Shown here: in pieces, positions 1 through 64,000 of the stretch | Numbering within the stretch: position 1 is the first letter of the stretch | Layout of the letters: each line of letters opens with the position of its first letter | DNA from: a virus | Taxonomy: Duplodnaviria; Caudoviricetes | Length of the DNA stretch: 64,000 nt | IMG/VR virus record: IMGVR_UViG_3300020238_000002 | Coordinates: 6,898-70,897 of that record | Strand: one strand, 5' to 3' | Program-made: the position numbers and the translations under genes | The notes under the pieces: generated by a model | The model's input: the letters and a program-made list of their open reading frames with translations, nothing else | Database searches by the model: none | Told to the model about the DNA's origin: nothing

Positions 1-111
1 AAGCAAAAAGTACAACAATTAGAAGATGAAGTCATACCAGTAGGTATTATGCCTGAAAGAGAAGATGGTCATCATCCGTTTGGGGCAGGCTGGGAAACCT
101 ATAAACCTTAA
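1..111 (+). CDS. 3' end of upstream gene, probably terminase large subunit (partial)
   Basis: Frame 1 is open from base 1 (KQKVQQLEDEVIPVGIMPER...WETYKP*). It lies directly upstream of the tail sheath gene, as gp17 does in T4-like phages. Confidence 0.55.
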   Translation, partial: KQKVQQLEDEVIPVGIMPEREDGHHPFGAGWETYKP

Positions 112-115
112 TAAG

Positions 116-123
116 TATAAATA
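116..123 (+). promoter_or_regulatory. T4-type late promoter TATAAATA upstream of tail sheath
   Basis: Exact TATAAATA in the intergenic gap. gp55 and gp33 are encoded in the window. Confidence 0.8.
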
Positions 124-182
124 AGTATATTGAGAAATGCACGTATTATGATAAATCTTATAATTAACATGAAGGAGTTTAG

Positions 183-1856
183 ATGGCTAATCTAGTTTCG
201 CCTGGAGTACAGGTAAAAGAAATCGATTTGACCAATGTCGTTCCGTCAGTATCGTCTACTATAGGAGCCATGGCTGGAGCATTCCAGTGGGGCCCCGCTG
301 ATGAGATTACTACTGTTACATCGGAAACAGAATTGGTTGATAAGTTTGGCGAGCCAGATGCAAGCACGTTCGAAAGTGTTTTGTCTGCTAGTCAATTCTT
401 AAGCTATGGCAACAATCTAAAAGTTGTTAGAGCAGTTGGTTCTTCAGCACGTAACGCGACAGCGTCAGGTACTGGAATTCTAACACAAAACAAGACCGTA
501 TTTGACGGTCAATCACCAGCGGCGGCAGATTACGTACAAGCTCGTCACCCTGGTACTATAGGTAATGCGGTAGGAGTATCGATCATCACTGCTGGTCAAA
601 CAATGACAGCGTGGCAAGCAAGCCATGTTGAAAGTGCGCCAGGAACAACTGCGGGAGCAGCTGCAGTTGGTGGTTCAAATGATGAAATGCATTTATGGGT
701 TTATGACGTAGATGGTACAATAACAGGTACGGTAGGAACAGTACTTGAATATTGGACTTATTTGTCACAAGCCAGCGATGTTAAATCATCTGATGGTTCT
801 ACACTATACTATAAAGATGTTATCAATCAAGGATCCGATTGGATCTTCGTCGGTAATCACAAATCATCAATGAGTAAAGCAGGTCAATCAGCTACAAACA
901 ATGCGTTTGTTACTGTGGCTTCTTTTTTCGTTGCATTAACTGGTGGTATTGATGACAACACGCTAACTGTAGGTGAAACTACAGCAGCATACAATCTCTT
1001 CTCTGATGCAGAGACAGTAGATGTTAACTTAGTGTTCCAAGCAAACTCAGGTTTGAGTTCAGCTGATACAAGAACATTAAGTAATTATATAACTGCCTTA
1101 ACGGCAGCAAGAAAAGATGCGGTAGGCTTTGTCTCTCCTGAGAGAGCGGCTACAGTAAACGCAGCGGCACCGGCTACATCTGTAGCAGCATGGAGAACAG
1201 CTTTAACTTCAACGTCTTATGGCTTTGCAGATTCAAGTTCTCTATATGTGTATGACAAGTACAATGATGTATATCGTTGGATTTGTGCGGCAGGATCAAC
1301 AGCGGGACTAACAGCAAACGCTGATTTAGTTGCTGATGCATGGTTCTCACCGGCTGGATTTACAAGAGGTAATGTTCGTAACGTTACTAAACTAGCATGG
1401 AACCCTAATCAAGCGGAAAGAGATGCATTATACAAGACGGGTGTAAACCCAGTTGTTACTTTCCCAGGTCAAGGAACTGTTCTGTTTGGTGATAAAACAT
1501 TACTAGCTAAGCCAAGTGCATTCGATAGAATTAATGTTAGGAGACTATTCATTGTTCTTGAGGAGGCAGTAAGTACAGCATCGAAAGCATCATTATTCGA
1601 ATTTAATGATGAGTTTACGAGGGCACAATTTAGAAATATGGTTGAGCCTTTCTTAAGAGATGTTCAGGGTCGTAGAGGTATTACAGACTTTAAGGTTGTT
1701 TGTGATGGTACTAATAACACTGGTGCTATTATAGATTCTAATAAGTTTGTTGCTGACATTTTCATTAAACCTGCAAGATCTATTAACTACATTACACTTA
1801 ACTTCATTGCTACACGAACTGGGGTTGAGTTTAGTGAAATCGCGGGAGGTAATTAA
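183..1856 (+). CDS. gp18: Tail sheath protein (T4 gp18)
   Basis: N-terminal SPGVQVKEIDLT; WFSPAGFTRG; FDRINVRRLF; FIKPARSINYITLNF. Confidence 0.97.
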   Translation: MANLVSPGVQVKEIDLTNVVPSVSSTIGAMAGAFQWGPADEITTVTSETELVDKFGEPDASTFESVLSASQFLSYGNNLKVVRAVGSSARNATASGTGILTQNKTVFDGQSPAAADYVQARHPGTIGNAVGVSIITAGQTMTAWQASHVESAPGTTAGAAAVGGSNDEMHLWVYDVDGTITGTVGTVLEYWTYLSQASDVKSSDGSTLYYKDVINQGSDWIFVGNHKSSMSKAGQSATNNAFVTVASFFVALTGGIDDNTLTVGETTAAYNLFSDAETVDVNLVFQANSGLSSADTRTLSNYITALTAARKDAVGFVSPERAATVNAAAPATSVAAWRTALTSTSYGFADSSSLYVYDKYNDVYRWICAAGSTAGLTANADLVADAWFSPAGFTRGNVRNVTKLAWNPNQAERDALYKTGVNPVVTFPGQGTVLFGDKTLLAKPSAFDRINVRRLFIVLEEAVSTASKASLFEFNDEFTRAQFRNMVEPFLRDVQGRRGITDFKVVCDGTNNTGAIIDSNKFVADIFIKPARSINYITLNFIATRTGVEFSEIAGGN

Positions 1857-1858
1857 AG

Positions 1859-2386
1859 ATGGCAATATTAGGCGTAGATGATATGAAAGCCAAGCTAGTT
1901 GGTGGCGGTGCTAGACCTAATTTATTCAAAGTAACAATGGCTTTTCCAAGCTATGTAACTGCGAATGTTGAGTTGGCATCTTACATGTGTAAAGCGACTT
2001 CAATGCCGGCAAGCACAATTGCTCCAATTACGGTTCCTTTTAGGGGTCGTCAATTGCAGATAGCTGGTGATAGAACGTTTGATCCATGGTCAGTTACTAT
2101 TATTAATGATACGGACTTTAATGTACGTAATTCTTTTGAACAGTGGATGAATGGTATCAATCAACATAAACAGAATACAGGTTTAACACAACCTAGTTCT
2201 TATATGGCTGATATGATAGTTGAACAACTAGATAAAGATGGTACAGTAGAGAAAACTTATAACATTCGTGGTACTTTCCCTACTAACTTAGGTGCAATTG
2301 AACTAAGTTATGATAGTGAGAATGCTATTGAAGAGTTTGAAGTTGAACTTCAAGTACAATACTGGGAGTCTAATAAGACAACGTAA
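1859..2386 (+). CDS. gp19: Tail tube protein (T4 gp19)
   Basis: GGGARPNLF and AGDRTFDPWSVT motifs; follows the sheath gene. Confidence 0.96.
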   Translation: MAILGVDDMKAKLVGGGARPNLFKVTMAFPSYVTANVELASYMCKATSMPASTIAPITVPFRGRQLQIAGDRTFDPWSVTIINDTDFNVRNSFEQWMNGINQHKQNTGLTQPSSYMADMIVEQLDKDGTVEKTYNIRGTFPTNLGAIELSYDSENAIEEFEVELQVQYWESNKTT

Positions 2387-2406
2387 ATCATCGATATAAC
2401 ATTAAG

Positions 2407-2428
2407 GAGTGCCTTCGGGCACTCTTTT
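2407..2428 (+). terminator. Rho-independent terminator with UUCG tetraloop
   Basis: GAGTGCC-TTCG-GGCACTC followed by TTTT. Confidence 0.85.
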
Positions 2429-2436
2429 CTAAGTGT

Positions 2437-2444
2437 TATAAATA
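2437..2444 (+). promoter_or_regulatory. Late promoter TATAAATA upstream of portal
   Basis: Exact match in intergenic gap. Confidence 0.8.
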
Positions 2445-2480
2445 ATATTTAGAAAAGAGTGTTAAAGGAATAAAAATTTT

Positions 2481-3986
2481 ATGGCAGAAAGCAGATCACT
2501 ATTTGGTTTTGAATTTAAAAGAAAATCAATAGAAACAAATAAAAAGCCTGTATCGTTTACACCAGACAACGAGGATGGTGCATACGAGATATCACCAACC
2601 GGTGGATACTTTGGTCAATATATGGATCTCAATGGAGATCAGTATAAAAACGACAAAGAATTAATCATGAAATACCGTTCGGTAGCCACATATCCTGAAG
2701 TGGATATGGCTATTGAAGATATATGTAATGAAGCTATTACAGATGAAGGCGGTATTATTGCTAAATTAAATCTTGATAACTTAGACCAAGCAGATAAAGT
2801 TAAAGATCTTATACAAGATGAATTCCAAAGAATTCTTAATTTAACTAACTTCTCGAATACGGCATACGATACATTTAGACGTTGGTATATTGATGGACGT
2901 TTGTTCTATCATGTTATTATTAATCCGAATAAGACCGAAGCAGGTATAATTGAATTAAGGCAGATAGATCCTACAAAGATTCGTAAGGTCAAAGAAACTG
3001 AGAAGGTTAAAGATCCAAAGACTGGTGCTGATCTTGTAAGAGATGTACAAGAATATTATTTGTATCAAGATGATCAGATGACACAGTCTGGTGAGGGATT
3101 ACGTATTAATCCTGATTCTATTATTCAGGTTAACTCAGGTCTATTAAACGAAGAACGCAATAAGGTTATTGGCTACTTAAATAAAGCCCTTAAACCTATT
3201 AACCAATTAAGTATGATGGAAGACTCGCTTGTCATCTATCGTATATCGAGAGCACCTGAAAGACGTATATTTTATATAGACGTTGGTAATCTACCTAAAG
3301 GTAAAGCAGAAGAATATTTGAATAATACGATGAATAGATATCGTAACAAGATCGTATATGATCCTTCTACAGGTAATATTAAAGATGAGAAAGTTCATCG
3401 TAATATTATGGAAGACTTCTGGTTACCACGTAGAGAGGGTGGTCGTGGTACTGAAATCGATACTCTTCCAGGTGGTTCAAATCTAGGTGAGATTGAAGAT
3501 ATTCAATACTTCCAAAACAAATTATATAGGTCTTTAAATATACCTATGTCAAGATTGACTGAAGCAGATGCATTTTCTATCGGTCGATCTTCAGAAATTA
3601 CGCGTGACGAACTTAAATTCCAGAAATTTATTGATCGTATTCGTAATAAATTCTCAACACTATTCTATGAAGCACTGAAAAGGCAATTAATCCTTAAAAA
3701 GATTATTGTGCCAAGTGACTGGGTAAATATCCGTGAACATATAGTAGTTGAGTTTTCCAGAGATAACTATTATGCTGAACTTAAGGATGCTGAAATCCTT
3801 AAAGAACGTATAGAAACTCTACAAATGATGGATGAATATATTGGTACGTTCTGGTCTAAAGACTGGGTACGTAGAAATATTCTTAAATTGGATGATGAGG
3901 CTATTAAACAAATCGCTAAGGATAACAAAGAAGATCCTATAGAACCGGGTGATATTAACCCTGATTTGAGTAATGCTGCTATATAA
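2481..3986 (+). CDS. gp20: Portal vertex protein (T4 gp20)
   Basis: YRISRAPERRIFYIDVGNLPK; EDFWLPRREGGRGTEIDTLPG. Confidence 0.98.
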   Translation: MAESRSLFGFEFKRKSIETNKKPVSFTPDNEDGAYEISPTGGYFGQYMDLNGDQYKNDKELIMKYRSVATYPEVDMAIEDICNEAITDEGGIIAKLNLDNLDQADKVKDLIQDEFQRILNLTNFSNTAYDTFRRWYIDGRLFYHVIINPNKTEAGIIELRQIDPTKIRKVKETEKVKDPKTGADLVRDVQEYYLYQDDQMTQSGEGLRINPDSIIQVNSGLLNEERNKVIGYLNKALKPINQLSMMEDSLVIYRISRAPERRIFYIDVGNLPKGKAEEYLNNTMNRYRNKIVYDPSTGNIKDEKVHRNIMEDFWLPRREGGRGTEIDTLPGGSNLGEIEDIQYFQNKLYRSLNIPMSRLTEADAFSIGRSSEITRDELKFQKFIDRIRNKFSTLFYEALKRQLILKKIIVPSDWVNIREHIVVEFSRDNYYAELKDAEILKERIETLQMMDEYIGTFWSKDWVRRNILKLDDEAIKQIAKDNKEDPIEPGDINPDLSNAAI

Positions 3987-4026
3987 ACATATTGTATACA
4001 AAAAGTTTACTGGAAATAAACATTTT

Positions 4027-4034
4027 TATAAATA
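4027..4034 (+). promoter_or_regulatory. Late promoter TATAAATA upstream of prohead core genes
   Basis: Exact match in intergenic gap. Confidence 0.8.
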
Positions 4035-4049
4035 CTTAACAGAGAGATT

Positions 4050-4280
4050 ATGAGCACAAGAGACTTAATTGATAATATAAAATCGGGTGATGCGCAAGCA
4101 AGCAACAATACTTTTAATAGTATTATGCATGATAAATTGATTGACGCATTAGATAATCATAAACAAGAAGTTGCTTCTAAAATGTATGGAGCATCTGATG
4201 ACGCTCCTGCAGTTGAAGAACCTGCTGCGGAGACTGAAGTCGAAGTAACAGGAGAAGTTGAAGCGGATGCTGACGTTTAA
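4050..4280 (+). CDS. Prohead core protein (gp67-like)
   Basis: Small acidic protein between portal and protease; synteny. Confidence 0.7.
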   Translation: MSTRDLIDNIKSGDAQASNNTFNSIMHDKLIDALDNHKQEVASKMYGASDDAPAVEEPAAETEVEVTGEVEADADV

Positions 4281-4515
4281 GGAATCATTTAATGAGGTAT
4301 TAGAAGCTAAATTAAAGCTCGGTGGTGGAGAAAAAGTAGTCAAGCAAATGAAAAAGCTTGGCAAAAAGAAAAACGTAGACGCGGTTATAACACAACAGAA
4401 AGCGGGAAGTAAGAAGTTTAATCTGTATATAGACGGTCTCAAGCTTGATTCATATAAAGATCAAGCATCTGCTGAGAAAGCAGTAACAGAATTCATCAAA
4501 TTAATGGGAGCATAA
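4267..4515 (+). CDS. Prohead core protein (gp68-like position)
   Basis: Synteny; N-terminus MLTFKESFNE resembles a capsid-targeting sequence; ATG at 4267. Confidence 0.55.
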   Translation: MLTFKESFNEVLEAKLKLGGGEKVVKQMKKLGKKKNVDAVITQQKAGSKKFNLYIDGLKLDSYKDQASAEKAVTEFIKLMGA

Positions 4516-5166
4516 ATGAAGTTAATCACAGAATATACTCAGAATCAGTTAGGTTATTCTATCCAAGAGGATAAGAAAACTGGCAAGAAGAATGTCGTAC
4601 TTGAAGGCGTCTTCATGCAAGCTGAGAATAAGAACAAGAATGGTAGAATTTATACTAGAGAAGTTCTTACAAAGGCCGTTGACAAATTCGTTAACGAGCA
4701 AGTAATTACAGGACGTGCAGTTGGTGAGCTAAATCACCCTGATGGTCCTTCCATTAATTTGGATAAAGTTTCTCACAGAATTACCGAACTTAATTGGGAT
4801 GGTAATAATGTGATGGGAAAAGCACTTATTTTAGATACCCCTATGGGACAGATTGTAAAAGGTCTTGTCGAAGGTGGTGTTCAATTAGGAGTGTCAAGTC
4901 GTGGTATGGGAAGCCTTGAAATGAAGAATGGTGCCAACTATGTAGCAGATGATTTTATGCTAAACACAGTTGATATCGTTCAAGATCCATCTGCCCCTAA
5001 TGCTTATGTAAATGGCATTATGGAAGGTGTTTCTTTTGAGCAGGATAGACCTGGTCATTTCGTTAAGGTAATTGAAGAAGGTGAGACAGAAGTGAAAGAA
5101 TCTAAAGAGACGTTCTCGGAAGAGCAACAGATCGCAGGTTTTGAGCATTTCCTCTCTAAACTATAA
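4516..5166 (+). CDS. gp21: Prohead core scaffold protease (T4 gp21)
   Basis: GELNHP, GVSSRGMGS, DIVQDPSAPNA. Confidence 0.96.
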   Translation: MKLITEYTQNQLGYSIQEDKKTGKKNVVLEGVFMQAENKNKNGRIYTREVLTKAVDKFVNEQVITGRAVGELNHPDGPSINLDKVSHRITELNWDGNNVMGKALILDTPMGQIVKGLVEGGVQLGVSSRGMGSLEMKNGANYVADDFMLNTVDIVQDPSAPNAYVNGIMEGVSFEQDRPGHFVKVIEEGETEVKESKETFSEEQQIAGFEHFLSKL

Positions 5167-5186
5167 TCTCTATAGGAGAAAACATA

Positions 5187-6284
5187 ATGTCTGAAGTTCA
5201 AAAAGACGAAATTGTTGAAGATGTAGCAGAGGTTATCGTAGAGGATACGCAAGTAGAAGCTGAAGAAGTCATTGAGACTCCTGAAGCACCTCTTACGGAA
5301 GCTCGTACAGTATCAGCAATACAAGCCTCTATGACAGGAATGTCTAAAGAGGGCCTTGACGCCATCTTTGAAGCAGCGAAGAAAGCCGAAGCAAAAGCTA
5401 AGGTCGAAGACGATGAAGAAGAAGAGGACGACATGGGTGATGAGGATGAAGGCGATGTAGAAGAAGGAAAGTCTAAGAAAGAAGCCAACGAGCCTAAAGC
5501 TAAGAAGACTAGTAAGAAGAAAGTCAAAGCTGATGACGGTTCTGAAGGCGACGTAATGGAAAAGAAATTTAAAGAAGATGTTGATGCGTTAATTAAAGAC
5601 GAAGATACATTATCTGAAGGTTTCAAAGCCAAAGCTGAGACTATTTTTGAAGCTGCACTGCAATCAAAAATCATTTCTGAAACTGCAAAATTAGAAGAGA
5701 GATATGCTTCTGATCTAGCAGGTGAAGTTGAAGCTATTAAAGAAGATTTAGTTGATAAGGTTGACGGCTACTTAACATATGTAGTTGAAAACTGGATGAA
5801 AGATAACGAAGTTGCAATTGAGCATTCTTTGAAGTCTGAAATCACTGAGTCATTCATTGATTCACTAGGCCAGTTATTTGCTGAGCATCACATCAACGTT
5901 CCTGAAGATAAAGGTGACATCTTAGATGCACTATCTGAAGAAGCTAAAGATGCTAAAGCTCAATTAAATGACGCAACTGCCCAAGCTATGGAACTTGCTG
6001 AGCAAGTTAAAACTTACCAACGTAAGGAAATCGTAGCTGAAGCATGTGAAGGTTTAGCGGCAACTGAAGCGGCAAAAGTAAAAGAATTAGCAGAGGCTGT
6101 TGAAGCTGATGATAACGAATCTTTTGCATCTAAAGTAGCGACAATTAAGGAATCTTACCTTAATAAAGATACCGCGGTAGAAGCAACTCCAGAAGTGGAC
6201 GCTATTACTGAGGATACACAAGAACAAGATGTTTCTGATACTATGAAGAGATATCTAAGCGCAATCGAGCGCACTACTAAATAA
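5187..6284 (+). CDS. gp22: Prohead core scaffolding protein (T4 gp22)
   Basis: Acidic coiled coil; LSEGFKAKAETIFEAA; VDGYLTYVVENW. Confidence 0.92.
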   Translation: MSEVQKDEIVEDVAEVIVEDTQVEAEEVIETPEAPLTEARTVSAIQASMTGMSKEGLDAIFEAAKKAEAKAKVEDDEEEEDDMGDEDEGDVEEGKSKKEANEPKAKKTSKKKVKADDGSEGDVMEKKFKEDVDALIKDEDTLSEGFKAKAETIFEAALQSKIISETAKLEERYASDLAGEVEAIKEDLVDKVDGYLTYVVENWMKDNEVAIEHSLKSEITESFIDSLGQLFAEHHINVPEDKGDILDALSEEAKDAKAQLNDATAQAMELAEQVKTYQRKEIVAEACEGLAATEAAKVKELAEAVEADDNESFASKVATIKESYLNKDTAVEATPEVDAITEDTQEQDVSDTMKRYLSAIERTTK

Positions 6285-6302
6285 TCCATAGGAGAATTTT
6301 AA

Positions 6303-7610
6303 ATGGAAATTAATAGACAACAATTACAGGAAAAATGGGCTCCTGTACTTGATTCTGAAGGTGTTGGCAGCATCAAAGACGCTCACAAGCGTCAAGTAAC
6401 TGCTGTTGTCCTTGAGAACCAAGAAAAAGCGTTTCAAGAAGAAGCTGCACAATTGCATGAAGCTGCTGCTGCTAACGCTACTAGTAATGTTAACAACTGG
6501 GATCCAGTTCTAATCTCTTTGGTTAGACGTGCGACTCCTGCAATGTTAGCATTTGACCTAGTTGGTGTTCAACCAATGACTGGACCTACTGGCCTTATCT
6601 TTGCTATGAAAGCAAAGTATACTTCTGCTGGTAGAACTGGTACTCACGCCGCTGGTGCTGAGGCATTGTTTGACGAAGCTAACACTGAATACTCAGGTGC
6701 ACTATCTGGAGACACTGGTTCTGAAGGTTCAAACGATCCGTTTGCTGCTGAAGATACTTCTAGTGACGACTCAGATACTGTTCATGAGTATCAACCAGGT
6801 TCTGGTAACGCTACGGCTACTGCTGAAGCTCAAGGTACATCAGGTTCGCCTGCTATCCCTGAGATGCAATTCTCAATTGATAAGACTACTGTGACTGCAA
6901 AGTCTCGTGCTCTTAAAGCTGAGTACACAACTGAATTAGCACAAGACCTTAAAGCTATTCATGGTCTTTCTGCTGAGACAGAGCTTGCGAACATCCTTTC
7001 AACTGAAATTTTGGCTGAAATGAATCGTGAGATTATCCGTTTAGTTAACGTTAACTCTGTTACGTCAACTCGCGGTGCTTCTGCTGGTACTTTTAATGCA
7101 ACTAACGCTACTGATAACGGTGGTGCTCGTTGGTCAATTGAGCGTTACAAAGCTCTAGTTCAAGCAATTGAGCATGAAGCTAACGCGATTGCTGTTTCTA
7201 CTCGTCGTGGAAAGGGTAACTGGGTAATGGTATCTAACAACGTTGCTGCGGCTCTAAATGCTGCTGGCGTTATGGATACTGGCATGGGTGCATTAGGTGC
7301 ACAGCAAATGGATTCAGATGTAACTGGATCACTACTTGCTGGTACTTTAAATGGTAACATTAAAGTTTATGTTGACCCATATGCAGGTGTAGACTACTTC
7401 ACAGTTGGTTATAAGGGTACTAACCCATATGACGCTGGTATGTTCTACTGCCCATACGTTCCATTAAGCATGATGAAGACAATTGGTGAGAATGATTTCC
7501 AACCAAGAATCGGATTCAAGACTCGTTACGGTATTGCGGACAATCCGTTCGTTACTGCGGGTAATGGAAACAACGTATACTACAGAAAGCGTAAGGTTAC
7601 TAACCTGTAA
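6303..7610 (+). CDS. gp23: Major capsid protein (T4 gp23)
   Basis: GVQPMTGPTGLIFAM; KSRALKAEYTTELAQDLKAIHG; FQPRIGFKTRYG. Confidence 0.99.
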   Translation: MEINRQQLQEKWAPVLDSEGVGSIKDAHKRQVTAVVLENQEKAFQEEAAQLHEAAAANATSNVNNWDPVLISLVRRATPAMLAFDLVGVQPMTGPTGLIFAMKAKYTSAGRTGTHAAGAEALFDEANTEYSGALSGDTGSEGSNDPFAAEDTSSDDSDTVHEYQPGSGNATATAEAQGTSGSPAIPEMQFSIDKTTVTAKSRALKAEYTTELAQDLKAIHGLSAETELANILSTEILAEMNREIIRLVNVNSVTSTRGASAGTFNATNATDNGGARWSIERYKALVQAIEHEANAIAVSTRRGKGNWVMVSNNVAAALNAAGVMDTGMGALGAQQMDSDVTGSLLAGTLNGNIKVYVDPYAGVDYFTVGYKGTNPYDAGMFYCPYVPLSMMKTIGENDFQPRIGFKTRYGIADNPFVTAGNGNNVYYRKRKVTNL

Positions 7611-7630
7611 TTTTCTAAATATACACAAAG

Positions 7631-7655
7631 AAGCCCACTTCGGTGGGCTTTTTTT
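7631..7655 (+). terminator. Rho-independent terminator after gp23
   Basis: AAGCCCAC-TTCG-GTGGGCTT followed by a T run. Confidence 0.9.
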
Positions 7656-7656
7656 A

Positions 7657-7664
7657 TATAAATA
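7657..7664 (+). promoter_or_regulatory. Late promoter TATAAATA
   Basis: Exact match just upstream of the gp3-like gene. Confidence 0.75.
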
Positions 7665-7669
7665 ACATT

Positions 7670-8134
7670 ATGCCAAACTTTTTAAATCCATCGTCGTTTG
7701 TTCTAACCCTAGATAGCCAGTCTTATTCTGGAGCAGAATTTACGATTCAAACAATGATCCTTCCAGATGTATCAGTTGAAGGTGCACCAGTAAATTTTAA
7801 ACAAATAAATGTAGGTAGGGCTGGTGATAAAATCAATTTTGGTTCATTTGAAATATCATATCTTATTGATGAAGATCTTTTAAACTATAAAGAGATCTTT
7901 GATTGGATGAAATCAAATGTAGAAACAAAACATTCCACAACCACAAGTTCAGATCATTATCGTGATATGACACTTACTGTAATGAATTCAGCAAATAATG
8001 TCACAAAACAAATCAAATTTGTAGATGCTTACCCGACAAGTCTTTCATCTCTTCCATTTGATATCACAACAACTGATGTAGAATATCTTACTGCAGTTGC
8101 TACCTTTCAATATTCCTATTACGAATTTGTATAA
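7670..8134 (+). CDS. gp3: Tail completion / sheath stabiliser (T4 gp3-like)
   Basis: NFLNPSSF, IDEDLLNYKEIFDW, FVDAYPTSLS; ATG at 7670. Confidence 0.85.
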   Translation: MPNFLNPSSFVLTLDSQSYSGAEFTIQTMILPDVSVEGAPVNFKQINVGRAGDKINFGSFEISYLIDEDLLNYKEIFDWMKSNVETKHSTTTSSDHYRDMTLTVMNSANNVTKQIKFVDAYPTSLSSLPFDITTTDVEYLTAVATFQYSYYEFV

Positions 8135-8137
8135 ATA
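8130..8137 (+). promoter_or_regulatory. Late promoter TATAAATA upstream of glutamine synthetase
   Basis: Exact match overlapping the gp3 stop codon. Confidence 0.6.
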
Positions 8138-8199
8138 AATAGGGCAACGAAGCTCCCACATGACAACGAAGTCCTTTTTAACAGAGAAAAGGAATATAT

Positions 8200-9162
8200 A
8201 TGAGAACACTACTAGAATACGTATGGCTAGATGCCGATGAGCAATTACGTAGTAAAATAAAAATTGCTGAAGGAGATCTATGTAAATTAGATCGTATACC
8301 AAAATGGTCGTATGATGGTTCATCTACCGGCCAAGCCCCTGGCGATCATTCGGATTGCATACTTACCCCCGTTAAAATCTATCCTAACCCATTCCATTTT
8401 AATGGATGGCTTGTTATGTGTGATACGGAAAAAAGATCTGCAATAGAGTTTGAAGATTCAAAAGATTATTGGTTTGGATTTGAGCAAGAATATTTTATTA
8501 TGAATGGTCATGGTAGACCACTCGGATGGGCAGAAGGAGAACCTGGACCACAGGGACCTTATTATTGTGGTGTAGGTGCAAGTAAAGTTGCTGGTCGAAA
8601 GATTGTTGAAGAGCATATGCTTAAATGTATTAATGCAGATATTAATATTACTGGAACAAATGCTGAGGTTGCATTAGGACAATGGGAATATCAAGTGTTT
8701 AGTAAAGGTGCTAAGAATGCTGGAGATGACCTTTGGATGAGCAGATATATATTAGAGAGAGTTGCAGAAGAACATGGTTATGATATTAATATCCAACCTA
8801 AACCACGTAAAGGTGATTGGAATGGATCAGGTATGCATACAAACTTTTCTACAGCTGAAATGAGAAATGATTCTAATGTTGAATTATTTGTAGATATATG
8901 TGAAAAACTTTCTGATAACCATGATAAGCATATTGCTGTATATGGAAAAGATAATGACCAAAGATTGACTGGATTACATGAGACACAGGATATACATACA
9001 TTTTCTTATGGTGAAGGAGATAGAGGCGCAAGTATAAGAATCCCTGTTGAAACTGTAAACAACAATTATAAATCAGGTTATTTAGAAGATAGAAGACCGG
9101 CATCAAACGCTAACCCGTATGATATTACAAATGTATTAATTAAAACAATATATGGAAACTAA
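8200..9162 (+). CDS. glnII: Glutamine synthetase type II (auxiliary metabolic gene)
   Basis: EYVWLD, WSYDGSSTGQA, FGFEQEY, PQGPYYCGVG, GDWNGSGMHTNFS, RLTGLHET, GYLEDRRPASN. Confidence 0.93.
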   Translation: MRTLLEYVWLDADEQLRSKIKIAEGDLCKLDRIPKWSYDGSSTGQAPGDHSDCILTPVKIYPNPFHFNGWLVMCDTEKRSAIEFEDSKDYWFGFEQEYFIMNGHGRPLGWAEGEPGPQGPYYCGVGASKVAGRKIVEEHMLKCINADINITGTNAEVALGQWEYQVFSKGAKNAGDDLWMSRYILERVAEEHGYDINIQPKPRKGDWNGSGMHTNFSTAEMRNDSNVELFVDICEKLSDNHDKHIAVYGKDNDQRLTGLHETQDIHTFSYGEGDRGASIRIPVETVNNNYKSGYLEDRRPASNANPYDITNVLIKTIYGN

Positions 9163-9238
9163 ACTAGTACTTTGGACAACCGCATGTATGGTATTCATGC
9201 TAAGCTTTATGTATGCAATGATGAGTTTAATTGCAAGT

Positions 9239-9268
9239 TATGTACATTAGGTAAAAATATGATATAAT
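9239..9268 (+). promoter_or_regulatory. Phage early/middle-type promoter TATGTAC-N17-TATAAT upstream of uvsY
   Basis: One of 15 copies of the motif, all in or at intergenic gaps. Confidence 0.8.
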
Positions 9269-9297
9269 ATAACCATTATAAGTATAACTAGATTATT

Positions 9298-9744
9298 ATG
9301 AATATTGAACAGATTTTAGAAATGTGGAAGGAAGATTCCATAATAGATGATTTGAAATTGGATGATACCACGATTAAGATGGCACGCATACATAGTAAGT
9401 ATTTAGAATTACTTACCATTGCAAAGATGCGTAGAAAGAAAAAAGATCTTGATTATAAAACATTACTTAAAGATAAATGGTTATACTATAACGGTAAATT
9501 ATCTAAAGATCAGATTGATGCATTTAACTGGGAATATGACCCTTTCGGTGGTCTTAATAAGCCACTGAAGGGTGATATGAATTATTATTATGATGCAGAT
9601 ACTGATATACAAAAATCTCAAGCAGCACTTGAATACGATAAAGTTCTTATTGAAACTTTAGAAGAGATAATGTCTACCATACGTTGGAGACATCAGAACA
9701 TTGGTAACATTATTAAATGGAGAAGTTTTGAAGCAGGAGTTTAG
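9298..9744 (+). CDS. uvsY: Recombination mediator UvsY
   Basis: WKEDSIIDD, HSKYL, KWLYYNGK, YYDADTDI, IIKWRSFEAG. Confidence 0.93.
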   Translation: MNIEQILEMWKEDSIIDDLKLDDTTIKMARIHSKYLELLTIAKMRRKKKDLDYKTLLKDKWLYYNGKLSKDQIDAFNWEYDPFGGLNKPLKGDMNYYYDADTDIQKSQAALEYDKVLIETLEEIMSTIRWRHQNIGNIIKWRSFEAGV

Positions 9745-9946
9745 CCGCAAGACGCTTGAGCTATTGCTCATGCATTATAATAACATAAATGATCAGCTAA
9801 GAACACCTTGTGCTGAGAAATCTAAGTTTGAAAAGTTAATTAAAGAGACTGAAGAGAAATTAAAGTCTACACCAATTACACCAATCTATAAAGATGGAAT
9901 GACTGCAATGGAGTTTGCATTATACTTAGCACATGGAAGAAAATGA
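9701..9946 (+). CDS. Hypothetical protein (true start probably downstream)
   Basis: ORF overlapping the uvsY end. Confidence 0.5.
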   Translation: MVTLLNGEVLKQEFSRKTLELLLMHYNNINDQLRTPCAEKSKFEKLIKETEEKLKSTPITPIYKDGMTAMEFALYLAHGRK

Positions 9947-10061
9947 ACTGTCCACTATGTCAAGAACCAATAGGTGATGTTATAGAACATGTAAAGAAGT
10001 GTTCTGTAGATCATCAACGTTTGATGAATATAGGATTAATGAGTTTAGAAGAGTATAATAT

Positions 10062-10069
10062 TATAAATA
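10062..10069 (+). promoter_or_regulatory. Late promoter TATAAATA followed by hairpin GGGATG-CGACAA-CATCCC
   Basis: Exact match upstream of the NUMOD-like ORF and uvsW. Confidence 0.65.
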
Positions 10070-10130
10070 ACATTAAGAGGGATGCGACAACATCCCCCTC
10101 AACTAAACAATAATGTACTGGAGGTACACC

Positions 10131-10514
10131 ATGTCTAATAATATTTATACACCCTCACCAAACGACGAAATATTTTCATATCCTAAACCTGGTCCAGATT
10201 TTGACTGGGAAGATGAAGATTTAGTATTACAACACCCAACTCAAGACCAATGGGGTAGTAAAAATCCAAATTGGGGAAATCACTCTCCACAATCCGAAGA
10301 ACATAAAGCAAAAAGAGCTAAAGCACTATTAAAAGAAATTGAAATTGAAGGAATAACATATCCATCTGGTAAAGCAGCAGCTAAAGCATTAGGTTATAAA
10401 GTATCAACTATATCTAATTGGGCCACTAAACGTGGTTCAAGATATGGAATAAATATACCTATTGGAAGTAACCAGTGGATTAATCGTCATGGAAGAGATA
10501 ACGGTACAAACTAA
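10131..10514 (+). CDS. NUMOD3/HTH-type DNA-binding protein (homing-endonuclease-derived module, no evident nuclease domain)
   Basis: GSKNPNWG...SEEHKAKRAKA (NUMOD3-like); IEIEGITYPSGKAAAKALG...STISNW (HTH); GGAGG RBS before ATG 10131. Confidence 0.6.
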   Translation: MSNNIYTPSPNDEIFSYPKPGPDFDWEDEDLVLQHPTQDQWGSKNPNWGNHSPQSEEHKAKRAKALLKEIEIEGITYPSGKAAAKALGYKVSTISNWATKRGSRYGINIPIGSNQWINRHGRDNGTN

Positions 10515-11985
10515 AGATAACGCTTTTATTTATGTTGATTCAGAAGATAAAGGGATTATACAAGAACTAGCGGAATATTTTACATTCTTTGTTCCTGGTT
10601 ATAAATGGATGCCACAATTTAGAAATAAAATGTGGGATGGTAAAGTAAGACTACTTAATCTCAGAGACCAGTCTATATACGCAGGTCTATACAAATATAT
10701 TGCAGCATTCGCTGCAGAAAGAAATATAAAACTTACAGTATTACCAGGTGCAAAGCTTGGTTATAATCTACCTAATGTGCATGTAAATGTCGATATGTCT
10801 TTTATCGACGAATATGTATTACCATTTCCACCAAGAGATTATCAGTTAGCTGCTGTAAAGCATGCACTCGAGAATAGAAAAGCATTAATGGTATCACCTA
10901 CAGCCTCAGGTAAATCATATATTATATACCTTATGATGAGATATTTCTTAGATATGAGTTATGATTTAGAGGCTGATAAAGTATTATTGATTGTACCTAC
11001 TACATCACTTGTTAAACAAATGGTTGGAGACTTTGCGAAGTACTCTGAGAATGATCCACATTTTGATGCAAATGAATGTCATGAGATTATGGCAGGTTTA
11101 GATAAAGGCCATAAGACAAAAAGAATATATGTATCTACTTGGCAGTCTATATACAAAATGCAAAAAGGTTATTTTCAGCAGTTTGGTATGGTAATCGGAG
11201 ATGAAGCACATGGATTTAAAGCTAAATCATTAACAAGCATTCTTACTAAATGCACAGAAGCTGGATATAGGTATGGCCTAACAGGAACTCTTGATGGTAC
11301 ACAAACACATAAGTTAGTTCTTGAAGGTTTATTTGGACCACATAAGAATATCACAACAAGTAAAGAGTTAATTGATCGTGGTGATCTTGCTAATATAAAG
11401 ATTGATATATTATTACTCAAACATCCTGAGGAACATTGTAAATTAGTGAATGGTATGAAATATCAAGATGAGGTAGATTGGATTGTTACATCAACTAAAA
11501 GAAATAACTTTATAAAGAATTTAGCTATCGATCTAAAAGGTAATACATTAGTATTATTTCAATATGTTGAGAAGCACGGTGAACCATTATTTAGATTAAT
11601 AGATGGTGCAACAGATGATAAAAGAAAAGTATTTTATGTATCCGGCAAGACCCCTGCAGATACGCGCGAAGAAATTAGATCTATTACTGAACAAGAATCT
11701 AATGCTATATTAGTCTGTTCATATGGTACATTCTCTACAGGAATAAATATAGTTAACCTACACAATATTATATTTGCAAGTCCAAGTAAGAGTCAGATTA
11801 GGGTATTACAAAGTATTGGTAGAGGATTAAGAAAGAGTACACTTGATACAACGGTTTATGATATTGCAGATGACTTACATTGGAAATCTAATAAGAATTA
11901 TACCTTAAATCATAGTGGTGAGAGAGTTAAAATATATAGTAAAGAAAAATTCAAATTTAAGATCCACGAGGTTAAATTATTATAA
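10489..11985 (+). CDS. uvsW: SF2 DNA helicase UvsW
   Basis: WDGKVRL, SPTASGKS, GDEAH, GLTGT, LQSIGRGLR. Confidence 0.97.
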   Translation: MEEITVQTKDNAFIYVDSEDKGIIQELAEYFTFFVPGYKWMPQFRNKMWDGKVRLLNLRDQSIYAGLYKYIAAFAAERNIKLTVLPGAKLGYNLPNVHVNVDMSFIDEYVLPFPPRDYQLAAVKHALENRKALMVSPTASGKSYIIYLMMRYFLDMSYDLEADKVLLIVPTTSLVKQMVGDFAKYSENDPHFDANECHEIMAGLDKGHKTKRIYVSTWQSIYKMQKGYFQQFGMVIGDEAHGFKAKSLTSILTKCTEAGYRYGLTGTLDGTQTHKLVLEGLFGPHKNITTSKELIDRGDLANIKIDILLLKHPEEHCKLVNGMKYQDEVDWIVTSTKRNNFIKNLAIDLKGNTLVLFQYVEKHGEPLFRLIDGATDDKRKVFYVSGKTPADTREEIRSITEQESNAILVCSYGTFSTGINIVNLHNIIFASPSKSQIRVLQSIGRGLRKSTLDTTVYDIADDLHWKSNKNYTLNHSGERVKIYSKEKFKFKIHEVKLL

Positions 11986-11993
11986 ATATATAC

Positions 11994-12362
11994 ATGGATA
12001 AAGACTTCCCGCAACAAATATCAGAACTACCGGTTAAATTTTTTAAGTTAGTATCAGGTGAATCAATTATTGCATATACACATCCTTTAGATGACGAATC
12101 AGATGGTGCATTAATTGGTATAGAAGAGCCAATGAAAATTCATATTGACGAAATCGATCATCACTACGTTATGACTCCTTGGTTACCATTCTCTAATCAG
12201 AAACTACATATTTTAGAAAACTTTAACGTAATGCTCACGTCAGATGTAAATGATGATGTGAAGCATCACTATATGAAAATTATATTAGATGAGATCCAAA
12301 CGGATAAAGAAATGATGGAAGAACAAGTGAAGATAATGAAGGGAAACGCCACCACCCATTAA
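11994..12362 (+). CDS. Conserved T4-like hypothetical protein (Sm-like fold, KLVSGE motif)
   Basis: FKLVSGESII motif; preceded by TATAAATA at 11981. Confidence 0.65.
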   Translation: MDKDFPQQISELPVKFFKLVSGESIIAYTHPLDDESDGALIGIEEPMKIHIDEIDHHYVMTPWLPFSNQKLHILENFNVMLTSDVNDDVKHHYMKIILDEIQTDKEMMEEQVKIMKGNATTH

Positions 12363-12393
12363 TACTGTCTCCCCCCGCAGAGAGTACTCTCTT

Positions 12394-12424
12394 ATTATAC
12401 CATAGAAAAGCGGCTTTGTACATA
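12394..12424 (-). promoter_or_regulatory. Antisense copy of the TATGTAC-N18-TATAAT promoter
   Basis: Minus strand reads AAGTATGTACAAAGCCGCTTTTCTATGGTATAAT. Confidence 0.8.
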
Positions 12425-12441
12425 CTTTAGCTAAAATAAAT

Positions 12442-12750
12442 ATGCAAATAACTGATAACGCCATAAATAAAGTAGCTGAAATGAAATCACCTAATGAAAA
12501 CTTAAGGGTTTACATATCTGGTGGTGGATGTTCAGGTTTTAACTATGGTTTCAAGCTAGATGAAAAAACAATAGACGGTGATTTTAGTATTGAAAAGAAT
12601 GATGTGAAAGTTTTGATAGATCCTATGAGCTATCAATATTTAGAAGGAATAACAATCGATTATTTACAAGACTTGCAAGGAGCAAGATTCATTGTAAGCA
12701 ACCCTAATGCAAAAACAACATGCGGATGCGGATCATCTTTTAGCATTTAA
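12442..12750 (+). CDS. erpA: A-type Fe-S carrier ErpA/IscA family
   Basis: [39 protein letters not shown]. Confidence 0.92.
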
Positions 12751-12751
12751 G

Positions 12752-12781
12752 TATGTACAATTGATTGTTTTATGTTATAAT
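12752..12781 (+). promoter_or_regulatory. TATGTAC-N17-TATAAT promoter upstream of gp55
   Basis: Motif copy with extended -10 TG. Confidence 0.8.
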
Positions 12782-12811
12782 GGTAATACATTTGAACTAA
12801 TAGGAAATATT

Positions 12812-13393
12812 ATGCCTGAAAAGATTAAACCCCGTGATAAACCCCATTACGTAAATAATAGAGACTTCTCATATGCAGTTGTTGACTATGTTGAAAGAGC
12901 CAACGAAGCAAAAGAAAAAGGTGAGAAGAATCCAGTTGTCCCTGATTATATCGCAATATGTTTTATGAAGATCTGTGAAGGATTATCTCATAAACCAAAC
13001 TTTGTACGATACACATATCGAGATGAGATGGTAATGGATGGTGTTGAGAATTGTTTGAAAGCAATATACAATTATAGAATAGATGCAAGCACAAGAACTG
13101 GTAAGCCTAATGCATTTTCTTATTTTACACAAATCGCTTACTTTGCTTTTATACGACGTATTGTAAAAGAAAAGAAACAAGCTGATATTAAATTTAAATT
13201 TATGGAGCAAGCAAACATTGAAGAGTTCGTATCTGCTATTGATATGAATAGTCCAATCGATCAATCATTCCTTGACACACTTCGTGAAAAGATTTCGAAG
13301 ATCCAAGAAGTGGATAAGCAAGTCAAAGAGTTTGCGAAGGAAGAAAAGGAGAAGAAAAAGAAAGGATTAGAACTACATATGAGCTATGCATAA
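12812..13393 (+). CDS. gp55: Late sigma factor (T4 gp55)
   Basis: HYVNNRDF, LSHKPNFVRYTYRDEMVMDG, NAFSYFTQIAYFAFIRRI. Confidence 0.96.
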   Translation: MPEKIKPRDKPHYVNNRDFSYAVVDYVERANEAKEKGEKNPVVPDYIAICFMKICEGLSHKPNFVRYTYRDEMVMDGVENCLKAIYNYRIDASTRTGKPNAFSYFTQIAYFAFIRRIVKEKKQADIKFKFMEQANIEEFVSAIDMNSPIDQSFLDTLREKISKIQEVDKQVKEFAKEEKEKKKKGLELHMSYA

Positions 13394-14312
13394 AATATTT
13401 ATTACTGGTATTGCTGGTTTTATTGGGTTTCATTTAGCTGAGAAATTGGCTATGGAAGGTTATGAAGTTGCAGGTGTAGATAACTTTAATAATTATTATG
13501 ATCCTCAATTAAAATATGAAAGGGCAAACATATTAAGAGATAAGTTTAGTATCACAGTTATTGACTATGATATAGAAATTATCCCTTGGAGACATAATTT
13601 AGAAAATTTTGATGCTGTTATTCATTTGGCTGCTCATGCAGGTGTGAGACATTCTTTAGAGTATCCACAAATGTATATTGACACAAATATAACTGCAACT
13701 CAAAAACTAATACATGCATGTGAAGAATATGAAATACCTGTCATATATGCTTCGTCATCTACGGCAGATTCTGATCATCTTAATCCTTATGCTTGGTCTA
13801 AATATGTAAACGAAAAGCAATTTGAAACATCTAAATTACTTTCAAGCGGCTTGAGGTTTTACACTGTTTATGGTGAATGGGGTAGACCTGATATGGCTTT
13901 ACATACATTTGCAGATCGTATGTCGAGAGGTAAAGCAATAGACATCTATAATCATGGTGACATGCAACGAGACTTTACTTATGTTGGTGATTTAGTTGAT
14001 GGTATTGAAATTATATTAGAGTATATGCTTAACCAACCTCAAGAGAATCAACATGAGATTTATGATCTTGGCACAGGTAAATCAAATGAGTTAATGGATT
14101 ATATAGAATGCTTAGAGAATGAATTAGGTAGAGTATCATTAAAGAATTATTTGCCTATGCATCCTGCAGATGTTAAATCAACACAAGCAAATATAGGAAA
14201 AGCTCGATCATTAGGATATACTCCAAAGGTATCAATTCAAGAAGGAATTAAACATTTTGCAGATTGGTTTAGTATGTACAATACAGAAAACTATGATATA
14301 ATAGAAGGATGA
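13386..14312 (+). CDS. NAD-dependent epimerase (UDP-glucuronate 4-epimerase-like)
   Basis: TGIAGFIG, HLAAHAGVR, YxxxK (YAWSK), RFYTVYGEWGRPDMA. Confidence 0.9.
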   Translation: MHKIFITGIAGFIGFHLAEKLAMEGYEVAGVDNFNNYYDPQLKYERANILRDKFSITVIDYDIEIIPWRHNLENFDAVIHLAAHAGVRHSLEYPQMYIDTNITATQKLIHACEEYEIPVIYASSSTADSDHLNPYAWSKYVNEKQFETSKLLSSGLRFYTVYGEWGRPDMALHTFADRMSRGKAIDIYNHGDMQRDFTYVGDLVDGIEIILEYMLNQPQENQHEIYDLGTGKSNELMDYIECLENELGRVSLKNYLPMHPADVKSTQANIGKARSLGYTPKVSIQEGIKHFADWFSMYNTENYDIIEG

Positions 14313-15094
14313 ATAAGAAATTTTTAATCATAGGATACGGAGTAGTAGGTAGAGCTGTATTTGCAGGTATATCACAAAAATATTCTGTAGAAATATTAGA
14401 TCCTCCAGCTGGTTATGAATTAGTTCAAAAAGATTACATATATCCACATTACCATCTTTATGATGGTATTATTATATGTTTACCTACACCACAAGGGCCG
14501 ATAGGTGAATGTGATGATATGATGGTTGAACAATATCACCGTGAGATTCGTAAGCATGCACCAAAGGTACCTGTTCTTATTAAGTCAACAATATCAGTTG
14601 AGCTTGTTGAATTATTAAAAGAAGATAGATTTCTTACAACAAATCCAGAGTTTTTAACAGAAGCTGACTCACAAGAAGAATTCTTAAATCAAAAGTTTTC
14701 TATATTTGGTGGAGGCCAATGTTTATCTTGGTGTACAGTATTTCAAGATGCTGGAATTAAAATGAATTATATCAAATTTACTGATATGAAAACAGCCGCA
14801 TATGCAAAATATGCAATTAATTCATTCCTTGCAACAAAGGTTGTATTCTTTAATCAGCTACAAGATATGTTTGGTGAAGATGGATTTGATGAATTAACAA
14901 AAATAATAAGCATGGATCAGCGTATTGGAGAAAGCCATATGATGGTTCCTGGACCAGATGGAAAATATGGATTTGGTGGTATGTGCTTTCCAAAAGATAC
15001 TAGTGCCTTTGTAAAATCTGGACAAGGCAAACTTACCTTATTAGAAAAGGTAAGAGAAATAAATAAGGAGATAAGAGATGAGATTAAAAAATAA
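14309..15094 (+). CDS. ugd: UDP-glucose 6-dehydrogenase-like (short form)
   Basis: GYGVVG, ICLPTP, IKST, NPEFL, GFGGMCFPKD. Confidence 0.88.
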   Translation: MNKKFLIIGYGVVGRAVFAGISQKYSVEILDPPAGYELVQKDYIYPHYHLYDGIIICLPTPQGPIGECDDMMVEQYHREIRKHAPKVPVLIKSTISVELVELLKEDRFLTTNPEFLTEADSQEEFLNQKFSIFGGGQCLSWCTVFQDAGIKMNYIKFTDMKTAAYAKYAINSFLATKVVFFNQLQDMFGEDGFDELTKIISMDQRIGESHMMVPGPDGKYGFGGMCFPKDTSAFVKSGQGKLTLLEKVREINKEIRDEIKK

Positions 15095-15641
15095 CTCATG
15101 GGTATTCGACGGTGCGCTTAATAAAGGCATGTGTGAAGAACTAATTAAGATAGGAAATGCAGAAATTACTAAAGAGGCAACGGTTGATGGAGGTAAAAAA
15201 CCTGCAAAGAAAACACGTGTTTGTCAAGTAGCATGGTTAACCGATCCATGGATTATGGAAATGCTGATGAATTATGTAGATAATGCAAACTACCATGCCG
15301 GTTGGAATTTTGAAATCGAACGTCCAGTAATGATTCAATTTACTAAATATGAAGTAGGCGGTCACTATAATTGGCATCGTGATACGAATAGAGATTTAAG
15401 TAAGACAGGTGGTAAAACAAGAAAGATAAGTATTACCGTAAATCTAAATGATGACTATGAAGGTGGTGAATTAATGATTGATTCAGAAGATCATTATTGG
15501 AATAAAACACCACGGCAAGTACGTTCTGGATTAGGTAGTATAGCTGTATTTCCATCTGATACATATCATAGAGTAAAAAAAGTTACAAAGGGTACAAGAT
15601 ATAGTTTAGTTGTTTGGGTAATGGGAGAACCTTGGAAATGA
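15078..15641 (+). CDS. 2OG-Fe(II) oxygenase (prolyl-hydroxylase-like)
   Basis: HYNWHRD, RKISITV, YEGGEL, HRVKKVTKGTRYSLV. Confidence 0.9.
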   Translation: MRLKNNSWVFDGALNKGMCEELIKIGNAEITKEATVDGGKKPAKKTRVCQVAWLTDPWIMEMLMNYVDNANYHAGWNFEIERPVMIQFTKYEVGGHYNWHRDTNRDLSKTGGKTRKISITVNLNDDYEGGELMIDSEDHYWNKTPRQVRSGLGSIAVFPSDTYHRVKKVTKGTRYSLVVWVMGEPWK

Positions 15642-16702
15642 AGATAGCTTTATTAAATGATACACACTGCGGTGTAAGAAATAGTTCAGAAATATTCATA
15701 GACTTTCAAGAGAGATTCTATTCTGAAATATTCTTTCCATTCTGTAAAGATAATGATATAAAACATATTATACATCTCGGTGATTATTATGACCATCGTA
15801 AGTTTGTAAACTTTAAAGCATTAAATGCTAATCGTAGACACTTCCTTGAACCTATGAAACAAAATGGTATGACCATGGATATTATTCCAGGTAACCATGA
15901 TGTATTCCATAAGAACACAAATGATCTATGTTCTCTTAAAGAACTATTAGGTTATTATACAAGCAATATCAATATCATTATGAAACCATCAACATTAAAC
16001 TATGATGGTTGTGATGTACATTTATTGCCATGGATTAATCCAGAGAATTGGGACCAATCAATGGATTTTTTAGCATCTAATAAAGGTATTATGATGGGCC
16101 ATTTAGAGTTGCAAGGCTTTGAAATGATGAGAGGTATTAAACAACCTATGGGTCATGGTATGGGTGTAGAACCATTTAAACACTTTGACCTATGTTTATC
16201 TGGTCATTACCATGCAAGTTCACAACAAGGCAACATCAGATACCTTGGATGCCAAATGGAATTCACATGGGCAGATGCTGGAGATCAGAAATATTTCCAT
16301 GTATTCGATACAGATACAAAAACTGTGGAAGCAATACCTAATCCGCTCACATTATTTGAGAAAATATATTATGATGATACAGATACAGATTACACAAATT
16401 ATGATATAAATACACTTACAGGCAAATTTGTTAAAGTAATTGTTGGGAATAAGTCTAACCCATTCATGTTTGACAAATTTATTGAACGAATATCAGAGCT
16501 GAATACACACGATTTAAAGATAGCTGAAAATTTCTCTGAGTTCTTAGGTGAGAATGTTCTTACCAATATAGAAGATGTAGAAAATACAACAGACTTAATG
16601 GCAAGTTATATTGACGGTGTGAATACGGATCTTGATAAGGAGAAACTCAAGACCTTAATGAATAGTCTCTATAACGATGCCATAGATATGGAGATACAAT
16701 AA
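15638..16702 (+). CDS. gp47: Recombination endonuclease subunit (T4 gp47, Mre11-like)
   Basis: DTHCG, HLGDYYD, GNHD, GHLE, SGHYH. Confidence 0.95.
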   Translation: MKIALLNDTHCGVRNSSEIFIDFQERFYSEIFFPFCKDNDIKHIIHLGDYYDHRKFVNFKALNANRRHFLEPMKQNGMTMDIIPGNHDVFHKNTNDLCSLKELLGYYTSNINIIMKPSTLNYDGCDVHLLPWINPENWDQSMDFLASNKGIMMGHLELQGFEMMRGIKQPMGHGMGVEPFKHFDLCLSGHYHASSQQGNIRYLGCQMEFTWADAGDQKYFHVFDTDTKTVEAIPNPLTLFEKIYYDDTDTDYTNYDINTLTGKFVKVIVGNKSNPFMFDKFIERISELNTHDLKIAENFSEFLGENVLTNIEDVENTTDLMASYIDGVNTDLDKEKLKTLMNSLYNDAIDMEIQ

Positions 16703-16884
16703 TGAAAATGAAAAAAGTTTCTAAAAGTAGATGGGCAATGCTAGTATTTGTTCTAGTTTGTCTTTTTGTTATATTTAATGTAGCTGGATGTTCTATGTTG
16801 CAGAACCCATTTAATGCTTGGGGAGAAGACAAGATCGAAGTTCCAGTTTGTGAAGGAGAAGCATGCGAGGACATAAGGGGGTAG
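16702..16884 (+). CDS. Small putative lipoprotein / membrane protein
   Basis: Basic N-terminus, hydrophobic helix, VAGC lipobox-like motif. Confidence 0.55.
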   Translation: MKMKKVSKSRWAMLVFVLVCLFVIFNVAGCSMLQNPFNAWGEDKIEVPVCEGEACEDIRG

Positions 16885-17468
16885 ATCCCGAAGAAAATAG
16901 ACTGCTATGGGCAGTTTACCAGTTTGCCGTATCAGCAATGATAGTCGGCTTTATATTATGGCCAATATGGGCTTGGGCAGAGATCGAACGAGTATGGACA
17001 GATTTCAGCCCTAAGCCTGAGGTTGTAGTATATGATATAGCACCTGAACCAGAAGAAACACCATCAGCAACTCTTACAGCTGTACAAAATACTATTGTTG
17101 AGGCTGAGACTGATGAAACTGGTACAGAAAATTTAGACAAAGAAAAGTATAGACAATACTTTGAAGATAAGTCTCTCATCCTAATGGTTTTAGGAGGAAT
17201 AGAATATTGGAAAATGAATTGTGGTGATCTTTCTGCACAAGGCAAATACTTCATGAAACTTGCCATAAAGAAACATGTCATTGACGAAGAAGAAATGCAC
17301 ATGGATATGAGTTTCCAAACAGGATTATTTGCTGCTCAATTATATAATAGCTGTGACCACTTTTTAGAACAAGTGAAAAGTATCGGATTAGACATGATGT
17401 TTGTCGTAGATCCTGGTGTTGTGCCTCAACCCGAAGCAATAAATAATATAAGCAATCCAGAAACTTAA
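16863..17468 (+). CDS. Hypothetical membrane-anchored protein
   Basis: N-terminal TM segment; coupled to neighbouring genes. Confidence 0.6.
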   Translation: MRGHKGVDPEENRLLWAVYQFAVSAMIVGFILWPIWAWAEIERVWTDFSPKPEVVVYDIAPEPEETPSATLTAVQNTIVEAETDETGTENLDKEKYRQYFEDKSLILMVLGGIEYWKMNCGDLSAQGKYFMKLAIKKHVIDEEEMHMDMSFQTGLFAAQLYNSCDHFLEQVKSIGLDMMFVVDPGVVPQPEAINNISNPET

Positions 17469-17668
17469 TGTATAGCAAACAATGTAAACTTCACTTGGAA
17501 GAAGTGAATATGACACGCTACGAGCATCTAAAACATGCACTCAATATATCGTGGCGATTATTCAAAGCAACCATAGCGGTATTCATACATGCTTTTGCCC
17601 CACGCTGGTTTAAGAAATATGCTAGCGGTGTATGTAATAAAATAGTCGAAGAAAATATGTACAAATGA
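17468..17668 (+). CDS. Small hypothetical protein (DUF6356-like)
   Basis: HLEEVNMTRYEHLKHA...FIHAFAPRWF pattern. Confidence 0.6.
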   Translation: MYSKQCKLHLEEVNMTRYEHLKHALNISWRLFKATIAVFIHAFAPRWFKKYASGVCNKIVEENMYK

Positions 17669-17685
17669 CATTTATATAGTATAAT
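17656..17685 (+). promoter_or_regulatory. TATGTAC-N17-TATAAT promoter upstream of gp46
   Basis: Motif copy. Confidence 0.7.
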
Positions 17686-17692
17686 ATAACAC

Positions 17693-19354
17693 ATGATATT
17701 ATTCAAAGAACTTACTTACAAAAACTTTCTCTCAACCGGCGCCAACCCAATAACCATAGACCTTAACAAAGCAAGATCAACTCTTATTGTTGGTACAAAT
17801 GGTACAGGTAAATCTACCATATTGGATGCCATATCCTTTGCTTTATTTAATAAGCCACATCGTAATGTCAAAAGAGGTGGCCTAGTGAATTCAGTAAATG
17901 GTAAAGGTTGTGAGGTTACAATTGAATTTGACACGGCTGGTCACACGTGGAAAGTATTACGTGGTATTAAGCCAAATAAGTTTGAAGTCTATCAAGATGG
18001 TAATATGATAGACCAACAATCAAACGTAAGAGACTATCAAAAATTCTTAGAGCAAAATATTCTAAAGCTTAATCATAAATCATTCCACCAAATTGTGGTA
18101 TTAGGATCATCTTCATTTATACCATTTATGCAACTCAAAGCATGGGATAGACGTGATGTTATTGAGGATCTATTAGACATTGGTGTATTTAGTAAGATGA
18201 AGACAGTATTGAAAACACGTAATGCTCAAGCAAAAGAATGGGCAAAGAATTCACACATCGCATTAAATAATCAAAAGGATAAAATAGAGTATCAAAAGAA
18301 ACACATTACTCAATTAGAAGAAATTAATGAAGATGCAAAGAAATCATTTAAGGAAGAGATAAATGAAACACAAGATAAAATTGATTCTCTAAAAGCTGAT
18401 TTGGATAAATATCCTCTCGGCTTACGCGGCACTCTCAACTCCTTAAGAAAAGTCAGAGAAGGTCTAAATACCGAGAAAGGTACACATACACATTCTATGA
18501 AAGAGCTTGTAGGTAAAGCAAAGTTCTTTGAAGTAAATACTGCTTGCCCAACATGTACTCAAGAGATTAGTACAGATTTAAAAACTTCAATGCTTACCGA
18601 TGTAAAGACACAAGCAAAGCAAACTCAAGAAGATATAGATCTAAACAAAACAAAGTATGATGAGACAATTAAAACATTAGAAAAAGTACAAGATCAGATT
18701 ACTGAAATGGCAGATATTAATTCTAAGATCTCAACTCATACAGCAACAATGACAAAATTAGTTAATAAACAAGTCAAAGAAGTTGATATTGATGCGCCAG
18801 TGAAAGAGCTTGCAGACATGACCTATGATCTCATCGATATCCAGGATAACCTTACAGAAGCTGAGGATCAGGTATTATATAACAATATTGCCGCTGAGAT
18901 GCTCAAGGATACAGGTATTCGAACGAAAATTATCAGAGAATACTTACCTGCCATGAATGCTTTGATTAACAAATACTTACAGACACTTGACTTCTTTGTT
19001 GCGTTTCATCTAAATGAAAACTTCGAAGAGACAATCAAATCAAGACATAGAGACGAATTCGTATATGCTAACTTCTCTGAAGGTGAGAAGATGCGTATTG
19101 ATTTATCATTGTTATTTGCATGGAGACAAATAGCAAAGATGAAGAACTCTACAAATACTAACTTGCTTATTCTTGACGAAACGTTTGATTCATCTCTTGA
19201 CGATGAAGGTACAGACAATCTAATGAAGATCTTAAAGACATTAGAAAAAGGTACAAACACGTTTATTATATCCCACAAACCTGATGTGTTAGAAAGTAAA
19301 ATGGATCAAAAGATTCAGTTTATTAAGAGAAATAATTTCTCTGCAATCGTATAA
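17693..19354 (+). CDS. gp46: Recombination ATPase subunit (T4 gp46, Rad50-like)
   Basis: KNFLSTG, GTNGTGKST, CPTC hook, FSEGEKMRIDL, LILDE. Confidence 0.97.
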   Translation: MILFKELTYKNFLSTGANPITIDLNKARSTLIVGTNGTGKSTILDAISFALFNKPHRNVKRGGLVNSVNGKGCEVTIEFDTAGHTWKVLRGIKPNKFEVYQDGNMIDQQSNVRDYQKFLEQNILKLNHKSFHQIVVLGSSSFIPFMQLKAWDRRDVIEDLLDIGVFSKMKTVLKTRNAQAKEWAKNSHIALNNQKDKIEYQKKHITQLEEINEDAKKSFKEEINETQDKIDSLKADLDKYPLGLRGTLNSLRKVREGLNTEKGTHTHSMKELVGKAKFFEVNTACPTCTQEISTDLKTSMLTDVKTQAKQTQEDIDLNKTKYDETIKTLEKVQDQITEMADINSKISTHTATMTKLVNKQVKEVDIDAPVKELADMTYDLIDIQDNLTEAEDQVLYNNIAAEMLKDTGIRTKIIREYLPAMNALINKYLQTLDFFVAFHLNENFEETIKSRHRDEFVYANFSEGEKMRIDLSLLFAWRQIAKMKNSTNTNLLILDETFDSSLDDEGTDNLMKILKTLEKGTNTFIISHKPDVLESKMDQKIQFIKRNNFSAIV

Positions 19355-19358
19355 TAAA

Positions 19359-19412
19359 CACACTATTTCTGTGACAATTTAGTCACACAAGCGGCTCAAT
19401 TCATGTTATAAT
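19359..19412 (+). repeat. Repeat family B promoter cassette, copy 1
   Basis: CACACTATTTCTGTGAC-N6-GTCACACAAGC followed by TGTTATAAT; second copy at 58211. Confidence 0.8.
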
Positions 19413-19491
19413 ATACCCATGAGATTGAGAAATATACTATTACAACAGCGGGGTACCGCACCCCGTAATGTCAATGGTATCAATACATTCT

Positions 19492-19525
19492 CTGGCACAC
19501 CAACTCGCCGCATCTGGACCAGTAA
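19492..19525 (+). repeat. Repeat family A 34-bp cassette, copy 1 (upstream of promoter)
   Basis: CTGGCACACCAACTCGCCGCATCTGGACCAGTAA; TATAAT at 19554. Confidence 0.9.
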
Positions 19526-19591
19526 CTTTCCACACAAGACTGGTGAAACAGTGTATAATGTACACATAATCAATTAAAAAAGGACTAAATT

Positions 19592-20743
19592 ATGAATAAA
19601 GTGATAGAAGAATTAATGAGAAAATACCCTAAAAAGGTTGAATTTACAGCTAAGATGATTAAAGAAGCTGCTGAAGCTATTGGTGAGAATCCAAGATCAG
19701 CTTATGTAAATATCAGATATACAAATAATGCACCTACGGTACGTCGCGGTGTATATAACTTAGAATCTATGATGCCAAAATCTGCTCGACCAGCAAAAGC
19801 TGCTCCTGAAATGGTTAAAGGTGTTGAATCAGTTTCAAATGACGAAGTCTTTGTTCCTGAGTTTGATCCTACTTTTGTCCCATGGGGCAACTTCTCTGAA
19901 ATTGTAAAAGTGCTTAAGTCAGGTATGTTTTATCCGACTTTTGTATCTGGTTTATCTGGTAATGGTAAGACATTCCAGATCGAACAAGCATGTGCTAAGC
20001 TTAATCGTGAATATGTACGTGTTCAGATTTCTCCTGAGACTGACGAAGATGATCTAATCGGTGGTTTTCGTCTGATCAAAGGTGAGACTGTTTTCCAAAA
20101 AGGTCCAGTCATCAAAGCTATGGAAGCTGGTGCTGTCCTTATGATTGACGAGATCGATCGTGGAACAAACAAAATTATGTGTTTACAAGGTGTGCTTGAA
20201 GGCAAACCAGTTCTGATCAAAAAGACTGGTGAAGTTGTTGAGCCTGCCGATGGTTTCAACGTGATTGCGACTGCAAACACAAAAGGTAAAGGTTCAGAGG
20301 ATGGACGTTACTCAGGAGCAACTATCATTGATGATGCTTTCCTAGAGCGTTTCACTATTACTCTTGAGCAGACTTTCCCTACTATGGCAACTGAAGAAAA
20401 AATTGTCATGAAGCATATGTCAAAGTTTGAAAAGGTTGACGAAGAATTTGCTAAGCTACTTGTTGGTTGGGCAGATGCTATTCGTAAGACTTTCTATGAT
20501 GAAGGTATTGACGAAGTTATTTCAACTCGTCGTTTGTGCCACATCGTTCAGACTTTCTCTATCTTCGGTAAGAGAGACAAAGCGATTGCTCTTTGTGTAA
20601 ACCGTTTTGATGATGACACTAAAGAAGCTTTCATAGATCTTTACGAGAAAGTTGATGCTACTATCAATGAGCCTCAGTTAACTGCTGATGAAGCCGAAGA
20701 TTCATTCTTTAGTAATCACGCTGATGAGTGGGAAGATGAATAA
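19592..20743 (+). CDS. MoxR/CobS-like AAA+ ATPase
   Basis: GLSGNGKT, DEDDLIGG, MIDEID, TANTKG, AFLERF, ISTRRL. Confidence 0.9.
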   Translation: MNKVIEELMRKYPKKVEFTAKMIKEAAEAIGENPRSAYVNIRYTNNAPTVRRGVYNLESMMPKSARPAKAAPEMVKGVESVSNDEVFVPEFDPTFVPWGNFSEIVKVLKSGMFYPTFVSGLSGNGKTFQIEQACAKLNREYVRVQISPETDEDDLIGGFRLIKGETVFQKGPVIKAMEAGAVLMIDEIDRGTNKIMCLQGVLEGKPVLIKKTGEVVEPADGFNVIATANTKGKGSEDGRYSGATIIDDAFLERFTITLEQTFPTMATEEKIVMKHMSKFEKVDEEFAKLLVGWADAIRKTFYDEGIDEVISTRRLCHIVQTFSIFGKRDKAIALCVNRFDDDTKEAFIDLYEKVDATINEPQLTADEAEDSFFSNHADEWEDE

Positions 20744-20744
20744 T

Positions 20745-20778
20745 CTGGCACACCAACTCGCCGCATCTGGACCAGTAA
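20745..20778 (+). repeat. Repeat family A 34-bp cassette, copy 2
   Basis: Identical to 19492-19525; TGATATAAT at 20804-20812. Confidence 0.9.
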
Positions 20779-20843
20779 ATAGTTGTACAACTGGTCCAAA
20801 ACGTGATATAATGTACACATAACGAATTAAAAAAGGAAATATT

Positions 20844-22994
20844 ATGAATTTATCAGCTCAAGAATACCTAGCCAAACTACTTGCCAAAGAGAACTTATCG
20901 GTTCAACATGGCAACTATTCTACAGCTAGTTTCGATGTTGAGAATAGAGTACTTCGTCTTCCTCTTTGGAAAGACAAAGGTAAAGACGTTTATGATCTTT
21001 TAGTTGGTCACGAAGTTGGCCATGCTCTTTATACTCCAGCTGATGGATGGCATGACTCTGAAAAGAAGATCGGTAAGATTCCACGTGCTTATCTTAACAT
21101 CGTTGAAGACATCCGCATTGAACGTAAGATCATGGAAACATATCCTGGTATCGTTCGTCGTTTCAAAGCAGGTTATAAAGTTCTTTTTGATGGTGATCTT
21201 TTTGGTACTAACGAGAGAGACATCAACAAGGCTGGACTTATGGACAGACTTAATGTTTCTTCAAAAGGCCGCGGTTATGTTCCAGTTGAATTCTCACATG
21301 AAGAATCTCCATTAGTTAAAGAAGCTATGGAAGTTGAAACATGGGATGACGTTGTCAATGTTTGTAAAAAATTATATGATTTCATCGAAGATCAAAAAGA
21401 TCAAGAAGAAGAAAAAGATGAAATGGATATGGATATGCCACCGATCAGTGATGAGGGTGAATCTCCTGAAGAGTCAGGTGAAACTCCTATCTCTGGTGAT
21501 GAGGAAAGCGATGATGCATCTGATGGTGAAGGTGATTCTGATGGTGAAGACGAATCAAAAGAAGATGTTCAAGCTGCTGATTCTAAAGAGGAAGAAGGTG
21601 ATGCTCATGAGACTTGGACTGAAAGCACTCAAAGAGAGCGTGAAGAAGATCTTCTTGAAAAAACTGAAGCAACTCAATATCAAAGAGCTGGTCAGCCACA
21701 ATACTCGAGCGGTGTTTCAAAAGAGAACTTAAAAAAGATTACATACTCTTATGCTGAAGCTAAAGAATTACGTGACGAGTGGTTAGCGAGGAACAAAGAA
21801 GATGCTCGTGGTTGGTCTGCTTATAATCACGAACCTTGCATGGAAGATTGGTCAGAGACTAAACAAACTTACAAGCAGCAAGCAAATCTTATGGCGAAAG
21901 ACTTCGAGCGTAAGAAAGCTGCATTTGAATATTCTCGTGCAACAACTGCTAAGTCTGGAAAATTAGATCCTTTAAAGCTTCATGCTTACAAAACTTCTGA
22001 GGATATTTTCCTAACTACTACTCAACTTGCTCAAGCTAAATCGCATGGCATAATGATGTTCCTTGATCTTTCTGGTTCTATGAATGAGATCATCGAAGAT
22101 GTTACTGCTCAAGCAATTACTATCGCAATGTTTTGTCGTCAAGTCAATATTCCTTTTGAAGCTTATTCATTTACTACTGTTTCATATTGGAGAAGTGATG
22201 CAAAAGAGCACGGTATGCGTGAGAGTGAAATGAATGATTCAGAGCTAAGTTCTGATGGTGTTAAAGTTGTTGAGATGTTCTCATCAAAGATGAATAAAAA
22301 AACTTTTGATGAAGCTGCTTATATTTCTTTCGCAGTTGCTAAAGCACATTCATACACTAGCAAACTTCCTTACCATATCTCTGGTCATTACTTACACCAG
22401 ATCGATGCTATGGGTTCAACTCCTCTTATTCAAACTGCAATTCTTGCAGCGAAGTTGACTAAAGCATTTACTAGTAAACATGCAATACAAAACACAAACA
22501 TCATGTTCCTAACTGATGGTTATCCTGATGGATTGAACATTTGCAGTGATTCAAAAGCAGATGTTATTACTTCTCGTGAAACTGTAGTTAACTTCGAAGG
22601 TAAGATGGTTCGAGGTCAAGGTGGTCGTCAGATCTATAAAAATGTTTTACTAAGACTTAAAGAGATAACTGGTGCAACTATCATGGGTTTCCACCTTGCG
22701 TATGACGCTTCTACTTTCGGTCAAGGGTATCACGATGTTGAAGAAAGTAAAGCCTTTCCTGATGTAATCAAAGGTTGGAGAAAACTTGGTTTTAGTGCTT
22801 GGAAAAATCAAAAAGGTTATGATGATTATTTCATTATCAAAATCAATCGTTCAGCAAGGTTTGACTCTGATGTGTTTGCTCCTAAAAAAGCTGACACAAT
22901 AAATGATCTTAAACGTGAGTTCAAGAAGTTTGCAAAGACTAAGAAAGGCAACAAGCAATTAGTCGGTAGGATCACTGATGCAGTAGCGGCATGA
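20844..22994 (+). CDS. Metallopeptidase-like (HEXXH) + acidic linker + VWA domain protein (CobT-like MoxR partner)
   Basis: HEVGH, NIVEDIRIE, DLSGSM (MIDAS), STPL, LTDG. Confidence 0.85.
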   Translation: MNLSAQEYLAKLLAKENLSVQHGNYSTASFDVENRVLRLPLWKDKGKDVYDLLVGHEVGHALYTPADGWHDSEKKIGKIPRAYLNIVEDIRIERKIMETYPGIVRRFKAGYKVLFDGDLFGTNERDINKAGLMDRLNVSSKGRGYVPVEFSHEESPLVKEAMEVETWDDVVNVCKKLYDFIEDQKDQEEEKDEMDMDMPPISDEGESPEESGETPISGDEESDDASDGEGDSDGEDESKEDVQAADSKEEEGDAHETWTESTQREREEDLLEKTEATQYQRAGQPQYSSGVSKENLKKITYSYAEAKELRDEWLARNKEDARGWSAYNHEPCMEDWSETKQTYKQQANLMAKDFERKKAAFEYSRATTAKSGKLDPLKLHAYKTSEDIFLTTTQLAQAKSHGIMMFLDLSGSMNEIIEDVTAQAITIAMFCRQVNIPFEAYSFTTVSYWRSDAKEHGMRESEMNDSELSSDGVKVVEMFSSKMNKKTFDEAAYISFAVAKAHSYTSKLPYHISGHYLHQIDAMGSTPLIQTAILAAKLTKAFTSKHAIQNTNIMFLTDGYPDGLNICSDSKADVITSRETVVNFEGKMVRGQGGRQIYKNVLLRLKEITGATIMGFHLAYDASTFGQGYHDVEESKAFPDVIKGWRKLGFSAWKNQKGYDDYFIIKINRSARFDSDVFAPKKADTINDLKREFKKFAKTKKGNKQLVGRITDAVAA

Positions 22995-24064
22995 AGAAGC
23001 TCATTGCTCTTTTTACTCTCGCTGCTCTCAGTGTTCAAGCAAACCAAAATACTTGGGATTATCCCTTATTTGATTTTGATAGATTTGAGATTGAAAAGTC
23101 TCAAGACTATTATAAATTTCAATCAAGTCTAAGAAAAGATCAAGATGTTTTAGACGAGTTTAATAATTCTGGAATTCTGAGCTATCTATTATTTGAGAAC
23201 AATAAAATTGTAATAGATGAAAATAAATATTATTCTTTGGTTGGTGATGGTCCATTACCCTCACATTCAATGGGTAAAAGTTTAGTATCATATGTTACCG
23301 GACACGCAATTTGTAATGGCCATATTACTAGTGTTGATGAAAAGCTTAATTGGGATTTACTTCACAATACTCTGTATTATGGTCAACCGCTAATTAATCT
23401 TTTAAATATGACAGCGGGAGATCAAAAATATGTTGGTACTTACCATTATCCAAAGAATGATAATCTATTAAAGTATTCGAATATTAATTCAAATATTCAT
23501 AGTCTTAAATTTATAATGGATTCAGATCTGAATAACACCAGAAAAGAGAGAGAAGTTTATAATTATAGTGCTCTTACTACTAATATCATATTTAATTATG
23601 TATTGCATAAAAGCGGTGATGATATATTAGATAAAGTTTTTAATGAGCATGTGAAAGTAAAGAACAATGTGTATTTTACAAAAACACGTATAGGCGAAGA
23701 TCAATCTGCGCGTTATAGTTTTTATGCAGATAGGTATGATTATTTGCGAATAGCTAAAACTATAATGGATGACTGGAATAGTAATAGCTGTATTGGCAAT
23801 TATCTAAGAACAATACACGATAGAAGGATTGCAAAAGGACAAGGATATAAAAATAGAAAAAAGGCAATTCATAGCTATACAACAAGCTATGGAGGTCAAT
23901 TTCATTTTGATGTTTTTGGTTTAAGTCAAACGCTTATTGGCTTAGATGGATTTGCAGGTCAAAATATTTTAATTGATGTGGACAATGAAAAAATAGTAGT
24001 AATCAATTCAAAATATGAAGACTATGATTGGGCAGAAATTGTTTATGAAAAGTATGTACATTAA
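22991..24064 (+). CDS. Secreted serine hydrolase, beta-lactamase/AmpC-like family
   Basis: Signal peptide, SMGK (SxxK), LLNMTAG, YNYS, GFAGQ. Confidence 0.8.
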   Translation: MKKLIALFTLAALSVQANQNTWDYPLFDFDRFEIEKSQDYYKFQSSLRKDQDVLDEFNNSGILSYLLFENNKIVIDENKYYSLVGDGPLPSHSMGKSLVSYVTGHAICNGHITSVDEKLNWDLLHNTLYYGQPLINLLNMTAGDQKYVGTYHYPKNDNLLKYSNINSNIHSLKFIMDSDLNNTRKEREVYNYSALTTNIIFNYVLHKSGDDILDKVFNEHVKVKNNVYFTKTRIGEDQSARYSFYADRYDYLRIAKTIMDDWNSNSCIGNYLRTIHDRRIAKGQGYKNRKKAIHSYTTSYGGQFHFDVFGLSQTLIGLDGFAGQNILIDVDNEKIVVINSKYEDYDWAEIVYEKYVH

Positions 24065-24082
24065 GCAATTACGTGATATAAT
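24053..24082 (+). promoter_or_regulatory. TATGTAC-N17-TATAAT promoter
   Basis: Motif copy with extended -10 TG. Confidence 0.8.
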
Positions 24083-24107
24083 AATACCATAATGAAAAAG
24101 GACCTAT

Positions 24108-24386
24108 ATGAAATTTAATGAATTAGAAAACATCCAGGAATTGACAGCGTACGTTGAGAGCACTTACTCTAAACATTATGCTGCTCCGAATGGTGTACAA
24201 AGTATGGATCTAATCTCTGCTTCTGGCTTAGGATTAGATTTTTGTCTTGGCAATGTATTAAAGTATGCGTCAAGATATGGTAAAAAGAACGGAGCAAATC
24301 GTGAAGATCTTATGAAGATCATGCACTATACTCTATTGGCAATAAACGAACACGACTTAAAGGAGTCTAATAATGAGCTTGATTGA
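24108..24386 (+). CDS. DUF3310-like protein
   Basis: TYSKHY, FCLGNVLKYASRYGKK, DLMKIMHY. Confidence 0.8.
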   Translation: MKFNELENIQELTAYVESTYSKHYAAPNGVQSMDLISASGLGLDFCLGNVLKYASRYGKKNGANREDLMKIMHYTLLAINEHDLKESNNELD

Positions 24387-24657
24387 AAAAATGCACGAAG
24401 TAGAAATTTGGCACGCGGAAAGAGGAACAACACTCGCAGCACAAGGTCTTCCTGAAGAATGGAAACCTGGTATTGTATTTTGGTTTATGACATTAATAAC
24501 ATGGGGTGTTTGGTACTTGTTTAATAGAAGTTGGTATGATCGTGAAAACGAAAGACGACTTGCCGAATGGGTAGAGATCCAATACCTTGCAATTCAGCAA
24601 ATCAAGCATGAAGAAAAATTGGATGATATAGCACGAACTAAAGCGGAGGCAGTGTGA
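24373..24657 (+). CDS. Hypothetical membrane protein
   Basis: Single TM segment; AAGGAG RBS. Confidence 0.6.
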   Translation: MSLIEKMHEVEIWHAERGTTLAAQGLPEEWKPGIVFWFMTLITWGVWYLFNRSWYDRENERRLAEWVEIQYLAIQQIKHEEKLDDIARTKAEAV

Positions 24658-25346
24658 AACTTAGTAATGAAATAAAAGATGTATTGAGCAACTTCCAAGG
24701 GATCAATAGTAATATTGCTCTTGGTGAAGACAATGGTGTTATTCGAACCATGTCTACTTCTAAAACACTTATGGCAAAGGCAAACTTAAAGTTTGAATCG
24801 CCATATCCATTTGGCATTTATGACTTAAGTGAATTTATAGCTTGTCTTAATATGTTTGATGATCCTACATTGTCATTTGATGATGATAAAAAGTTTGTTA
24901 AAATTACTGATGGTGTCACATCATTCCAATATTACTTTTCGGATATCGACATCCTAACAGTCCCAACAAACGATATTAATCTTGATTGCAAAGATCTGCA
25001 ATTTACTCTTACTGACGAAGAGTTAAACAAGTTGCGCAAAGCATCTTCTACTCTAAAGACCAGTCAATTGAGTGTAAGAAAAACATCTATGGGTGGAGAA
25101 TTTATTGAATGTATTGTTGTTGATAAACAAAATCCAACATCAAACCAATTCACAATGAATATTGCAAATTGCAGTATAAATACAAATGCAGAGTTTGATT
25201 GTGTTTTTGATATAAACAATTTCAAATTTAAACCTGCTGCTGAATATGTCTTCGGAATAGACAAAAAGCAGGTTGCATTGATAAAGGCCGGCAACACAGA
25301 TTACTGGGTTGCTCTAGACAAAACTACAACATTTAAGGAATCATAA
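24654..25346 (+). CDS. gp45: Sliding clamp (T4 gp45)
   Basis: LSNFQGINSNI, FGIYDLSEF, YWVALD; synteny. Confidence 0.93.
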   Translation: MKLSNEIKDVLSNFQGINSNIALGEDNGVIRTMSTSKTLMAKANLKFESPYPFGIYDLSEFIACLNMFDDPTLSFDDDKKFVKITDGVTSFQYYFSDIDILTVPTNDINLDCKDLQFTLTDEELNKLRKASSTLKTSQLSVRKTSMGGEFIECIVVDKQNPTSNQFTMNIANCSINTNAEFDCVFDINNFKFKPAAEYVFGIDKKQVALIKAGNTDYWVALDKTTTFKES

Positions 25347-25609
25347 TGGCAAAGAAAGATAAAGCGACTGAAGCTGAAGCTCCAACGACTGAAACTGTAG
25401 AAGCATCACCTGTGCCTCAGGGGCAGGGACTTAACCTAAGTGACATTCGTGCTTGTGTTAGTATAATCGATATAGTAACGAAGCGCGGTGCGTTTGAAGG
25501 CGTTGAGTTATCAGATGTTGGTGCAGTACGTAACCGTTTAGCTGGTTTTCTACAAGCAGCAGATGAAGCTCAAGCTGCTAAAGTATCAGAAGAAACTAAA
25601 GCTGAGTAA
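25346..25609 (+). CDS. Hypothetical protein
   Basis: IIDIVTKRGAFEGVEL motif; coupled ORF. Confidence 0.65.
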   Translation: MAKKDKATEAEAPTTETVEASPVPQGQGLNLSDIRACVSIIDIVTKRGAFEGVELSDVGAVRNRLAGFLQAADEAQAAKVSEETKAE

Positions 25610-25610
25610 G

Positions 25611-25640
25611 TATGTACTTTTAACTAAAGCATGGTATAAT
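25611..25640 (+). promoter_or_regulatory. TATGTAC-N17-TATAAT promoter upstream of gp44
   Basis: Motif copy. Confidence 0.8.
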
Positions 25641-25665
25641 AATATCATGCTTATTATATTATGAG

Positions 25666-26601
25666 GTGTATGTGAAAGAATTTTTATTCGTAGAAAAGTA
25701 TAGACCGCAAACAATCCAGGAGTGTATTCTCCCTGATGACTTAAAGGAAACTTTCCAGAAAATAGTCGATAAGGGAGAACTTCCTAATATGATGTTTACA
25801 GGTTCAGCTGGTGTAGGTAAGACTACAGTAGCTAAAGCAATGTGTAACGAATTAGGTCTTGACTATATGTTAATCAATGGATCAGAGGATGGTAACATTG
25901 ATACATTACGTGGTAAGATCAAACAATTTGCAAGTACTATATCATTACAAGGCGGACAAAAAGTAGTCATCCTCGACGAGGCTGATTATCTTAATCCACA
26001 ATCTACACAACCAGCTCTTCGTGGATTCATTGAAGAGTTTTCTGGTAATTGTAGATTTATTCTTACTTGTAATTTTAAGAATCGTATAATAGATCCTCTA
26101 CATTCAAGATGTTCTATATACGAATTTAATTTAGGAAACAAGGCAAAGATGGCGCAGGCATTTATGTCTAGACTTCAGTTTATCCTTGATTCCGAACATA
26201 TCATATATGACAATGCAGTAATTGCAGAACTCATTATGAAATATATACCAGACTGGAGACGTGTCATCAATGAATGTCAAAGGTATGGAATGAGTGGTCA
26301 CATTGATACTGGAATACTTGTTACTCTATCTGAGTCAAGTATAAACGGATTGATGGAAGACCTAAAGACAAAAAACTTTAAGAAGATGCGTAAATGGGTA
26401 ACAGATAACATTGACGTAGAATCGGCAAAGTTATTTAGAATGATTTATGATAATATGTCAGAGTATGTTGAACCTTCAAGTATTCCTCAGTTAGTTTTAA
26501 TACTTGCAGACTATTCTTACAAAGATAGCTTTGTAGCAGATCATGAATTGAATGTAGTGGCATGTATGACTGAGATCATGTCTCAAATAAACTTTAAATA
26601 G
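25666..26601 (+). CDS. gp44: Clamp loader large subunit (T4 gp44)
   Basis: VEKYRP, GSAGVGKTT, ILDEAD, PLHSRC. Confidence 0.96.
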   Translation: MYVKEFLFVEKYRPQTIQECILPDDLKETFQKIVDKGELPNMMFTGSAGVGKTTVAKAMCNELGLDYMLINGSEDGNIDTLRGKIKQFASTISLQGGQKVVILDEADYLNPQSTQPALRGFIEEFSGNCRFILTCNFKNRIIDPLHSRCSIYEFNLGNKAKMAQAFMSRLQFILDSEHIIYDNAVIAELIMKYIPDWRRVINECQRYGMSGHIDTGILVTLSESSINGLMEDLKTKNFKKMRKWVTDNIDVESAKLFRMIYDNMSEYVEPSSIPQLVLILADYSYKDSFVADHELNVVACMTEIMSQINFK

Positions 26602-26611
26602 GAGAATCGAT

Positions 26612-26758
26612 ATGGAATTGACGAGTCTACAAAAACTACCTACCTTAACTGAATTATTTTTCGGTAAGGGTATAGACCCAGCAACTGACAAACCTTTTAA
26701 AAAGCCAGCGAAAGCTGCAGAGAAAAAGGTTGTCTCGAAGAAAAAATTGGAGCAATAA
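26612..26758 (+). CDS. Small basic hypothetical protein (48 aa, not in ORF track)
   Basis: AGGAG RBS; MELTSLQKLPTLTELFFGKG...KKKLEQ. Confidence 0.5.
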   Translation: MELTSLQKLPTLTELFFGKGIDPATDKPFKKPAKAAEKKVVSKKKLEQ

Positions 26759-26899
26759 ATGGTAGAGTCACTGGCAGATTACGCATCAATTATTGCAGCA
26801 TTAGCTATGGTTAATGTTGTATGGCAATTAGAAAGGGCTAGTAAATTATTACAAGCCATGAGCAGACTTTTAGCGGAGGCAGTAGCAGAACATGACTAA
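26759..26899 (+). CDS. Small hydrophobic hypothetical protein (46 aa, not in ORF track)
   Basis: GGAG RBS; MVESLADYASIIAALAMVNVVWQLER... Confidence 0.45.
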   Translation: MVESLADYASIIAALAMVNVVWQLERASKLLQAMSRLLAEAVAEHD

Positions 26900-27251
26900 A
26901 TACAGTAATGTAACACCTTACAGAGAAACTAATAATTTCTTTGCATCACCAACTCTATATGAAAATATTATAGAGTTTTTACATGATGAAATTATTGAAG
27001 TATCGTTTTATAAAAAAGATGGTACTGAACGTGTAATGAAATGTACACTAAAACAGGATCTAATTCCAAAATCTGCATTTGCGAATGTACGTGAAGACTT
27101 TGGTCCAGGTAAACCAGCCATTGGTACTGATGAAGAAGAACCATCAACCAGAGCAAATATTAATGTATGGTCGGTTGAAGATAAAGGATGGAGATCATTT
27201 ATAGTTGATAATGTTAAATATATAAAGACTAATTTAGATGAATCCGTTTGA
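26892..27251 (+). CDS. WYL-like / SH3-fold phage protein
   Basis: VSFYKKDGTERVMKCTL...VWSVEDKGWRSF. Confidence 0.75.
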   Translation: MTKYSNVTPYRETNNFFASPTLYENIIEFLHDEIIEVSFYKKDGTERVMKCTLKQDLIPKSAFANVREDFGPGKPAIGTDEEEPSTRANINVWSVEDKGWRSFIVDNVKYIKTNLDESV

Positions 27252-27609
27252 ATTAATTAAATCTATATCCTCTACAAAAAAGGATATACTGGAAAATGAG
27301 AAAGACTACAATGCCTTTATGGTGAATCGTGGTCTTTCGTATTTTCCTGATACTGTGATATACGCTAATGAAATGAATAAGTTTCACCACTTGGATAGCC
27401 GCCTACAGTATCATTTTCTTATAAATACTATTAGAAAACGTAATCGTTTTTCTAAGTGGAATAAATCTATTGAATCTGAAAATATCAATGCTATAAAAGA
27501 ATATTATGGTTATAGCAATGAAAAAGCTCGTGATGTACTTCCGCTTTTAAGTAATGACAAACTCAAAACTTTAAGAGGAAGAATACAGCATGGCGGAATT
27601 CAACGATGA
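27238..27609 (+). CDS. gp62: Clamp loader small subunit (T4 gp62)
   Basis: YNAFMVNRGLSYFPDT, RKRNRFSKW, IKEYYGYSNEKA. Confidence 0.93.
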   Translation: MNPFELIKSISSTKKDILENEKDYNAFMVNRGLSYFPDTVIYANEMNKFHHLDSRLQYHFLINTIRKRNRFSKWNKSIESENINAIKEYYGYSNEKARDVLPLLSNDKLKTLRGRIQHGGIQR

Positions 27610-28000
27610 ACTGGTAAATTGGAAACCAGAGATGATGTTAGAGGTTACACTGGCGGAGCCAGATGATTTTTTAAAAATACGTGAGACCCTCACCAGAATA
27701 GGCGTTGCATCAAAGAAAGACAACAAATTATATCAATCATGCCATATACTACATAAACAAGGCAGATATTTCATAACCCATTTTAAAGAACTATTCTTAT
27801 TAGACGGTAAGCCTTCTAATCTTACAGAGAATGATCTTAAACGTAGAAATACTATTGTCAAATTAATGGATGATTGGGGATTACTTACTACAGTTGCTCC
27901 TATTGGAGAAACAGCAGCATTAAATCAAATTAAAATTATATCTCATAAAGATAAAAATGATTGGGAATTATGTCCCAAATATAATATAGGTATTAAGTAA
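27590..28000 (+). CDS. regA: Translational repressor RegA
   Basis: DDFLKIRETLTRIGVAS, LYQSCHILHKQGRY, HFKELF. Confidence 0.97.
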   Translation: MAEFNDELVNWKPEMMLEVTLAEPDDFLKIRETLTRIGVASKKDNKLYQSCHILHKQGRYFITHFKELFLLDGKPSNLTENDLKRRNTIVKLMDDWGLLTTVAPIGETAALNQIKIISHKDKNDWELCPKYNIGIK

Positions 28001-28006
28001 TACCTG

Positions 28007-28014
28007 TATAAATA
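28007..28014 (+). promoter_or_regulatory. Late promoter TATAAATA upstream of hsp20
   Basis: Exact match, followed by a GAAA-loop hairpin at 28020-28040. Confidence 0.65.
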
Positions 28015-28074
28015 AAACTGAATATGCCGAAAGGGTATTCGTTTTTTTAACCTTGCTATATATAGGAGGTCAAT

Positions 28075-28533
28075 ATGACAAACTTAGCATTTACAAACTT
28101 CCCAAGGGATACATTCTTGGGATTCGATCAACTTTTTAACACATTACAAAATACTACATTCGAGGCCGGTCGTGGTCAAGGATATCCCCCGTATAATGTA
28201 ATTAAAAGGGATGATGGTCACTTTCTAATTGAAATTGCTGTTGCGGGATTTAAGAAGGAAGACATTGATTTAACACTTGAGAAAGGTGTTTTAACAATTG
28301 CCGGTAAGAAACAATCTGGTACAGACACTAGAGAGTATGCTCACCGTGGTATTTCTCAAAGAGCGTTTGAGCGTTCATTTACTTTAGCTGACACACTCAA
28401 AGTTGTTGGTGCCGATATTGTAGATGGAATGCTTGTTGTTATTTTGGAGAACAATATTCCAGAAGAGGACAAGCCTCAAACTATTAATTTAGGTGACCTG
28501 CCGAAATCAGCCAAAAGGTTGTTACTAGGCTAA
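28075..28533 (+). CDS. hsp20: Small heat shock protein (IbpA/Hsp20)
   Basis: GFDQLF, YPPYNV, IEIAVAGF, HRGISQRAFERSFTL. Confidence 0.95.
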   Translation: MTNLAFTNFPRDTFLGFDQLFNTLQNTTFEAGRGQGYPPYNVIKRDDGHFLIEIAVAGFKKEDIDLTLEKGVLTIAGKKQSGTDTREYAHRGISQRAFERSFTLADTLKVVGADIVDGMLVVILENNIPEEDKPQTINLGDLPKSAKRLLLG

Positions 28534-28549
28534 AATACTAAGGAGCACT

Positions 28550-28945
28550 ATGGCATATTCAGATCAAGTTTTAGATCATTACAATAACCCACGCAATGTG
28601 GGTAAGATGGATATGAAAGATCCAAATGTGGGAACTGGTATGGTAGGTGCTCCTGCTTGTGGCGATGTTATGAAATTACAAATACGTATAGAAGATGACA
28701 TAGTCACAGATGCAAAATTCAAAACATATGGTTGCGGATCAGCAATTGCTTCAAGCTCATTATTAACAGAATGGGTGAAAGGTAAAACAATACATCAAGT
28801 AGAAGAAATTAAAAATACTGAAATTGTTGAAGAGCTTAATCTGCCTCCTGTCAAAATCCACTGTAGCGTATTAGCAGAAGATGCTATTAAAACTGCAGTA
28901 AAAGATTATATAACTAAACAAAAAACCAATAAGGAACACAGATGA
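28550..28945 (+). CDS. iscU: Fe-S cluster scaffold IscU
   Basis: MAYSDQVLDHYNNPRNVG, GAPACGDVM, KTYGCGSAIASSS, LPPVKIHCS. Confidence 0.97.
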   Translation: MAYSDQVLDHYNNPRNVGKMDMKDPNVGTGMVGAPACGDVMKLQIRIEDDIVTDAKFKTYGCGSAIASSSLLTEWVKGKTIHQVEEIKNTEIVEELNLPPVKIHCSVLAEDAIKTAVKDYITKQKTNKEHR

Positions 28946-29232
28946 ATGGAATTAGATTAGTTCGACTTACGTCGGGTGAAGAGTTATTATGTAAAAAAAC
29001 AAATGAATCAGGTCAAACAATAACGGTAACAGATGTTGTAGCGTTAGTGCCTACAGAAGATAGATTAGGATTTATGCCTTATTTACCTTACGCTGAAATA
29101 GAACAACTAGTTATTAAAAAAGATCATATCATGTTTGATTTAACCCCAACAAAAGAATTAGCGGCACAGCATATAGCTATGCATAACGATTCAAATATAG
29201 TTACACCAGAAAAACCACAAATAGTAGTTTAA
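28942..29232 (+). CDS. Conserved T4-like hypothetical protein (RLTSGEE motif)
   Basis: LVRLTSGEELL...GFMPYLPY. Confidence 0.65.
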   Translation: MNGIRLVRLTSGEELLCKKTNESGQTITVTDVVALVPTEDRLGFMPYLPYAEIEQLVIKKDHIMFDLTPTKELAAQHIAMHNDSNIVTPEKPQIVV

Positions 29233-29233
29233 G

Positions 29234-29878
29234 ATGAATTTAAATATTGAACATTATATCCATAAAGCAAAATGGATATCGGATGATCTTTGTGACGAAG
29301 TTAGAACACAACTCGATACTGAGAACACATGGAAACCATTTCCTCGTGATGTTGTAAATGCATATGAACAGAAAAGACCGAATGATGGTATTGTTGGATC
29401 AACATTAAGTATTGACTGGGAAGATTTTATGAATAACCCAGATGTTCCAAAGCAAGCAACAAATTATAGTTTATGCCATTTAGAAGATAAAGAAGCGATG
29501 AAAAAACTTCGTAGATCTATACAAGATGGGTTAGACAATTATGTACATGAGTATTTAAAAGATATACCATGGTATGATTACTATAGGGATTTTACTGATC
29601 CTAAGTTTATGAAATACGGTGAAGGTCATGATATGCAAGAACATTGCGATCATGTAAGATACGTATTTGACGGTAAAAGAAAAGGAATTCCAACAGTTTC
29701 TATTGTAGGCAGTTTAACTGGTGATTCCGAAGGTGGTTATGTAAGGTTTTGGGGTAATAAAGATTATTATGTAGGAAAAGGTGAATGTATGTATTTTCCT
29801 AGTAATTTTTTATATCCTCATAAAGTAACAGAAGTTACTAAAGGTTTAAGGTATTCTTTCGTAAGTTGGGTTTGGTAA
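29234..29878 (+). CDS. 2OG-Fe(II) oxygenase
   Basis: EHCDH, FPSNFLYPHKV, RYSFVSW. Confidence 0.85.
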   Translation: MNLNIEHYIHKAKWISDDLCDEVRTQLDTENTWKPFPRDVVNAYEQKRPNDGIVGSTLSIDWEDFMNNPDVPKQATNYSLCHLEDKEAMKKLRRSIQDGLDNYVHEYLKDIPWYDYYRDFTDPKFMKYGEGHDMQEHCDHVRYVFDGKRKGIPTVSIVGSLTGDSEGGYVRFWGNKDYYVGKGECMYFPSNFLYPHKVTEVTKGLRYSFVSWVW

Positions 29879-29894
29879 ATTATTAATAAACAAG

Positions 29895-29925
29895 TATGTA
29901 CATTTAGCTTGATTCGTGGTATAAT
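29895..29925 (+). promoter_or_regulatory. TATGTAC-N18-TATAAT promoter upstream of gp43
   Basis: Motif copy. Confidence 0.8.
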
Positions 29926-29931
29926 ACACCC

Positions 29932-32445
29932 ATGAATCAATCTTTTTACACGTCAGCCTTCCGTCACGGGAAGGTCATCAAATATTTGGGCTACGAGGAT
30001 GGTAAGAAAGTTTCTTTCACTGTCCCGTATCGCCCTACTCTATTCGTTACAAGCAAACAAAACAATCCTCATGATTGGCATGCCTTAGATGGTACGCCGG
30101 TAGAACCTATAGTATTTGGTTCTATGGGTGAAGCTACTGACTTTATTAAGTCTTATGCAGACGTACCTAACTTTAAAATCTATGGCAATACCAACTATGT
30201 GTCACAATATCTTAATGATGAATTCCCTGGTGTAATCAAATGGGATCGTAACACAATCAATGTTACCTCAATCGATATTGAGACAAAGTTCGGTGATGGT
30301 TTCCCTGATCCTAAAGAAGCTGATCAGGAAGTAACAGCAATCACAATGAAGAATAACATCGATGATACTTACTACACATTTGGTTGTGGCGAGTATGATG
30401 TAGATAATTCTATCATGCAAACCAATTCTGTGATCTATGTCAAGTGTGCAGACGAGAGAGAACTATTACACAAATTTGTATATCATTGGTCTAAGACTTC
30501 CCCTGATATCGTTACAGGTTGGAACTGTGAATTCTTTGATATGCCTTATCTCATTAACCGTATAAGACGTATCTTTGACAATGGTCGTGAGAAGTTCTTA
30601 TCACCATGGAAGATGATTGATGAGCGTGAGACTCATACAGGTTATAATCAAACAGCTATTAAATATGAAATCAAAGGTGTAGCCATCTTAGATTACATGG
30701 CAATATTCAAGAAGTTCGGTTATTCGTATGGTCCACAAGAATCATACAAGTTAGATCATATTGCAAATGTAGTTCTCGGTGAGAAGAAGCTTGACTTCGG
30801 TGAAGCATCTGACCTTAACGAATTACATGATACAAACTATCAGAAATTTATTGACTATAATATCAAAGACGTAGAGTTGATCGATCGTATGGAAGACAAG
30901 CTTGGTCTTATTAGTCTATGCCTTACTATGGCTTATAAAGGTGGGGTGAACTATGAACAGGTTCTCGGCACGGTGGCTATATGGGATTCACTAATCTATC
31001 GTGACTTGCATGCTAAACGTGTAGCTGTACCACAAAACGAAGAGTCATTTAAAGGTGCATATCCTGGCGGTTATGTAAAAGAACCACATGTTGGTATGCA
31101 TGATTGGGTATGTTCATTTGACTTGGCTTCTCTATATCCGTCAATCATTATGCAATACAATATGTCTCCCGAGACTATCCTACTTGATGATGAGCCTGGT
31201 GTAAATGTAGAATCAGTCTTAGCTGGTCATATAAAAAATACTAAACCAGGCACGGCATTAGCTGTAAATGGTGTTCGCTTTAGAACAGACAAGCCTGGTA
31301 TTATTCCATCAATCATTCAAGAGATCTATAATGATCGTCAAACATTTAAACAGGCACAACTCAAAGCTGAGCAAGAGCTTGAATTATGTGCTGTTAAATC
31401 AGAGATGTATGCATTAGAAAAACGTATTGCTATTGCCAAGAACCAACAAATGGCATTGAAGATCCTACTCAACTCTTTGTATGGTGCAATGGGTAATAAG
31501 TGGTTTAGATACTTTGACATGCGAATTGCTGAAGGTATTACACTTACTGGTCAAGCAACTATTCGTTGGGCAGAGAATAACTTGAATGATTACCTTAACA
31601 AAACTCTACAAACCAAGAAAGATTATGTAGTTGCCATTGATACAGACTCTGTCTATGTTTGTCTTAACGAGTTTGTCAAACGTCTTGGTCCAGCCAAACC
31701 AGTAGATTTCCTTGACCAAGTATGTTCAGGTGCATTAGAAGGTGCACTCAGTGAATGCTATGATCGTTTGTTTAAAACCTTAGGTGGTATAGAAAACAAA
31801 ATGGTTATGGAACGTGAGGTAATTGCTGATCGTGGTATTTGGACAGCAAAGAAGAGATATATCCTTAATGTGCATGATAATGAAGGTGTTCGTTATACTA
31901 CACCGAAGCTTAAGATTATGGGCATCGAGGCAATCAAATCATCTACTCCGGCCATATGTCGTGAAGCATTAAAAGACATATTCCGTAGGATCATGGAAAC
32001 AGATGAGGCAACCGTACAGGCAGACATAGCAAACTTCCGTGCTGCATTTAAACAAGCATCTGCCGAAGAGGTTAGCTTTCCTCGTAGTGTAAAGAATATA
32101 AAGAAGTGGATTGATAGAGATAATGTGTACAAGAAAGGTACACCTATCCATGTTCGTGGTGCAATACTACATAATGATCTTATTACAAAACACAAATTGG
32201 GTAGAAGTATCCAAAAAATCAATAGTGGAGACAAAGTCAAGTTTACATATCTTGTCAAGCCAAATCCAATCAAAGAAAATGTGATTGCGTTTGTAGACTT
32301 TCTTCCACGTCAATTTAAACTTGAGCAATATATAGATTATAATCTACAATTCGAGAAAACTTTCTTGGGTGCTATCGATCCTGTTTTAGAAGCAATTGGA
32401 TGGACCAGTGAGCATCAAGTATCACTCGAAGATTTTTTCGTATAA
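29932..32445 (+). CDS. gp43: Family B DNA polymerase (T4 gp43)
   Basis: DIET exonuclease motif, SFDLASLYPS, KILLNSLYG, DTDS, KKRY. Confidence 0.99.
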   Translation: MNQSFYTSAFRHGKVIKYLGYEDGKKVSFTVPYRPTLFVTSKQNNPHDWHALDGTPVEPIVFGSMGEATDFIKSYADVPNFKIYGNTNYVSQYLNDEFPGVIKWDRNTINVTSIDIETKFGDGFPDPKEADQEVTAITMKNNIDDTYYTFGCGEYDVDNSIMQTNSVIYVKCADERELLHKFVYHWSKTSPDIVTGWNCEFFDMPYLINRIRRIFDNGREKFLSPWKMIDERETHTGYNQTAIKYEIKGVAILDYMAIFKKFGYSYGPQESYKLDHIANVVLGEKKLDFGEASDLNELHDTNYQKFIDYNIKDVELIDRMEDKLGLISLCLTMAYKGGVNYEQVLGTVAIWDSLIYRDLHAKRVAVPQNEESFKGAYPGGYVKEPHVGMHDWVCSFDLASLYPSIIMQYNMSPETILLDDEPGVNVESVLAGHIKNTKPGTALAVNGVRFRTDKPGIIPSIIQEIYNDRQTFKQAQLKAEQELELCAVKSEMYALEKRIAIAKNQQMALKILLNSLYGAMGNKWFRYFDMRIAEGITLTGQATIRWAENNLNDYLNKTLQTKKDYVVAIDTDSVYVCLNEFVKRLGPAKPVDFLDQVCSGALEGALSECYDRLFKTLGGIENKMVMEREVIADRGIWTAKKRYILNVHDNEGVRYTTPKLKIMGIEAIKSSTPAICREALKDIFRRIMETDEATVQADIANFRAAFKQASAEEVSFPRSVKNIKKWIDRDNVYKKGTPIHVRGAILHNDLITKHKLGRSIQKINSGDKVKFTYLVKPNPIKENVIAFVDFLPRQFKLEQYIDYNLQFEKTFLGAIDPVLEAIGWTSEHQVSLEDFFV

Positions 32446-32448
32446 AAG

Positions 32449-32478
32449 TATGTACTTTGAACAAAAGTATGGTATAAT
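32449..32478 (+). promoter_or_regulatory. TATGTAC-N17-TATAAT promoter
   Basis: Motif copy. Confidence 0.8.
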
Positions 32479-32559
32479 ATAACATATGAGTAAATTAGAC
32501 TACGTAATATTAATTCTTTTATTCCCGTACTTTTTACTCGCGTATTTAAAGGAGCAAAG

Positions 32560-33219
32560 ATGAGCGCAGATTGGGTAAACGACATTAACAGAATGCAAAC
32601 AAAATATGGTGTCCGTGAATGGATAAAACATGCCACACCATTTGAACTTAAAAAATATTTAGAGTTTCGTTTAAACTTTATTAAAGAAGAGTATGACGAA
32701 ACATGTAAAGCACTTAGTGAAGAAGATAGTGAAGAGATCGTAGATGGTCTTATTGACTTATGTGTTGTAGCTATTGGTACATTAGATGCATTAGGTGTAA
32801 ATGTACACAAAGCTTGGAATGAAGTATATGAAGCCAACATGAATAAAGAAGTTGGTGTAAAAGAATCACGTCCAAATCCATTAGGCTTACCAGATCTAAT
32901 CAAGCCTGAAGGTTGGACAGCGCCAAGCCATGAGAAAAATCATGGTATTATTGGTAATGCATGGAGCGATGAAATTACTAAGAAAGCTATGGAAGCTAAT
33001 GCAGCAAGAACAGAGCTCATAGCAGATAATCCAGATGTCAATTCTAACTGGGCACCAGATGCAATATCTCGTATGGATATTATTGGTCAAAATGGTAATG
33101 ATGGTTTACATTATACACCAGGACCAGGACCATTAGATGGTACACAAGCAAAAATTAATTGGGAAAAAGACTCGGAGTATATAAGATTATATGGGACCCC
33201 CGAAGATCCAAAAATCTAA
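32560..33219 (+). CDS. MazG-like/PRA-PH all-alpha NTP pyrophosphohydrolase with C-terminal extension
   Basis: EEYDE...EIVDGLID (ExxE...ExxD), NMNK, LIKPEGW. Confidence 0.8.
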   Translation: MSADWVNDINRMQTKYGVREWIKHATPFELKKYLEFRLNFIKEEYDETCKALSEEDSEEIVDGLIDLCVVAIGTLDALGVNVHKAWNEVYEANMNKEVGVKESRPNPLGLPDLIKPEGWTAPSHEKNHGIIGNAWSDEITKKAMEANAARTELIADNPDVNSNWAPDAISRMDIIGQNGNDGLHYTPGPGPLDGTQAKINWEKDSEYIRLYGTPEDPKI

Positions 33220-33346
33220 AATAAACTACCGTACATGGTTAGTTTTATATAAAGGTAAAGATATCGATAAGATTACCTTGGAAGAGCATACTAAGTTTAG
33301 TAAAATGTATGCTGCATGGAAGGTAGGTAATATTGAGAAAGTATGA
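33191..33346 (+). CDS. Small hypothetical protein (51 aa, not in ORF track)
   Basis: Fills the gap exactly; its stop overlaps the next ATG (ATGA). Confidence 0.4.
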   Translation: MGPPKIQKSKINYRTWLVLYKGKDIDKITLEEHTKFSKMYAAWKVGNIEKV

Positions 33347-34269
33347 ATTATTCCCTTACATTATTTAAAAGCATATTCGATAACAAAACTGAAAAGCGTA
33401 TGAACTTTACTTCATACCATCAATTTGAGCGTTTGTTATTTGATCTAGCCCAGCAGAAGCGTGAAGATAAAAAGTCGGCTCCCCTTATTTCTCCTGCGAC
33501 ATACAAAGAGAATACGACTCGTGCAAATGATAATGTACTCGGTTGGGCTGGTTGGACGGCAGTAGATGTAGATGAACATGTATTCGATGGTAATCTTGAG
33601 CAAGAATTATTAGATCGATATGGAAAATGGAATCATGTTGTTTACTCTACTGCTTCATCCACTCGTGAACATCCTAAGTTTAGAATAGTATTTCCATTAA
33701 CAATCCATGTACCAAAGGAAAAGATTAAACACTTCTGGTTTGCATTAAATAAAGAGTTAGGTGATATTGGTGATCCTCAAACAAAGGATCTATCACGTAT
33801 GTATTATGTTCCAGGCAAATACAAAGATGCATACAATTTTATATACAATAATTTCAATGGTGTGGATATGAATCCATATGAGATTATGTCTAAACATGAC
33901 TATGTTGAAAGATCAGGTTCATTGATAGATAATTTGCCTAAAGAGATTCGTAAACAAGTACTCGCTCATCGTAAGAGTGAGATGACAAATACAAATGTGT
34001 CATGGAGTAATTACAGAGATTGTCCATTTGTAAATAAGAAGTTAGTGAAAGAGTATAATGAAATCACTGACACAGGATGGTATACAAAGATGTATTCCAT
34101 TATGGTTTCAATTGCAGGTAATGCTATACGTAAGAAGTATCCAATCACTGCACAAGAGATCACTACATTATGTAAGGAGATAGATTATGAGAACGGAAAC
34201 TGGTATAAATCAAGACCATTCGACAAGGAGGCAGACCGTGCCATTGAATTTGTATACGGAAACGTTTAA
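33343..34269 (+). CDS. Archaeo-eukaryotic primase (PrimPol-like) domain protein
   Basis: DVD catalytic motif; VVYSTASS...HPKFRIVFPL; DLSRMYYVP; helical C-terminal domain. Confidence 0.7.
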   Translation: MNYSLTLFKSIFDNKTEKRMNFTSYHQFERLLFDLAQQKREDKKSAPLISPATYKENTTRANDNVLGWAGWTAVDVDEHVFDGNLEQELLDRYGKWNHVVYSTASSTREHPKFRIVFPLTIHVPKEKIKHFWFALNKELGDIGDPQTKDLSRMYYVPGKYKDAYNFIYNNFNGVDMNPYEIMSKHDYVERSGSLIDNLPKEIRKQVLAHRKSEMTNTNVSWSNYRDCPFVNKKLVKEYNEITDTGWYTKMYSIMVSIAGNAIRKKYPITAQEITTLCKEIDYENGNWYKSRPFDKEADRAIEFVYGNV

Positions 34270-34669
34270 CCAAACGGACATCGATCCGAAAAGATTATAC
34301 GCTAGGGCCAAAGCTGAATCTGAAAAGATCACTTGGAATCCTAACAATAGAACACCTGAAAAGATATTAATGGATTGCATGATGGGTCAATGTGCAGAAT
34401 TATATCTCATAGACAAGTGTGGATACACAGATAATCCTAATGGATTTATGGATGTGTTTGATTTAGAAGGACGTGAGATCGAAGTAAAGGTTACACGTGG
34501 TGAACACAATATAAAGTTTATGTTAGGTGATTTATTAGTTCGTAAAATAGAATGGGGATACCATGTAGCTGATATAGTTTATTTTTATCTTTATGATCCA
34601 AAGTCAGGTGACTATACATTCTGTAGAGAATATAATTTTAATGGTACAGACTATGTACTTTCTAGTTAA
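34238..34669 (+). CDS. PD-(D/E)xK nuclease-like protein
   Basis: MDVF...EIEVK motif; AGGAGG RBS before GTG at 34238. Confidence 0.55.
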   Translation: MPLNLYTETFNQTDIDPKRLYARAKAESEKITWNPNNRTPEKILMDCMMGQCAELYLIDKCGYTDNPNGFMDVFDLEGREIEVKVTRGEHNIKFMLGDLLVRKIEWGYHVADIVYFYLYDPKSGDYTFCREYNFNGTDYVLSS

Positions 34670-34682
34670 ATCGTGTTATAAT
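34652..34682 (+). promoter_or_regulatory. TATGTAC-N18-TATAAT promoter of the DNA-modification operon
   Basis: Motif copy. Confidence 0.8.
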
Positions 34683-34708
34683 ATACACATATCAATCGAG
34701 GAGTAAAC

Positions 34709-35047
34709 ATGCAAAAAGAATCAATCATAGTTCTGCAAGAATGTGCAGAGCTTCAATCTAAAAAGTCAGAAGACTATCAAAATCCAAATTCACAAGTAAA
34801 ACAAGCAATGCATTATCGTCGTGGTGTAGATTCTATTCATGATACTATGCATGGCAAAATGCTTCGTGCTCAGTCTTTACTTGAATCCGGTCAAGCTAAC
34901 AACTTTGAATCACTTGAAGACACATACAAAGATCTTATTAACTATGCATCATTTGCTGTAGCTTATATTCGTGGCAAGATGGAAGGTCAAGATCCAAACT
35001 TAGATTACTTAAACAATCCTAAATCAAATGTTGATACGTCCATATAA
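34709..35047 (+). CDS. Nucleotide-modification-associated (Nmad1/DUF1599-like) all-alpha protein
   Basis: KKSEDY, KMLR, ESLEDTYKDLINYA pattern. Confidence 0.7.
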   Translation: MQKESIIVLQECAELQSKKSEDYQNPNSQVKQAMHYRRGVDSIHDTMHGKMLRAQSLLESGQANNFESLEDTYKDLINYASFAVAYIRGKMEGQDPNLDYLNNPKSNVDTSI

Positions 35048-35771
35048 AGTTGCCGACGTTCGTGACTACTTCATTGGTGCCAAGCAAGGTGGTGGTTATG
35101 GTCGGACTATAGATAAGACTGGCGTTCAATGTATCGAATTAATCGGTGCATCTTTTTTAGCAGATGAACCTGCTATATTTGGTGAACCTAATATAGAATA
35201 TATAAATGCAGAAATTAATTGGTATGAATCACAATCTCTAAATATTCACGATATATACGGTAAACATTCTGGTAAAAAACCACCAGCAGCATGGCAATAT
35301 GCAGCATCAGATCGTGGTTTTGTTCATTCAAATTATGGTTACTTAGTTGGCTCAGAAGAGAATGGTAGTCAATATGGAAATTGTTTAGCAGAATTAAAAG
35401 CTAATCCTAATTCACGTAGAGCTGTTATGATTTATCAAAGACCATCTATATGGTACGAATATAATCTTGATGGTGCTTCAGATTTTATATGTACTAATTC
35501 AGTAGCTTACTATATTCGAGATGGTAAATTACATTGTTCAGTTTCAATGAGATCTAACGATGTAGTGTATGGTTATAAAAATGATTATGCATGGCAACAA
35601 TACTTATTGCTTAATATGGCAAATGAACTTGAAGTAGTAGCAGGTAATATGATATGGCAAGTGCAAAACTTACATGTTTATGAAAAGCATTTTGACTTAA
35701 TCAAGCCAGCTCCATTACCCGAATCACCTACTAAATTATCAACTAACGCAAGTCATAAAAGTTATGCCTAA
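35028..35771 (+). CDS. gp42: dCMP hydroxymethylase (T4 gp42-like, thymidylate synthase fold)
   Basis: EINWY, SNYG, SRRAVMIYQRP, DFICTN (catalytic Cys). MRSNDVVYGYKNDYAWQ parallels T4 gp42 MRSNDVVFGFRNDYAWQ and retains the cytosine-specifying Asp. Confidence 0.88.
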   Translation: MLIRPYKVADVRDYFIGAKQGGGYGRTIDKTGVQCIELIGASFLADEPAIFGEPNIEYINAEINWYESQSLNIHDIYGKHSGKKPPAAWQYAASDRGFVHSNYGYLVGSEENGSQYGNCLAELKANPNSRRAVMIYQRPSIWYEYNLDGASDFICTNSVAYYIRDGKLHCSVSMRSNDVVYGYKNDYAWQQYLLLNMANELEVVAGNMIWQVQNLHVYEKHFDLIKPAPLPESPTKLSTNASHKSYA

Positions 35772-36801
35772 GAAGTGGTTAAATGAGGAAGCACTTGATG
35801 TGCTAGTTAATTATTATTATCCAAGAGCTGGATGGCTTCAGGATAATGTCAATTGGGGTCCATTAGATTACGAAGGACCAGAAGCCAATAAAGAAATTAA
35901 TGATCCTCTTATGCAGAAGATTGATATTTATGATTGTAAGACAAGGAATGCCGCTGGCTTTTCAAATGTATTACAAGATTTATTTCTTGGTTCAAAGACT
36001 CCTAAATGGAGATGGCAAAACGAAAGACGTAGAGAGATTAACACATGGAATGATCAGATCACATGGGGTTTATCTGCACAGTTTTTTGTTATGATGTGTC
36101 ATCGTATTACAGGTTCTGGTGCATCATTTGAGAATGACCATGGATATCGTAATAATATTATACAATATTGGGGTACACAGTTTGCTAAGGATGGCATAAA
36201 AGAAATGTGTGAAGATCTAATAAAGCGTAAAGAGGAAGGACCAATCTTTACTTCTATTGGTAACCAGCCACCTGCTCCAAAGAAGGGCACAACAAATGTA
36301 GACTTCATGACAAAAGAATTACCGCCATTAATATTTAAATTTGTTGATTGGTTATTATATGAAAAGATAGATGGTAGAGAAATGAAAACCCATAAGGAAA
36401 TTGTTGACTATTTAAATGCATATAATAAATCTGCTGGTCATAGAAAGTTTAATTTTCAATATGCAGCATTCTCTATGGACTGTTCAGATTATTTTCCTAC
36501 AGCAGTAGATCCAGATTCACACACATACTTGGGTAACAATGCTGTTCGTTGTATGCAGAAGCTATCATCAGGATATAAGCCAGATGAGTTTATGGATATA
36601 TTAAGAGAACGTACAGGTGGAAAACCAAAAGATCTTGAAGATGTTATGTGTGACTTTGTAAGATTTGGTCAAAATTATGTACCAAGAGGTAACGGCACAT
36701 TTGACCATATTCCTAGTACTATAACTAATAACAGCGGATGGGTATCTGGTTGGAAGCAAAGACAAGGTACACCACCGAATAATAATACACTACCAATATG
36801 A
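35764..36801 (+). CDS. aGPT-Pplase-like (5-hm-pyrimidine DNA kinase / amino acid:DNA transferase superfamily) helical protein
   Basis: FQYAAFSMD, YLGNNAVRCM and DLEDVMCDFVRF resemble the family's C-terminal motifs; gene context. Confidence 0.6.
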   Translation: MPKKWLNEEALDVLVNYYYPRAGWLQDNVNWGPLDYEGPEANKEINDPLMQKIDIYDCKTRNAAGFSNVLQDLFLGSKTPKWRWQNERRREINTWNDQITWGLSAQFFVMMCHRITGSGASFENDHGYRNNIIQYWGTQFAKDGIKEMCEDLIKRKEEGPIFTSIGNQPPAPKKGTTNVDFMTKELPPLIFKFVDWLLYEKIDGREMKTHKEIVDYLNAYNKSAGHRKFNFQYAAFSMDCSDYFPTAVDPDSHTYLGNNAVRCMQKLSSGYKPDEFMDILRERTGGKPKDLEDVMCDFVRFGQNYVPRGNGTFDHIPSTITNNSGWVSGWKQRQGTPPNNNTLPI

Positions 36802-37682
36802 GTCACAACAAACATGTAGAAGACGGATTCAATATAGATATCGGGATGATGCAACCCGAAGAAGCAAAAGAATATTACTTAGATCTTGCTCAGTTTTGGA
36901 CTGATCCTAATCCAGCTCCACGTATTGTTGAGCATGAAGGTATTCGAGTTGTAAGAGATGATGACTTAGTTGGATCTAAAGTTCGTGGTGGAGATTGTCT
37001 TATTAGTTCTCTTCCACGTCATATCGACACAATAGTTTATGTTCAACCAAGAACTGGTTTAGCTGGTGTAAGTATATTAGATGTAGCAAAGAGACATAAT
37101 AAATCTGTAAGATTATTTATGCCATCATCTAAAAAGATCTCACATCACCAAGCTTGTTGTATAGAGCAAGGTGCAGAGGTTAGCTTTCATAGAATTGCTG
37201 CCATGCCTAATCTAAATAAGATAGCAAAGGAATGGGCTGATAAAAAAGAAAATGCATTCTTTGTACCGTTAGGATTAAAACATAGAATGGTCACAGCAGG
37301 AATTGTAAAGGTTGCAAGTCAAATAAAAGAACCTGAGCAAGTATGGGTTGCTACATCAACTGGTGTATTGACTCGTGGATTGCAGATAGCTTGGCCAAAT
37401 GCAGAGTTTGTTTCTGTGGCTGTAAGTAGAAACATGAAGGCTGGTGAATTAGGTAGAGCAAGAGTAATATCTGCACCTGAGCCATTTACTAAAGGATGCA
37501 AACCTGAAGATCTGCCACCGTTTCCGTGTATAGACACCTATGACGGAAAAGTCTGGCGTTACATTCCTAAGAATACTGGTAAAGATATTCTATTTTGGAA
37601 TGTCGGAGCTCAACCGATTTTACAAGATGAGACGCTATATGAAACAACTGATAGCTATAGAAAATGGGATAAAGACTTATGA
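36798..37682 (+). CDS. PLP-dependent enzyme, fold type II (DNA-hypermodification-associated)
   Basis: VVRDDDLVGSKVR (Schiff-base Lys), VATSTGVL phosphate loop, DTYDGKVW, ILFWNVG. Confidence 0.8.
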   Translation: MSHNKHVEDGFNIDIGMMQPEEAKEYYLDLAQFWTDPNPAPRIVEHEGIRVVRDDDLVGSKVRGGDCLISSLPRHIDTIVYVQPRTGLAGVSILDVAKRHNKSVRLFMPSSKKISHHQACCIEQGAEVSFHRIAAMPNLNKIAKEWADKKENAFFVPLGLKHRMVTAGIVKVASQIKEPEQVWVATSTGVLTRGLQIAWPNAEFVSVAVSRNMKAGELGRARVISAPEPFTKGCKPEDLPPFPCIDTYDGKVWRYIPKNTGKDILFWNVGAQPILQDETLYETTDSYRKWDKDL

Positions 37683-38611
37683 TTACAGGAACATTTAATA
37701 AAATACCACGTAAGAAAAACAGCCATGGATATGGTTGGGCAAGAACATGGGCAGAGAACTTAAATGTAGGTATTAACCATGATGCTCATCCAACCGAGGT
37801 ATTATACTTAGACCACGGGGTAAACTTTGGTGGTGGTCTGAATCTATTCGGTGGGTTTAACGAAGAACTTAAACAACGTATAGATAATTTCTTAGCAGCA
37901 AACGAAGTTTTTTCACTTGACATGGATATGCCAGAGTATGGTAATATGTTAGCTAAGAGAAAAGATGTTAAAGATAAAGAATGGTGTAAACGTGTTCAAG
38001 CTAAATGCGATAGTGCAAAAACATTATTGTCTACAGATCTTGACACTACTTGGTTGACAATTGGTGATTCTCATACGGCAGCATTCGCTGCACCAGGAAG
38101 TATGGTCATTAAGACAAACGGTCTTACACTCAATGGACAACTACGTTCTAACTTTCAATATGTGAGAGATCATATATGGAAATGTAACAACCTACAAGGT
38201 ATCACATTAAGCTTTGGTAATATAGATGTAAGACATCACCTTTGCAGATTAGGTATTGATCCAAGAGATATGTGGATTGACTTAAAAAGATTTGGTGATA
38301 GCTTACCATTTCCAGTAGAATATTCTGTACCATGGCCTATAGAGTTTGAAGACAGAAGATTACCAAAGACTGGTTATTATAAGAACCAACCATTTTGGGG
38401 TACACGCTTTGAAAGAACACAAATGCTTGAAAGAATTATTGAGACCATGGATATGGTAAGCATGAATAAAGTTATGTATCCACAAGAGTGGTTAACCATG
38501 GATCCTGAAGTATTTGCTAAAACAAAAATGGAAGGCACTAGTTCAGTACATATATCACCTGAAGTATATAGGCGAAAAGATTTTGGTGAGCAGTATGTAC
38601 TTCCAATATAA
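37679..38611 (+). CDS. Protein with C-terminal SGNH/GDSL-like domain; N-terminus weakly resembles T4 beta-glucosyltransferase N-domain
   Basis: TIGDSH, SFGNIDVR, SSVH; N-terminal LNLFGG. Confidence 0.5.
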   Translation: MITGTFNKIPRKKNSHGYGWARTWAENLNVGINHDAHPTEVLYLDHGVNFGGGLNLFGGFNEELKQRIDNFLAANEVFSLDMDMPEYGNMLAKRKDVKDKEWCKRVQAKCDSAKTLLSTDLDTTWLTIGDSHTAAFAAPGSMVIKTNGLTLNGQLRSNFQYVRDHIWKCNNLQGITLSFGNIDVRHHLCRLGIDPRDMWIDLKRFGDSLPFPVEYSVPWPIEFEDRRLPKTGYYKNQPFWGTRFERTQMLERIIETMDMVSMNKVMYPQEWLTMDPEVFAKTKMEGTSSVHISPEVYRRKDFGEQYVLPI

Positions 38612-38623
38612 CTGTGATATAAT
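38594..38623 (+). promoter_or_regulatory. TATGTAC-N17-TATAAT promoter upstream of uvsX
   Basis: Motif copy. Confidence 0.8.
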
Positions 38624-38657
38624 ATACATATCAATTAATTATTAGAGGAGAAAAAAT

Positions 38658-39710
38658 ATGGGCATAATGGATAAGCTCGCGAAGAACTCTCGTATCAAAG
38701 AGTCTTCACAACTAGACAAAAGTAAATTGTTTAGTAATAAGGATATGGTGACTACACCTGTTCCTATGATTAACGTTGCGTTATCAGGCGATCCAAGCGG
38801 AGGTCTGACATCTGGACTAACAGTACTGGCAGGACCAAGTAAGCATTTCAAAACTAGTTTTGGACTACTCATGGCTGCAGCATACTTAGATAAGTATGAA
38901 GATGCTGTTTTGTTATTCTATGATTCAGAGTTTGGTAGCCCGCAACAATATTTTAAGTCGTTCGGTATTGATACTTCCCGCGTACTACATAGTCCCATTA
39001 CTAATGTAGAAGAGCTGAAATTCGATTTGATATCCCAGCTTGAGAATATTGAACGCACCGACAAAGTGATTATTATGATTGACTCTGTCGGAAATCTTGC
39101 TTCGAAGAAGGAGCTTGAAGATGCTATGAATGAAAAGTCAGTAGCAGATATGTCGAGAGCGAAAGCCCTCAAAGGTCTATTTAGAATGACAACACCCTAC
39201 CTAACAATGAGAGATATTCCATTGATAGCAGTCAACCACACATATCAAGAAATCGGCTTATTCCCTAAAGCAGTCGTGTCCGGTGGTACAGGTATTTACT
39301 ACTCCTCAGATAATATCTGGATCATCGGCCGTCAGCAAGAGAAAAAGGGAACTGAAATTACAGGATATAACTTTGTCATTAATGTAGAAAAATCAAGGTT
39401 TGTCCGTGAGAAGTCTAAGATTCCTATCTCAGTTACATGGGAAGGTGGTATTGAAACATATTCTGGATTATTAGAAGTAGCAATAGAAGGTGGATATGTA
39501 GTTAAACCTCAAAATGGTTGGTACTCAAAGGTTGACCGATCTACTGGAGAAGTAGAAGATAAAAAGGTTAGACTTGCCCAAACATTGGAAAAAGATTTTT
39601 GGACAGATATTTTTGCAAAGACAGATTTCGAAGATTATATTAAGAACAAATATGAAGTCGGTCATGCTGATATGATTAAACAAGATAACCCTGAAGATAT
39701 GGATATTTAA
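38658..39710 (+). CDS. uvsX: RecA-like recombinase UvsX
   Basis: AGPSKHFKT, FYDSEFG, DSVGNLASKKE, SGGTG. Confidence 0.97.
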   Translation: MGIMDKLAKNSRIKESSQLDKSKLFSNKDMVTTPVPMINVALSGDPSGGLTSGLTVLAGPSKHFKTSFGLLMAAAYLDKYEDAVLLFYDSEFGSPQQYFKSFGIDTSRVLHSPITNVEELKFDLISQLENIERTDKVIIMIDSVGNLASKKELEDAMNEKSVADMSRAKALKGLFRMTTPYLTMRDIPLIAVNHTYQEIGLFPKAVVSGGTGIYYSSDNIWIIGRQQEKKGTEITGYNFVINVEKSRFVREKSKIPISVTWEGGIETYSGLLEVAIEGGYVVKPQNGWYSKVDRSTGEVEDKKVRLAQTLEKDFWTDIFAKTDFEDYIKNKYEVGHADMIKQDNPEDMDI

Positions 39711-41056
39711 TGCAGATAGAAACATTAATCTTACGAAACTTAATGCTCAATGAGGATTATACCAGAACGGTTATTCCTCATTTGAAAACTATATACTTTG
39801 AAGATCCACACAGATCAGTATTTAATGAGATTGTTGGGTTTGTCAATAAGTTTAATAAGTTGCCAAGTGCTGATGCTTTAACTATTGAGTTAAAGAATAA
39901 TCCTAAGATCACATCAGATTCTCTTGCACTTATACCTGAATTGAGTAAACAGGATACAGAACAAACTATCGAATGGTTAGTTGAAAAGACTGAGAAGTGG
40001 TGTCAAGACCGAGCAATCTATTTGGCAATCATGGATTCTATTAATATTATTGAAGGTAAGCATGATACATTAGATAAGAATGCATTGCCTACCGTATTAG
40101 CAGAAGCTTTAGGTGTTAACTTTGACATGAGGGTTGGACATGATTATGTTGATGACTCTGATAATCGTTATGATTTCTATCATAGGCAAGAAGAACACCT
40201 ACCATTTGACTTAGAAAAGTTTAACACAATCACTAAAGGTGGTCTCGTCAAGAAATCTCTTAATGTTGCTTTGGCTGGTACAGGTGTAGGTAAGTCTTTA
40301 TTCATGTGTCATGTTGCAGCTGGTGCCCTAACACAAATGAAAAATGTGTTATATATAACTATGGAGATGGCAGAAGAAAGGATAGCAGAACGTATTGATG
40401 CTAACCTTATGAATGTGCCTATTGACCAGTTAGAGAATCTATCGAAAGATATGTTTGATAAGAAGATGCATAAGCTTACTGACAAAGGTGTTGGTAAACT
40501 TATTGTGAAAGAATATCCTACAGGAGCTGCAAGTTCTATTCACTTTAGGGCATTACTAAAAGAATTAAAGATCAAACGTGACTTCACACCTGATCTTATT
40601 TGTATAGACTATCTAAATATATGTGCCTCATCAAGAATGAAATCTATGGGTGGTGCAATTAACTCATATATTATGGTCAAAGCAATTGCAGAAGAATTGC
40701 GTGGCTTAGCAGTAGAGTATAACTTACCTATTGTTACGGCCACACAAACTACTCGTTCAGGTTTTGCATCATCTGATGTAGGACTAGAAGATACAAGTGA
40801 ATCATTTGGTTTGCCTGCTACGGCAGATCTTATGTTTGCACTTATATCTACAGAAGAGTTAGAAAACCTTAACCAAATAATGGTTAAACAATTAAAGAAT
40901 AGGTATAATGATCCTACAGGTGGAAACAAGAAGTTTGTACTTGGAATTGACAGAGCCAAGATGAGACTGTACGATGTAGAAGATACAGCACAAACTCTGA
41001 ATGTAAGGGATGAGCCACCTAAAAAAGTAAATCAATTTGAGGATTTTGACGTATGA
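39710..41056 (+). CDS. gp41: Replicative DnaB-like helicase (T4 gp41)
   Basis: AGTGVGKS, IDYLNIC, TATQTTR, SESFGLPATAD, KQLKNRY. Confidence 0.97.
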   Translation: MQIETLILRNLMLNEDYTRTVIPHLKTIYFEDPHRSVFNEIVGFVNKFNKLPSADALTIELKNNPKITSDSLALIPELSKQDTEQTIEWLVEKTEKWCQDRAIYLAIMDSINIIEGKHDTLDKNALPTVLAEALGVNFDMRVGHDYVDDSDNRYDFYHRQEEHLPFDLEKFNTITKGGLVKKSLNVALAGTGVGKSLFMCHVAAGALTQMKNVLYITMEMAEERIAERIDANLMNVPIDQLENLSKDMFDKKMHKLTDKGVGKLIVKEYPTGAASSIHFRALLKELKIKRDFTPDLICIDYLNICASSRMKSMGGAINSYIMVKAIAEELRGLAVEYNLPIVTATQTTRSGFASSDVGLEDTSESFGLPATADLMFALISTEELENLNQIMVKQLKNRYNDPTGGNKKFVLGIDRAKMRLYDVEDTAQTLNVRDEPPKKVNQFEDFDV

Positions 41057-41520
41057 GTACTTTATTAACAGGCCAAGGATGGGGAAGGAAATATACCAGC
41101 CTAGCCAAAGAAATATCTACATGGTCTAAGGACCCAAGCACACAAGTTGGTGCAGTTGTTATAGGTGAAAAAGGCCAATTATTATCACAAGGTTATAATG
41201 GGTTTCCACGAGGCATTAATGATACTGATGATAGACTAAATAATCGTGAAAGAAAGTATGAATTAGTTGTACATGCAGAGATGAATGCTATATATAATGC
41301 TAGTTTTAATGGAGTTTCTTTAAAGGATTCTACATTATACGTGTATGGTTTACCTATTTGTAGTGAATGTGCGAAAGGTATTATTCAAGTTGGTATAAAA
41401 AAGGTTGTTGCTACGAGACCTAGAATATATAATTCCGATTGGGATAAATCAACAAAGGCTGCTGAGGCTTTATTTAGAGAAGCTGAAGTAATGTATTTAA
41501 TCGACGTGGAGGAAGAATGA
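41053..41520 (+). CDS. cd: dCMP deaminase
   Basis: WSKDPSTQVGA, GYNGFP, HAEMNA, PICSEC. Confidence 0.93.
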   Translation: MSTLLTGQGWGRKYTSLAKEISTWSKDPSTQVGAVVIGEKGQLLSQGYNGFPRGINDTDDRLNNRERKYELVVHAEMNAIYNASFNGVSLKDSTLYVYGLPICSECAKGIIQVGIKKVVATRPRIYNSDWDKSTKAAEALFREAEVMYLIDVEEE

Positions 41521-41651
41521 GCAAGACAATGAATCCGTATGTGAAAGTACGAAGAGATGCAAATAAAAATCGTGTATCTAAAAAGAATATGAGTCATGGA
41601 ACATTCAGATGTAAACGTCATCCAAACAGTAAGAGGTGTCAAAATGCTTAA
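41517..41651 (+). CDS. Small basic hypothetical protein (44 aa, not in ORF track)
   Basis: ATGA overlap with the cd stop; MSKTMNPYVKVRR...RCKRHPNSKRCQNA. Confidence 0.45.
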   Translation: MSKTMNPYVKVRRDANKNRVSKKNMSHGTFRCKRHPNSKRCQNA

Positions 41652-41967
41652 GACTTTATTTAATCAAGGCTATTCGAAGAAGTTCATGGATCGAATAGAA
41701 TTTAGAAGAAAGGAATACTACGAGAAGCGTAGAATTCAAACAATCCGTGAAAACGCCATGAACATGGCACACAATTGGAGACACGAATATCCTCATGGAA
41801 CTCCATTAGAATATATTCGTGATGATATTATTGAATGCTGGGAAAGAAATTCAAAGGTTGGTATCTATAAAAATTTAGATAATAAACAAAGCATACCAAC
41901 ACCGAATGTTGTAGATCCATTAGATACTATCCCATACAAAATTGAAGGAGAACATGAGAAAACATAA
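41644..41967 (+). CDS. Hypothetical protein
   Basis: GAGGT RBS before ATG 41644. Confidence 0.55.
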   Translation: MLKTLFNQGYSKKFMDRIEFRRKEYYEKRRIQTIRENAMNMAHNWRHEYPHGTPLEYIRDDIIECWERNSKVGIYKNLDNKQSIPTPNVVDPLDTIPYKIEGEHEKT

Positions 41968-42385
41968 AATAATAGGTTTAATATTTGGTATGGTTTTTGC
42001 CGCATCTGCAATGGCAGCAACTAAACATTTTGATATAAAAGATCATTATCATGAGGTTGTTTATTTAGAACCATATACGATTGAAGTATGTGAACAACAA
42101 AGAGTAACAAACCAAGATGACTTAATTAATAATGCATTTTGGGGAGCAATCTTTGGAGCAGTTGTCGGTGATGTAATTGATGAAGACAGCGGCAAAGTTC
42201 CTGGCGCAGTAATTGGTGCAGCTATTGGTGCAAATGAGGCCGAGAAGAATAGCACTACAACAGCAATGGTATGTAAGACTGAGACACGTAAGAAGTCTAC
42301 CACAGTCAATGAATACTCTCATTCAACTATCAGCTTTGCATATGACGGTATCATGTATGAAGTTGACTTTATTAAGAAGCAATAA
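41954..42385 (+). CDS. Glycine-zipper 2TM domain secreted/membrane protein
   Basis: Signal peptide; GAIFGAVVG...GAVIGAAIG. Confidence 0.8.
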   Translation: MRKHKIIGLIFGMVFAASAMAATKHFDIKDHYHEVVYLEPYTIEVCEQQRVTNQDDLINNAFWGAIFGAVVGDVIDEDSGKVPGAVIGAAIGANEAEKNSTTTAMVCKTETRKKSTTVNEYSHSTISFAYDGIMYEVDFIKKQ

Positions 42386-42552
42386 TGTTTAAAGTAGGCG
42401 ATTTAGTAGAAAAAGTAGGTGGTGATTATACATTTGTAGGTCACGTAGTTTCAGTATTTGAAAAACTTAGTGGTGCAGTACGATTAGTTGTAGAAGACGA
42501 TCGTGGTGTATTACATGTATACAGTGAAAAGATATTGAGGCATGTAGAATGA
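42385..42552 (+). CDS. 55-aa SH3-like protein resembling type II (R67/DfrB) dihydrofolate reductase (not in ORF track)
   Basis: MFKVGDLVEKVGGDYTFVGHVVSVFEKLSGAVRLVVEDDRGVLHVYSEKILRHVE; coupled on both sides (TAATG, ATGA). Confidence 0.6.
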   Translation: MFKVGDLVEKVGGDYTFVGHVVSVFEKLSGAVRLVVEDDRGVLHVYSEKILRHVE

Positions 42553-42755
42553 AAGACGGACCATTAAAATCAGCATTTGAAAAATACTTAACAGAGAGAT
42601 CAAGCACTGAAGGTGTTTTATATCAAGAACTAACAACATATAAAATTAATTTAGATGGCATGTTAACTAAAGAAACAGTTACACGAAGATTCGGTCATGA
42701 TGGAAATTATCATGACACTACACATCAACTACCTTTGGTACAGACAAATGAATAA
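42549..42755 (+). CDS. Hypothetical protein
   Basis: Coupled ORF. Confidence 0.6.
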   Translation: MKDGPLKSAFEKYLTERSSTEGVLYQELTTYKINLDGMLTKETVTRRFGHDGNYHDTTHQLPLVQTNE

Positions 42756-43044
42756 AGAAGCACCATTCAAAAAATGGACATTCGTAGATAAGAATGATTT
42801 AGATAATGAACATTGGTATGTACGATTAGATGGTGGAAAATACCATGATGTAATTTACAGATATATGAAAGTATCATTAAATATGGATACTCAATCTATA
42901 AATTTTGATTACGAAGTGGTAGAATATCCAAGTATGGATGATCCACATGGGGAACCTGAGTTTACTCAAGCTGCAGGTGATATTTTAAAAAGTATATTAG
43001 ATGATGCGATGGAAAAGCAGGACTATGTACTAGGTGAAAAGTAA
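42748..43044 (+). CDS. Conserved T4-like hypothetical protein
   Basis: GKYHDVIYRY...FDYEV...GDILKSIL; ATG at 42748. Confidence 0.6.
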   Translation: MNKEAPFKKWTFVDKNDLDNEHWYVRLDGGKYHDVIYRYMKVSLNMDTQSINFDYEVVEYPSMDDPHGEPEFTQAAGDILKSILDDAMEKQDYVLGEK

Positions 43045-43316
43045 TGAACGTAAAAGAAACACTGACCATTCTCTCAGAAGAATGCGCAGAAGTAATACAA
43101 GCTAACTCAAAATTAATTAGATTTGGCCCATATGATGAAGATAATGTGGCTGAATTAGAACAGGAACTCGGTGATATAATGGCCATGATACTCGTACTTG
43201 ATTATTATGGCTATGTTTCAACAGAAAATATCACAAAGAATGTAGAACCAAAGCTAAAAAAGCTTAAAAAGTACAGCAAAATTAAGAATTTAAATAAAAT
43301 TATAAAGAATTTGTAA
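43044..43316 (+). CDS. MazG-like nucleotide pyrophosphohydrolase
   Basis: LSEECAEVIQA...LEQELGDIMA. Confidence 0.75.
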   Translation: MNVKETLTILSEECAEVIQANSKLIRFGPYDEDNVAELEQELGDIMAMILVLDYYGYVSTENITKNVEPKLKKLKKYSKIKNLNKIIKNL

Positions 43317-43320
43317 TTAT

Positions 43321-43328
43321 TATAAATA
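43321..43328 (+). promoter_or_regulatory. Late promoter TATAAATA heading the putative internal-protein block
   Basis: Exact match in intergenic gap. Confidence 0.75.
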
Positions 43329-43358
43329 CCTTTATATCGAATTTATATAAGGGTTTTA

Positions 43359-44045
43359 ATGCAGTCACTTAAAGGTTATCTATCCGAAGGTCGTCACGAT
43401 CCTTCAATATTCAAGGCAGTTTTTATGGCAGGTGCTCCAGGCGCAGGCAAAAGCTTTGTCTCTGATTGGATGTCTTTAGGTCCCCAACTTGGTTACAAGG
43501 TAATCAATTCAGACATGGAATTCGAACGTTACATGAAGGAAGCAGGATTAACTGATGATAAAGGTGCAGTTATCCTTGATCCTTCAAAAGAGTTTGAACG
43601 TGGTGTAATACGTACAGTAGCAAAAAGACACACAGCAGCTAAACAAAGACATGCCATGATCGGCAGATTAGGTCTTGTTATTGACGGTACAGGAGCAAAC
43701 GCTTCTAAAGTAGAAAAACAAAAGAAAACATTAGAAGCACTTGGTTATGAAACAGCCATGGTGTATGTTAGTATTCCTTTAGAAGATTCAATTGAATCAG
43801 ATAGAAAACGTGGCGAAGCAGGAGATAGATCAATTGGACCAGAGCTTGTTACCCAAAAATTCCAAGAATTAGATAAGAGTTTACCTAAATTAAAAAGGGC
43901 ATTTGGCAGAATGTTTTTCGAGATAGATAACACAGTAAGAGAAAAAACACCAACAATAATTCGTGGTGTATATAATCAAATTGCTAAATGGTCTAAGAAA
44001 TTACCAACAAACAGAGCAGCTAAAACTTGGATAAAGAATAACTAA
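43359..44045 (+). CDS. P-loop kinase (zeta-toxin/AAA_33-like)
   Basis: GAPGAGKS, INSD, LVIDGTG, LGYETAMVYV. Confidence 0.8.
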   Translation: MQSLKGYLSEGRHDPSIFKAVFMAGAPGAGKSFVSDWMSLGPQLGYKVINSDMEFERYMKEAGLTDDKGAVILDPSKEFERGVIRTVAKRHTAAKQRHAMIGRLGLVIDGTGANASKVEKQKKTLEALGYETAMVYVSIPLEDSIESDRKRGEAGDRSIGPELVTQKFQELDKSLPKLKRAFGRMFFEIDNTVREKTPTIIRGVYNQIAKWSKKLPTNRAAKTWIKNN

Positions 44046-44046
44046 T

Positions 44047-44286
44047 ATGAAAACATTAAAACAGATTTTAGAAGGTCCAGGCAGTAAAAGTGAACCATGG
44101 GAAGATGGTTATAAGAGAAGAGTCGTAAAGACCACAAAGCCTGAGCATAAAGAAAAAGGATATAATTGGAGAATTAAAGGTAAAGACCGTAATGAGATCT
44201 CCATTAAACTATACAAGTCTAAGCCAGATTTTGCTGAGTTTAAAAAGCAAATGAGAAGGGTTGCAGGACACGAGTTCGGAGGATAA
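44047..44286 (+). CDS. Hypothetical protein, putative capsid-internal
   Basis: N-terminus MKTLKQILE. Confidence 0.6.
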   Translation: MKTLKQILEGPGSKSEPWEDGYKRRVVKTTKPEHKEKGYNWRIKGKDRNEISIKLYKSKPDFAEFKKQMRRVAGHEFGG

Positions 44287-44631
44287 ATGAAAACCTATAA
44301 ACAAGTAGAAGCAATTGACCATATATGTGAGCAACAATACCAAGATGAGGTAATAAGCGAAGCAGAGTATCAAGGCAAAACAGTTACATTAAATAATCCT
44401 ACACGTTCACCTAAAGGAAGTAAGCATAAATTTCATGTATATGTAAAGAATGATAAAGGTAATGTTGTAAAGGTTACATTCGGTGATCCTAATATGGAAA
44501 TTAAGAGAGATGATCCTGCAAGACGTAAATCATTTCGTGCAAGACATAATTGTGATCAGAAAAAAGATAAAACTAAAGCAGGATATTGGTCGTGTTACCA
44601 ATGGAGAGCTGGAGCAAAGGTAGATAATTAA
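44287..44631 (+). CDS. Conserved basic phage protein, putative capsid-internal
   Basis: EAEYQGKTV, VTFGDP, RRKSFRARHNC, AGYWSC. Confidence 0.7.
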   Translation: MKTYKQVEAIDHICEQQYQDEVISEAEYQGKTVTLNNPTRSPKGSKHKFHVYVKNDKGNVVKVTFGDPNMEIKRDDPARRKSFRARHNCDQKKDKTKAGYWSCYQWRAGAKVDN

Positions 44632-45989
44632 TGTTAAATTTTAAAGAGCAAGTAACAGAATCAACACAAATGCGTTTAGTCGATCTTCTTCCGAAGAAGG
44701 TGAAGCGTATGATATACAGAGTTGCACATCAAGACAAGTATAAAGGTGCTTTGCTTATGATGAAAGCATTAAGAAAAGATCCTGATGTAATCTCAAGAGG
44801 CTTGAGCAAACAAAAGATTCAGGCTATTGCTGCAGATCATTTTGGTTTAAACCATCGTGAGTTTGCAAGAGTACTTGATCGTAAGACAAGATACGAAGAG
44901 AAAACTCCTACTAGACCACAAGAAGATGATTCAGGTTGGGTAGAAGAGTATATCACAGAAGCTCGTACTGATACAACACTAAATGCATCTATTACAGAAT
45001 TATTTCCTGCTCTTGCTTTTAATAACAAATCAAAACCTGTAAGTGTAGAAGCTTTTAAAAAGTTTGTATATAAACTAAATTTAGATAGAGACAGAAAATC
45101 ATTTATGCCAGCTGATAAAGAAGCGGCAAAACTCGTTATAGAAAAAATACCTAGTATGGAAGAAAGATTTTCTAAAGATAAAATAGAAAATGCCATAGGA
45201 ATTACTAATTATTTGTATGAGTTACACGATACAAAACCTATTAGTCATGTTGTGTGGGGATACCGTGCAAAACCAAGAGGAATACCAAAGAATCATGCAG
45301 GTGATATATTTGTATTCTTTCGTGATAAATCAGTTATTGGAGTATCACTTAAAGCTGGATCTGCTAAATCGAGAGAGCCATTGTTAAATACTTATGTAGG
45401 AACACAATACAAAAAACGTGGTTGGGATACTACTGAATTGCAAAATACTTTATGGGATAGAGTATATTCGCAAGTTCCTGGTGTAACTGATATAGCAACA
45501 AAAACAAATTATATGGACAAGAAGGTTAAACCAGAAGTTGTCCGTAAATATATAGAGATGTTCCTTTTAGATCAAAAAGCAGCAGATGTATTATATCATG
45601 AACAGACTAAAGTTTGTAGACAACAGTTATGTAAAGAAATTAATAAAATGTCTACCGCTGATTTTATTCAATGGTTAGGTGAAGACTTTAATTTAGAAAA
45701 GAAAGGTGAGAAAGTACCACTAATATTAGTCAAAGCTGTTGGCACAACCGCAACTCGTAAAGGAGATGATTTAGCTCCTGTATACAAAACAATCACAGAT
45801 CATAAAGCTTATTTAGATAAAAATTCAGTCCAAGCATGGATGATTGACGTATATTTACCTGAAGGTAAAATGACATTAGATATGGTTTGTAGATCTGACT
45901 CGGGTGTTCGTGCTGAAAAGGGAGTAACTGGCCAGGGTAGATTAGGTAAATTTATGATGTTAAAAGTTTTATATAAAGGAATACTATGA
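44631..45989 (+). CDS. Two-domain protein with C-terminal PD-(D/E)xK-like nuclease fold
   Basis: AGDIFV...GVSLK; N-terminus MLNFKEQVTE; internal YITEA. Confidence 0.55.
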   Translation: MLNFKEQVTESTQMRLVDLLPKKVKRMIYRVAHQDKYKGALLMMKALRKDPDVISRGLSKQKIQAIAADHFGLNHREFARVLDRKTRYEEKTPTRPQEDDSGWVEEYITEARTDTTLNASITELFPALAFNNKSKPVSVEAFKKFVYKLNLDRDRKSFMPADKEAAKLVIEKIPSMEERFSKDKIENAIGITNYLYELHDTKPISHVVWGYRAKPRGIPKNHAGDIFVFFRDKSVIGVSLKAGSAKSREPLLNTYVGTQYKKRGWDTTELQNTLWDRVYSQVPGVTDIATKTNYMDKKVKPEVVRKYIEMFLLDQKAADVLYHEQTKVCRQQLCKEINKMSTADFIQWLGEDFNLEKKGEKVPLILVKAVGTTATRKGDDLAPVYKTITDHKAYLDKNSVQAWMIDVYLPEGKMTLDMVCRSDSGVRAEKGVTGQGRLGKFMMLKVLYKGIL

Positions 45990-47215
45990 ATCTAAAGCAA
46001 CACATAGCAGAAGCAAAGAATACTCACATGACTCATATTGAGGACATGGTGATTGACGGTGGTGTAGCTGGAGCACGATCAGCTATCTTTGCATTAAGAG
46101 ATTTAAGAGACATGTTGGCTGGTCATACAAATGACACTAAACAAGTCACAGTTAAATGGGATGGCGCACCAGCAGTATTTGCTGGTATTGATCCATCTGA
46201 CGGTAAGTTCTTTGTAGCAAAGAAAGGAATATTTAATAAGAATCCTAAAGTATATAAATCAGTAAAGGATGTAAAAGCTGATACATCTGGTGATTTAGCA
46301 AAGAAGCTTACAGTAGCATTTCAAGAATTAAGTAAACTTGGTATAAAGAAAGGAGTCTACCAAGGTGACATTATGTTCACAAAACAAGACTTAAAGAAAG
46401 CAACAATTGATGGGAAGAAGTATGTAACCTTCCACCCAAATACTATAGTATATGCAGTACCCGTTGAAGCAGCGCAAGAGATTATGAGAGCTAAAATTGG
46501 AGTAGTGTGGCATACTTATTACTCAGGCTCAACCTTTGAAACAATGAATGCTTCATTTGGTGTATCCACTGCAGCGTTTAAAAATGTCCGAACGGTATGG
46601 CAGAAGTCCGCCAACCTACCAGACATATCTGGTTTAGCCACATTAACCAAAAAGGAAACAGATGAAATTACCAAGCATATCTCGAACGCAGGAAAGCTCT
46701 TTCAAAAAATCGCCGCTACGACGCTTAATGACGTGGCTTCAAATAAAGATATTAACCTCTTTATCAATACCTTTCGCAATACGAAGGTTAGAGCGCAAGA
46801 GGAAGTTACAGACTCCAAAGCCTATGTTGAAGAACTTATCGGATGGATCGAGAATCGTTATAACACCGAAAAAGAAAGGCTTAAGAGCGATGCTGGGAAG
46901 GATAGGAAGGAACAAGCGAAGCTGGCAGCCTTAGAATTCTTCTCAGATGAGAACAGAGATGGTCTTATAAGTATGTTTGATATGCAAAACGAGCTAGTAT
47001 CTGCTAAGATAAAGCTATTAAAGCATCTGGACAGTATGGATAGTATAAATACATTTATAAAGACTAAAGACGGGTTTAGAGTAACAGGCGCCGAGGGATA
47101 TGTTGCTATAGACCATTTAACAAACGGTGCTGTTAAAATTGTGGATAGAATGGAATTTTCTTACAACAACTTTAGCAAAGACATAATCAAGGGATGGGAG
47201 TCCGAATCACGATGA
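45986..47215 (+). CDS. DUF6267-like protein with ATP-dependent ligase-type nucleotidyltransferase motifs
   Basis: TVKWDG (KxDG), YQGD, EGYV, VKIVDR; N-terminus MNLKQHIAEA. Confidence 0.65.
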   Translation: MNLKQHIAEAKNTHMTHIEDMVIDGGVAGARSAIFALRDLRDMLAGHTNDTKQVTVKWDGAPAVFAGIDPSDGKFFVAKKGIFNKNPKVYKSVKDVKADTSGDLAKKLTVAFQELSKLGIKKGVYQGDIMFTKQDLKKATIDGKKYVTFHPNTIVYAVPVEAAQEIMRAKIGVVWHTYYSGSTFETMNASFGVSTAAFKNVRTVWQKSANLPDISGLATLTKKETDEITKHISNAGKLFQKIAATTLNDVASNKDINLFINTFRNTKVRAQEEVTDSKAYVEELIGWIENRYNTEKERLKSDAGKDRKEQAKLAALEFFSDENRDGLISMFDMQNELVSAKIKLLKHLDSMDSINTFIKTKDGFRVTGAEGYVAIDHLTNGAVKIVDRMEFSYNNFSKDIIKGWESESR

Positions 47216-47520
47216 AATTAATAGACAAATTAGTACAATCATATACTGAACCAACAATAAGAGAAAACAGTATGGCAGCACGTAGAGCTGGAGCAAAAAG
47301 AGTTCATCATTCAGATAAAGCTCTTGAGAAGGATCAAATAGCTTTAATCGATTATCTATGGAAAAATCCAGACTTTCAAGCTCAAGCAGTAAAAAAAGGT
47401 TATAATAGGGATGATATCTACTTTGATGATAACGAACTTGTCTTTGGTTCTAAAACAGGAATGAGAGTTGGTAAGAATGATAAAGTTTCTGATATAATTA
47501 GAAAAGTTAAAGTAAAATAG
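47212..47520 (+). CDS. Hypothetical protein
   Basis: ATGA overlap with the previous stop. Confidence 0.55.
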   Translation: MKLIDKLVQSYTEPTIRENSMAARRAGAKRVHHSDKALEKDQIALIDYLWKNPDFQAQAVKKGYNRDDIYFDDNELVFGSKTGMRVGKNDKVSDIIRKVKVK

Positions 47521-47527
47521 GAGAATA

Positions 47528-47827
47528 ATGTCAAACATTCAAATAATACAATGTCAAAAAGCTTCAGGAAGCTTTGATACTGTAGATGCAGCAATGGCTC
47601 AACATTGTACTGACTGCACAGCGCTTACATCTGTATCAGATTATAAAGCGTGGGTAGGACAGCAACTTTTTTCTGAATCCTATGCGTTAATGGCTGATAA
47701 TAGCGGCTATAATATTACGCGAACTTGGGAAACCACAGAAGCAAAAGAGACTGGAGAAGCTGGATCAGCCCCAGATAATGATAGAGCCCAATTAAGTGTT
47801 AACGGCTGGACTTGTAAACTAATATAA
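47528..47827 (+). CDS. Hypothetical protein
   Basis: AGGAG RBS. Confidence 0.55.
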   Translation: MSNIQIIQCQKASGSFDTVDAAMAQHCTDCTALTSVSDYKAWVGQQLFSESYALMADNSGYNITRTWETTEAKETGEAGSAPDNDRAQLSVNGWTCKLI

Positions 47828-47834
47828 GGGTCAT

Positions 47835-48659
47835 ATGGCGTTACATACTTTTAAAGAACACTATCTTGAAGAAGCTGCGGCAGAAACTGTAACTTTAAAC
47901 TGGGGTAGGTTTAATCCCCCTACTATTGGTCATGAAAAACTTTTAGACGTATCAATGTCTAAAGGATCAGGTGTACATAGAGTATATGCAACCCAATCCC
48001 AAGATAACAAAAAGAATCCCCTCGACTGGAAAACTAAAATTAAGTATATGCGTAAGGTGTTTCCTAAGCATGCAAGACATATACTTATGGACAAGAGAGC
48101 CAAAACAATATTTGATGTTCTTACCATTGCGCACGATGATGGCTTTAAGAATGTAGAGTTGTTTGTTGGTCAAGATCGATTAAAAGAATTCGAAACATTA
48201 GTAAACAAATATAACGGTGTGAAAGGCAGACACGGCTTTTATGACTTTGTAAATATTAAAATACTAAGTGCTGGTGATCGTGATCCCGATGCAGATGGAG
48301 CAGAAGGTATGTCAGCCTCAAAGATGAGAGCTGCAGCTGCCGATAATGATCTTATTGCATTTACAAGAGGTCTACCACCAAGATATAGAGATGCCGAAGG
48401 ACTGATGAATGCTGTCCGTAAAGGTATGGGTTTAAGAGAAGAGAAATCTTTTAGACAAGATATAAAATTAAAGAAGGCATCAAATCTTCGTGAGAAGTTT
48501 GTTGCTGGTAAATTATTTAATGTGAATGATCCTGTAAAATCAAATGACGGTCAAGAAGGAGTTATAGATACATTAGGAGCTAACCACGTTAAAGTAAAAT
48601 TGAAAGGAGATGGACAGTTTAAAACTTTCTGGCTCCAAGATTTATGTTTAAATAATTAG
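47835..48659 (+). CDS. HIGH-motif nucleotidyltransferase (cytidylyltransferase-like)
   Basis: GRFNPPTIGHEKL, VGQDR, SAGDRDPD, MSASKMR. Confidence 0.85.
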   Translation: MALHTFKEHYLEEAAAETVTLNWGRFNPPTIGHEKLLDVSMSKGSGVHRVYATQSQDNKKNPLDWKTKIKYMRKVFPKHARHILMDKRAKTIFDVLTIAHDDGFKNVELFVGQDRLKEFETLVNKYNGVKGRHGFYDFVNIKILSAGDRDPDADGAEGMSASKMRAAAADNDLIAFTRGLPPRYRDAEGLMNAVRKGMGLREEKSFRQDIKLKKASNLREKFVAGKLFNVNDPVKSNDGQEGVIDTLGANHVKVKLKGDGQFKTFWLQDLCLNN

Positions 48660-48669
48660 GAGATATATT

Positions 48670-48993
48670 ATGTCAAATATGGCAGGTGTAACAAAAGATA
48701 TGTACCCTGAAGGAACCGTAGCACATTTAGACGGTTTCAAAGGACCAAACGGTGAAGTTTTATTGGGTGTTGAATTCACTCAAGAAGAAGTTGACTCATG
48801 GAATGGTACAAGCTCGGACTTACCAGCGACTGGCGCTTCGGCTACCAGTAGCGCTAGTCCAGAACTTACGGTAACTGAAAAATCCACTAAAGCTGAGATG
48901 GAGGCCGAAGGGCGCAAGCACGGTATAGAATTAGACAGACGTAAGAATAAAAAAACACTGTGGAACCAGTTAAAGAAAGCAATAAGTAAGTAA
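48670..48993 (+). CDS. Hypothetical protein with C-terminal Rho-N/HeH-like motif
   Basis: TKAEMEAEGRKHGIELDRRKNK. Confidence 0.55.
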   Translation: MSNMAGVTKDMYPEGTVAHLDGFKGPNGEVLLGVEFTQEEVDSWNGTSSDLPATGASATSSASPELTVTEKSTKAEMEAEGRKHGIELDRRKNKKTLWNQLKKAISK

Positions 48994-49013
48994 AAACTTA
49001 ATAAATATATATT

Positions 49014-49370
49014 ATGGAATTGACTAAGAATAACTTCGAGTTATATGCTGCGAAGCATTATCAAAAAGATAAGTGGAGTACCGATGATGATTTCAAGGAA
49101 GATATGTCTCGGTTTAAATATATTAACAGATTAGTCAATAGGTATTATCGTGACGATGATTTGAAAGAACGATTAATATTAAACCATATTATTATATTAG
49201 GTAATGTGTTAGGGCCATCTATATGTGCTGAGATCTTAATGTCAAAGACACATCAAACCCTACAAAGTATTGTAAAAACCTTCTTGGTATATTTAAATTA
49301 TTTACCAGAAGATGAGTATGTTGAAGTTCCGTTAGACTCAACAATTATAGACGTATTAAGGAAGTTATGA
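49014..49370 (+). CDS. Conserved T4-like hypothetical protein
   Basis: NFELYAAKHY, RFKYINRL, ERLILNHII. Confidence 0.75.
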   Translation: MELTKNNFELYAAKHYQKDKWSTDDDFKEDMSRFKYINRLVNRYYRDDDLKERLILNHIIILGNVLGPSICAEILMSKTHQTLQSIVKTFLVYLNYLPEDEYVEVPLDSTIIDVLRKL

Positions 49371-49897
49371 GTCAGTATTTAAAAGAAAGCGCAGTAGATT
49401 TATTCATTACGTATAAATTTATTCGTCTTCTTACAACAAAGTGGAATAAGACTGATGCCTTTAAGGAAGGTGTAATTGACGCTAAAGGAAAGCTATTAGT
49501 TAAAATAGCAGATCAAACATCAGCACAAAAGAAAGCTTATACAACTTTTGATAGATTAGTTTTTAATCTAAAAAGAATCTTAGAGAAAGTACCATTCGGG
49601 AAATCTCAAATTGCTTCTTATGCCGCAGCACTCTTTTTATTAAAAGAAGAAACTGATATGGCAGAAGAAGATATCCTCAAGGTGCTTGAGGATTTAGGCC
49701 ATGATACTTCAATTGACTTAAATGAAGGTTTTAAAGAACTTCGTGAAGGCCAACACATACTAAATCATGATTTGCAAGAAAGCAAAAAGGGAACAATTGT
49801 GAATTTAGATTATATAGAACCAGTTGGGCATTTTGCTGGTGTTCCTATATATAAAACACAAGAAAACATTTATTTATCAGTAAACAATATATTATAA
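49367..49897 (+). CDS. Conserved T4-like hypothetical protein
   Basis: FIRLLT, GVIDAKG, RLVFNLKR, YAAALFLLKE. Confidence 0.75.
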   Translation: MSQYLKESAVDLFITYKFIRLLTTKWNKTDAFKEGVIDAKGKLLVKIADQTSAQKKAYTTFDRLVFNLKRILEKVPFGKSQIASYAAALFLLKEETDMAEEDILKVLEDLGHDTSIDLNEGFKELREGQHILNHDLQESKKGTIVNLDYIEPVGHFAGVPIYKTQENIYLSVNNIL

Positions 49898-49898
49898 G

Positions 49899-49928
49899 TA
49901 TGTACTTTCACACTTAGTGTGATATAAT
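49899..49928 (+). promoter_or_regulatory. TATGTAC-N17-TATAAT promoter upstream of nrdA
   Basis: Motif copy. Confidence 0.8.
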
Positions 49929-49950
49929 ATATTTATTTAATTGGAGTGAC

Positions 49951-52254
49951 ATGACGTCTATTAACGTAACCAAGCGCAGTGGTGAAACTGAGCCATTTAA
50001 CATTGACAAGATTCACCGAGTGCTGGAATGGGCTTGTCAAGACTTAGTTGGTGTATCAGTCTCTGAAATAGAGATGAGAGCTAACGTTCAAATATATGAG
50101 AAGATGCGTTCGACATCTATTCATGATCTCTTAATCAAATCAACATCGGAGCTTATTACTGAAGCTACACCTAACTATCAAACTGTTGCAGCAAGATTAA
50201 TCAATTACAAACTCAAGAAAGTTGTTTATGGTGACAAGGATCCATGGCCACTCAAAGATATTATTGAACATAATATTGATGCTGGAGTCTATGATCCTGA
50301 CATATTAAATATGTATTCTGAAGCTGAAATAGATTATATTAATGACCATATAATAGATCATTCACGAGATGATGACTTTACATATGCTGGCATGGAGCAG
50401 ATGAGGTCAAAGTATCTTGTACAGAATCGAACGGATGGCACAATATATGAAACACCTCAAGTGCTTTATATTATGATTGCTATGACATTATTCGGTAGGT
50501 ATAATGGAAGACGTATGAAATTTGTAAGAGACTTCTATAACGCTATATCACAATTTTATATCTCATTACCAACGCCTATTATGGCTGGTGTGAGAACTCC
50601 AACAAGACAATTCAGTTCATGTGTTGTATTAGAATCAAATGATTCTCTTGACTCAATCAATGCAACATCAACATCAATCGTTAAATATATTTCAAAGAAA
50701 GCTGGCTTAGGTATTAATGCTGGTAAGATCAGAGCTGTAGGTTCTCATATTGGTGATGGTTCAGTTGTACATACTGGTCTTATACCATTCCTCAAGTTAT
50801 TCCAAGCAAGTGTAAAGTCTTGTTCACAAGGTGGAGTACGTGGTGGAGCAGCAACAGTTTATCTACCGGTATGGCATTATGAGTTTGAAGATCTTGTTGT
50901 ATTAAAGAATAACCGTGGTACAGAAGAGACTCGTGTACGTAACATGGATTATGCCTTCCAATTTAATAAGCTTATGTACGAGAGATTATTAACTGGTGGG
51001 AACATTACTTTCTTCTCACCTGATGACGTACCTGGATTATATGATGCATTCTTTGAAGATCAAGATTTATTCCAAGAGTTATATGAAAAGTATGAAAGGT
51101 CCCGTAAGATTCGTAAGAAATCTTTACCAGCTCTTGAAGTATTCTCTCAATTCTTGACAGAACGTAAAGAGACAGGACGAATCTATTTACAAAATGTAGA
51201 TCATGCAAATACACATGGTGCATTCATCGAGAAGCAGGCCCCGATACACCAGTCGAATTTGTGTTGTGAAATTGATTTACCTTCACATGGTTTAGAATCA
51301 TATGATGATGCAAACAAAGGTGAGATTAGTTTATGTACATTATCTGCAATTAACTGGGGATTAATTAATGATCCGAAGGACTTCGAGAAGTATTGTGAGT
51401 TAGCTGTACGTTCTCTTGATGCTTTACTTGATTATCAAAACTATCCTATTGTTGCAGCACAAAGATCAACAATGAATAGAAGACCGTTAGGTGTAGGTAT
51501 TATTAACTTTGCATACTTCTTAGCAAAGAGAGGTTTAAAATATAATGATGATGCTCTTGCTACAGTTGATGAATACGCAGAAGCATGGTCATATTATCTT
51601 ATTAAGGCAAGTGCAGATCTTGCAAAAGAGAAGGGAACTTGCTATAAGGTCTTAGAGAGTAAATACGGACATGGTATCTTGCCAATAGACACATATAAAA
51701 AAGAGGTTGACGAACTAGTCAAGCACAAAGAAAGAATGCCATGGCAATCATTAAGAAAACAGTTACAAAAATCTGGTATACGTAATAGTACATTAATGGC
51801 TATTATGCCAGCTGAAACATCTGCCCAGATTGGTAATGCTACAAATGGTGTAGAACCACCTCGTGCACTTGTATCATACAAGCAATCGAAGGACGGAGTC
51901 ATGGCACAGGTTGTACCACAAATACACAATCTTAAAAACAAATACGATTTGCTATGGGATCAGCAAGGACCCGAAGGTTACTTAAAGATCATGGCAATCA
52001 TTCAAAAGTATGTTGACCAGGGTATATCTGTAAATACAAGTTATAACCCAGCTCAATACGAAGACAATAAAGTTCCTATGTCAGAAATGATGAAGGATCT
52101 TGTCACATTCTACAAATACGGAGGTAAGCAATTATATTACTTTAATACGAATGATCTAACTAACGAGGATGAATCAACTGAGCTTGATAAGACTCGTGAG
52201 GATTTTGCGACACAACAGGAGTATGATGACTATTGTGAGAGTTGTGTATTATAG
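49951..52254 (+). CDS. nrdA: Ribonucleotide reductase class Ia alpha subunit
   Basis: ATP cone (VTKRSG), QFSSC, SNLCCEI, KQLYY, C-terminal CESC. Confidence 0.98.
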   Translation: MTSINVTKRSGETEPFNIDKIHRVLEWACQDLVGVSVSEIEMRANVQIYEKMRSTSIHDLLIKSTSELITEATPNYQTVAARLINYKLKKVVYGDKDPWPLKDIIEHNIDAGVYDPDILNMYSEAEIDYINDHIIDHSRDDDFTYAGMEQMRSKYLVQNRTDGTIYETPQVLYIMIAMTLFGRYNGRRMKFVRDFYNAISQFYISLPTPIMAGVRTPTRQFSSCVVLESNDSLDSINATSTSIVKYISKKAGLGINAGKIRAVGSHIGDGSVVHTGLIPFLKLFQASVKSCSQGGVRGGAATVYLPVWHYEFEDLVVLKNNRGTEETRVRNMDYAFQFNKLMYERLLTGGNITFFSPDDVPGLYDAFFEDQDLFQELYEKYERSRKIRKKSLPALEVFSQFLTERKETGRIYLQNVDHANTHGAFIEKQAPIHQSNLCCEIDLPSHGLESYDDANKGEISLCTLSAINWGLINDPKDFEKYCELAVRSLDALLDYQNYPIVAAQRSTMNRRPLGVGIINFAYFLAKRGLKYNDDALATVDEYAEAWSYYLIKASADLAKEKGTCYKVLESKYGHGILPIDTYKKEVDELVKHKERMPWQSLRKQLQKSGIRNSTLMAIMPAETSAQIGNATNGVEPPRALVSYKQSKDGVMAQVVPQIHNLKNKYDLLWDQQGPEGYLKIMAIIQKYVDQGISVNTSYNPAQYEDNKVPMSEMMKDLVTFYKYGGKQLYYFNTNDLTNEDESTELDKTREDFATQQEYDDYCESCVL

Positions 52255-52334
52255 AGAAAAATATTCTACAGAATCTAGCTTTTGTAGAAAAATTTTATCT
52301 TTTTTAATGAACACCGCAAAATAGTTGCGTTTAG

Positions 52335-52365
52335 TATGTACAAAGTATATAAATTATGTTATAAT
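52335..52365 (+). promoter_or_regulatory. TATGTAC-N18-TATAAT promoter, with late promoter TATAAATA at 52394
   Basis: Motif copy heading the island that contains the tmRNA. Confidence 0.75.
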
Positions 52366-52404
52366 AGTTCCATGTTATCAAGATTAGGTTTGGTATAAAT
52401 AATT

Positions 52405-52548
52405 ATGGATTTATTAAATTACTTACTATTAGGGGTTATTCTTACCCTCGGGGCCACAGGATTATTATCCTGGGCTATCTTCCCAATTTTCCTTGAACTG
52501 AATGATGAGCTAAATGAAAAGTTTAAGGACGAGAACCCTTCGAGATAA
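52405..52548 (+). CDS. Small membrane peptide (47 aa, not in ORF track)
   Basis: MDLLNYLLLGVILTLGATGLLSWAIFPIFLELNDE... Confidence 0.4.
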   Translation: MDLLNYLLLGVILTLGATGLLSWAIFPIFLELNDELNEKFKDENPSR

Positions 52549-52586
52549 GGCTAAACTACTTTTTATAAAACGACATAGGAGAATAT

Positions 52587-52814
52587 ATGTTAGATAAAAT
52601 CACAAGCGGCGTTAGTGCTGCATCGGCTATTGCAATGTCACTAATTGGTTTAGCAATCTTATTGCAAATCGTATTTGGTGGAGCAGTACCTTTCCTTGGC
52701 GGTGACGTCATTGGTACGATCATTGGTATAGTCCAACAGCTAGGAGACGCTGGTTTAGTTGGTTTGATTTCTGCAGCGGTTTTGTGGAAGCTACTAACTC
52801 ATGATGATGCTTAA
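52587..52814 (+). CDS. Small integral membrane protein
   Basis: Almost entirely hydrophobic; AGGAG RBS. Confidence 0.75.
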   Translation: MLDKITSGVSAASAIAMSLIGLAILLQIVFGGAVPFLGGDVIGTIIGIVQQLGDAGLVGLISAAVLWKLLTHDDA

Positions 52815-52839
52815 TAACATTCATTCAATAATGAAGTGA

Positions 52840-53100
52840 GCTAGATAACGACGTAAAGGTAAAAGTAGGAGCACTTAAGACGTGGGTTCAATTCCCACCT
52901 CCTCCACCAAATAGATTTAAAATAGATTTATTTAATGGGGGAGACAAGGCATCGATTAGGTAGCAGAGCCGCTTGAGACTCGTCAGCCAACAAAGGCTTA
53001 AAAATGAAAATTTAATCGGCAATCAAAACGATTATTTACTAGCTGCTTAACGGCTAGTTGAGGTTTTCTTCCGGAGTTCCTTATCACCCAATACTCCGGA
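52840..53100 (+). ncRNA. ssrA: Circularly permuted (two-piece) tmRNA; tag peptide GNQNDYLLAA (outer boundaries approximate)
   Basis: T-arm GTGGG-TTCAATT-CCCAC plus CTCCTCC-A-CCA (52882-52909) precedes the 5' acceptor strand GGGGGAG (52937-52943), giving a 7-bp stem with G3:U70. Tag ORF is at 53018-53050. Confidence 0.9.
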
Positions 53101-53109
53101 TTTTCTTTT
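53070..53109 (+). terminator. Hairpin + T-run at tmRNA 3' end
   Basis: TCCGGAGT...ACTCCGGA followed by TTTTCTTTT. Confidence 0.6.
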
Positions 53110-53123
53110 ATATACATAATACC

Positions 53124-53450
53124 ATGATAAGCATAACGGATCACGCTATTGAAAAATTACAGGTTCTTTTAAAAAGTGAAGCTGGAATGACTCCTAAAAG
53201 CTTAAGGGTATTAGTCAAAACTACAGGCTGTTCTGGCCTAGCATATAATTTAGAGTATGCATACTATGCAAACAAAGAAGACATCATACAACAGTTTGAT
53301 GGCTTTCGTGTTTTTATAGATCCTAAATCATATGTGTATGTAGAAGGATGTGAGATAGACTATAAGTACGAAGGTCTAAATGAAGGATTTGAATTTTATA
53401 ACCCTAAAGAAAAAGCCAGATGTGGCTGTGGAGAATCATTTACAGTATGA
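53124..53450 (+). CDS. iscA: A-type Fe-S carrier IscA
   Basis: ISITDHA, VKTTGCSGLAY, EGLNEGFEFYNP, CGCGESF; ATG at 53124. Confidence 0.92.
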   Translation: MISITDHAIEKLQVLLKSEAGMTPKSLRVLVKTTGCSGLAYNLEYAYYANKEDIIQQFDGFRVFIDPKSYVYVEGCEIDYKYEGLNEGFEFYNPKEKARCGCGESFTV

Positions 53451-53971
53451 ATATATTTTATTTAGATAAAGATGCAAAGACTAGTGCAGAGATGCACCTT
53501 GACAAACATTGTAGTAAGATGCTAGTGGAATACGCACAGCTTATGTCTACAGCTCACCGTGTTCTTGACGGTACAGAGTATTATGACAAAAACAAAATTG
53601 GTTCAAAGATCAAACGCTGGAGGCATGAGGAAGATGCACTATATAAAGCTTCACATGTTAATCATCCGAGCAATGTGTGGCTTCGTCAAAGTATAAATAA
53701 TTACGCATTCCTCTATGAGATGTGGTGCCATCTACACGATGAATTTGTTATACGCTATGGCAAAGATCATATGTCATTCGTAAAACTCAAAGAAGTACTA
53801 AAGAACCCACCGCGTAATTGTGGTGATAGTCCATTTACACAACCGACACAAGCCATGCCTGACGATGTCAAGCATAGTGATAGCATTACTGCCTATAGAA
53901 ATTACTATAAGAAGTATAAGCAACATATCGCAGCATGGAAGACGGTTACACCAAGCTGGTATACTGTATGA
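53447..53971 (+). CDS. Pyrimidine-dimer DNA glycosylase / DenV-family-like protein
   Basis: MNIFYLD, DKHCSKMLVEYAQL, YKASHVNHPS, QAMPD, AYRNYY. Confidence 0.75.
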   Translation: MNIFYLDKDAKTSAEMHLDKHCSKMLVEYAQLMSTAHRVLDGTEYYDKNKIGSKIKRWRHEEDALYKASHVNHPSNVWLRQSINNYAFLYEMWCHLHDEFVIRYGKDHMSFVKLKEVLKNPPRNCGDSPFTQPTQAMPDDVKHSDSITAYRNYYKKYKQHIAAWKTVTPSWYTV

Positions 53972-55044
53972 AAAAAAGCGTATTTAAAATAAACACAAAA
54001 GGACACATGGATAAAGATCTATTCTTTGATGAAGGTGTCGACGTAGCAAGATATGATATTGTAAAATATTCACAATTACAAAAACTATATGAAAAGATGT
54101 TATCATTTTATTGGACTCCTGATGAGATCGATGTCACAAAAGACAAGATTGATTTTAGTAAGCTAACAAAGAATGAGCAACATATATTTACATCCAATCT
54201 CAAAAGACAAATCTTATTAGACTCAGTACAGGGCAGATCACCTGACTTGGCTTTATTGCCACTTGCAAGTAATCCTGAACTTGAGTTACTCATTGAGACG
54301 TGGGCATTCTTTGAGACTATTCATTCGAGATCATATACTCACGTGATCAGAAACGTGTATCCTAATCCTTCGAAGGTCTTCGATGAGATTACTTCGATAC
54401 CAGCAATATCCGAGTGTGGTAATGCAATCTCAGAACATTATGACAACCTGATCAATTATAGAGGCCCTCACGGTAGCTATAAGCATAAAAAGCTGTTATA
54501 TCTATGTTTAGTTTCTATATACATATTAGAAGGTATAAGATTTTATGTAAGCTTCGCATGTTCATGGGCTTTCGCAGAGCTTAAGCAAATGGAAGGTAAT
54601 GCAAAGATTATTAAATTAATTGCAAGAGATGAGAACTTACATCTTGCAGCTTCGTTAAATATTATACGTACTCTCTTAAAAGAAGATGAGGATTATGTGA
54701 AGATTAAAGAAGAAACTGATGGTCAAGTTCATCAACTATTTGAAGATGCATTAGTACAAGAAGAGGAATGGTGTGATTATCTATTTGGTAACGGTTCAAT
54801 GATTGGATTAAACGCTGACCTCTTAAAAGAATATGTACGTTGGATTGGTGCAAAGAGAATTAAATCTCTAAATTATCATGTACCATTTTCAGTACATCAG
54901 CATAACCCACTTCCATGGACAGAGAAATGGATTAGTGGCGGAGCAGTACAAGTTGCTCCACAAGAAACAGAAATCACATCGTATGTGCTCGGTGGAGTTA
55001 CACATGATGTCAATAAAAAATCATTCGAGGGATTAAGCTTATGA
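53968..55044 (+). CDS. nrdB: Ribonucleotide reductase class Ia beta subunit
   Basis: FYWTPDE, LLDSVQGR, ETIHSRSY, EGIRFYVSFACS, RDENLH, VAPQETEI. Confidence 0.97.
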   Translation: MKKSVFKINTKGHMDKDLFFDEGVDVARYDIVKYSQLQKLYEKMLSFYWTPDEIDVTKDKIDFSKLTKNEQHIFTSNLKRQILLDSVQGRSPDLALLPLASNPELELLIETWAFFETIHSRSYTHVIRNVYPNPSKVFDEITSIPAISECGNAISEHYDNLINYRGPHGSYKHKKLLYLCLVSIYILEGIRFYVSFACSWAFAELKQMEGNAKIIKLIARDENLHLAASLNIIRTLLKEDEDYVKIKEETDGQVHQLFEDALVQEEEWCDYLFGNGSMIGLNADLLKEYVRWIGAKRIKSLNYHVPFSVHQHNPLPWTEKWISGGAVQVAPQETEITSYVLGGVTHDVNKKSFEGLSL

Positions 55045-55286
55045 GTTTAGCAGTAGTATGGAGTAAAAACGGTTGTGTATATTGCACAAAAGCAAAAGAC
55101 TTTTTAAATAAAAAAGGAATTAATGTAGAAGAGAGAAATGTTGAATCAGGTGAATGGACACTGAGAGAATTACAAGAAGCAGTTCCAGGAGCAAGAGCAT
55201 TTCCACAAATCTTTATTGATGGCAAATATATTGGTGGCTACGATAAGATGATGTCACATGTTCAAATGGGAGAATTAAGTTTATGA
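55041..55286 (+). CDS. nrdC: Glutaredoxin
   Basis: CVYC, FPQIFIDG, IGGY. Confidence 0.92.
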   Translation: MSLAVVWSKNGCVYCTKAKDFLNKKGINVEERNVESGEWTLRELQEAVPGARAFPQIFIDGKYIGGYDKMMSHVQMGELSL

Positions 55287-55477
55287 TATGCCATGAATGC
55301 AATAGTCCAGACTTTGACGTTACTGTTAAAGAAGAATTAGGTTATGACAATAATCCTATAGATCTTGGATTGGAAGTGACGCACTGCCCTTTTTGCGGTG
55401 CTAATTTAGAATGGGCCCAACGTGGAGGATATGATGCATCAGAATACGATAACGATGAAGAACGATTGGACGTATAA
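55283..55477 (+). CDS. Zinc-ribbon protein
   Basis: CHEC...CPFCG. Confidence 0.7.
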   Translation: MICHECNSPDFDVTVKEELGYDNNPIDLGLEVTHCPFCGANLEWAQRGGYDASEYDNDEERLDV

Positions 55478-55907
55478 TGGACAAAGATTTACGACTGCTG
55501 ACATTGGCGATTGGTACGGGTTTGTTTATCGTATCACTAATCTCACTAATGGGATGGACTATATTGGGAGAAAGTATTTTAAAACCGTAAGGAAGTTAAA
55601 TCCATTAAAAGGATTTAAAAGAAAACGTAAGGTCTCAAAAGAAACTGATTGGCAAGATTATTGGGGTTCAAGTAATAGATTGACCGAAGATATAGAGAAG
55701 TTAGGTAAAGAGAACTTCAAACGTGAGATCATTTGTTTGTGTAAGACTCGAGGTGATACAAACTATATGGAAGCGAAGATCCAATTTGATGAGAATGTGT
55801 TATTGAATGAGAATAATTATAACGGTATTATTGCTGTAAAGATTGGTGTAGGATCAGTAAAAAATTTAGCTGAAGACTATGTACAAAGCAATAAAAACAT
55901 GTTATAA
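55455..55907 (+). CDS. GIY-YIG family endonuclease-like protein
   Basis: GFVYRITN...YIGRK, YWGS, FKREI, YNG. Confidence 0.75.
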   Translation: MKNDWTYNGQRFTTADIGDWYGFVYRITNLTNGMDYIGRKYFKTVRKLNPLKGFKRKRKVSKETDWQDYWGSSNRLTEDIEKLGKENFKREIICLCKTRGDTNYMEAKIQFDENVLLNENNYNGIIAVKIGVGSVKNLAEDYVQSNKNML

Positions 55908-55908
55908 T
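55878..55908 (+). promoter_or_regulatory. TATGTAC-N18-TATAAT promoter upstream of rnh
   Basis: Motif copy. Confidence 0.75.
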
Positions 55909-55937
55909 ATACTTTAAATAATGAATATAGGTAAATT

Positions 55938-56795
55938 ATGGTACTAGTAGACTTTAATGGTTTAGCAATCGGGTCCATCATGGGTCAGTTAAATCGTGGC
56001 GAAGAGCTTAGTGAAAACTTAGTTAAACACATCATTCTGAATAATCTCAGGATATATCGTAACAAATACAAAGAAGCTGATCATGGTAAAATGGTGATCG
56101 CGTGTGATAGTTACTCTTGGCGTAAGGATGTATTCCCGGAGTATAAGGCTGCACGTAAAGCTAATCGTGAATCAGATAAACATGATTGGAAAGAGATCTT
56201 TGATTTAATTGAATCTACTCTTAATGACTTACGTGAGAACTTCCCTTATGCTGTTATCAAGATTGATAGTGCAGAAGCTGATGATATTATTGGTGCATTA
56301 ACTGTACATAAATCTGATTTTGGTGGTGAGGATGTAGTTATTATATCTGCTGATAAAGACTTTATTCAGTTACAACAATACGGTAATGTCACAGAACAAT
56401 GGTCACCACTATTTAATAAAATGGTTAAAGATGACAATCCTCGTAAATACTTATTCGAACACTTACTCAAAGGTGATTCTGGTGATGGTGTGCCAAATGC
56501 TAATTCTCACGATAATGTATTTACTACAGGTTCAAGACAAACACCTATGACACAAAAACAGATAGACAAATACTGGGATAATCGTGATGATCTTGAAATG
56601 ATTATGAAGCCTAATGTCTATCGTAACTTTATGCGTAATGTACAAATGATTGACTTGACTAATACTCCAGATGGTATTCGTGAAGCAGCTATAAATATGT
56701 ACGAGAATTACACATATCCACCACGTGGTAATATACTCACGTACTTAATAGAACACCGCATGAAAATGCTTATTGATAATGCATCAGAGTTTTGA
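55938..56795 (+). CDS. rnh: RNase H / 5'-3' exonuclease (T4 rnh)
   Basis: WRKDVFPEYKA, EADDII, SADKDFIQL, GDSGDGVPN. Confidence 0.95.
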   Translation: MVLVDFNGLAIGSIMGQLNRGEELSENLVKHIILNNLRIYRNKYKEADHGKMVIACDSYSWRKDVFPEYKAARKANRESDKHDWKEIFDLIESTLNDLRENFPYAVIKIDSAEADDIIGALTVHKSDFGGEDVVIISADKDFIQLQQYGNVTEQWSPLFNKMVKDDNPRKYLFEHLLKGDSGDGVPNANSHDNVFTTGSRQTPMTQKQIDKYWDNRDDLEMIMKPNVYRNFMRNVQMIDLTNTPDGIREAAINMYENYTYPPRGNILTYLIEHRMKMLIDNASEF

Positions 56796-56918
56796 GCGAA
56801 GACGAACTAAGACAATTCATGGAGTATTTTAAAGATGAGTTACCTGATCCAGAGCATCATCCTCTTAAAGTAATGTGGTTATACAGATGGTGGAAAAGCA
56901 TTGTTATAAGGAATAGAA

Positions 56919-57161
56919 ATGCCGACATATAAATTTAAAAACAAAACAACTGGTGTTGAGTGGGAAAAGGAAATGAGAATTTCTGAATTAGACGATTACA
57001 AAAAAGAAAATAATTGTTCTATTGTAATTGGAGTACCTACTACAATATCAGGTCGTAAATCTTTATGGTCACAGACAGACGATGGTTTCAAAGATCGTAT
57101 GAAAGAGATTGAGAAAAATGCAGGAAAAATGGGTTTAAAACAAACCGACTACGATAGATAA
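56919..57161 (+). CDS. Small conserved T4-like protein (FmdB-like N-terminus)
   Basis: MPTYKFKN...DDGFKDRM. Confidence 0.65.
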   Translation: MPTYKFKNKTTGVEWEKEMRISELDDYKKENNCSIVIGVPTTISGRKSLWSQTDDGFKDRMKEIEKNAGKMGLKQTDYDR

Positions 57162-57808
57162 TGTTTAAACATGAACCCATTGATTTAGGTTATAACGACC
57201 TAACTACTACAAACAAAGGTGGTAGAAAATATCAAACACCGAATGGTGATTATCCTTCTATAACAACTATACTTGGTAACCTAAGTAAGAAAGCTATTAT
57301 GGAATGGAGAGAACGTGTAGGTGAAGAAGAAGCCAATCGTATATCTAGACAAGCTGCCGGTAGAGGTACTGCAGTTCACCAAGTCTGTGAAGATTATGTG
57401 AACAATAAACCTGATTATGACAAAGATTTAATGCCTAATATCTTGCATGACTTTAAGAGAATTAAGAATATATTAGACACAAGAATAGGTACAGTATACG
57501 GACAGGAATTGCCATTGTATTCTGATCATTTAGGAGTTGCAGGTCGAGTTGACTGTGTAGCAGAATTCGATGGTAAACTGTCTATTATAGACTATAAGAC
57601 AAGTCGTAAGACAAAGAAAAAGGAATGGATCCATTCTTATTTCATGCAAGAATGCTTTTATGCTATTGCATGGGAAGAGAGAACTGGTATTCCTATCACT
57701 CAATTAGTAACAATTATCTCTGTGGATGACGCAGAACCGCAAGTATTCATTGAACACCGTGATAACTGGGATAAGGAACTCGTGCAGGTCATACACCAGT
57801 ACACTTAA
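57161..57808 (+). CDS. PD-(D/E)xK exonuclease (Cas4/RecB-like)
   Basis: YPSITT, RGTAVH, AGRVDC, IIDYKTS. Confidence 0.88.
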   Translation: MFKHEPIDLGYNDLTTTNKGGRKYQTPNGDYPSITTILGNLSKKAIMEWRERVGEEEANRISRQAAGRGTAVHQVCEDYVNNKPDYDKDLMPNILHDFKRIKNILDTRIGTVYGQELPLYSDHLGVAGRVDCVAEFDGKLSIIDYKTSRKTKKKEWIHSYFMQECFYAIAWEERTGIPITQLVTIISVDDAEPQVFIEHRDNWDKELVQVIHQYT

Positions 57809-57809
57809 A

Positions 57810-57843
57810 CTGGCACACCAATTCGCCGCATCTGGACCAGTAA
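57810..57843 (+). repeat. Repeat family A 34-bp cassette, copy 3
   Basis: One mismatch versus copies 1 and 2; downstream TATAAT-type -10 box near 57872-57879. Confidence 0.9.
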
Positions 57844-57906
57844 CTTTTTACACAAGCCCTCGTTTTTATGATATAATATAACTATATTAAACAATAAGGA
57901 TAGACA

Positions 57907-58209
57907 ATGAAAGTAGGAAATAGATCAAAAATCGGTAATAGAGAACAAAGAATGCAAGCTCGTTTTGAGAAGTTAGTTTCTAGAGTTGGTGAACTTGAGA
58001 AAGAAAACGCTAGTCTTCAAAGTCAAGTTAATTCTAACAAAGAAGCCTTTGATTGGGCAAGAGTGAAAGCTCATGTGAATAAACTTGTTCTTCAGAATGA
58101 AGATCTTAAAAAATTCATTTTAGATAACGATTGTGCTAACGGTATCGATGTTAACGGTAACTTTACACGAGTCTTAACTCAAAACGGTTCAATCAACTTG
58201 CTTAAATAA
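57907..58209 (+). CDS. Hypothetical coiled-coil protein (likely early)
   Basis: Follows a cassette promoter; AAGGA RBS. Confidence 0.65.
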   Translation: MKVGNRSKIGNREQRMQARFEKLVSRVGELEKENASLQSQVNSNKEAFDWARVKAHVNKLVLQNEDLKKFILDNDCANGIDVNGNFTRVLTQNGSINLLK

Positions 58210-58210
58210 G

Positions 58211-58264
58211 CACACTATTTCTGTGACTATAAAGTTACACAAGCTATTCAAACTGTGATATAAT
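58211..58264 (+). repeat. Repeat family B promoter cassette, copy 2
   Basis: CACACTATTTCTGTGAC-N6-GTTACACAAGC followed by TGATATAAT. Confidence 0.8.
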
Positions 58265-58295
58265 ATTACTATATTAAATAATAAAGGAGTCAAAT

Positions 58296-58541
58296 ATGAC
58301 ATCAGCCGAAATACTAGAAAAATACGAATCACCTTCAAGCGAAGCTTCTTTCGCTAAAGGTATCCCAATGAAATATCTTAAACTTATGCAATCATCATTG
58401 CTATATTATGATAGCTTAGATGGTGTTAAAGGTTTTAGATGGGTGTTTAGAGGTAAGTCTAAGCCTGGTTTTAAAAGACCACAAGCTTGGTGCCCTAAAG
58501 CTCATGCAGATACTTTTGCAATTTACGAAAGGAGTTTATAA
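58296..58541 (+). CDS. Hypothetical protein (likely early)
   Basis: AAGGAG RBS. Confidence 0.65.
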   Translation: MTSAEILEKYESPSSEASFAKGIPMKYLKLMQSSLLYYDSLDGVKGFRWVFRGKSKPGFKRPQAWCPKAHADTFAIYERSL

Positions 58542-58832
58542 TGGGACGTTCAAAAGAACTACAAGATTTTATCGATGCTAACCCTGATAAGTTCAGGGTT
58601 GTATCACCAGAGGAGACTGCCAAGACTTTGCAAAAGCAAAGCGGCGGTTATTTTAAAGGACAATCAGTAATGGGTCCATCTAAGAAGAAAGGAAAATCAT
58701 CATGAATATAAAAGAGCATAACGAAAATATGGAATCAATTAGATCATCTTACGACAGCATTATGAAGAGTGGTTACTCTATCATGGGTTGTATGATTCTT
58801 TGGATTGGAATTGAAATTGGGATGATGCTATA

Positions 58833-59072
58833 ATGTGGGTTAAAGAATCAAAGCGTAAGACAATTGATAAGTTAGATGGTATTCGTTTACGATCAGCTAG
58901 ACTATGGTTAGACAAAGATGGTTTCCATCCTTTCCTAGATCAAGATGATCTAACTAAACCTGACTTACAAAAGTCTATGGGATGTGCATATGCCGATCTT
59001 CCAAAGGAAGCATGGGATACTATGGACAGATATGATGAAGCATTAGCCAAAGGGAGTATATATGCCACGTGA
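58833..59072 (+). CDS. Hypothetical protein
   Basis: ORF in tightly packed run. Confidence 0.55.
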   Translation: MWVKESKRKTIDKLDGIRLRSARLWLDKDGFHPFLDQDDLTKPDLQKSMGCAYADLPKEAWDTMDRYDEALAKGSIYAT

Positions 59073-59655
59073 AATAAAAGATAAAGTAATATTAACTGAC
59101 TGCGATGGAGTTCTATTAGATTGGGAATTTCACTTTTATCGCTGGTTAGAAAAGACTGAAGGTCTACACAGATTAAGTGATGACTACAACGTTGCAAAAG
59201 CAGTTGGTGTCACACAGAAAACTGGTTCAAGGTATGTTAACTTGTTTAACAGATCAGAAGAAATGAAAAGGCTATCACCACTTCGTGATGCTATTAAATA
59301 TGTCCGCAAGCTTCATGAGGAGCATGGATATATTTTCCATGTCATTACTTCTCAGACTAATTGCAAACTTGCACAAGAATATCGTAAAGAGAACTTGCGC
59401 AATGTATTTGGTGATGTGTTCGAAGGGTTTACTATTCTCAACACTGGTCAAGACAAAGATGAAGTCTTACTTAATGATTGGGGTGGATCAGAATGCTGGT
59501 GGATAGAAGACAAATCAGCGAACATTAAAATGGGTAACGATGCTGGACTAAACAGTATCCTTATCGATCATGCATGGAACAGAGACAATGAATATGTTTG
59601 TGCTCGTGCAAGAACTTGGAAAGACGTTTATAATATAATTGAAGGAGATTTATAA
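59062..59655 (+). CDS. HAD-family 5'-nucleotidase-like protein (T4 30.2-like)
   Basis: LTDCDGVLLDW, ITS, WIED. Confidence 0.8.
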   Translation: MPREIKDKVILTDCDGVLLDWEFHFYRWLEKTEGLHRLSDDYNVAKAVGVTQKTGSRYVNLFNRSEEMKRLSPLRDAIKYVRKLHEEHGYIFHVITSQTNCKLAQEYRKENLRNVFGDVFEGFTILNTGQDKDEVLLNDWGGSECWWIEDKSANIKMGNDAGLNSILIDHAWNRDNEYVCARARTWKDVYNIIEGDL

Positions 59656-59870
59656 TGGTAGTAACAGCTGAAAATAGAGAAGAATACTTCAGATCACAAA
59701 ATAAATTTTATGTAGCTGGTTGGGTAGCGAATGAACAATGTGAACTACCACAATCTTTACCTGAGTCTTGTAGGGATAACCCTGTTGTTGTCAAGCAATA
59801 TGAAGATTACATTGCTGGATATGGAGATTGCGTTGCGAATATCGAATGTTTAAGCGCTGAGATTGTATAA
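59655..59870 (+). CDS. Hypothetical protein
   Basis: AAGGAG RBS, TAATG coupling. Confidence 0.55.
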   Translation: MVVTAENREEYFRSQNKFYVAGWVANEQCELPQSLPESCRDNPVVVKQYEDYIAGYGDCVANIECLSAEIV

Positions 59871-60082
59871 ATAAGCCTATATCACATAGGATAATTAAAT
59901 GTCGACGACACAATTGTTTGAGGCGCTTGAAGATAACGTCAAGCGTATGGGTATGATGGGACAGTGGTATCAAAGGTATGACATATCTGAAGCTGCTGAA
60001 AAATCAAGAAGAATTATTGATGAATTAAAGAAGGAATTGGACCCACCGTGTGGTATGAGTAGAAAATGAATGGGAGGTAACC

Positions 60083-60391
60083 ATGGCGTTACTGGAAGAT
60101 ATAGTTAATTTTTGTAAGAAAGAATTGAGTATACCTCAAGAGATTTTAGTATCTGTAGAGGTTGAAGATATATCAGAAGATAATGTTAAAGGTTGGACCA
60201 CTGATTCTGCAGAAGATGATGAGTACGATATTGAGATTGATACAGGTCTTAGTTTCAAAGAAACTATCTTAACTTTGTGCCACGAGATGGTACATGTCCA
60301 ACAACTTCACGAAAATCGTGAGCTTGATGAAAATGAAGCTTATGAAAAAGAGAGTACGTTGTATAAAAAATATATAAATAACTCTCAGTAG
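60083..60391 (+). CDS. HEXXH metallopeptidase-like (SprT-like) protein
   Basis: TLCHEMVHVQQ...ENEAY. Confidence 0.7.
   Translation: MALLEDIVNFCKKELSIPQEILVSVEVEDISEDNVKGWTTDSAEDDEYDIEIDTGLSFKETILTLCHEMVHVQQLHENRELDENEAYEKESTLYKKYINNSQ
60373..60380 (+). promoter_or_regulatory. Late promoter TATAAATA upstream of porin-like gene
   Basis: Exact match. Confidence 0.6.
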
Positions 60392-60442
60392 TTAGTCCCT
60401 ACTCAAAAAAGGATATTTTTGTTTAAATAAAAAGGAAAGTAT

Positions 60443-61201
60443 ATGTTTAAAAAACTACTAGTCGCGACGGCGGCAATGGCAGTATCCGCAACTACGTTTG
60501 CTGGTATTAGTCTTTCGGGTTTGTATGAGGGTACGCTAGATTCACATGGCACATACTCTCAAGACATTCATACTACGATGAAGGGAACTGCAGGCGCGTC
60601 AAGCGTAACCGTTGTTCTTGATAAAGATTTCAGCGTAGATGACATGTGGGTAGAGAGCACAGCTGGTGTTCTTACTCTTAAAATTGGTGACTGGTCAGGA
60701 GATGATCCTGATGTAACAAAGATCGGTGTAAGCACTACACTAGGTGCATACACAGTTGGTCTTAGCCAAGTAAGTGGTGGTTCTACTGAGGTAGATGCAA
60801 GTGGAACAATTGGTGGTATTGCATTAGCAATGACTAACATCACAAATGAAGCAAGAGAAACTACTGCTTCAATTACATCTGGTGGTGTATCAGCTAAAGT
60901 GGTACACAATAAAGTCACAGCAGGACATAACGCTGAAGTTACAGTTGGTACAACTGTTGCTGGCTTAGGTCTTGAAGTAGTTCATGATAGAAATGCTGGA
61001 GCAACAAATGACAACGAAGTATCGGTCTCTCGTGCCATTGGTACTCTAGGTACTGTTAAAGGTACTTGGAACAAGACAGATGCAGCGACTCCTGTTACTA
61101 CAAAGACTGTCGAGTTAACTCGTGGTATTTGGACAGGTTCGTGGTCACAAGTTGATAGCGCAGACGCTACAGTTAAGCTTGAGGCAAAACTATCGTTCTA
61201 A
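60443..61201 (+). CDS. Outer-membrane beta-barrel (porin-like) protein
   Basis: Sec signal peptide, alternating beta-strand pattern, C-terminal KLEAKLSF with terminal Phe. Confidence 0.75.
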   Translation: MFKKLLVATAAMAVSATTFAGISLSGLYEGTLDSHGTYSQDIHTTMKGTAGASSVTVVLDKDFSVDDMWVESTAGVLTLKIGDWSGDDPDVTKIGVSTTLGAYTVGLSQVSGGSTEVDASGTIGGIALAMTNITNEARETTASITSGGVSAKVVHNKVTAGHNAEVTVGTTVAGLGLEVVHDRNAGATNDNEVSVSRAIGTLGTVKGTWNKTDAATPVTTKTVELTRGIWTGSWSQVDSADATVKLEAKLSF

Positions 61202-61227
61202 CTTAGATATGGTACTCTAAGTAACTC

Positions 61228-61259
61228 GGGGGACTTTCCTTATTAGGTCCCCCATCTTT
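61228..61259 (+). terminator. Terminator-like hairpin after porin
   Basis: GGGGGAC...GTCCCCC followed by ATCTTT. Confidence 0.6.
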
Positions 61260-61275
61260 AAATAATGGAGAAGTC

Positions 61276-61509
61276 ATGGAATATAACAATACAAAACTTA
61301 TGAGCGAATACTACAAAGATGATGGTAGTGTTGCAAAGATTTATCAAGTAGTAACAGGAATGGATGGAGAACATTCGTTCTTTTCAATAACATACAAAGA
61401 CCCAGCCGGTAATCGTATTATGCAAGAAGATTTTCCATACAAAGCATTACAATATGTGGAAGATGCTGCAGAAAACTGGACTAAGGGTATCAAATTATTA
61501 AAGGGTTAA
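61276..61509 (+). CDS. Hypothetical protein
   Basis: YVEDAAENW motif; GGAG RBS. Confidence 0.65.
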   Translation: MEYNNTKLMSEYYKDDGSVAKIYQVVTGMDGEHSFFSITYKDPAGNRIMQEDFPYKALQYVEDAAENWTKGIKLLKG

Positions 61510-61513
61510 AAAT

Positions 61514-61759
61514 ATGTCAGATTTCGATTTTGGTTTTACTCTTGTAGACGAAGATGAATTAGACGTTGCACAGAAACTAGAAACAACAAAAGCAGCAAGT
61601 ACATCAACACAAGATAAACTAGACAAATTATACAACGCAATCGGTCCGTTGTTAAACAACTTGAAGGCAAATCCTGAGAAGGAATATATCAAATGGCCTA
61701 ATCGAGTTGAGAAGGTAGAAGCCTTTGAAGATCATATTCAAAAAATTTATAAAGGCTAG
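61514..61759 (+). CDS. Conserved T4-like hypothetical protein
   Basis: FDFGFT, PLLNNLKANPEKEYIKWPNR. Confidence 0.7.
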   Translation: MSDFDFGFTLVDEDELDVAQKLETTKAASTSTQDKLDKLYNAIGPLLNNLKANPEKEYIKWPNRVEKVEAFEDHIQKIYKG

Positions 61760-61790
61760 TATGTACAAAGGTCTATATACATGTTATAAT
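61760..61790 (+). promoter_or_regulatory. TATGTAC-N18-TATAAT promoter
   Basis: Motif copy. Confidence 0.8.
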
Positions 61791-61821
61791 ATACCTAACA
61801 CAAACTAAATAGGATTACATT

Positions 61822-62208
61822 ATGGCAAAACGTAAGATGAGTGAAGAGCAACGTAAGGCAGCTGCGGCCAATCTGGCCAAAGCAAGAGCAGCAAAGAAAC
61901 CTGCTGCATACAAAAGTATCGCACCTAATGTTATTGCATTAGATGACGACCATGGGTTATCTCTAGTCAATGTAAAGAGATATATCAAAGCAACCACAGA
62001 AAAAATGGCAGCATTAAGACGTGGTGTTCAAACCGGTGAAAAAGGTGCACTTGCAAAATACGAATCAGCAAGAGTATATAAAAACCATTGCCAAACTTAT
62101 TTGAGAGAAGGTGTATGGTCACTTGATTTCTATGGTGAGAACGAAGAGAAACCTATTTATTGGTCTACGCTTGTTCCAGCTTATGACAAGGATGGAGTTC
62201 AAAAATGA
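61822..62208 (+). CDS. Conserved basic hypothetical protein
   Basis: MSEEQRKAAAANLAKARAAK; YLREGVW. Confidence 0.7.
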   Translation: MAKRKMSEEQRKAAAANLAKARAAKKPAAYKSIAPNVIALDDDHGLSLVNVKRYIKATTEKMAALRRGVQTGEKGALAKYESARVYKNHCQTYLREGVWSLDFYGENEEKPIYWSTLVPAYDKDGVQK

Positions 62209-62435
62209 GTGAGGATATAAACAAGAAAGCATTCTCAAACTTAGTTGAAACTTATGTCCGTACTCATAGAGGCTGTGCATACATGGATGCAGTGATTACC
62301 GTTTGTGAAGACAATGAGATTGATATTCGCGATAGTAAAAAACTGATCTCAAAGGAAATAGTAGAGCATATAGAGTATGAAGCAAAGAAACTCAATCTAC
62401 TACAAGGTGGGCATTCACCAGTTTTGCCTGTATGA
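62205..62435 (+). CDS. gp33: Late transcription co-activator (T4 gp33)
   Basis: FSNLVE, YMDAVI, CEDNEID, EAKKLNLL; synteny with gp59 and gp32. Confidence 0.88.
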   Translation: MSEDINKKAFSNLVETYVRTHRGCAYMDAVITVCEDNEIDIRDSKKLISKEIVEHIEYEAKKLNLLQGGHSPVLPV

Positions 62436-63010
62436 GAATGACAGGATATGAGGCCTTTACATTACATAACGCAATTAACCTCCACTTTAATGGATCTTAC
62501 GATTGCTTTAAGTATAATTTTAAAACTAATGTAACTGAAAAAACTTATTGGAAAAGGCCAGACAAATTTCAGTTAACAAAGATTGGTAAAAGGTTTAAGA
62601 GTAAAGATGATATTATTATGTACTTTGCTGCACATCAAGTAGCAGGTAATAAGTATAGTGGTGATATGATCAGAGACGAAGAGACTTATACCAAGTTCCT
62701 AAAGATTATAGATAGTATGTCTTATGTATTTAGGAATGAGTTAGAACAGATTTCAGATGTAAAGTTTGATGATCTATTGGAAATAGAAGATACATATCCA
62801 AGGATAATCCAGCTTCATCTCGAAGGCACAGTGTCGTTAGAGACTGTGTGTATAATAAACCGCTTGACTGGGTTTATTGATAGGGCGAACAAACAGATCA
62901 CAGAAACTATTCTATGGCCTGATTTGTTTAATAAGATATCGAAATATCAGGCTTTCTTAAAGTTTGATGACAATAAGTTTAAACGTATTATTGTTGATAT
63001 CTTTAAATAA
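62432..63010 (+). CDS. gp59: Helicase loader (T4 gp59)
   Basis: LHFNGSYDCFKYN, SLETVCI; synteny. Confidence 0.88.
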   Translation: MRMTGYEAFTLHNAINLHFNGSYDCFKYNFKTNVTEKTYWKRPDKFQLTKIGKRFKSKDDIIMYFAAHQVAGNKYSGDMIRDEETYTKFLKIIDSMSYVFRNELEQISDVKFDDLLEIEDTYPRIIQLHLEGTVSLETVCIINRLTGFIDRANKQITETILWPDLFNKISKYQAFLKFDDNKFKRIIVDIFK

Positions 63011-63012
63011 AG

Positions 63013-63042
63013 TATGTACTTTTGCAAAAAGTATGATATAAT
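63013..63042 (+). promoter_or_regulatory. TATGTAC-N17-TATAAT promoter upstream of gp32
   Basis: Motif copy. Confidence 0.8.
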
Positions 63043-63085
63043 ATAAACGATATAAATTAATATAAATTTTTAAAGGAGATGTACA

Positions 63086-63973
63086 ATGAGTTTTGCAGAC
63101 TTAAAGGCAAAGGCTAATGACATGAGCGCATTAGTGGGTGCGGCCGGAACAGGCACTCAAGAAAAGAAATCATATGGCGACGATCGTATGTGGAAACCCA
63201 CGGTAGATAAAGCAGGTAACGGATATGCTGTTATTCGTTTTCTACCAGCAGTTGAAGGTGATGACTTACCTTGGGCTAAATACTGGGATCACTTCTTCCA
63301 AGGACCAACTGGACAATGGTATGTTGAGAAATCACTGACTACTATTGGTAAGGACGATCCTGTGTCAGAGATGAATTCTAAACTTTGGAATACAGGTATT
63401 GAAGCTGACAAAGATCTTGCACGTAAGCGTAAGCGTAGACTACACTATGTGTCAAATATCTATGTTGTCTCAGATCCTGAGAATCCTGAAAACGAAGGTA
63501 AGGTATTTCTATATACCTATGGTGCTAAAATCTTTGAGAAGATTATGGATAGCATGCAACCTAAGTTTCAAGATGAAACACCAGTTAACCCATTTGATAT
63601 GTGGAAAGGTGCTAACTTTAAAATGAAGATCGCTAATGTTGCTGGTTACAGAAACTATGACAGATCTGAATTTGCTCCTGCTGAAGCATTAAATGCCGAT
63701 GACAATGTGCTCGAAGGTATTTACAATAAGCAGTATGCACTAAGTGAGTTTACTGATCCATCATCATTTAAATCTTACAGTGAGCTTAATCTTAAGCTAA
63801 CTCGTGTATTAGGTGAGGAAGTTAAAATGCCAGCAGTCGAAGATGATGCTCCATTTAATGATGCACCTGCAATGTCTGATCCTGTTGCGACAGCTGCTGA
63901 TCCAGTAGCCAGAGCTGATTCAGACAATGATGATACTATGAGTTATTTTGCTAAACTAGCAGCTGAAGCTTAA
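63086..63973 (+). CDS. gp32: Single-stranded DNA-binding protein (T4 gp32)
   Basis: DKAGNGYAVIRFLP, GANFKMKI, YRNYD, acidic tail, YFAKLA. Confidence 0.97.
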   Translation: MSFADLKAKANDMSALVGAAGTGTQEKKSYGDDRMWKPTVDKAGNGYAVIRFLPAVEGDDLPWAKYWDHFFQGPTGQWYVEKSLTTIGKDDPVSEMNSKLWNTGIEADKDLARKRKRRLHYVSNIYVVSDPENPENEGKVFLYTYGAKIFEKIMDSMQPKFQDETPVNPFDMWKGANFKMKIANVAGYRNYDRSEFAPAEALNADDNVLEGIYNKQYALSEFTDPSSFKSYSELNLKLTRVLGEEVKMPAVEDDAPFNDAPAMSDPVATAADPVARADSDNDDTMSYFAKLAAEA

Positions 63974-64000
63974 GAGTTAATCAGTTTGAGAAGGGGACGA

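Follow-up and report, generated by a model that had tools for sequence, protein, structure and literature searches.

An uncultured marine T4-like phage was found to carry five overlapping genes (ORFs A to E) whose products probably turn hydroxymethylcytosine into a more elaborate, so far undescribed base. The genes lie in a stretch of 64,000 nucleotides, here called the window, taken from a viral record that is 39% complete. All five are on the plus strand and overlap by 20, 8, 4 and 4 nt from A to E, their coordinates (Table 1) agreeing with a sequence-only reading of this DNA, in which the cluster had been proposed as a cytosine hypermodification pathway.

Table 1. Features of the module and candidate accessory genes in the window
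Feature	Position	Strand	Length	Assignment or basis
Candidate extended -10 TGtTATAAT (34673-34681) and ribosome-binding site GAGGAG	34673-34703	+		sequence elements ahead of ORF A
ORF A	34709-35047	+	112 aa	Nmad1/DUF1599 domain
ORF B	35028-35771	+	247 aa	predicted T4-type dCMP hydroxymethylase (5hm-dCMP synthase)
ORF C	35764-36801	+	345 aa	aGPT-Pplase / AADT / HMUDK_hel helical superfamily, by modelled structure
ORF D	36798-37682	+	294 aa	PLP-dependent, phage M6 gp52 family (phrog_7093), by profile
ORF E	37679-38611	+	310 aa	SGNH-fold domain and N-terminal domain
dCMP deaminase	41053-41520	+		phrog_174, E 3.8e-38
SDR epimerase/dehydratase, candidate accessory	13386-14312	+		Pfam match
Truncated UDP-glucose/GDP-mannose-dehydrogenase-like, candidate accessory	14309-15094	+		Pfam match
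P-loop kinase, Zeta_toxin/AAA_33 type, candidate accessory	43359-44045	+		Pfam E 2.4e-13

Gene linkage and the glucosyltransferase slot

C, D and E sit between gene 42 and uvsX, which is the slot of the beta-glucosyltransferase gene (beta-gt) in T4. That the cluster is more than a chance arrangement is shown by its conservation across related loci: D and E are present in all 34 loci having at least 3 kb on either side of C, and B in 30 of 30 C loci with room for it. The order is C-D-E in 23 loci, E-D-C in 41 and D-E-C in one, and 11 further loci read E-C-D-B; throughout these four gene orders a dCMP-type hydroxymethylase always adjoins C, D and E. The data support a functional link between B, C, D and E and, by position, the replacement of the T4 glucosyltransferase by the module, as the sequence-only reading had supposed. 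The module is widespread in marine viromes. PHROG scans of 85 ORFs of the window (10 of them at E<=0.001, the other 36 and 39 at E<=1e-5) gave no glucosyltransferase family, in line with the earlier remark that no complete gene of this type is recognisable in the window. The P-loop 5-hmdU DNA kinase of thymidine pathways (PF18748) was found in none of six records (completeness 77% and 86% in two cases), the same model scoring E 7.7e-18 with M6 gp54; therefore the pathway cannot simply copy that of thymidine. Since the window's record is incomplete, a kinase or a glycosyltransferase could lie elsewhere in the genome.

Some accessory genes deserve mention. Many relatives have homologs of the SDR and UDP-glucose-dehydrogenase-like genes beside C, and in a subset these genes immediately separate C from uvsX. 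A homolog of the Zeta_toxin/AAA_33-type kinase lies directly 5' of D-E-C in one locus (L082) and none was found in five related records searched, and the tie of this kinase to the module is weak.

In the sequence-only reading a promoter had been placed at 34652. The consensus promoter scan lists none there, nor the site before A, and promoter-like sites between 33300 and 39800 (26) are not enriched over shuffled sequences (29.7, sd 4.9). The 39-nt gap 5' of A contains TGtTATAAT, and GAGGAG precedes the ATG. Because the genes upstream of A are co-directional, read-through transcription is just as possible as transcription from an own promoter.

Assignment of the five proteins

The sequence of B matched T4 gp42 (PDB 1b49) with E 7.5e-68 and Pfam Thymidylat_synt, and is 50-54% identical to the dCMP hydroxymethylases of T-even and Klebsiella phages. 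It contains DFICTN and MRSNDVVYGYKNDYAWQ, the gp42 chain (1b49) having MRSNDVVFGFRNDYAWQ at the aligned place. Residues C155, D152, D178 and D186 of B occupy the positions of C146, L143, D169 and N177 of E. coli ThyA; Asp at the last three positions is reported as the signature of 5hm-dCMP synthases, and Asn at position 169 as that of 5-hydroxy-dCMP synthases (PMC13326640). A Mosigvirus homolog reads RSQN where B has RSND, and B keeps every residue that distinguishes 5hm-dCMP synthases from enzymes making dTMP or 5-hydroxy-dCMP. The elements DF.C, RSND and ND were kept in 56 of 56 B segments of relatives and in 21 of 21 of a second, more distant set, with the dCMP-specific Asp in all 77 module-associated thymidylate-synthase homologs examined. 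B is thus predicted from its residues to be a dCMP-specific, hydroxymethylating thymidylate-synthase homolog of the T4 type, and the earlier assignment holds.

A matches Pfam PF07659 (DUF1599/Nmad1; E 3.5e-7, 30.9 bits against a cut-off of 25), which bears out its description as Nmad1-like, and also phrog_1485 and phrog_18404 ('hydrolase'), the N-terminal half of the latter matching a MazG-like ORF at 32560-33219. It lies directly 5' of B in type-1 relatives and would be a nucleotide-pool helper, possibly with a dCTP pyrophosphatase role.

The assignment of C came from structure. Its AlphaFold2 model (pLDDT 84) gave Foldseek matches in BFVD with E 6e-14 to 6e-12 and TM 0.69-0.77, the best neighbours being phage models, one of them 'Amino acid:DNA transferase domain-containing' (TM 0.77; AADT-labelled models, TM 0.75-0.77). 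Pplase1, the SP10 5-hmdU DNA kinase (637 aa) and HMUDK_hel proteins matched more weakly, and the best PDB neighbours were AGOG helix-hairpin-helix glycosylases. The aGPT-Pplase-like helical fold expected for this ORF was therefore found. No Pfam or PHROG profile matched C, neither AADT nor HMUDK_hel appearing even at E<=10, and none of 38 distant relatives matched either Pfam model at E<=0.01, in contrast to M6 gp51 and gp55, which match AADT and HMUDK_hel at E 1e-46 and 8e-56. On the modelled structure C is placed in a new clade of the aGPT-Pplase/AADT/HMUDK_hel superfamily. The sequence-only reading had merged the helical family with the 5-hmdU DNA kinase, which is a separate P-loop protein.

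Residues E292, C296 and D297 of C are at least 90% conserved in 30 sequences with identity down to 20%. The motif D-L-E-D-V-M-C-D-F resembles D-I-E-H-T-L-C-E-F of M6 gp55 and E-V-E-T-V-L-C of M6 gp51, and the Cys reported to be essential in M6 gp51 and ViI gp247 has a Glu close by (PMC8989533). The profile-profile scores were weak (hhalign E 0.002 and probability 14% for the gp55-type alignment, E 0.07 for the gp51 type), so that the Cys/Glu equivalence depends on a short motif together with an alignment of low probability. By this comparison C is slightly closer to the kinase-associated helical clade than to the transferase clade. It may be something other than the transferase, because the gp55 type was reported to be dispensable for transfer by the M6 system in vitro (PMC8989533). 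With its conserved Glu292-x3-Cys296, C would be a base-flipping C5 transferase.

D gave a weak Pfam PALP match (25 bits, below the cut-off of 35) and no PDB match in sequence or profile searches, and it matched phrog_7093 with E 1.6e-36, the same family that M6 gp52 matches with E 2e-159. In hhalign D aligned with gp52 over 207 columns (probability 91.9%, E 7e-7), K61 falling on gp52 K36; K61 is invariant in 14 sequences and is likely the Schiff-base lysine. These profile matches support D as a PLP enzyme of fold-II type, as had been read from the sequence, and place it specifically in the gp52 decarboxylase family; members of that family are reported to decarboxylate amino-acid:base conjugates in DNA (PMC8989533). 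Erythrobacter phage R6L has a ParB-DNA methyltransferase that also includes a D-like domain.

E consists of a conserved N-terminal domain (1-120) and an SGNH fold (122-310), modelled with pLDDT 85. The fold, anticipated as SGNH-like, matched GDSL esterases and acyltransferases in Foldseek with probability 1.0, and all 50 VIA-align matches listed (Z up to 11.6) were, so far as their titles tell, esterases or acyltransferases of GDSL/SGNH type or SGNH-like domains. The domain carries Ser131 (GDSH), Asn181 (GNID) and His291, the Ser, Asn and His being invariant. Natural E-C fusion proteins were found (n=7); E accompanies B in 11 loci in which C and D were undetectable, and in 57 of 80 loci it is the sole module gene over 7 kb. 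We know of no SGNH enzyme acting on DNA bases, and a literature search linking SGNH, hydroxymethylcytosine and phage found no paper.

Proposed pathway and alternatives

What follows is a proposal as to the substrate (DNA), the order of the steps, the chemistry of E and the adduct. With about an even chance of being right, the cluster is a hypermodification pathway starting from 5hmC, in which E, C and D act after replication in place of a glucosyltransferase; the best reading is a post-replicative and kinase-independent one. B would make 5hm-dCMP out of dCMP before replication, like T4 gp42, and 5hmC would enter the phage DNA, A probably shaping the nucleotide pools together with the MazG-like and dCMP deaminase genes close by. 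After replication, 5hmC in the polymer would be the substrate of E, C and D. C, a helix-hairpin-helix-like protein, would flip the base, Cys296 attacking C6 and Glu292 serving as acid, the substituent of the 5-methylene being expelled and a nucleophile added; such chemistry has been reported on 5-hmdU for the amino acid:DNA transferases of M6 and ViI (PMC8989533). As no P-loop DNA kinase was found with the module and E-C fusions exist in other phages, E would take over the kinase's job and convert 5-CH2-OH into a leaving group; the simplest route would be O-acylation by way of an acyl-enzyme at Ser131-His291, though E may instead trim the adduct. D would act on an alpha-amino-acid adduct, most probably decarboxylating it so that cytosine keeps an aminoalkyl-type group. 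The amino-acid-derived adduct of the sequence-only reading is plausible, the acylated group that it suggested is conjectural, and a sugar-type adduct is possible, since sugar-nucleotide genes occur in the window and beside C in many relatives. The earlier interpretation is supported in part: for the families of B, C, D and E, their functional link and the positional replacement of the T4 glucosyltransferase.

It is conceivable, though a minority view, that catalysis falls mainly to E, with C only a DNA-binding, base-presenting partner, like HMUDK_hel with its P-loop kinase, the product being a 5hmC ester such as O-acyl- or O-aminoacyl-5hmC whose amino-acid part D, where present, remodels. The profile position of C points this way, as do HMUDK_hel on 13% of the members of its Atlas neighbours, the E-C fusions, which mirror kinase-helical fusions (the SP10 kinase matches the C model), the tie of E to dCMP hydroxymethylase, the widest of all and kept also without C or D, and phage 44RR2.8t ORF233c, described below. 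The conservation of Glu-x3-Cys in the C family suggests catalysis rather than binding alone, however; on DNA, an ester formed with an alcohol of benzylic type would be labile, and SGNH transferases normally require an acyl donor partner, of which none was identified. An adduct of sugar, uronic acid, pentose or polyol type is unlikely: here an E and C core would attach a hydroxyl nucleophile supplied by accessory sugar-nucleotide enzymes, and D would do something other than decarboxylate an adduct derived from an amino acid. Such enzymes are encoded between C and uvsX in the subset of relatives mentioned above, where genes for small nucleotidyltransferases and P-loop kinases are close by, and at 13386-15094 in the window, and UDP-sugar synthesis genes are reported alongside the arabinosylation of cytosine in RB69 and DLP3 (PMC13326640). 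Yet uvsX follows C directly, without sugar genes, in many relatives, those of the window are 20 kb off, no glycosyltransferase family was detected there, and D is specifically related to a decarboxylase of amino-acid adducts.

A thymine-derived base, with dCMP deaminase converting 5hm-dCMP to 5hm-dUMP and E, C and D then modifying 5hmU in DNA, is quite improbable. The deaminase lies inside the module, directly after B, in type-2 relatives (B-dCD-E-D-C) and 2.4 kb past E in the window, but this enzyme is common in T4-like phages, in which its normal role is to feed dTMP synthesis. Every AADT and gp52-type enzyme characterised so far uses a 5hmU derivative (PMC8989533); known 5hmU systems, however, employ dUMP hydroxymethylases and the P-loop kinase, whereas all 77 associated homologs have the dCMP-specific Asp and that kinase was not found in the six records. 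Very improbable is the reading of C, D and E as genes of auxiliary metabolism (of amino acids, the cell envelope or small molecules) merely sitting in a variable part of the replication module. PALP and SGNH are indeed broad metabolic families, and the gene 42-uvsX region varies among T4-like genomes, holding a homing endonuclease in T4. The strict co-occurrence with dCMP hydroxymethylase across four gene orders argues otherwise, as does the fact that the only structural relatives of C have DNA-base-modifying or DNA-glycosylase folds and that the nearest characterised relative of D acts on DNA.

Comparison with known systems

The thymidine pathways of M6, ViI, PaMx11 and PhiW-14 are described as comprising a dUMP hydroxymethylase, a P-loop 5-hmdU DNA kinase, AADT (aGPT-Pplase2) and a PLP decarboxylase (Lee et al. 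2021, PMC8989533). The present module shares with them a thymidylate-synthase homolog making a hydroxymethyl pyrimidine before replication a helical protein of the aGPT-Pplase superfamily that bears a Glu-x3-Cys motif, and the occurrence of fused pathway enzymes, and with M6 the PHROG of D and gp52. It differs in the predicted dCMP specificity of its hydroxymethylase, which makes the base cytosine, in an SGNH protein as constant partner where the thymidine systems have the PF18748 kinase, and in the divergence of C from the Pfam models of gp51 and gp55.

RB69 and DLP3 make arabosyl-5-hydroxycytosine (Lee et al. 2026, PMC13326640). Like the window, they stand for T4-like phages in which a thymidylate-synthase homolog similar to gene 42 is combined with a cytosine hypermodification other than glucose (predicted for the window), and some window relatives also have sugar-nucleotide genes. 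Their enzymes are reported to have Asn at the ThyA D169 position and to make 5-hydroxy-dCMP, unlike B and its 77 relatives with Asp, and the Mosigvirus enzyme is only 38% identical to B over 46% of its length.

Glucosyltransferase genes are reported to be lacking in Aeromonas phage 44RR2.8t (Petrov et al. 2010, PMC2993671). Its gp42 homolog shares 50% identity with B, and the phage also encodes a hypothetical protein of 795 aa, ORF233c (phrog_17781). The latter is E-like in its N-terminal 330 residues (30% identity with E, 33% with the E portion of fusion P0329), and its C-terminal region has a weak HMUDK_hel match (E 0.0036) and an E-x3-C motif. In contrast to the window, the two parts are fused, the helical one having diverged far from C (tblastn gave no match); a search of 44RR2.8t for a D homolog was negative, and ORF233c lies elsewhere in the genome, adjoining a solute symporter.

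T4 itself, which makes glucosyl-5hmC, is a further close system: B resembles the T-even gp42 homologs (50-54% identity), and the gene order 43 ... 42 - modifier - uvsX - 41 is kept, the modifier slot being filled by C, D and E here and by beta-gt in T4.

Genome context and layout of the locus

The virus record comprises 70,897 bases, with a completeness estimate of 39%. In PHROG scans it was recognized as a T4-like myovirus by genes for the sheath, tube, portal, major head protein, UvsY, UvsW-type helicase, gp55, gp46/47, gp45, gp44/62, RegA, gp43, UvsX, gp41, gp32, gp59 and NrdAB. With Methylophilales phage Melnitz and Pelagibacter phage HTVC008M it shares only 52-53% identity in the major capsid protein, and therefore the phage belongs to an uncultured marine lineage. 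When the region was compared with 50,697 phage records by megablast, no match was obtained.

Five plus-strand ORFs, designated A to E, were found where the sequence-only reading had placed them, with successive overlaps of 20, 8, 4 and 4 nt. The promoter that it had claimed at 34652 was not recovered: the consensus scan lists no site there, and the count of promoter-like sites was not above that in shuffled sequences. The 39-nt gap 5' of A contains TGtTATAAT and a GAGGAG ribosome-binding site, and the genes upstream of A are co-directional with it.

The gene order of T4 is 43 - imm - 42 - beta-gt - segA - uvsX - 40 - 41, and that of the window is 43 - ... - A - 42(B) - C - D - E - uvsX - 41; therefore ORFs C, D and E fill the glucosyltransferase slot. 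The PHROG scans detected no glucosyltransferase family in the window, which agrees with the initial statement that no complete one was recognizable.

Several other genes of the window deserve mention. A primase-like ORF (phrog_9765) and a 160-aa ORF that belongs to no known family, overlapping by 83 nt, occupy 33343-34669, and both are kept upstream of A in the relatives that have the window-like order B-C-D-E (type 1). Two 2OG-Fe(II) oxygenase genes (phrog_61) lie at 15078-15641 and 29234-29878. The segment 44631-48659 carries a phrog_2496 gene (452 aa), a DUF6267 gene (409 aa) and a cytidylyltransferase-like gene; a fusion of the last two types is covered by phrog_455.

Coordinates of the ORFs under study, of neighboring and accessory genes in the window, and of the fused genes in related sequences
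Feature	Position	Strand	Assignment or location
ORF A	34709-35047	+	Nmad1/DUF1599
ORF B	35028-35771	+	T4 gp42 match
ORF C	35764-36801	+	predicted helical aGPT-Pplase-superfamily fold
ORF D	36798-37682	+	phrog_7093
ORF E	37679-38611	+	predicted SGNH fold
uvsX	38658-39710		3' of E
gene 41	39710-41056		3' of uvsX
dCMP deaminase	41053-41520		3' of gene 41
Zeta_toxin/AAA_33-type P-loop kinase	43359-44045		Pfam
SDR epimerase/dehydratase and truncated UDP-glucose/GDP-mannose-dehydrogenase-like gene	13386-15094		
E-C fusions (proteins P0271, P0273, P0275, P0296, P0306, P0329, P0350)	fused locus L177:2367-4736		

Properties of the five encoded proteins

The identities that the sequence-only reading had given to A (Nmad1-like), B (dCMP-type hydroxymethylase), D (PLP enzyme) and E (SGNH-like) were upheld by the comparisons described below, those for A, B and D at the level of sequence and that for E on a predicted model.

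ORF A scored 30.9 bits against the Pfam family PF07659 (Nmad1/DUF1599), above the cut-off of 25; PDB searches with its sequence or profile gave nothing useful. In relatives with the order B - dCMP deaminase - E - D - C (type 2), a gene with a dATP/dGTP-diphosphohydrolase N-terminal domain (PF18909; L036:2740-3057) abuts B upstream, in the position that A has in the window; from this, A would seem to be a nucleotide pyrophosphatase. The window also has two MazG/PRA-PH-type pyrophosphohydrolase genes (32560-33219 and 43044-43316), and in relatives, too, the former stands between gene 43 and the module.

ORF B belongs to the thymidylate synthase family (PF00303, E 1e-18, 67.9 bits, cut-off 24.3) and matches T4 gp42 (PDB 1b49) with E 7.5e-68 over residues 27-225. 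Its identity to dCMP hydroxymethylases from T-even, Klebsiella and Citrobacter phages is 50-54%, but to the Mosigvirus homologs only 38%, over 46% of its length. This distance is of importance because the RB69-type gene 42 homologs produce 5-hydroxy-dCMP and not 5hm-dCMP (Lee et al. 2026, PMC13326640). The same text, which numbers residues after E. coli ThyA, names the following as diagnostic: C146 is the catalytic Cys, Asp in place of N177 confers dCMP specificity, Asp or Glu in place of L143 marks a non-methyl product, the acidic residue admitting water to give hydroxymethyl, and Asn in place of D169 leads to hydroxylation and marks the 5-hydroxy-dCMP synthases (PMC13326640). The residues of B were assigned to these positions by counting along the T4 gp42 alignment. 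C155 (DFICTN) aligns with the DFMCTN motif of T4 and corresponds to ThyA C146 and T4 C148; D186 (KNDYAWQ) aligns with T4 D179 at the N177 position, and D152 with T4 D145 at that of L143. D178, at the position of D169, is kept as Asp, so that B shows the T4 pattern, with RSND where the protein of Mosigvirus OLB35 has RSQN. The DF.C, RSND and ND motifs were present in 56/56 B segments covering the site in related loci, RSNN in none of them, and MRSND...ND was found in 21/21 B homologs of a second, more distant set of loci. Owing to these T4-type residues and their conservation, B is very probably a 5hm-dCMP synthase.

ORF D reached 25 bits against Pfam PALP, below the cut-off of 35, and searches of PDB with its sequence and its profile gave nothing; many of its close homologs carry precomputed PF00291. 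Its homologs form 1922 cluster representatives. It matches phrog_7093 over the whole length of the profile (positions 7-279 of 279, E 1.6e-36), and gp52 of phage M6, a PLP decarboxylase, is itself a full-length member of this group (E 2.2e-159). An hhalign comparison of 14 D sequences with gp52 gave a probability of 91.9% (E 7e-7). Lys61 of D (GSKVRGG), invariant in the 14 sequences, aligns with gp52 Lys36, the proposed PLP Schiff-base lysine (PMC8989533), and D and gp52 have a common C-terminal motif, PFP..YD.K.W...FWN.G. On the evidence of the profile and of this lysine, D is a predicted member of the M6 gp52-type PLP decarboxylase family; gp52 is described as decarboxylating a glycine adduct on DNA (PMC8989533).

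A D-like PLP domain also occurs in gp1 of Erythrobacter phage vB_EliS_R6L (L002:4858-7278), which comprises a ParB-like domain and a DNA methyltransferase. There it lies inside the methyltransferase, between motifs that by eye are of the SAM-binding and SPPY type, and keeps the Lys motif. This fusion is another DNA-directed context for the D-like domain.

The assignment of ORF C is more indirect. No match to Pfam (E<=10) or PHROG and no useful match to PDB, where one chance-level hit was obtained, was found for it, and tblastn against the 50,697 phage records found none; in metagenomes its homologs form 324 cluster representatives (143 at 50% clustering). The AlphaFold model, from a 20-sequence alignment, is all-helical (pLDDT 84). 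Among the viral models of BFVD, its best three matches were proteins of uncultured phages (E 6e-14 to 6e-12, TM 0.69-0.77), of which one bears the label "Amino acid:DNA transferase domain-containing" (E 1.2e-12, TM 0.77); weaker matches included Pplase1 proteins, the SP10 5-hmdU DNA kinase and HMUDK_hel proteins of PhiW-14 and others. Against PDB the best matches were AGOG helix-hairpin-helix glycosylases, and these were weak (E 0.1-0.6). The model thus agrees with the helical, DNA-glycosylase-like fold of AADT, and of the family proposed at first for 35764-36801 the aGPT-Pplase-like fold stood, as a prediction, whereas a match to the aGPT-Pplase1/2 Pfam profiles was not obtained at E<=10.

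Other profile searches were in line with this. Neither C nor its 58 relatives matched the AADT, HMUDK_hel or kinase Pfam models, the AADT model (PF18724) being matched by 0/20 close and 0/38 distant relatives and the HMUDK_hel model (PF18723) neither by C nor in the window's own record; HMUDK_hel was annotated on 13% of the members of the protein-atlas neighbors of C. As controls, M6 gp51 matched AADT (E 1.4e-46), gp55 HMUDK_hel (E 8e-56) and gp54 the kinase model PF18748 (E 7.7e-18). With hhalign, a narrow alignment of C gave no significant score against single M6 gp51 or gp55, and the use of a broader one (30 sequences) raised only the comparison with gp55. Against 18 gp55-type sequences the broader alignment gave E 0.002 with a probability of 14% over 162 columns, and against 18 gp51-type sequences E 0.07; the two known clades compared by the same method gave E 0.03. 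On these scores, C is, by sequence comparison, a predicted third clade of the aGPT-Pplase superfamily, marginally nearer to the gp55 type. Glu292, Cys296 and Asp297 are at least 90% conserved in the C family, down to 20% identity. The Glu-x3-Cys spacing is found also in M6 gp51 and gp55, the equivalence with C being that of a short motif and a low-probability alignment. For gp51 and gp247 of ViI, an essential Cys, a neighboring Glu and a covalent C6 mechanism are described (Lee et al. 2021, PMC8989533).

ORF E likewise matched no Pfam family at E<=10, the SGNH/GDSL profiles included, and Lipase_GDSL was found on only 10-21% of the members of its protein-atlas neighbors; its homologs form 443 cluster representatives. 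Its model (pLDDT 85) has, over residues 122-310, a predicted SGNH fold by Foldseek (probability 1.0, TM (target) 0.49-0.62) and by VIA-align (Z 8.4-11.6), the matches listed being SGNH/GDSL-type entries. Ser131 (GDSH), Asn181 (GNID) and His291 do not vary among 20 sequences, their assignment to blocks having been made by eye; the Asp of the usual D-x-x-H block is not conserved. Residues 1-120 form a conserved N-terminal domain. A His-block pattern applied to the second set of loci matched in 17/80, and, the pattern being too narrow, this count was not used.

Linkage and fusion of the genes in related loci

The viral-contig stretches obtained with C numbered 153, and the first set of loci comprised 80 IMG/VR loci with a C homolog. 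D and E were present in 34/34 loci in which C had 3 kb or more to either side, and B in 30/30 with room for it. The order was C-D-E in 23, E-D-C in 41, where the full order is B - dCMP deaminase - E - D - C, and D-E-C in one.

Seven metagenomic cluster representatives of 639-790 aa are natural fusions, with an E-like N-terminal and a C-like C-terminal part. Locus searches with the single fusions P0273 or P0329 found none, and the alignment of all seven as query gave 298 more viral stretches, of which 80 were kept as the second set. A fourth order, E-C-D(-B), occurs in 11 of these 80, and one more has a fused E-C gene; in 11 others B is followed by E, with C and D not detected, and in 57 E is alone within 7 kb.

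In cultured Aeromonas phage 44RR2.8t, ORF233c (L001:5992-8379) encodes 795 aa, the first 330 of which are E-like, while the C-terminus has a weak HMUDK_hel match (E 0.0036) and the E-x3-C motif. Its gp42 homolog is 50% identical to B, and the D profile found no match in this phage. One of the B-E loci, L170, contains three genes after E a 487-aa ORF homologous to the C-terminal part of ORF233c (E 3e-27). The pair of SGNH and helical Glu-x3-Cys proteins beside a dCMP-type hydroxymethylase is therefore found repeatedly, in T4-like lineages far from each other, and some of these have D in addition.

Between E and the 487-aa ORF of L170 (8140-9725) there are a 395-aa and a 131-aa ORF, which by eye resemble inositol-phosphate synthase and HAD-type phosphatase, respectively. 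A 96-aa ORF after B in the same locus was considered as Nmad1-like and dropped, since a phmmer search with A among the second set's ORFs gave no hit. In some type-1 relatives a 319-aa ORF is inserted between C and D (L013:7050-8009, the same place in L019-L023), and in L057 it lies between B and E; searches of Pfam, PHROG and PDB with this ORF found nothing.

The P-loop 5-hmdU DNA kinase (PF18748) was found in 0/6 records, namely the window's own and five related ones, all incomplete (completeness 30-86%, two of the five being 77% and 86% complete). A homolog of the Zeta_toxin/AAA_33-type kinase of the window lies directly upstream of D-E-C in locus L082 (L082:3358-4068); a search for this kinase in the five related records, run without a positive control, gave no match. 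The other neighbors in L082 (FecR, CHASE2-cyclase) look bacterial. In type-2 relatives uvsX and gene 41 are separated by an APS-kinase-like P-loop gene (L029), and a PEP-carboxykinase-like gene, a cupin and two small cytidylyltransferase-like genes lie around the module (L029:504-3096, 9827-10954).

Proposed route and comparison with known systems

The best reading of these data, which we hold to be evenly poised between right and wrong, is that B leads to 5hmC, E activates it, C substitutes it and D trims the adduct. It builds on the identities of the proteins, their residues and their linkage, which are observed, and from which we infer substrate, order of steps and product. B would be the source of 5hmC, and E, the constant partner and the fusion partner of the helical protein, would take the place of the kinase, converting 5-CH2-OH to a leaving group, probably via acyl transfer. 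C would then perform a Cys-dependent substitution at the 5-methylene, and D would trim an amino-acid adduct.

E is also central to a reading that we regard as unlikely, in which the product would be an ester and C a non-catalytic partner; the conserved Glu-x3-Cys motif of C speaks against it. A sugar or polyol as the adduct seems improbable. In a subset of relatives UDP-glucose-dehydrogenase-like and SDR genes lie directly between C and uvsX (e.g. L029:7027-8774), and their homologs in the window are 20 kb from C. A route through 5hmU by way of the adjacent deaminase is slightly more doubtful still; the closeness of the deaminase gene in the window and in type-2 loci speaks for it, and the dCMP-type Asp of B against it. 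That C, D and E serve a metabolism not concerned with DNA is the least credible of these alternatives.

Beyond the stepwise substitution by E and C, it is tempting to speculate on a kinase-independent rewriting of 5hmC that would be widespread, with E as SGNH activator, C as Glu-x3-Cys transferase and accessory genes that choose the adduct; we put this forward tentatively, as somewhat less probable than the route itself. In it E would be paired with or fused to C, and the accessory genes (gp52-type PLP, sugar-nucleotide and others) would be interchangeable, a proposal to be held with the same reserve. If true, it would imply that abundant marine T4-like phages have a family of cytosine bases not yet described, and it would explain the use of 5hmC by phages of Aeromonas, namely 44RR, 31 and 25, which bear gene 42 and are without a glucosyltransferase.

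Our literature search found no account of a dCMP hydroxymethylase together with aGPT-Pplase-like, gp52-like and SGNH genes; Iyer et al. 2013, who reportedly defined the aGPT-Pplase and Nmad domains, may bear on priority. DUF1599, Nmad, Pplase, PALP, pyridoxal and GDSL are all absent from the MetaGPA paper (PMC8670742). For 44RR-type phages with gene 42 and without a glucosyltransferase, the fate of Hm-dCMP was left open by Petrov et al. 2010 (PMC2993671), and this question could be approached by experiment through the fusion of E with the helical protein that cultured Aeromonas phages carry.

The cluster representatives of C, D and E come nearly all from marine metagenomes. DNA modified as proposed would withstand restriction enzymes, and it may skew sequencing, amplification and abundance estimates for marine viromes; site-selective chemistry at 5hmC could make use of the enzymes C, D and E as tools.

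The amino-acid- and polyamine-type pyrimidine hypermodifications for which pathway accounts were found all start, as far as these accounts extend, from 5hmU and need a P-loop DNA kinase, and the known derivatives of 5hmC and 5hoC in T4-like phages are sugars, according to two papers (PMC13326640, PMC2993671). A cytosine version with an SGNH partner and not a kinase would therefore, if true, represent a novel DNA base as well as a novel activation chemistry on DNA. In its overall working, as judged from the genes, the predicted pathway resembles the known thymidine pathways of M6 and ViI. It would differ from them in the base, which is C here and T there, in the activating enzyme, which would be an SGNH protein instead of a P-loop kinase, and in the helical protein, which is of a different clade; it would also be distinct both from the glucosylation of T4 and from the arabinosylation of RB69.

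Follow-up and report, generated by a model that had tools for sequence, protein, structure and literature searches.

A circularly permuted, beta-like tmRNA gene between nrdA and nrdB in an uncultured lineage of marine T4-like phages

The two-piece tmRNA of betaproteobacteria was reportedly described by Sharkady and Williams in 2004. For phages, Buchholz et al. described in 2022 the two-piece tmRNA of the OM43 phage Melnitz (PMC9004378). Among 133 unique phage tmRNAs, 53 were two-piece forms, and permuted tmRNAs were found in 17 of 47 related contigs; 50 of the 53 are stated to be marine or aquatic, although the paper's own supplement table labels several permuted entries as human or soil (PMC9004378). 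The locus analyzed here is a genuine phage ssrA gene, very probably functional, of a kind already known from that paper (PMC9004378). The novelty implied in the initial annotation of the locus is not upheld, since two-piece tmRNAs of marine myophages have been in print since 2022.

The window, that is the whole stretch of 64,000 nucleotides analyzed, corresponds to positions 6898-70897 of an IMG/VR virus record that is 70,897 bases long and has a completeness rating of 39%. All long ORFs of the window lie on one strand. When its proteins were scanned against PHROGs, 21 of 25 were matched, and the matches include a T4-like core: tail sheath, portal, scaffold, major head protein, family-B DNA polymerase, UvsX, replicative helicase, ssDNA-binding protein, NrdA and NrdB. 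No isolate phage has a capsid protein more than 52.8% identical to that of the window (the nearest being Melnitz, HTVC008M, S-SKS1, C48C1 and Mosig), and the phage therefore belongs to a distinct uncultured T4-like lineage. In the marine metagenome DNA runs X11-X14, which come from three studies and carry no mark as possible sources of the stretch, 0.90-0.97 of its words are present. None of the five records from the window's clade, of which the largest has 140.5 kb and is 78% complete, was found to contain a psbA-type gene, so that nothing marks the phage as a cyanophage.

ARAGORN makes one gene call in the whole 64 kb; the gene is a permuted tmRNA, spans 52817-53141 and has the tag GNQNDYLLAA. 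The Rfam model tmRNA_permuted (RF04321) matches 52849-53050 over its full positions 1-213 with 87.2 bits (cut-off 47, E 2.4e-15) and is the sole Rfam match in the window at gathering thresholds. The 258-nt precursor is predicted to fold at -73.9 kcal/mol (z = -4.06), and none of 200 shuffles folds equally well. The gene runs from an acceptor piece through a 27-nt hairpin spacer to a coding piece, and rereading the sequence confirmed to the base where the initial annotation had placed its elements. The features of the locus are as follows.

52337..52401, + strand: promoter-like sites in the spacer downstream of nrdA, sigma-70-like TGTACA-17-TATAAT at 52337-52365 and T4-late-like TATAAATA at 52394-52401
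52587..52814, + strand: orf75, small hydrophobic protein gene just upstream of the tmRNA (ORF list)
52820..52835, + strand: short hairpin TTCATT-CAAT-AATGAA between the orf75 stop and the tmRNA
52849..52909, + strand: acceptor piece, the 3' half of the tRNA-like domain (Rfam alignment; T-stem and P2 covariation)
52850-52880, + strand: P2 strand of the acceptor piece (Rfam alignment; P2 pairs covary)
52882-52898, + strand: T-arm, GUGGG 52882-52886, loop UUCAAUU, CCCAC 52894-52898
52899-52905, + strand: 3' acceptor strand CTCCTCC, followed by A73 at 52906 and the encoded CCA at 52907-52909
52910..52936, + strand: intervening segment, 27 nt, A+T-rich, hairpin by MFE fold, presumably removed at maturation
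52937..53099, + strand: coding piece (Rfam alignments, covariation)
52937-52943, + strand: 5' acceptor strand GGGGGAG, pairs with 52899-52905
52948-52955, + strand: conserved GG..UCGA of the coding piece
52956-52984, + strand: P2 strand of the coding piece, joins the two pieces
52985-52998, + strand: small hairpin of the coding piece
53018..53050, + strand: tag frame, resume codon GGC, GNQNDYLLAA, stop TAA (ARAGORN)
53038..53058, + strand: stop-codon hairpin, CTAGCTG 53039-53045 / CGGCTAG 53051-53057, stop in the loop
53059..53109, + strand: pseudoknot and terminator-like end, UGAGG 53059-53063 with loop CCUUA 53079-53083 (covariation, beta_tmRNA alignment)
53071-53077 / 53093-53099, + strand: 3' hairpin CCGGAGT / ACTCCGG, followed by the T-run ATTTTCTTTT at 53100-53109
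53124..53450, + strand: gene for a HesB/IscA-like iron-sulphur cluster protein (Pfam PF01521, 53.4 bits), downstream neighbour and not part of the RNA

Besides its score, the gene has what defines a permuted tmRNA of RF04321: the order of the pieces with their 7-bp stem, the G3:U70 pair with A73 and CCA, the T-arm, and a tag with a stop hairpin. The acceptor stem consists of seven pairs in which G3 (52939) stands opposite U70 (52903), G3:U70 being the determinant for AlaRS, and the T-arm has a loop of 7 nt. We read the 3' hairpin at 53071-53099 together with ATTTTCTTTT as a putative terminator; its absence from the list of the terminator scan results from the 8-nt loop limit of that scan.

The subtype was assessed with the three specific Rfam models. 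The best-fitting one is beta_tmRNA (RF01850); on the window's own record its global alignment covers positions 1-331 and scores 70 bits (E 1.2e-22), short of the cut-off of 84. alpha_tmRNA (RF01849; 38.3 bits, cut-off 50) and cyano_tmRNA (RF01851; 30 bits, cut-off 70) align to the tRNA-like part only, at model positions 84-170 and 53-123, respectively. Covariance-model support, on which the initial annotation had made its reading depend, is thus present for RF04321 and lacking at the cut-offs of all three subtype models, beta coming nearest. Among relatives, RF01850 is passed by L023 (88.9 bits), and L011 (73.7), L029 (73.2), L019 (53.5) and L007 (42.2) remain below 84. In common with the betaproteobacterial two-piece tmRNA, the window RNA has a tag of 10 codons, a hairpin that contains the stop codon, and a 3' hairpin whose loop reads CCUU..ACC; this 3' hairpin and its loop are both aligned by the beta_tmRNA model. 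The window RNA differs in lacking the last hairpin of the model and, as 70 bits lie below the curated cut-off, we call the gene beta-like and not a member of the curated beta_tmRNA family.

Compared with tmRNAs of isolate phages, the closest parallels are in Melnitz and in the Pelagibacter phages HTVC008M and Mosig. Like the window phage, these are T4-like marine phages whose permuted ssrA is complete and has a tag with LAA at its end, and they have no smpB; their major capsid proteins are about 52% identical to that of the window. All four genes pass RF04321 (Melnitz 113.4 bits, Mosig 93.6, HTVC008M 90.6, window 87.2). In contrast to the window gene, which is matched by alpha_tmRNA only locally, the three others are of alpha type (Melnitz 106.7, HTVC008M 83.8, Mosig 67.6). 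The surroundings also differ: the Melnitz tmRNA is described as lying upstream of the late transcription coactivator (PMC9004378), whereas that of the window lies between nrdA and nrdB, and a glutamine riboswitch is found just after the Melnitz gene but not in the window, where none was detected in 52000-54000 at the gathering cut-off or at E <= 1. Synechococcus phage S-SSM7 is another marine T4-like phage with a permuted tmRNA (RF04321 78.5 bits); its gene is of cyano type, with 109.4 bits for cyano_tmRNA against 30 for the window, and has a 31-residue tag.

A beta-type permuted tmRNA is present in Stenotrophomonas phage DLP_6, which is also T4-like (capsid 51% identical). The DLP_6 gene (KU682439.2, 102838-103059; L178) scores 103.7 bits with RF01850 and 136.8 bits with RF04321. 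It differs in coming from a soil phage, in its tag ANDDSFAPMAIAA and in its position at the head of a tRNA cluster instead of in the nrd cluster, and its RNA is 50% identical to that of the window. Stenotrophomonas itself has a one-piece tmRNA. With a beta-type gene also in a soil phage, the beta-like form is not unique to the window's clade and is no safe guide to the host. The DLP_6 tmRNA is entered as 'Permuted' in the supplement 2 table of PMC9004378; the GenBank record KU682439.2 has no feature for it, and it sits there between two hypothetical genes. Sequence identity between the window RNA and isolate-phage tmRNAs of all types is 45-54% and does not discriminate the types. When the 325-nt gene was compared by blastn with 50,697 isolate phage records, seven short T-arm matches were obtained, each covering at most 15% of the query; judged by this search, no close copy of the gene is found in an isolate phage among these records.

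Relatives were collected from IMG/VR. An exact 26-base string spanning the T-arm and acceptor strand is present in 26 contigs, of which 11 receive a permuted tmRNA call from ARAGORN and the other 15 all pass RF04321. A degenerate pattern of the 3' hairpin is found in 58 contigs beside the window, including all 26 matched by the string. The gene is full-length in 53 of the 58 and cut by contig ends in five. The 53 full-length genes and the window yielded 36 distinct sequences, which were aligned (alignment A1).

The RNA structure and the tag are under purifying selection in this clade of related phages. RNAalifold predicted 64 pairs from A1, 18 of them with compensatory changes; adding the pseudoknot (53059-53063 with 53079-53083) brings the number of pairs to 69. 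Over the 36 copies, 99.4% of the 2484 cells pair, compared to 37-48% when partners are slid by 1-3 columns. Pairs changed on both sides number 19, compared to 2-4 with slid partners, and, as the 36 copies form a fairly tight clade (nrdA 81-100% identical), some of these compensatory changes reflect events that happened once, were inherited and are counted in many copies. None of 500 shuffles matched the observed values on four of five measures, and 13 of 500 did on the fifth (further pair types). Changes on both sides are found in the T-stem, P2, the hairpin at 52985-52998, the stop-codon hairpin and the pseudoknot. In the T-stem two of five pairs changed on both sides, one of them being UA in 29 copies, UG in four, and CG, GC and AU in one each. 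Pairs of the stop-codon hairpin are split AU 25 / GC 10 and CG 27 / UA 9, and a pseudoknot pair is split UA 33 / CG 3, with 100% of the pseudoknot cells paired. The seven-pair acceptor stem reported in the initial annotation, 52899-52905 with 52937-52943 and including G3:U70, is invariant in all 36 copies. The central claim of that annotation, a phage-borne permuted tmRNA, is borne out by the ARAGORN call, the 87.2 bits for RF04321, the T4-like core genes and this covariation.

The tag had been proposed as GNQNDYLLAA at 53018-53050 with its stop inside a hairpin; it is present as described (GGC AAT CAA AAC GAT TAT TTA CTA GCT GCT TAA) and the hairpin covaries in relatives. The frame is open in all 36 distinct copies, with 10 codons in 26 and nine in 10, and ends with TAG in 14, TAA in 13 and TGA in nine. 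Indels are of whole codons only. Codons 6 and 8-10 show synonymous variation at most: the Tyr of codon 6 never varies, the Leu of codon 8 is spelled CTA or TTA, and the final two Ala use all four GCN codons. Codon 7 is Leu or Ala, and Ser, where present at codon 4, is TCA or AGC. Together, the whole-codon indels and the synonymous spellings indicate that the frame is read as protein. There are nine tag variants, every one ending in Y[L/A]LAA. The description of the tag as non-canonical is not supported, as 10 codons is the length of the Rfam beta consensus, to which the tag aligns without gaps, its LAA end is the usual one, and a Gly first codon is also found in Pelagibacter phage Mosig (GEDNFALAA). 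The tag strings are absent from supplement files 2-4 of PMC9004378 and from the supplement of PMC11915505.

The spacer between the pieces is conserved as a helix. In the window, 52909-52919 pairs with 52923-52933 in the MFE fold, and this hairpin is stacked on the acceptor stem and begins at the last base of CCA. Seven pairs of the helix changed on both sides in the 36 copies, two of them being split AU 18 / UA 18. The duplicated spacer sequence reported initially, AATAGATTTA at 52910-52919 and 52921-52930, is real in the window but is not conserved, and relatives keep the helix with other letters. Spacer length among relatives varies from 26 to 133 nt. In six of the 36 copies (L196, L203, L204, L206, L210 and L216) CCA is replaced by CCU (A1 column 63, window 52909), and in these copies the partner base in the spacer helix is switched from U to A. 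This compensating change indicates that the precursor helix is maintained even where this sacrifices the encoded CCA, and the CCU copies would then need a CCA-adding enzyme of the host.

A spacer of 133 nt is found in another six of the 36 relatives (L014, L007, L020, L021, L028 and L188), where it carries a 50-codon ORF (1534-1686 in L014). The ORF reads MKEIIWHFSCK.C.GWW...FCPHCGKPY..., with two CxxC pairs; its last nine codons overlap the 5' acceptor strand, and the spacer ends still pair around it. Differences between copies are mostly at synonymous sites. The match to Zn_ribbon_8 is weak (17.5 bits, under the cut-off), and this zinc-ribbon ORF gave no tblastn match in isolate phages.

The tmRNA gene lies between nrdA and nrdB, and in the same place wherever flanks were checked. 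In 26 loci with 1.5-kb flanks, orf75 is present in 25 (79-100% identity, always in the same place), nrdB in 24, the IscA-like gene in 23, likewise in the same place, and nrdA in 19. orf75 has no PHROG or Pfam match. A 47-codon hydrophobic ORF at 52406-52549, too short for the ORF list, directly follows TATAAATA (52394-52401); counting orf75, the tmRNA is preceded by two small genes of membrane type. The hairpin at 52820-52835 keeps its stem in most rows of a 27-row alignment, with a varying loop (CAAT, CAAA, ATTC), the stem being altered in a few rows such as L028 and L019; it may act as a processing or leader element.

The sigma-70-like sites in the window are not above chance (three found, 4.3 expected). 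TATAAATA, given as the T4 late promoter in PMC9004378, occurs 19 times against 10.7 expected. The sites at 52337-52401 could possibly mark the start of a unit comprising the small ORF, orf75 and the tmRNA, although such a placement is no better than chance. In RNA libraries, contigs from four of four runs (three studies) cover parts of the stretch within 52473-53109 and 53447-53500, and a contig of 559 nt from a relative, with 12 differences and 3 gaps, extends from orf75 through the whole gene to 53109. As the contig stops (52820, 52853) and the uncovered parts are not readable as RNA ends and RNA libraries may contain DNA, these contigs are only compatible with co-transcription.

The absence of smpB from the window, already remarked in the initial annotation, extends to the whole 70.9-kb record and to the records of five relatives (up to 140.5 kb): none contains SmpB (PF01668), the six records being fragments, 39-78% complete, which do not prove absence from the whole genomes. 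Dependence on the SmpB of the host is the simplest reading. We consider it highly likely that the locus is a functional, circularly permuted two-piece ssrA gene, carried by an uncultured marine myovirus of the T4-like group. The RNA would be transcribed together with the upstream small ORFs and end at the 3' hairpin. Host RNase P would cut before G52937, and host nucleases would trim the spacer until the CCA end at 52909 is reached and also cleave the 5' leader near 52849, leaving two RNA pieces held together by base-pairing. Assuming compatibility with the host factors, host AlaRS would charge the RNA with alanine, and host SmpB and EF-Tu would bring it, in the course of infection, to ribosomes that have stalled on broken mRNAs. 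Translation would resume at GGC, appending (A)GNQNDYLLAA, and ClpXP-type proteases of the host would degrade the tagged product, which would free ribosomes and amino acids for phage protein synthesis. The purpose suggested in the initial annotation, countering host cleavage of tmRNA or tRNA, gains no support, as nothing in the analysis bears on it.

Other roles can be envisaged for the RNA. Given that the phage encodes no SmpB in any of the six records, the tRNA-like domain might compete as a decoy for host SmpB, AlaRS or ribosomes and so block host trans-translation without tagging, a role reported for the tag-less form of DS6A (PMC11915505). Such a role does not fit the selected tag frame of the window gene, which is open in 36 of 36 copies, with whole-codon indels and with synonymous spellings in the last five codons except codon 7; the stop-codon hairpin covaries as well, and a decoy would need neither hairpin nor tag frame. 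We regard the decoy as unlikely. It is slightly more improbable that the gene serves chiefly in RNA processing or stability, with RNase P and RNase E sites provided by a tRNA-like fold separating the orf75 mRNA from downstream messages and tagging being vestigial. The location within a string of same-strand genes without a convincing promoter of its own, and the strong conservation of the spacer helix that extends the acceptor stem, would be in keeping with that role. However, the mRNA-like half (tag, stop hairpin and pseudoknot) is conserved as much as the tRNA-like half, and the invariant G3:U70 matters for charging and not for cutting.

A passenger origin, in which the gene would be a host ssrA acquired by imprecise excision, or a kept attachment site, without a role in lytic growth, appears very improbable. 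tmRNA genes often serve as sites of integration, and prophages can contain pieces of them (PMC9004378), but the gene here is complete. Furthermore, no tyrosine integrase (PF00589) was found in any of the five records searched (largest 140.5 kb), the genome is T4-like, and the gene occupies one fixed nrdA-nrdB site in many diverged relatives, where it is under selection.

In addition to the functional ssrA reading, we tentatively propose a wider scheme, which is possible although rather doubtful. The beta-like ssrA of the clade might be a phage-propagated lineage, passed on vertically in the nrdA-nrdB cluster and independent both of the alpha-type genes of pelagimyophages and of host tmRNA. Its tag (..DY[L/A]LAA) might have been shaped by the phage so that stalled products are directed to one particular protease of the host, and the spacer might likewise be phage-shaped, as a slot that takes up small genes, such as the 50-codon zinc-ribbon ORF in six relatives, so that one precursor would be both messenger and stable-RNA precursor. 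A search for a donor gave no candidate: the acceptor-stem pattern, which is loose, had at least 120 chance matches in genome contigs, with no ARAGORN tmRNA call in the 120 among the matches listed, and the beta_tmRNA cut-off was reached in none of 151 genomes drawn from one class (including two unpublished genomes, G146 and G044).

The general phenomenon having already been published, existing knowledge of the tmRNA mechanism is unchanged. With the present analysis, the phage-encoded two-piece tmRNAs known so far gain a family of 58 contigs that is well supported, and at least three architectural types of tmRNA (alpha, cyano and beta-like) are now found in marine T4-like phages. The location of these types at different genome positions points to repeated acquisition or to long separate descent. 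From the covariation data a clean model of the precursor also emerges, in which the spacer helix is conserved and, in some copies, even takes precedence over the encoded CCA.

Two minor observations concern single members of the family and the window itself. The T-loop is UGCAAYU in L189, L201 and L207, compared to UUCAAUU in others, which places a G at the usually invariant U55 position. Between the IscA-like gene and nrdB, the window carries a 183-aa ORF (53420-53971) that matches phrog_624 'DNA binding protein' and has no Pfam match; present in only four of 26 related loci, it seems to have been inserted into the nrd cluster recently.
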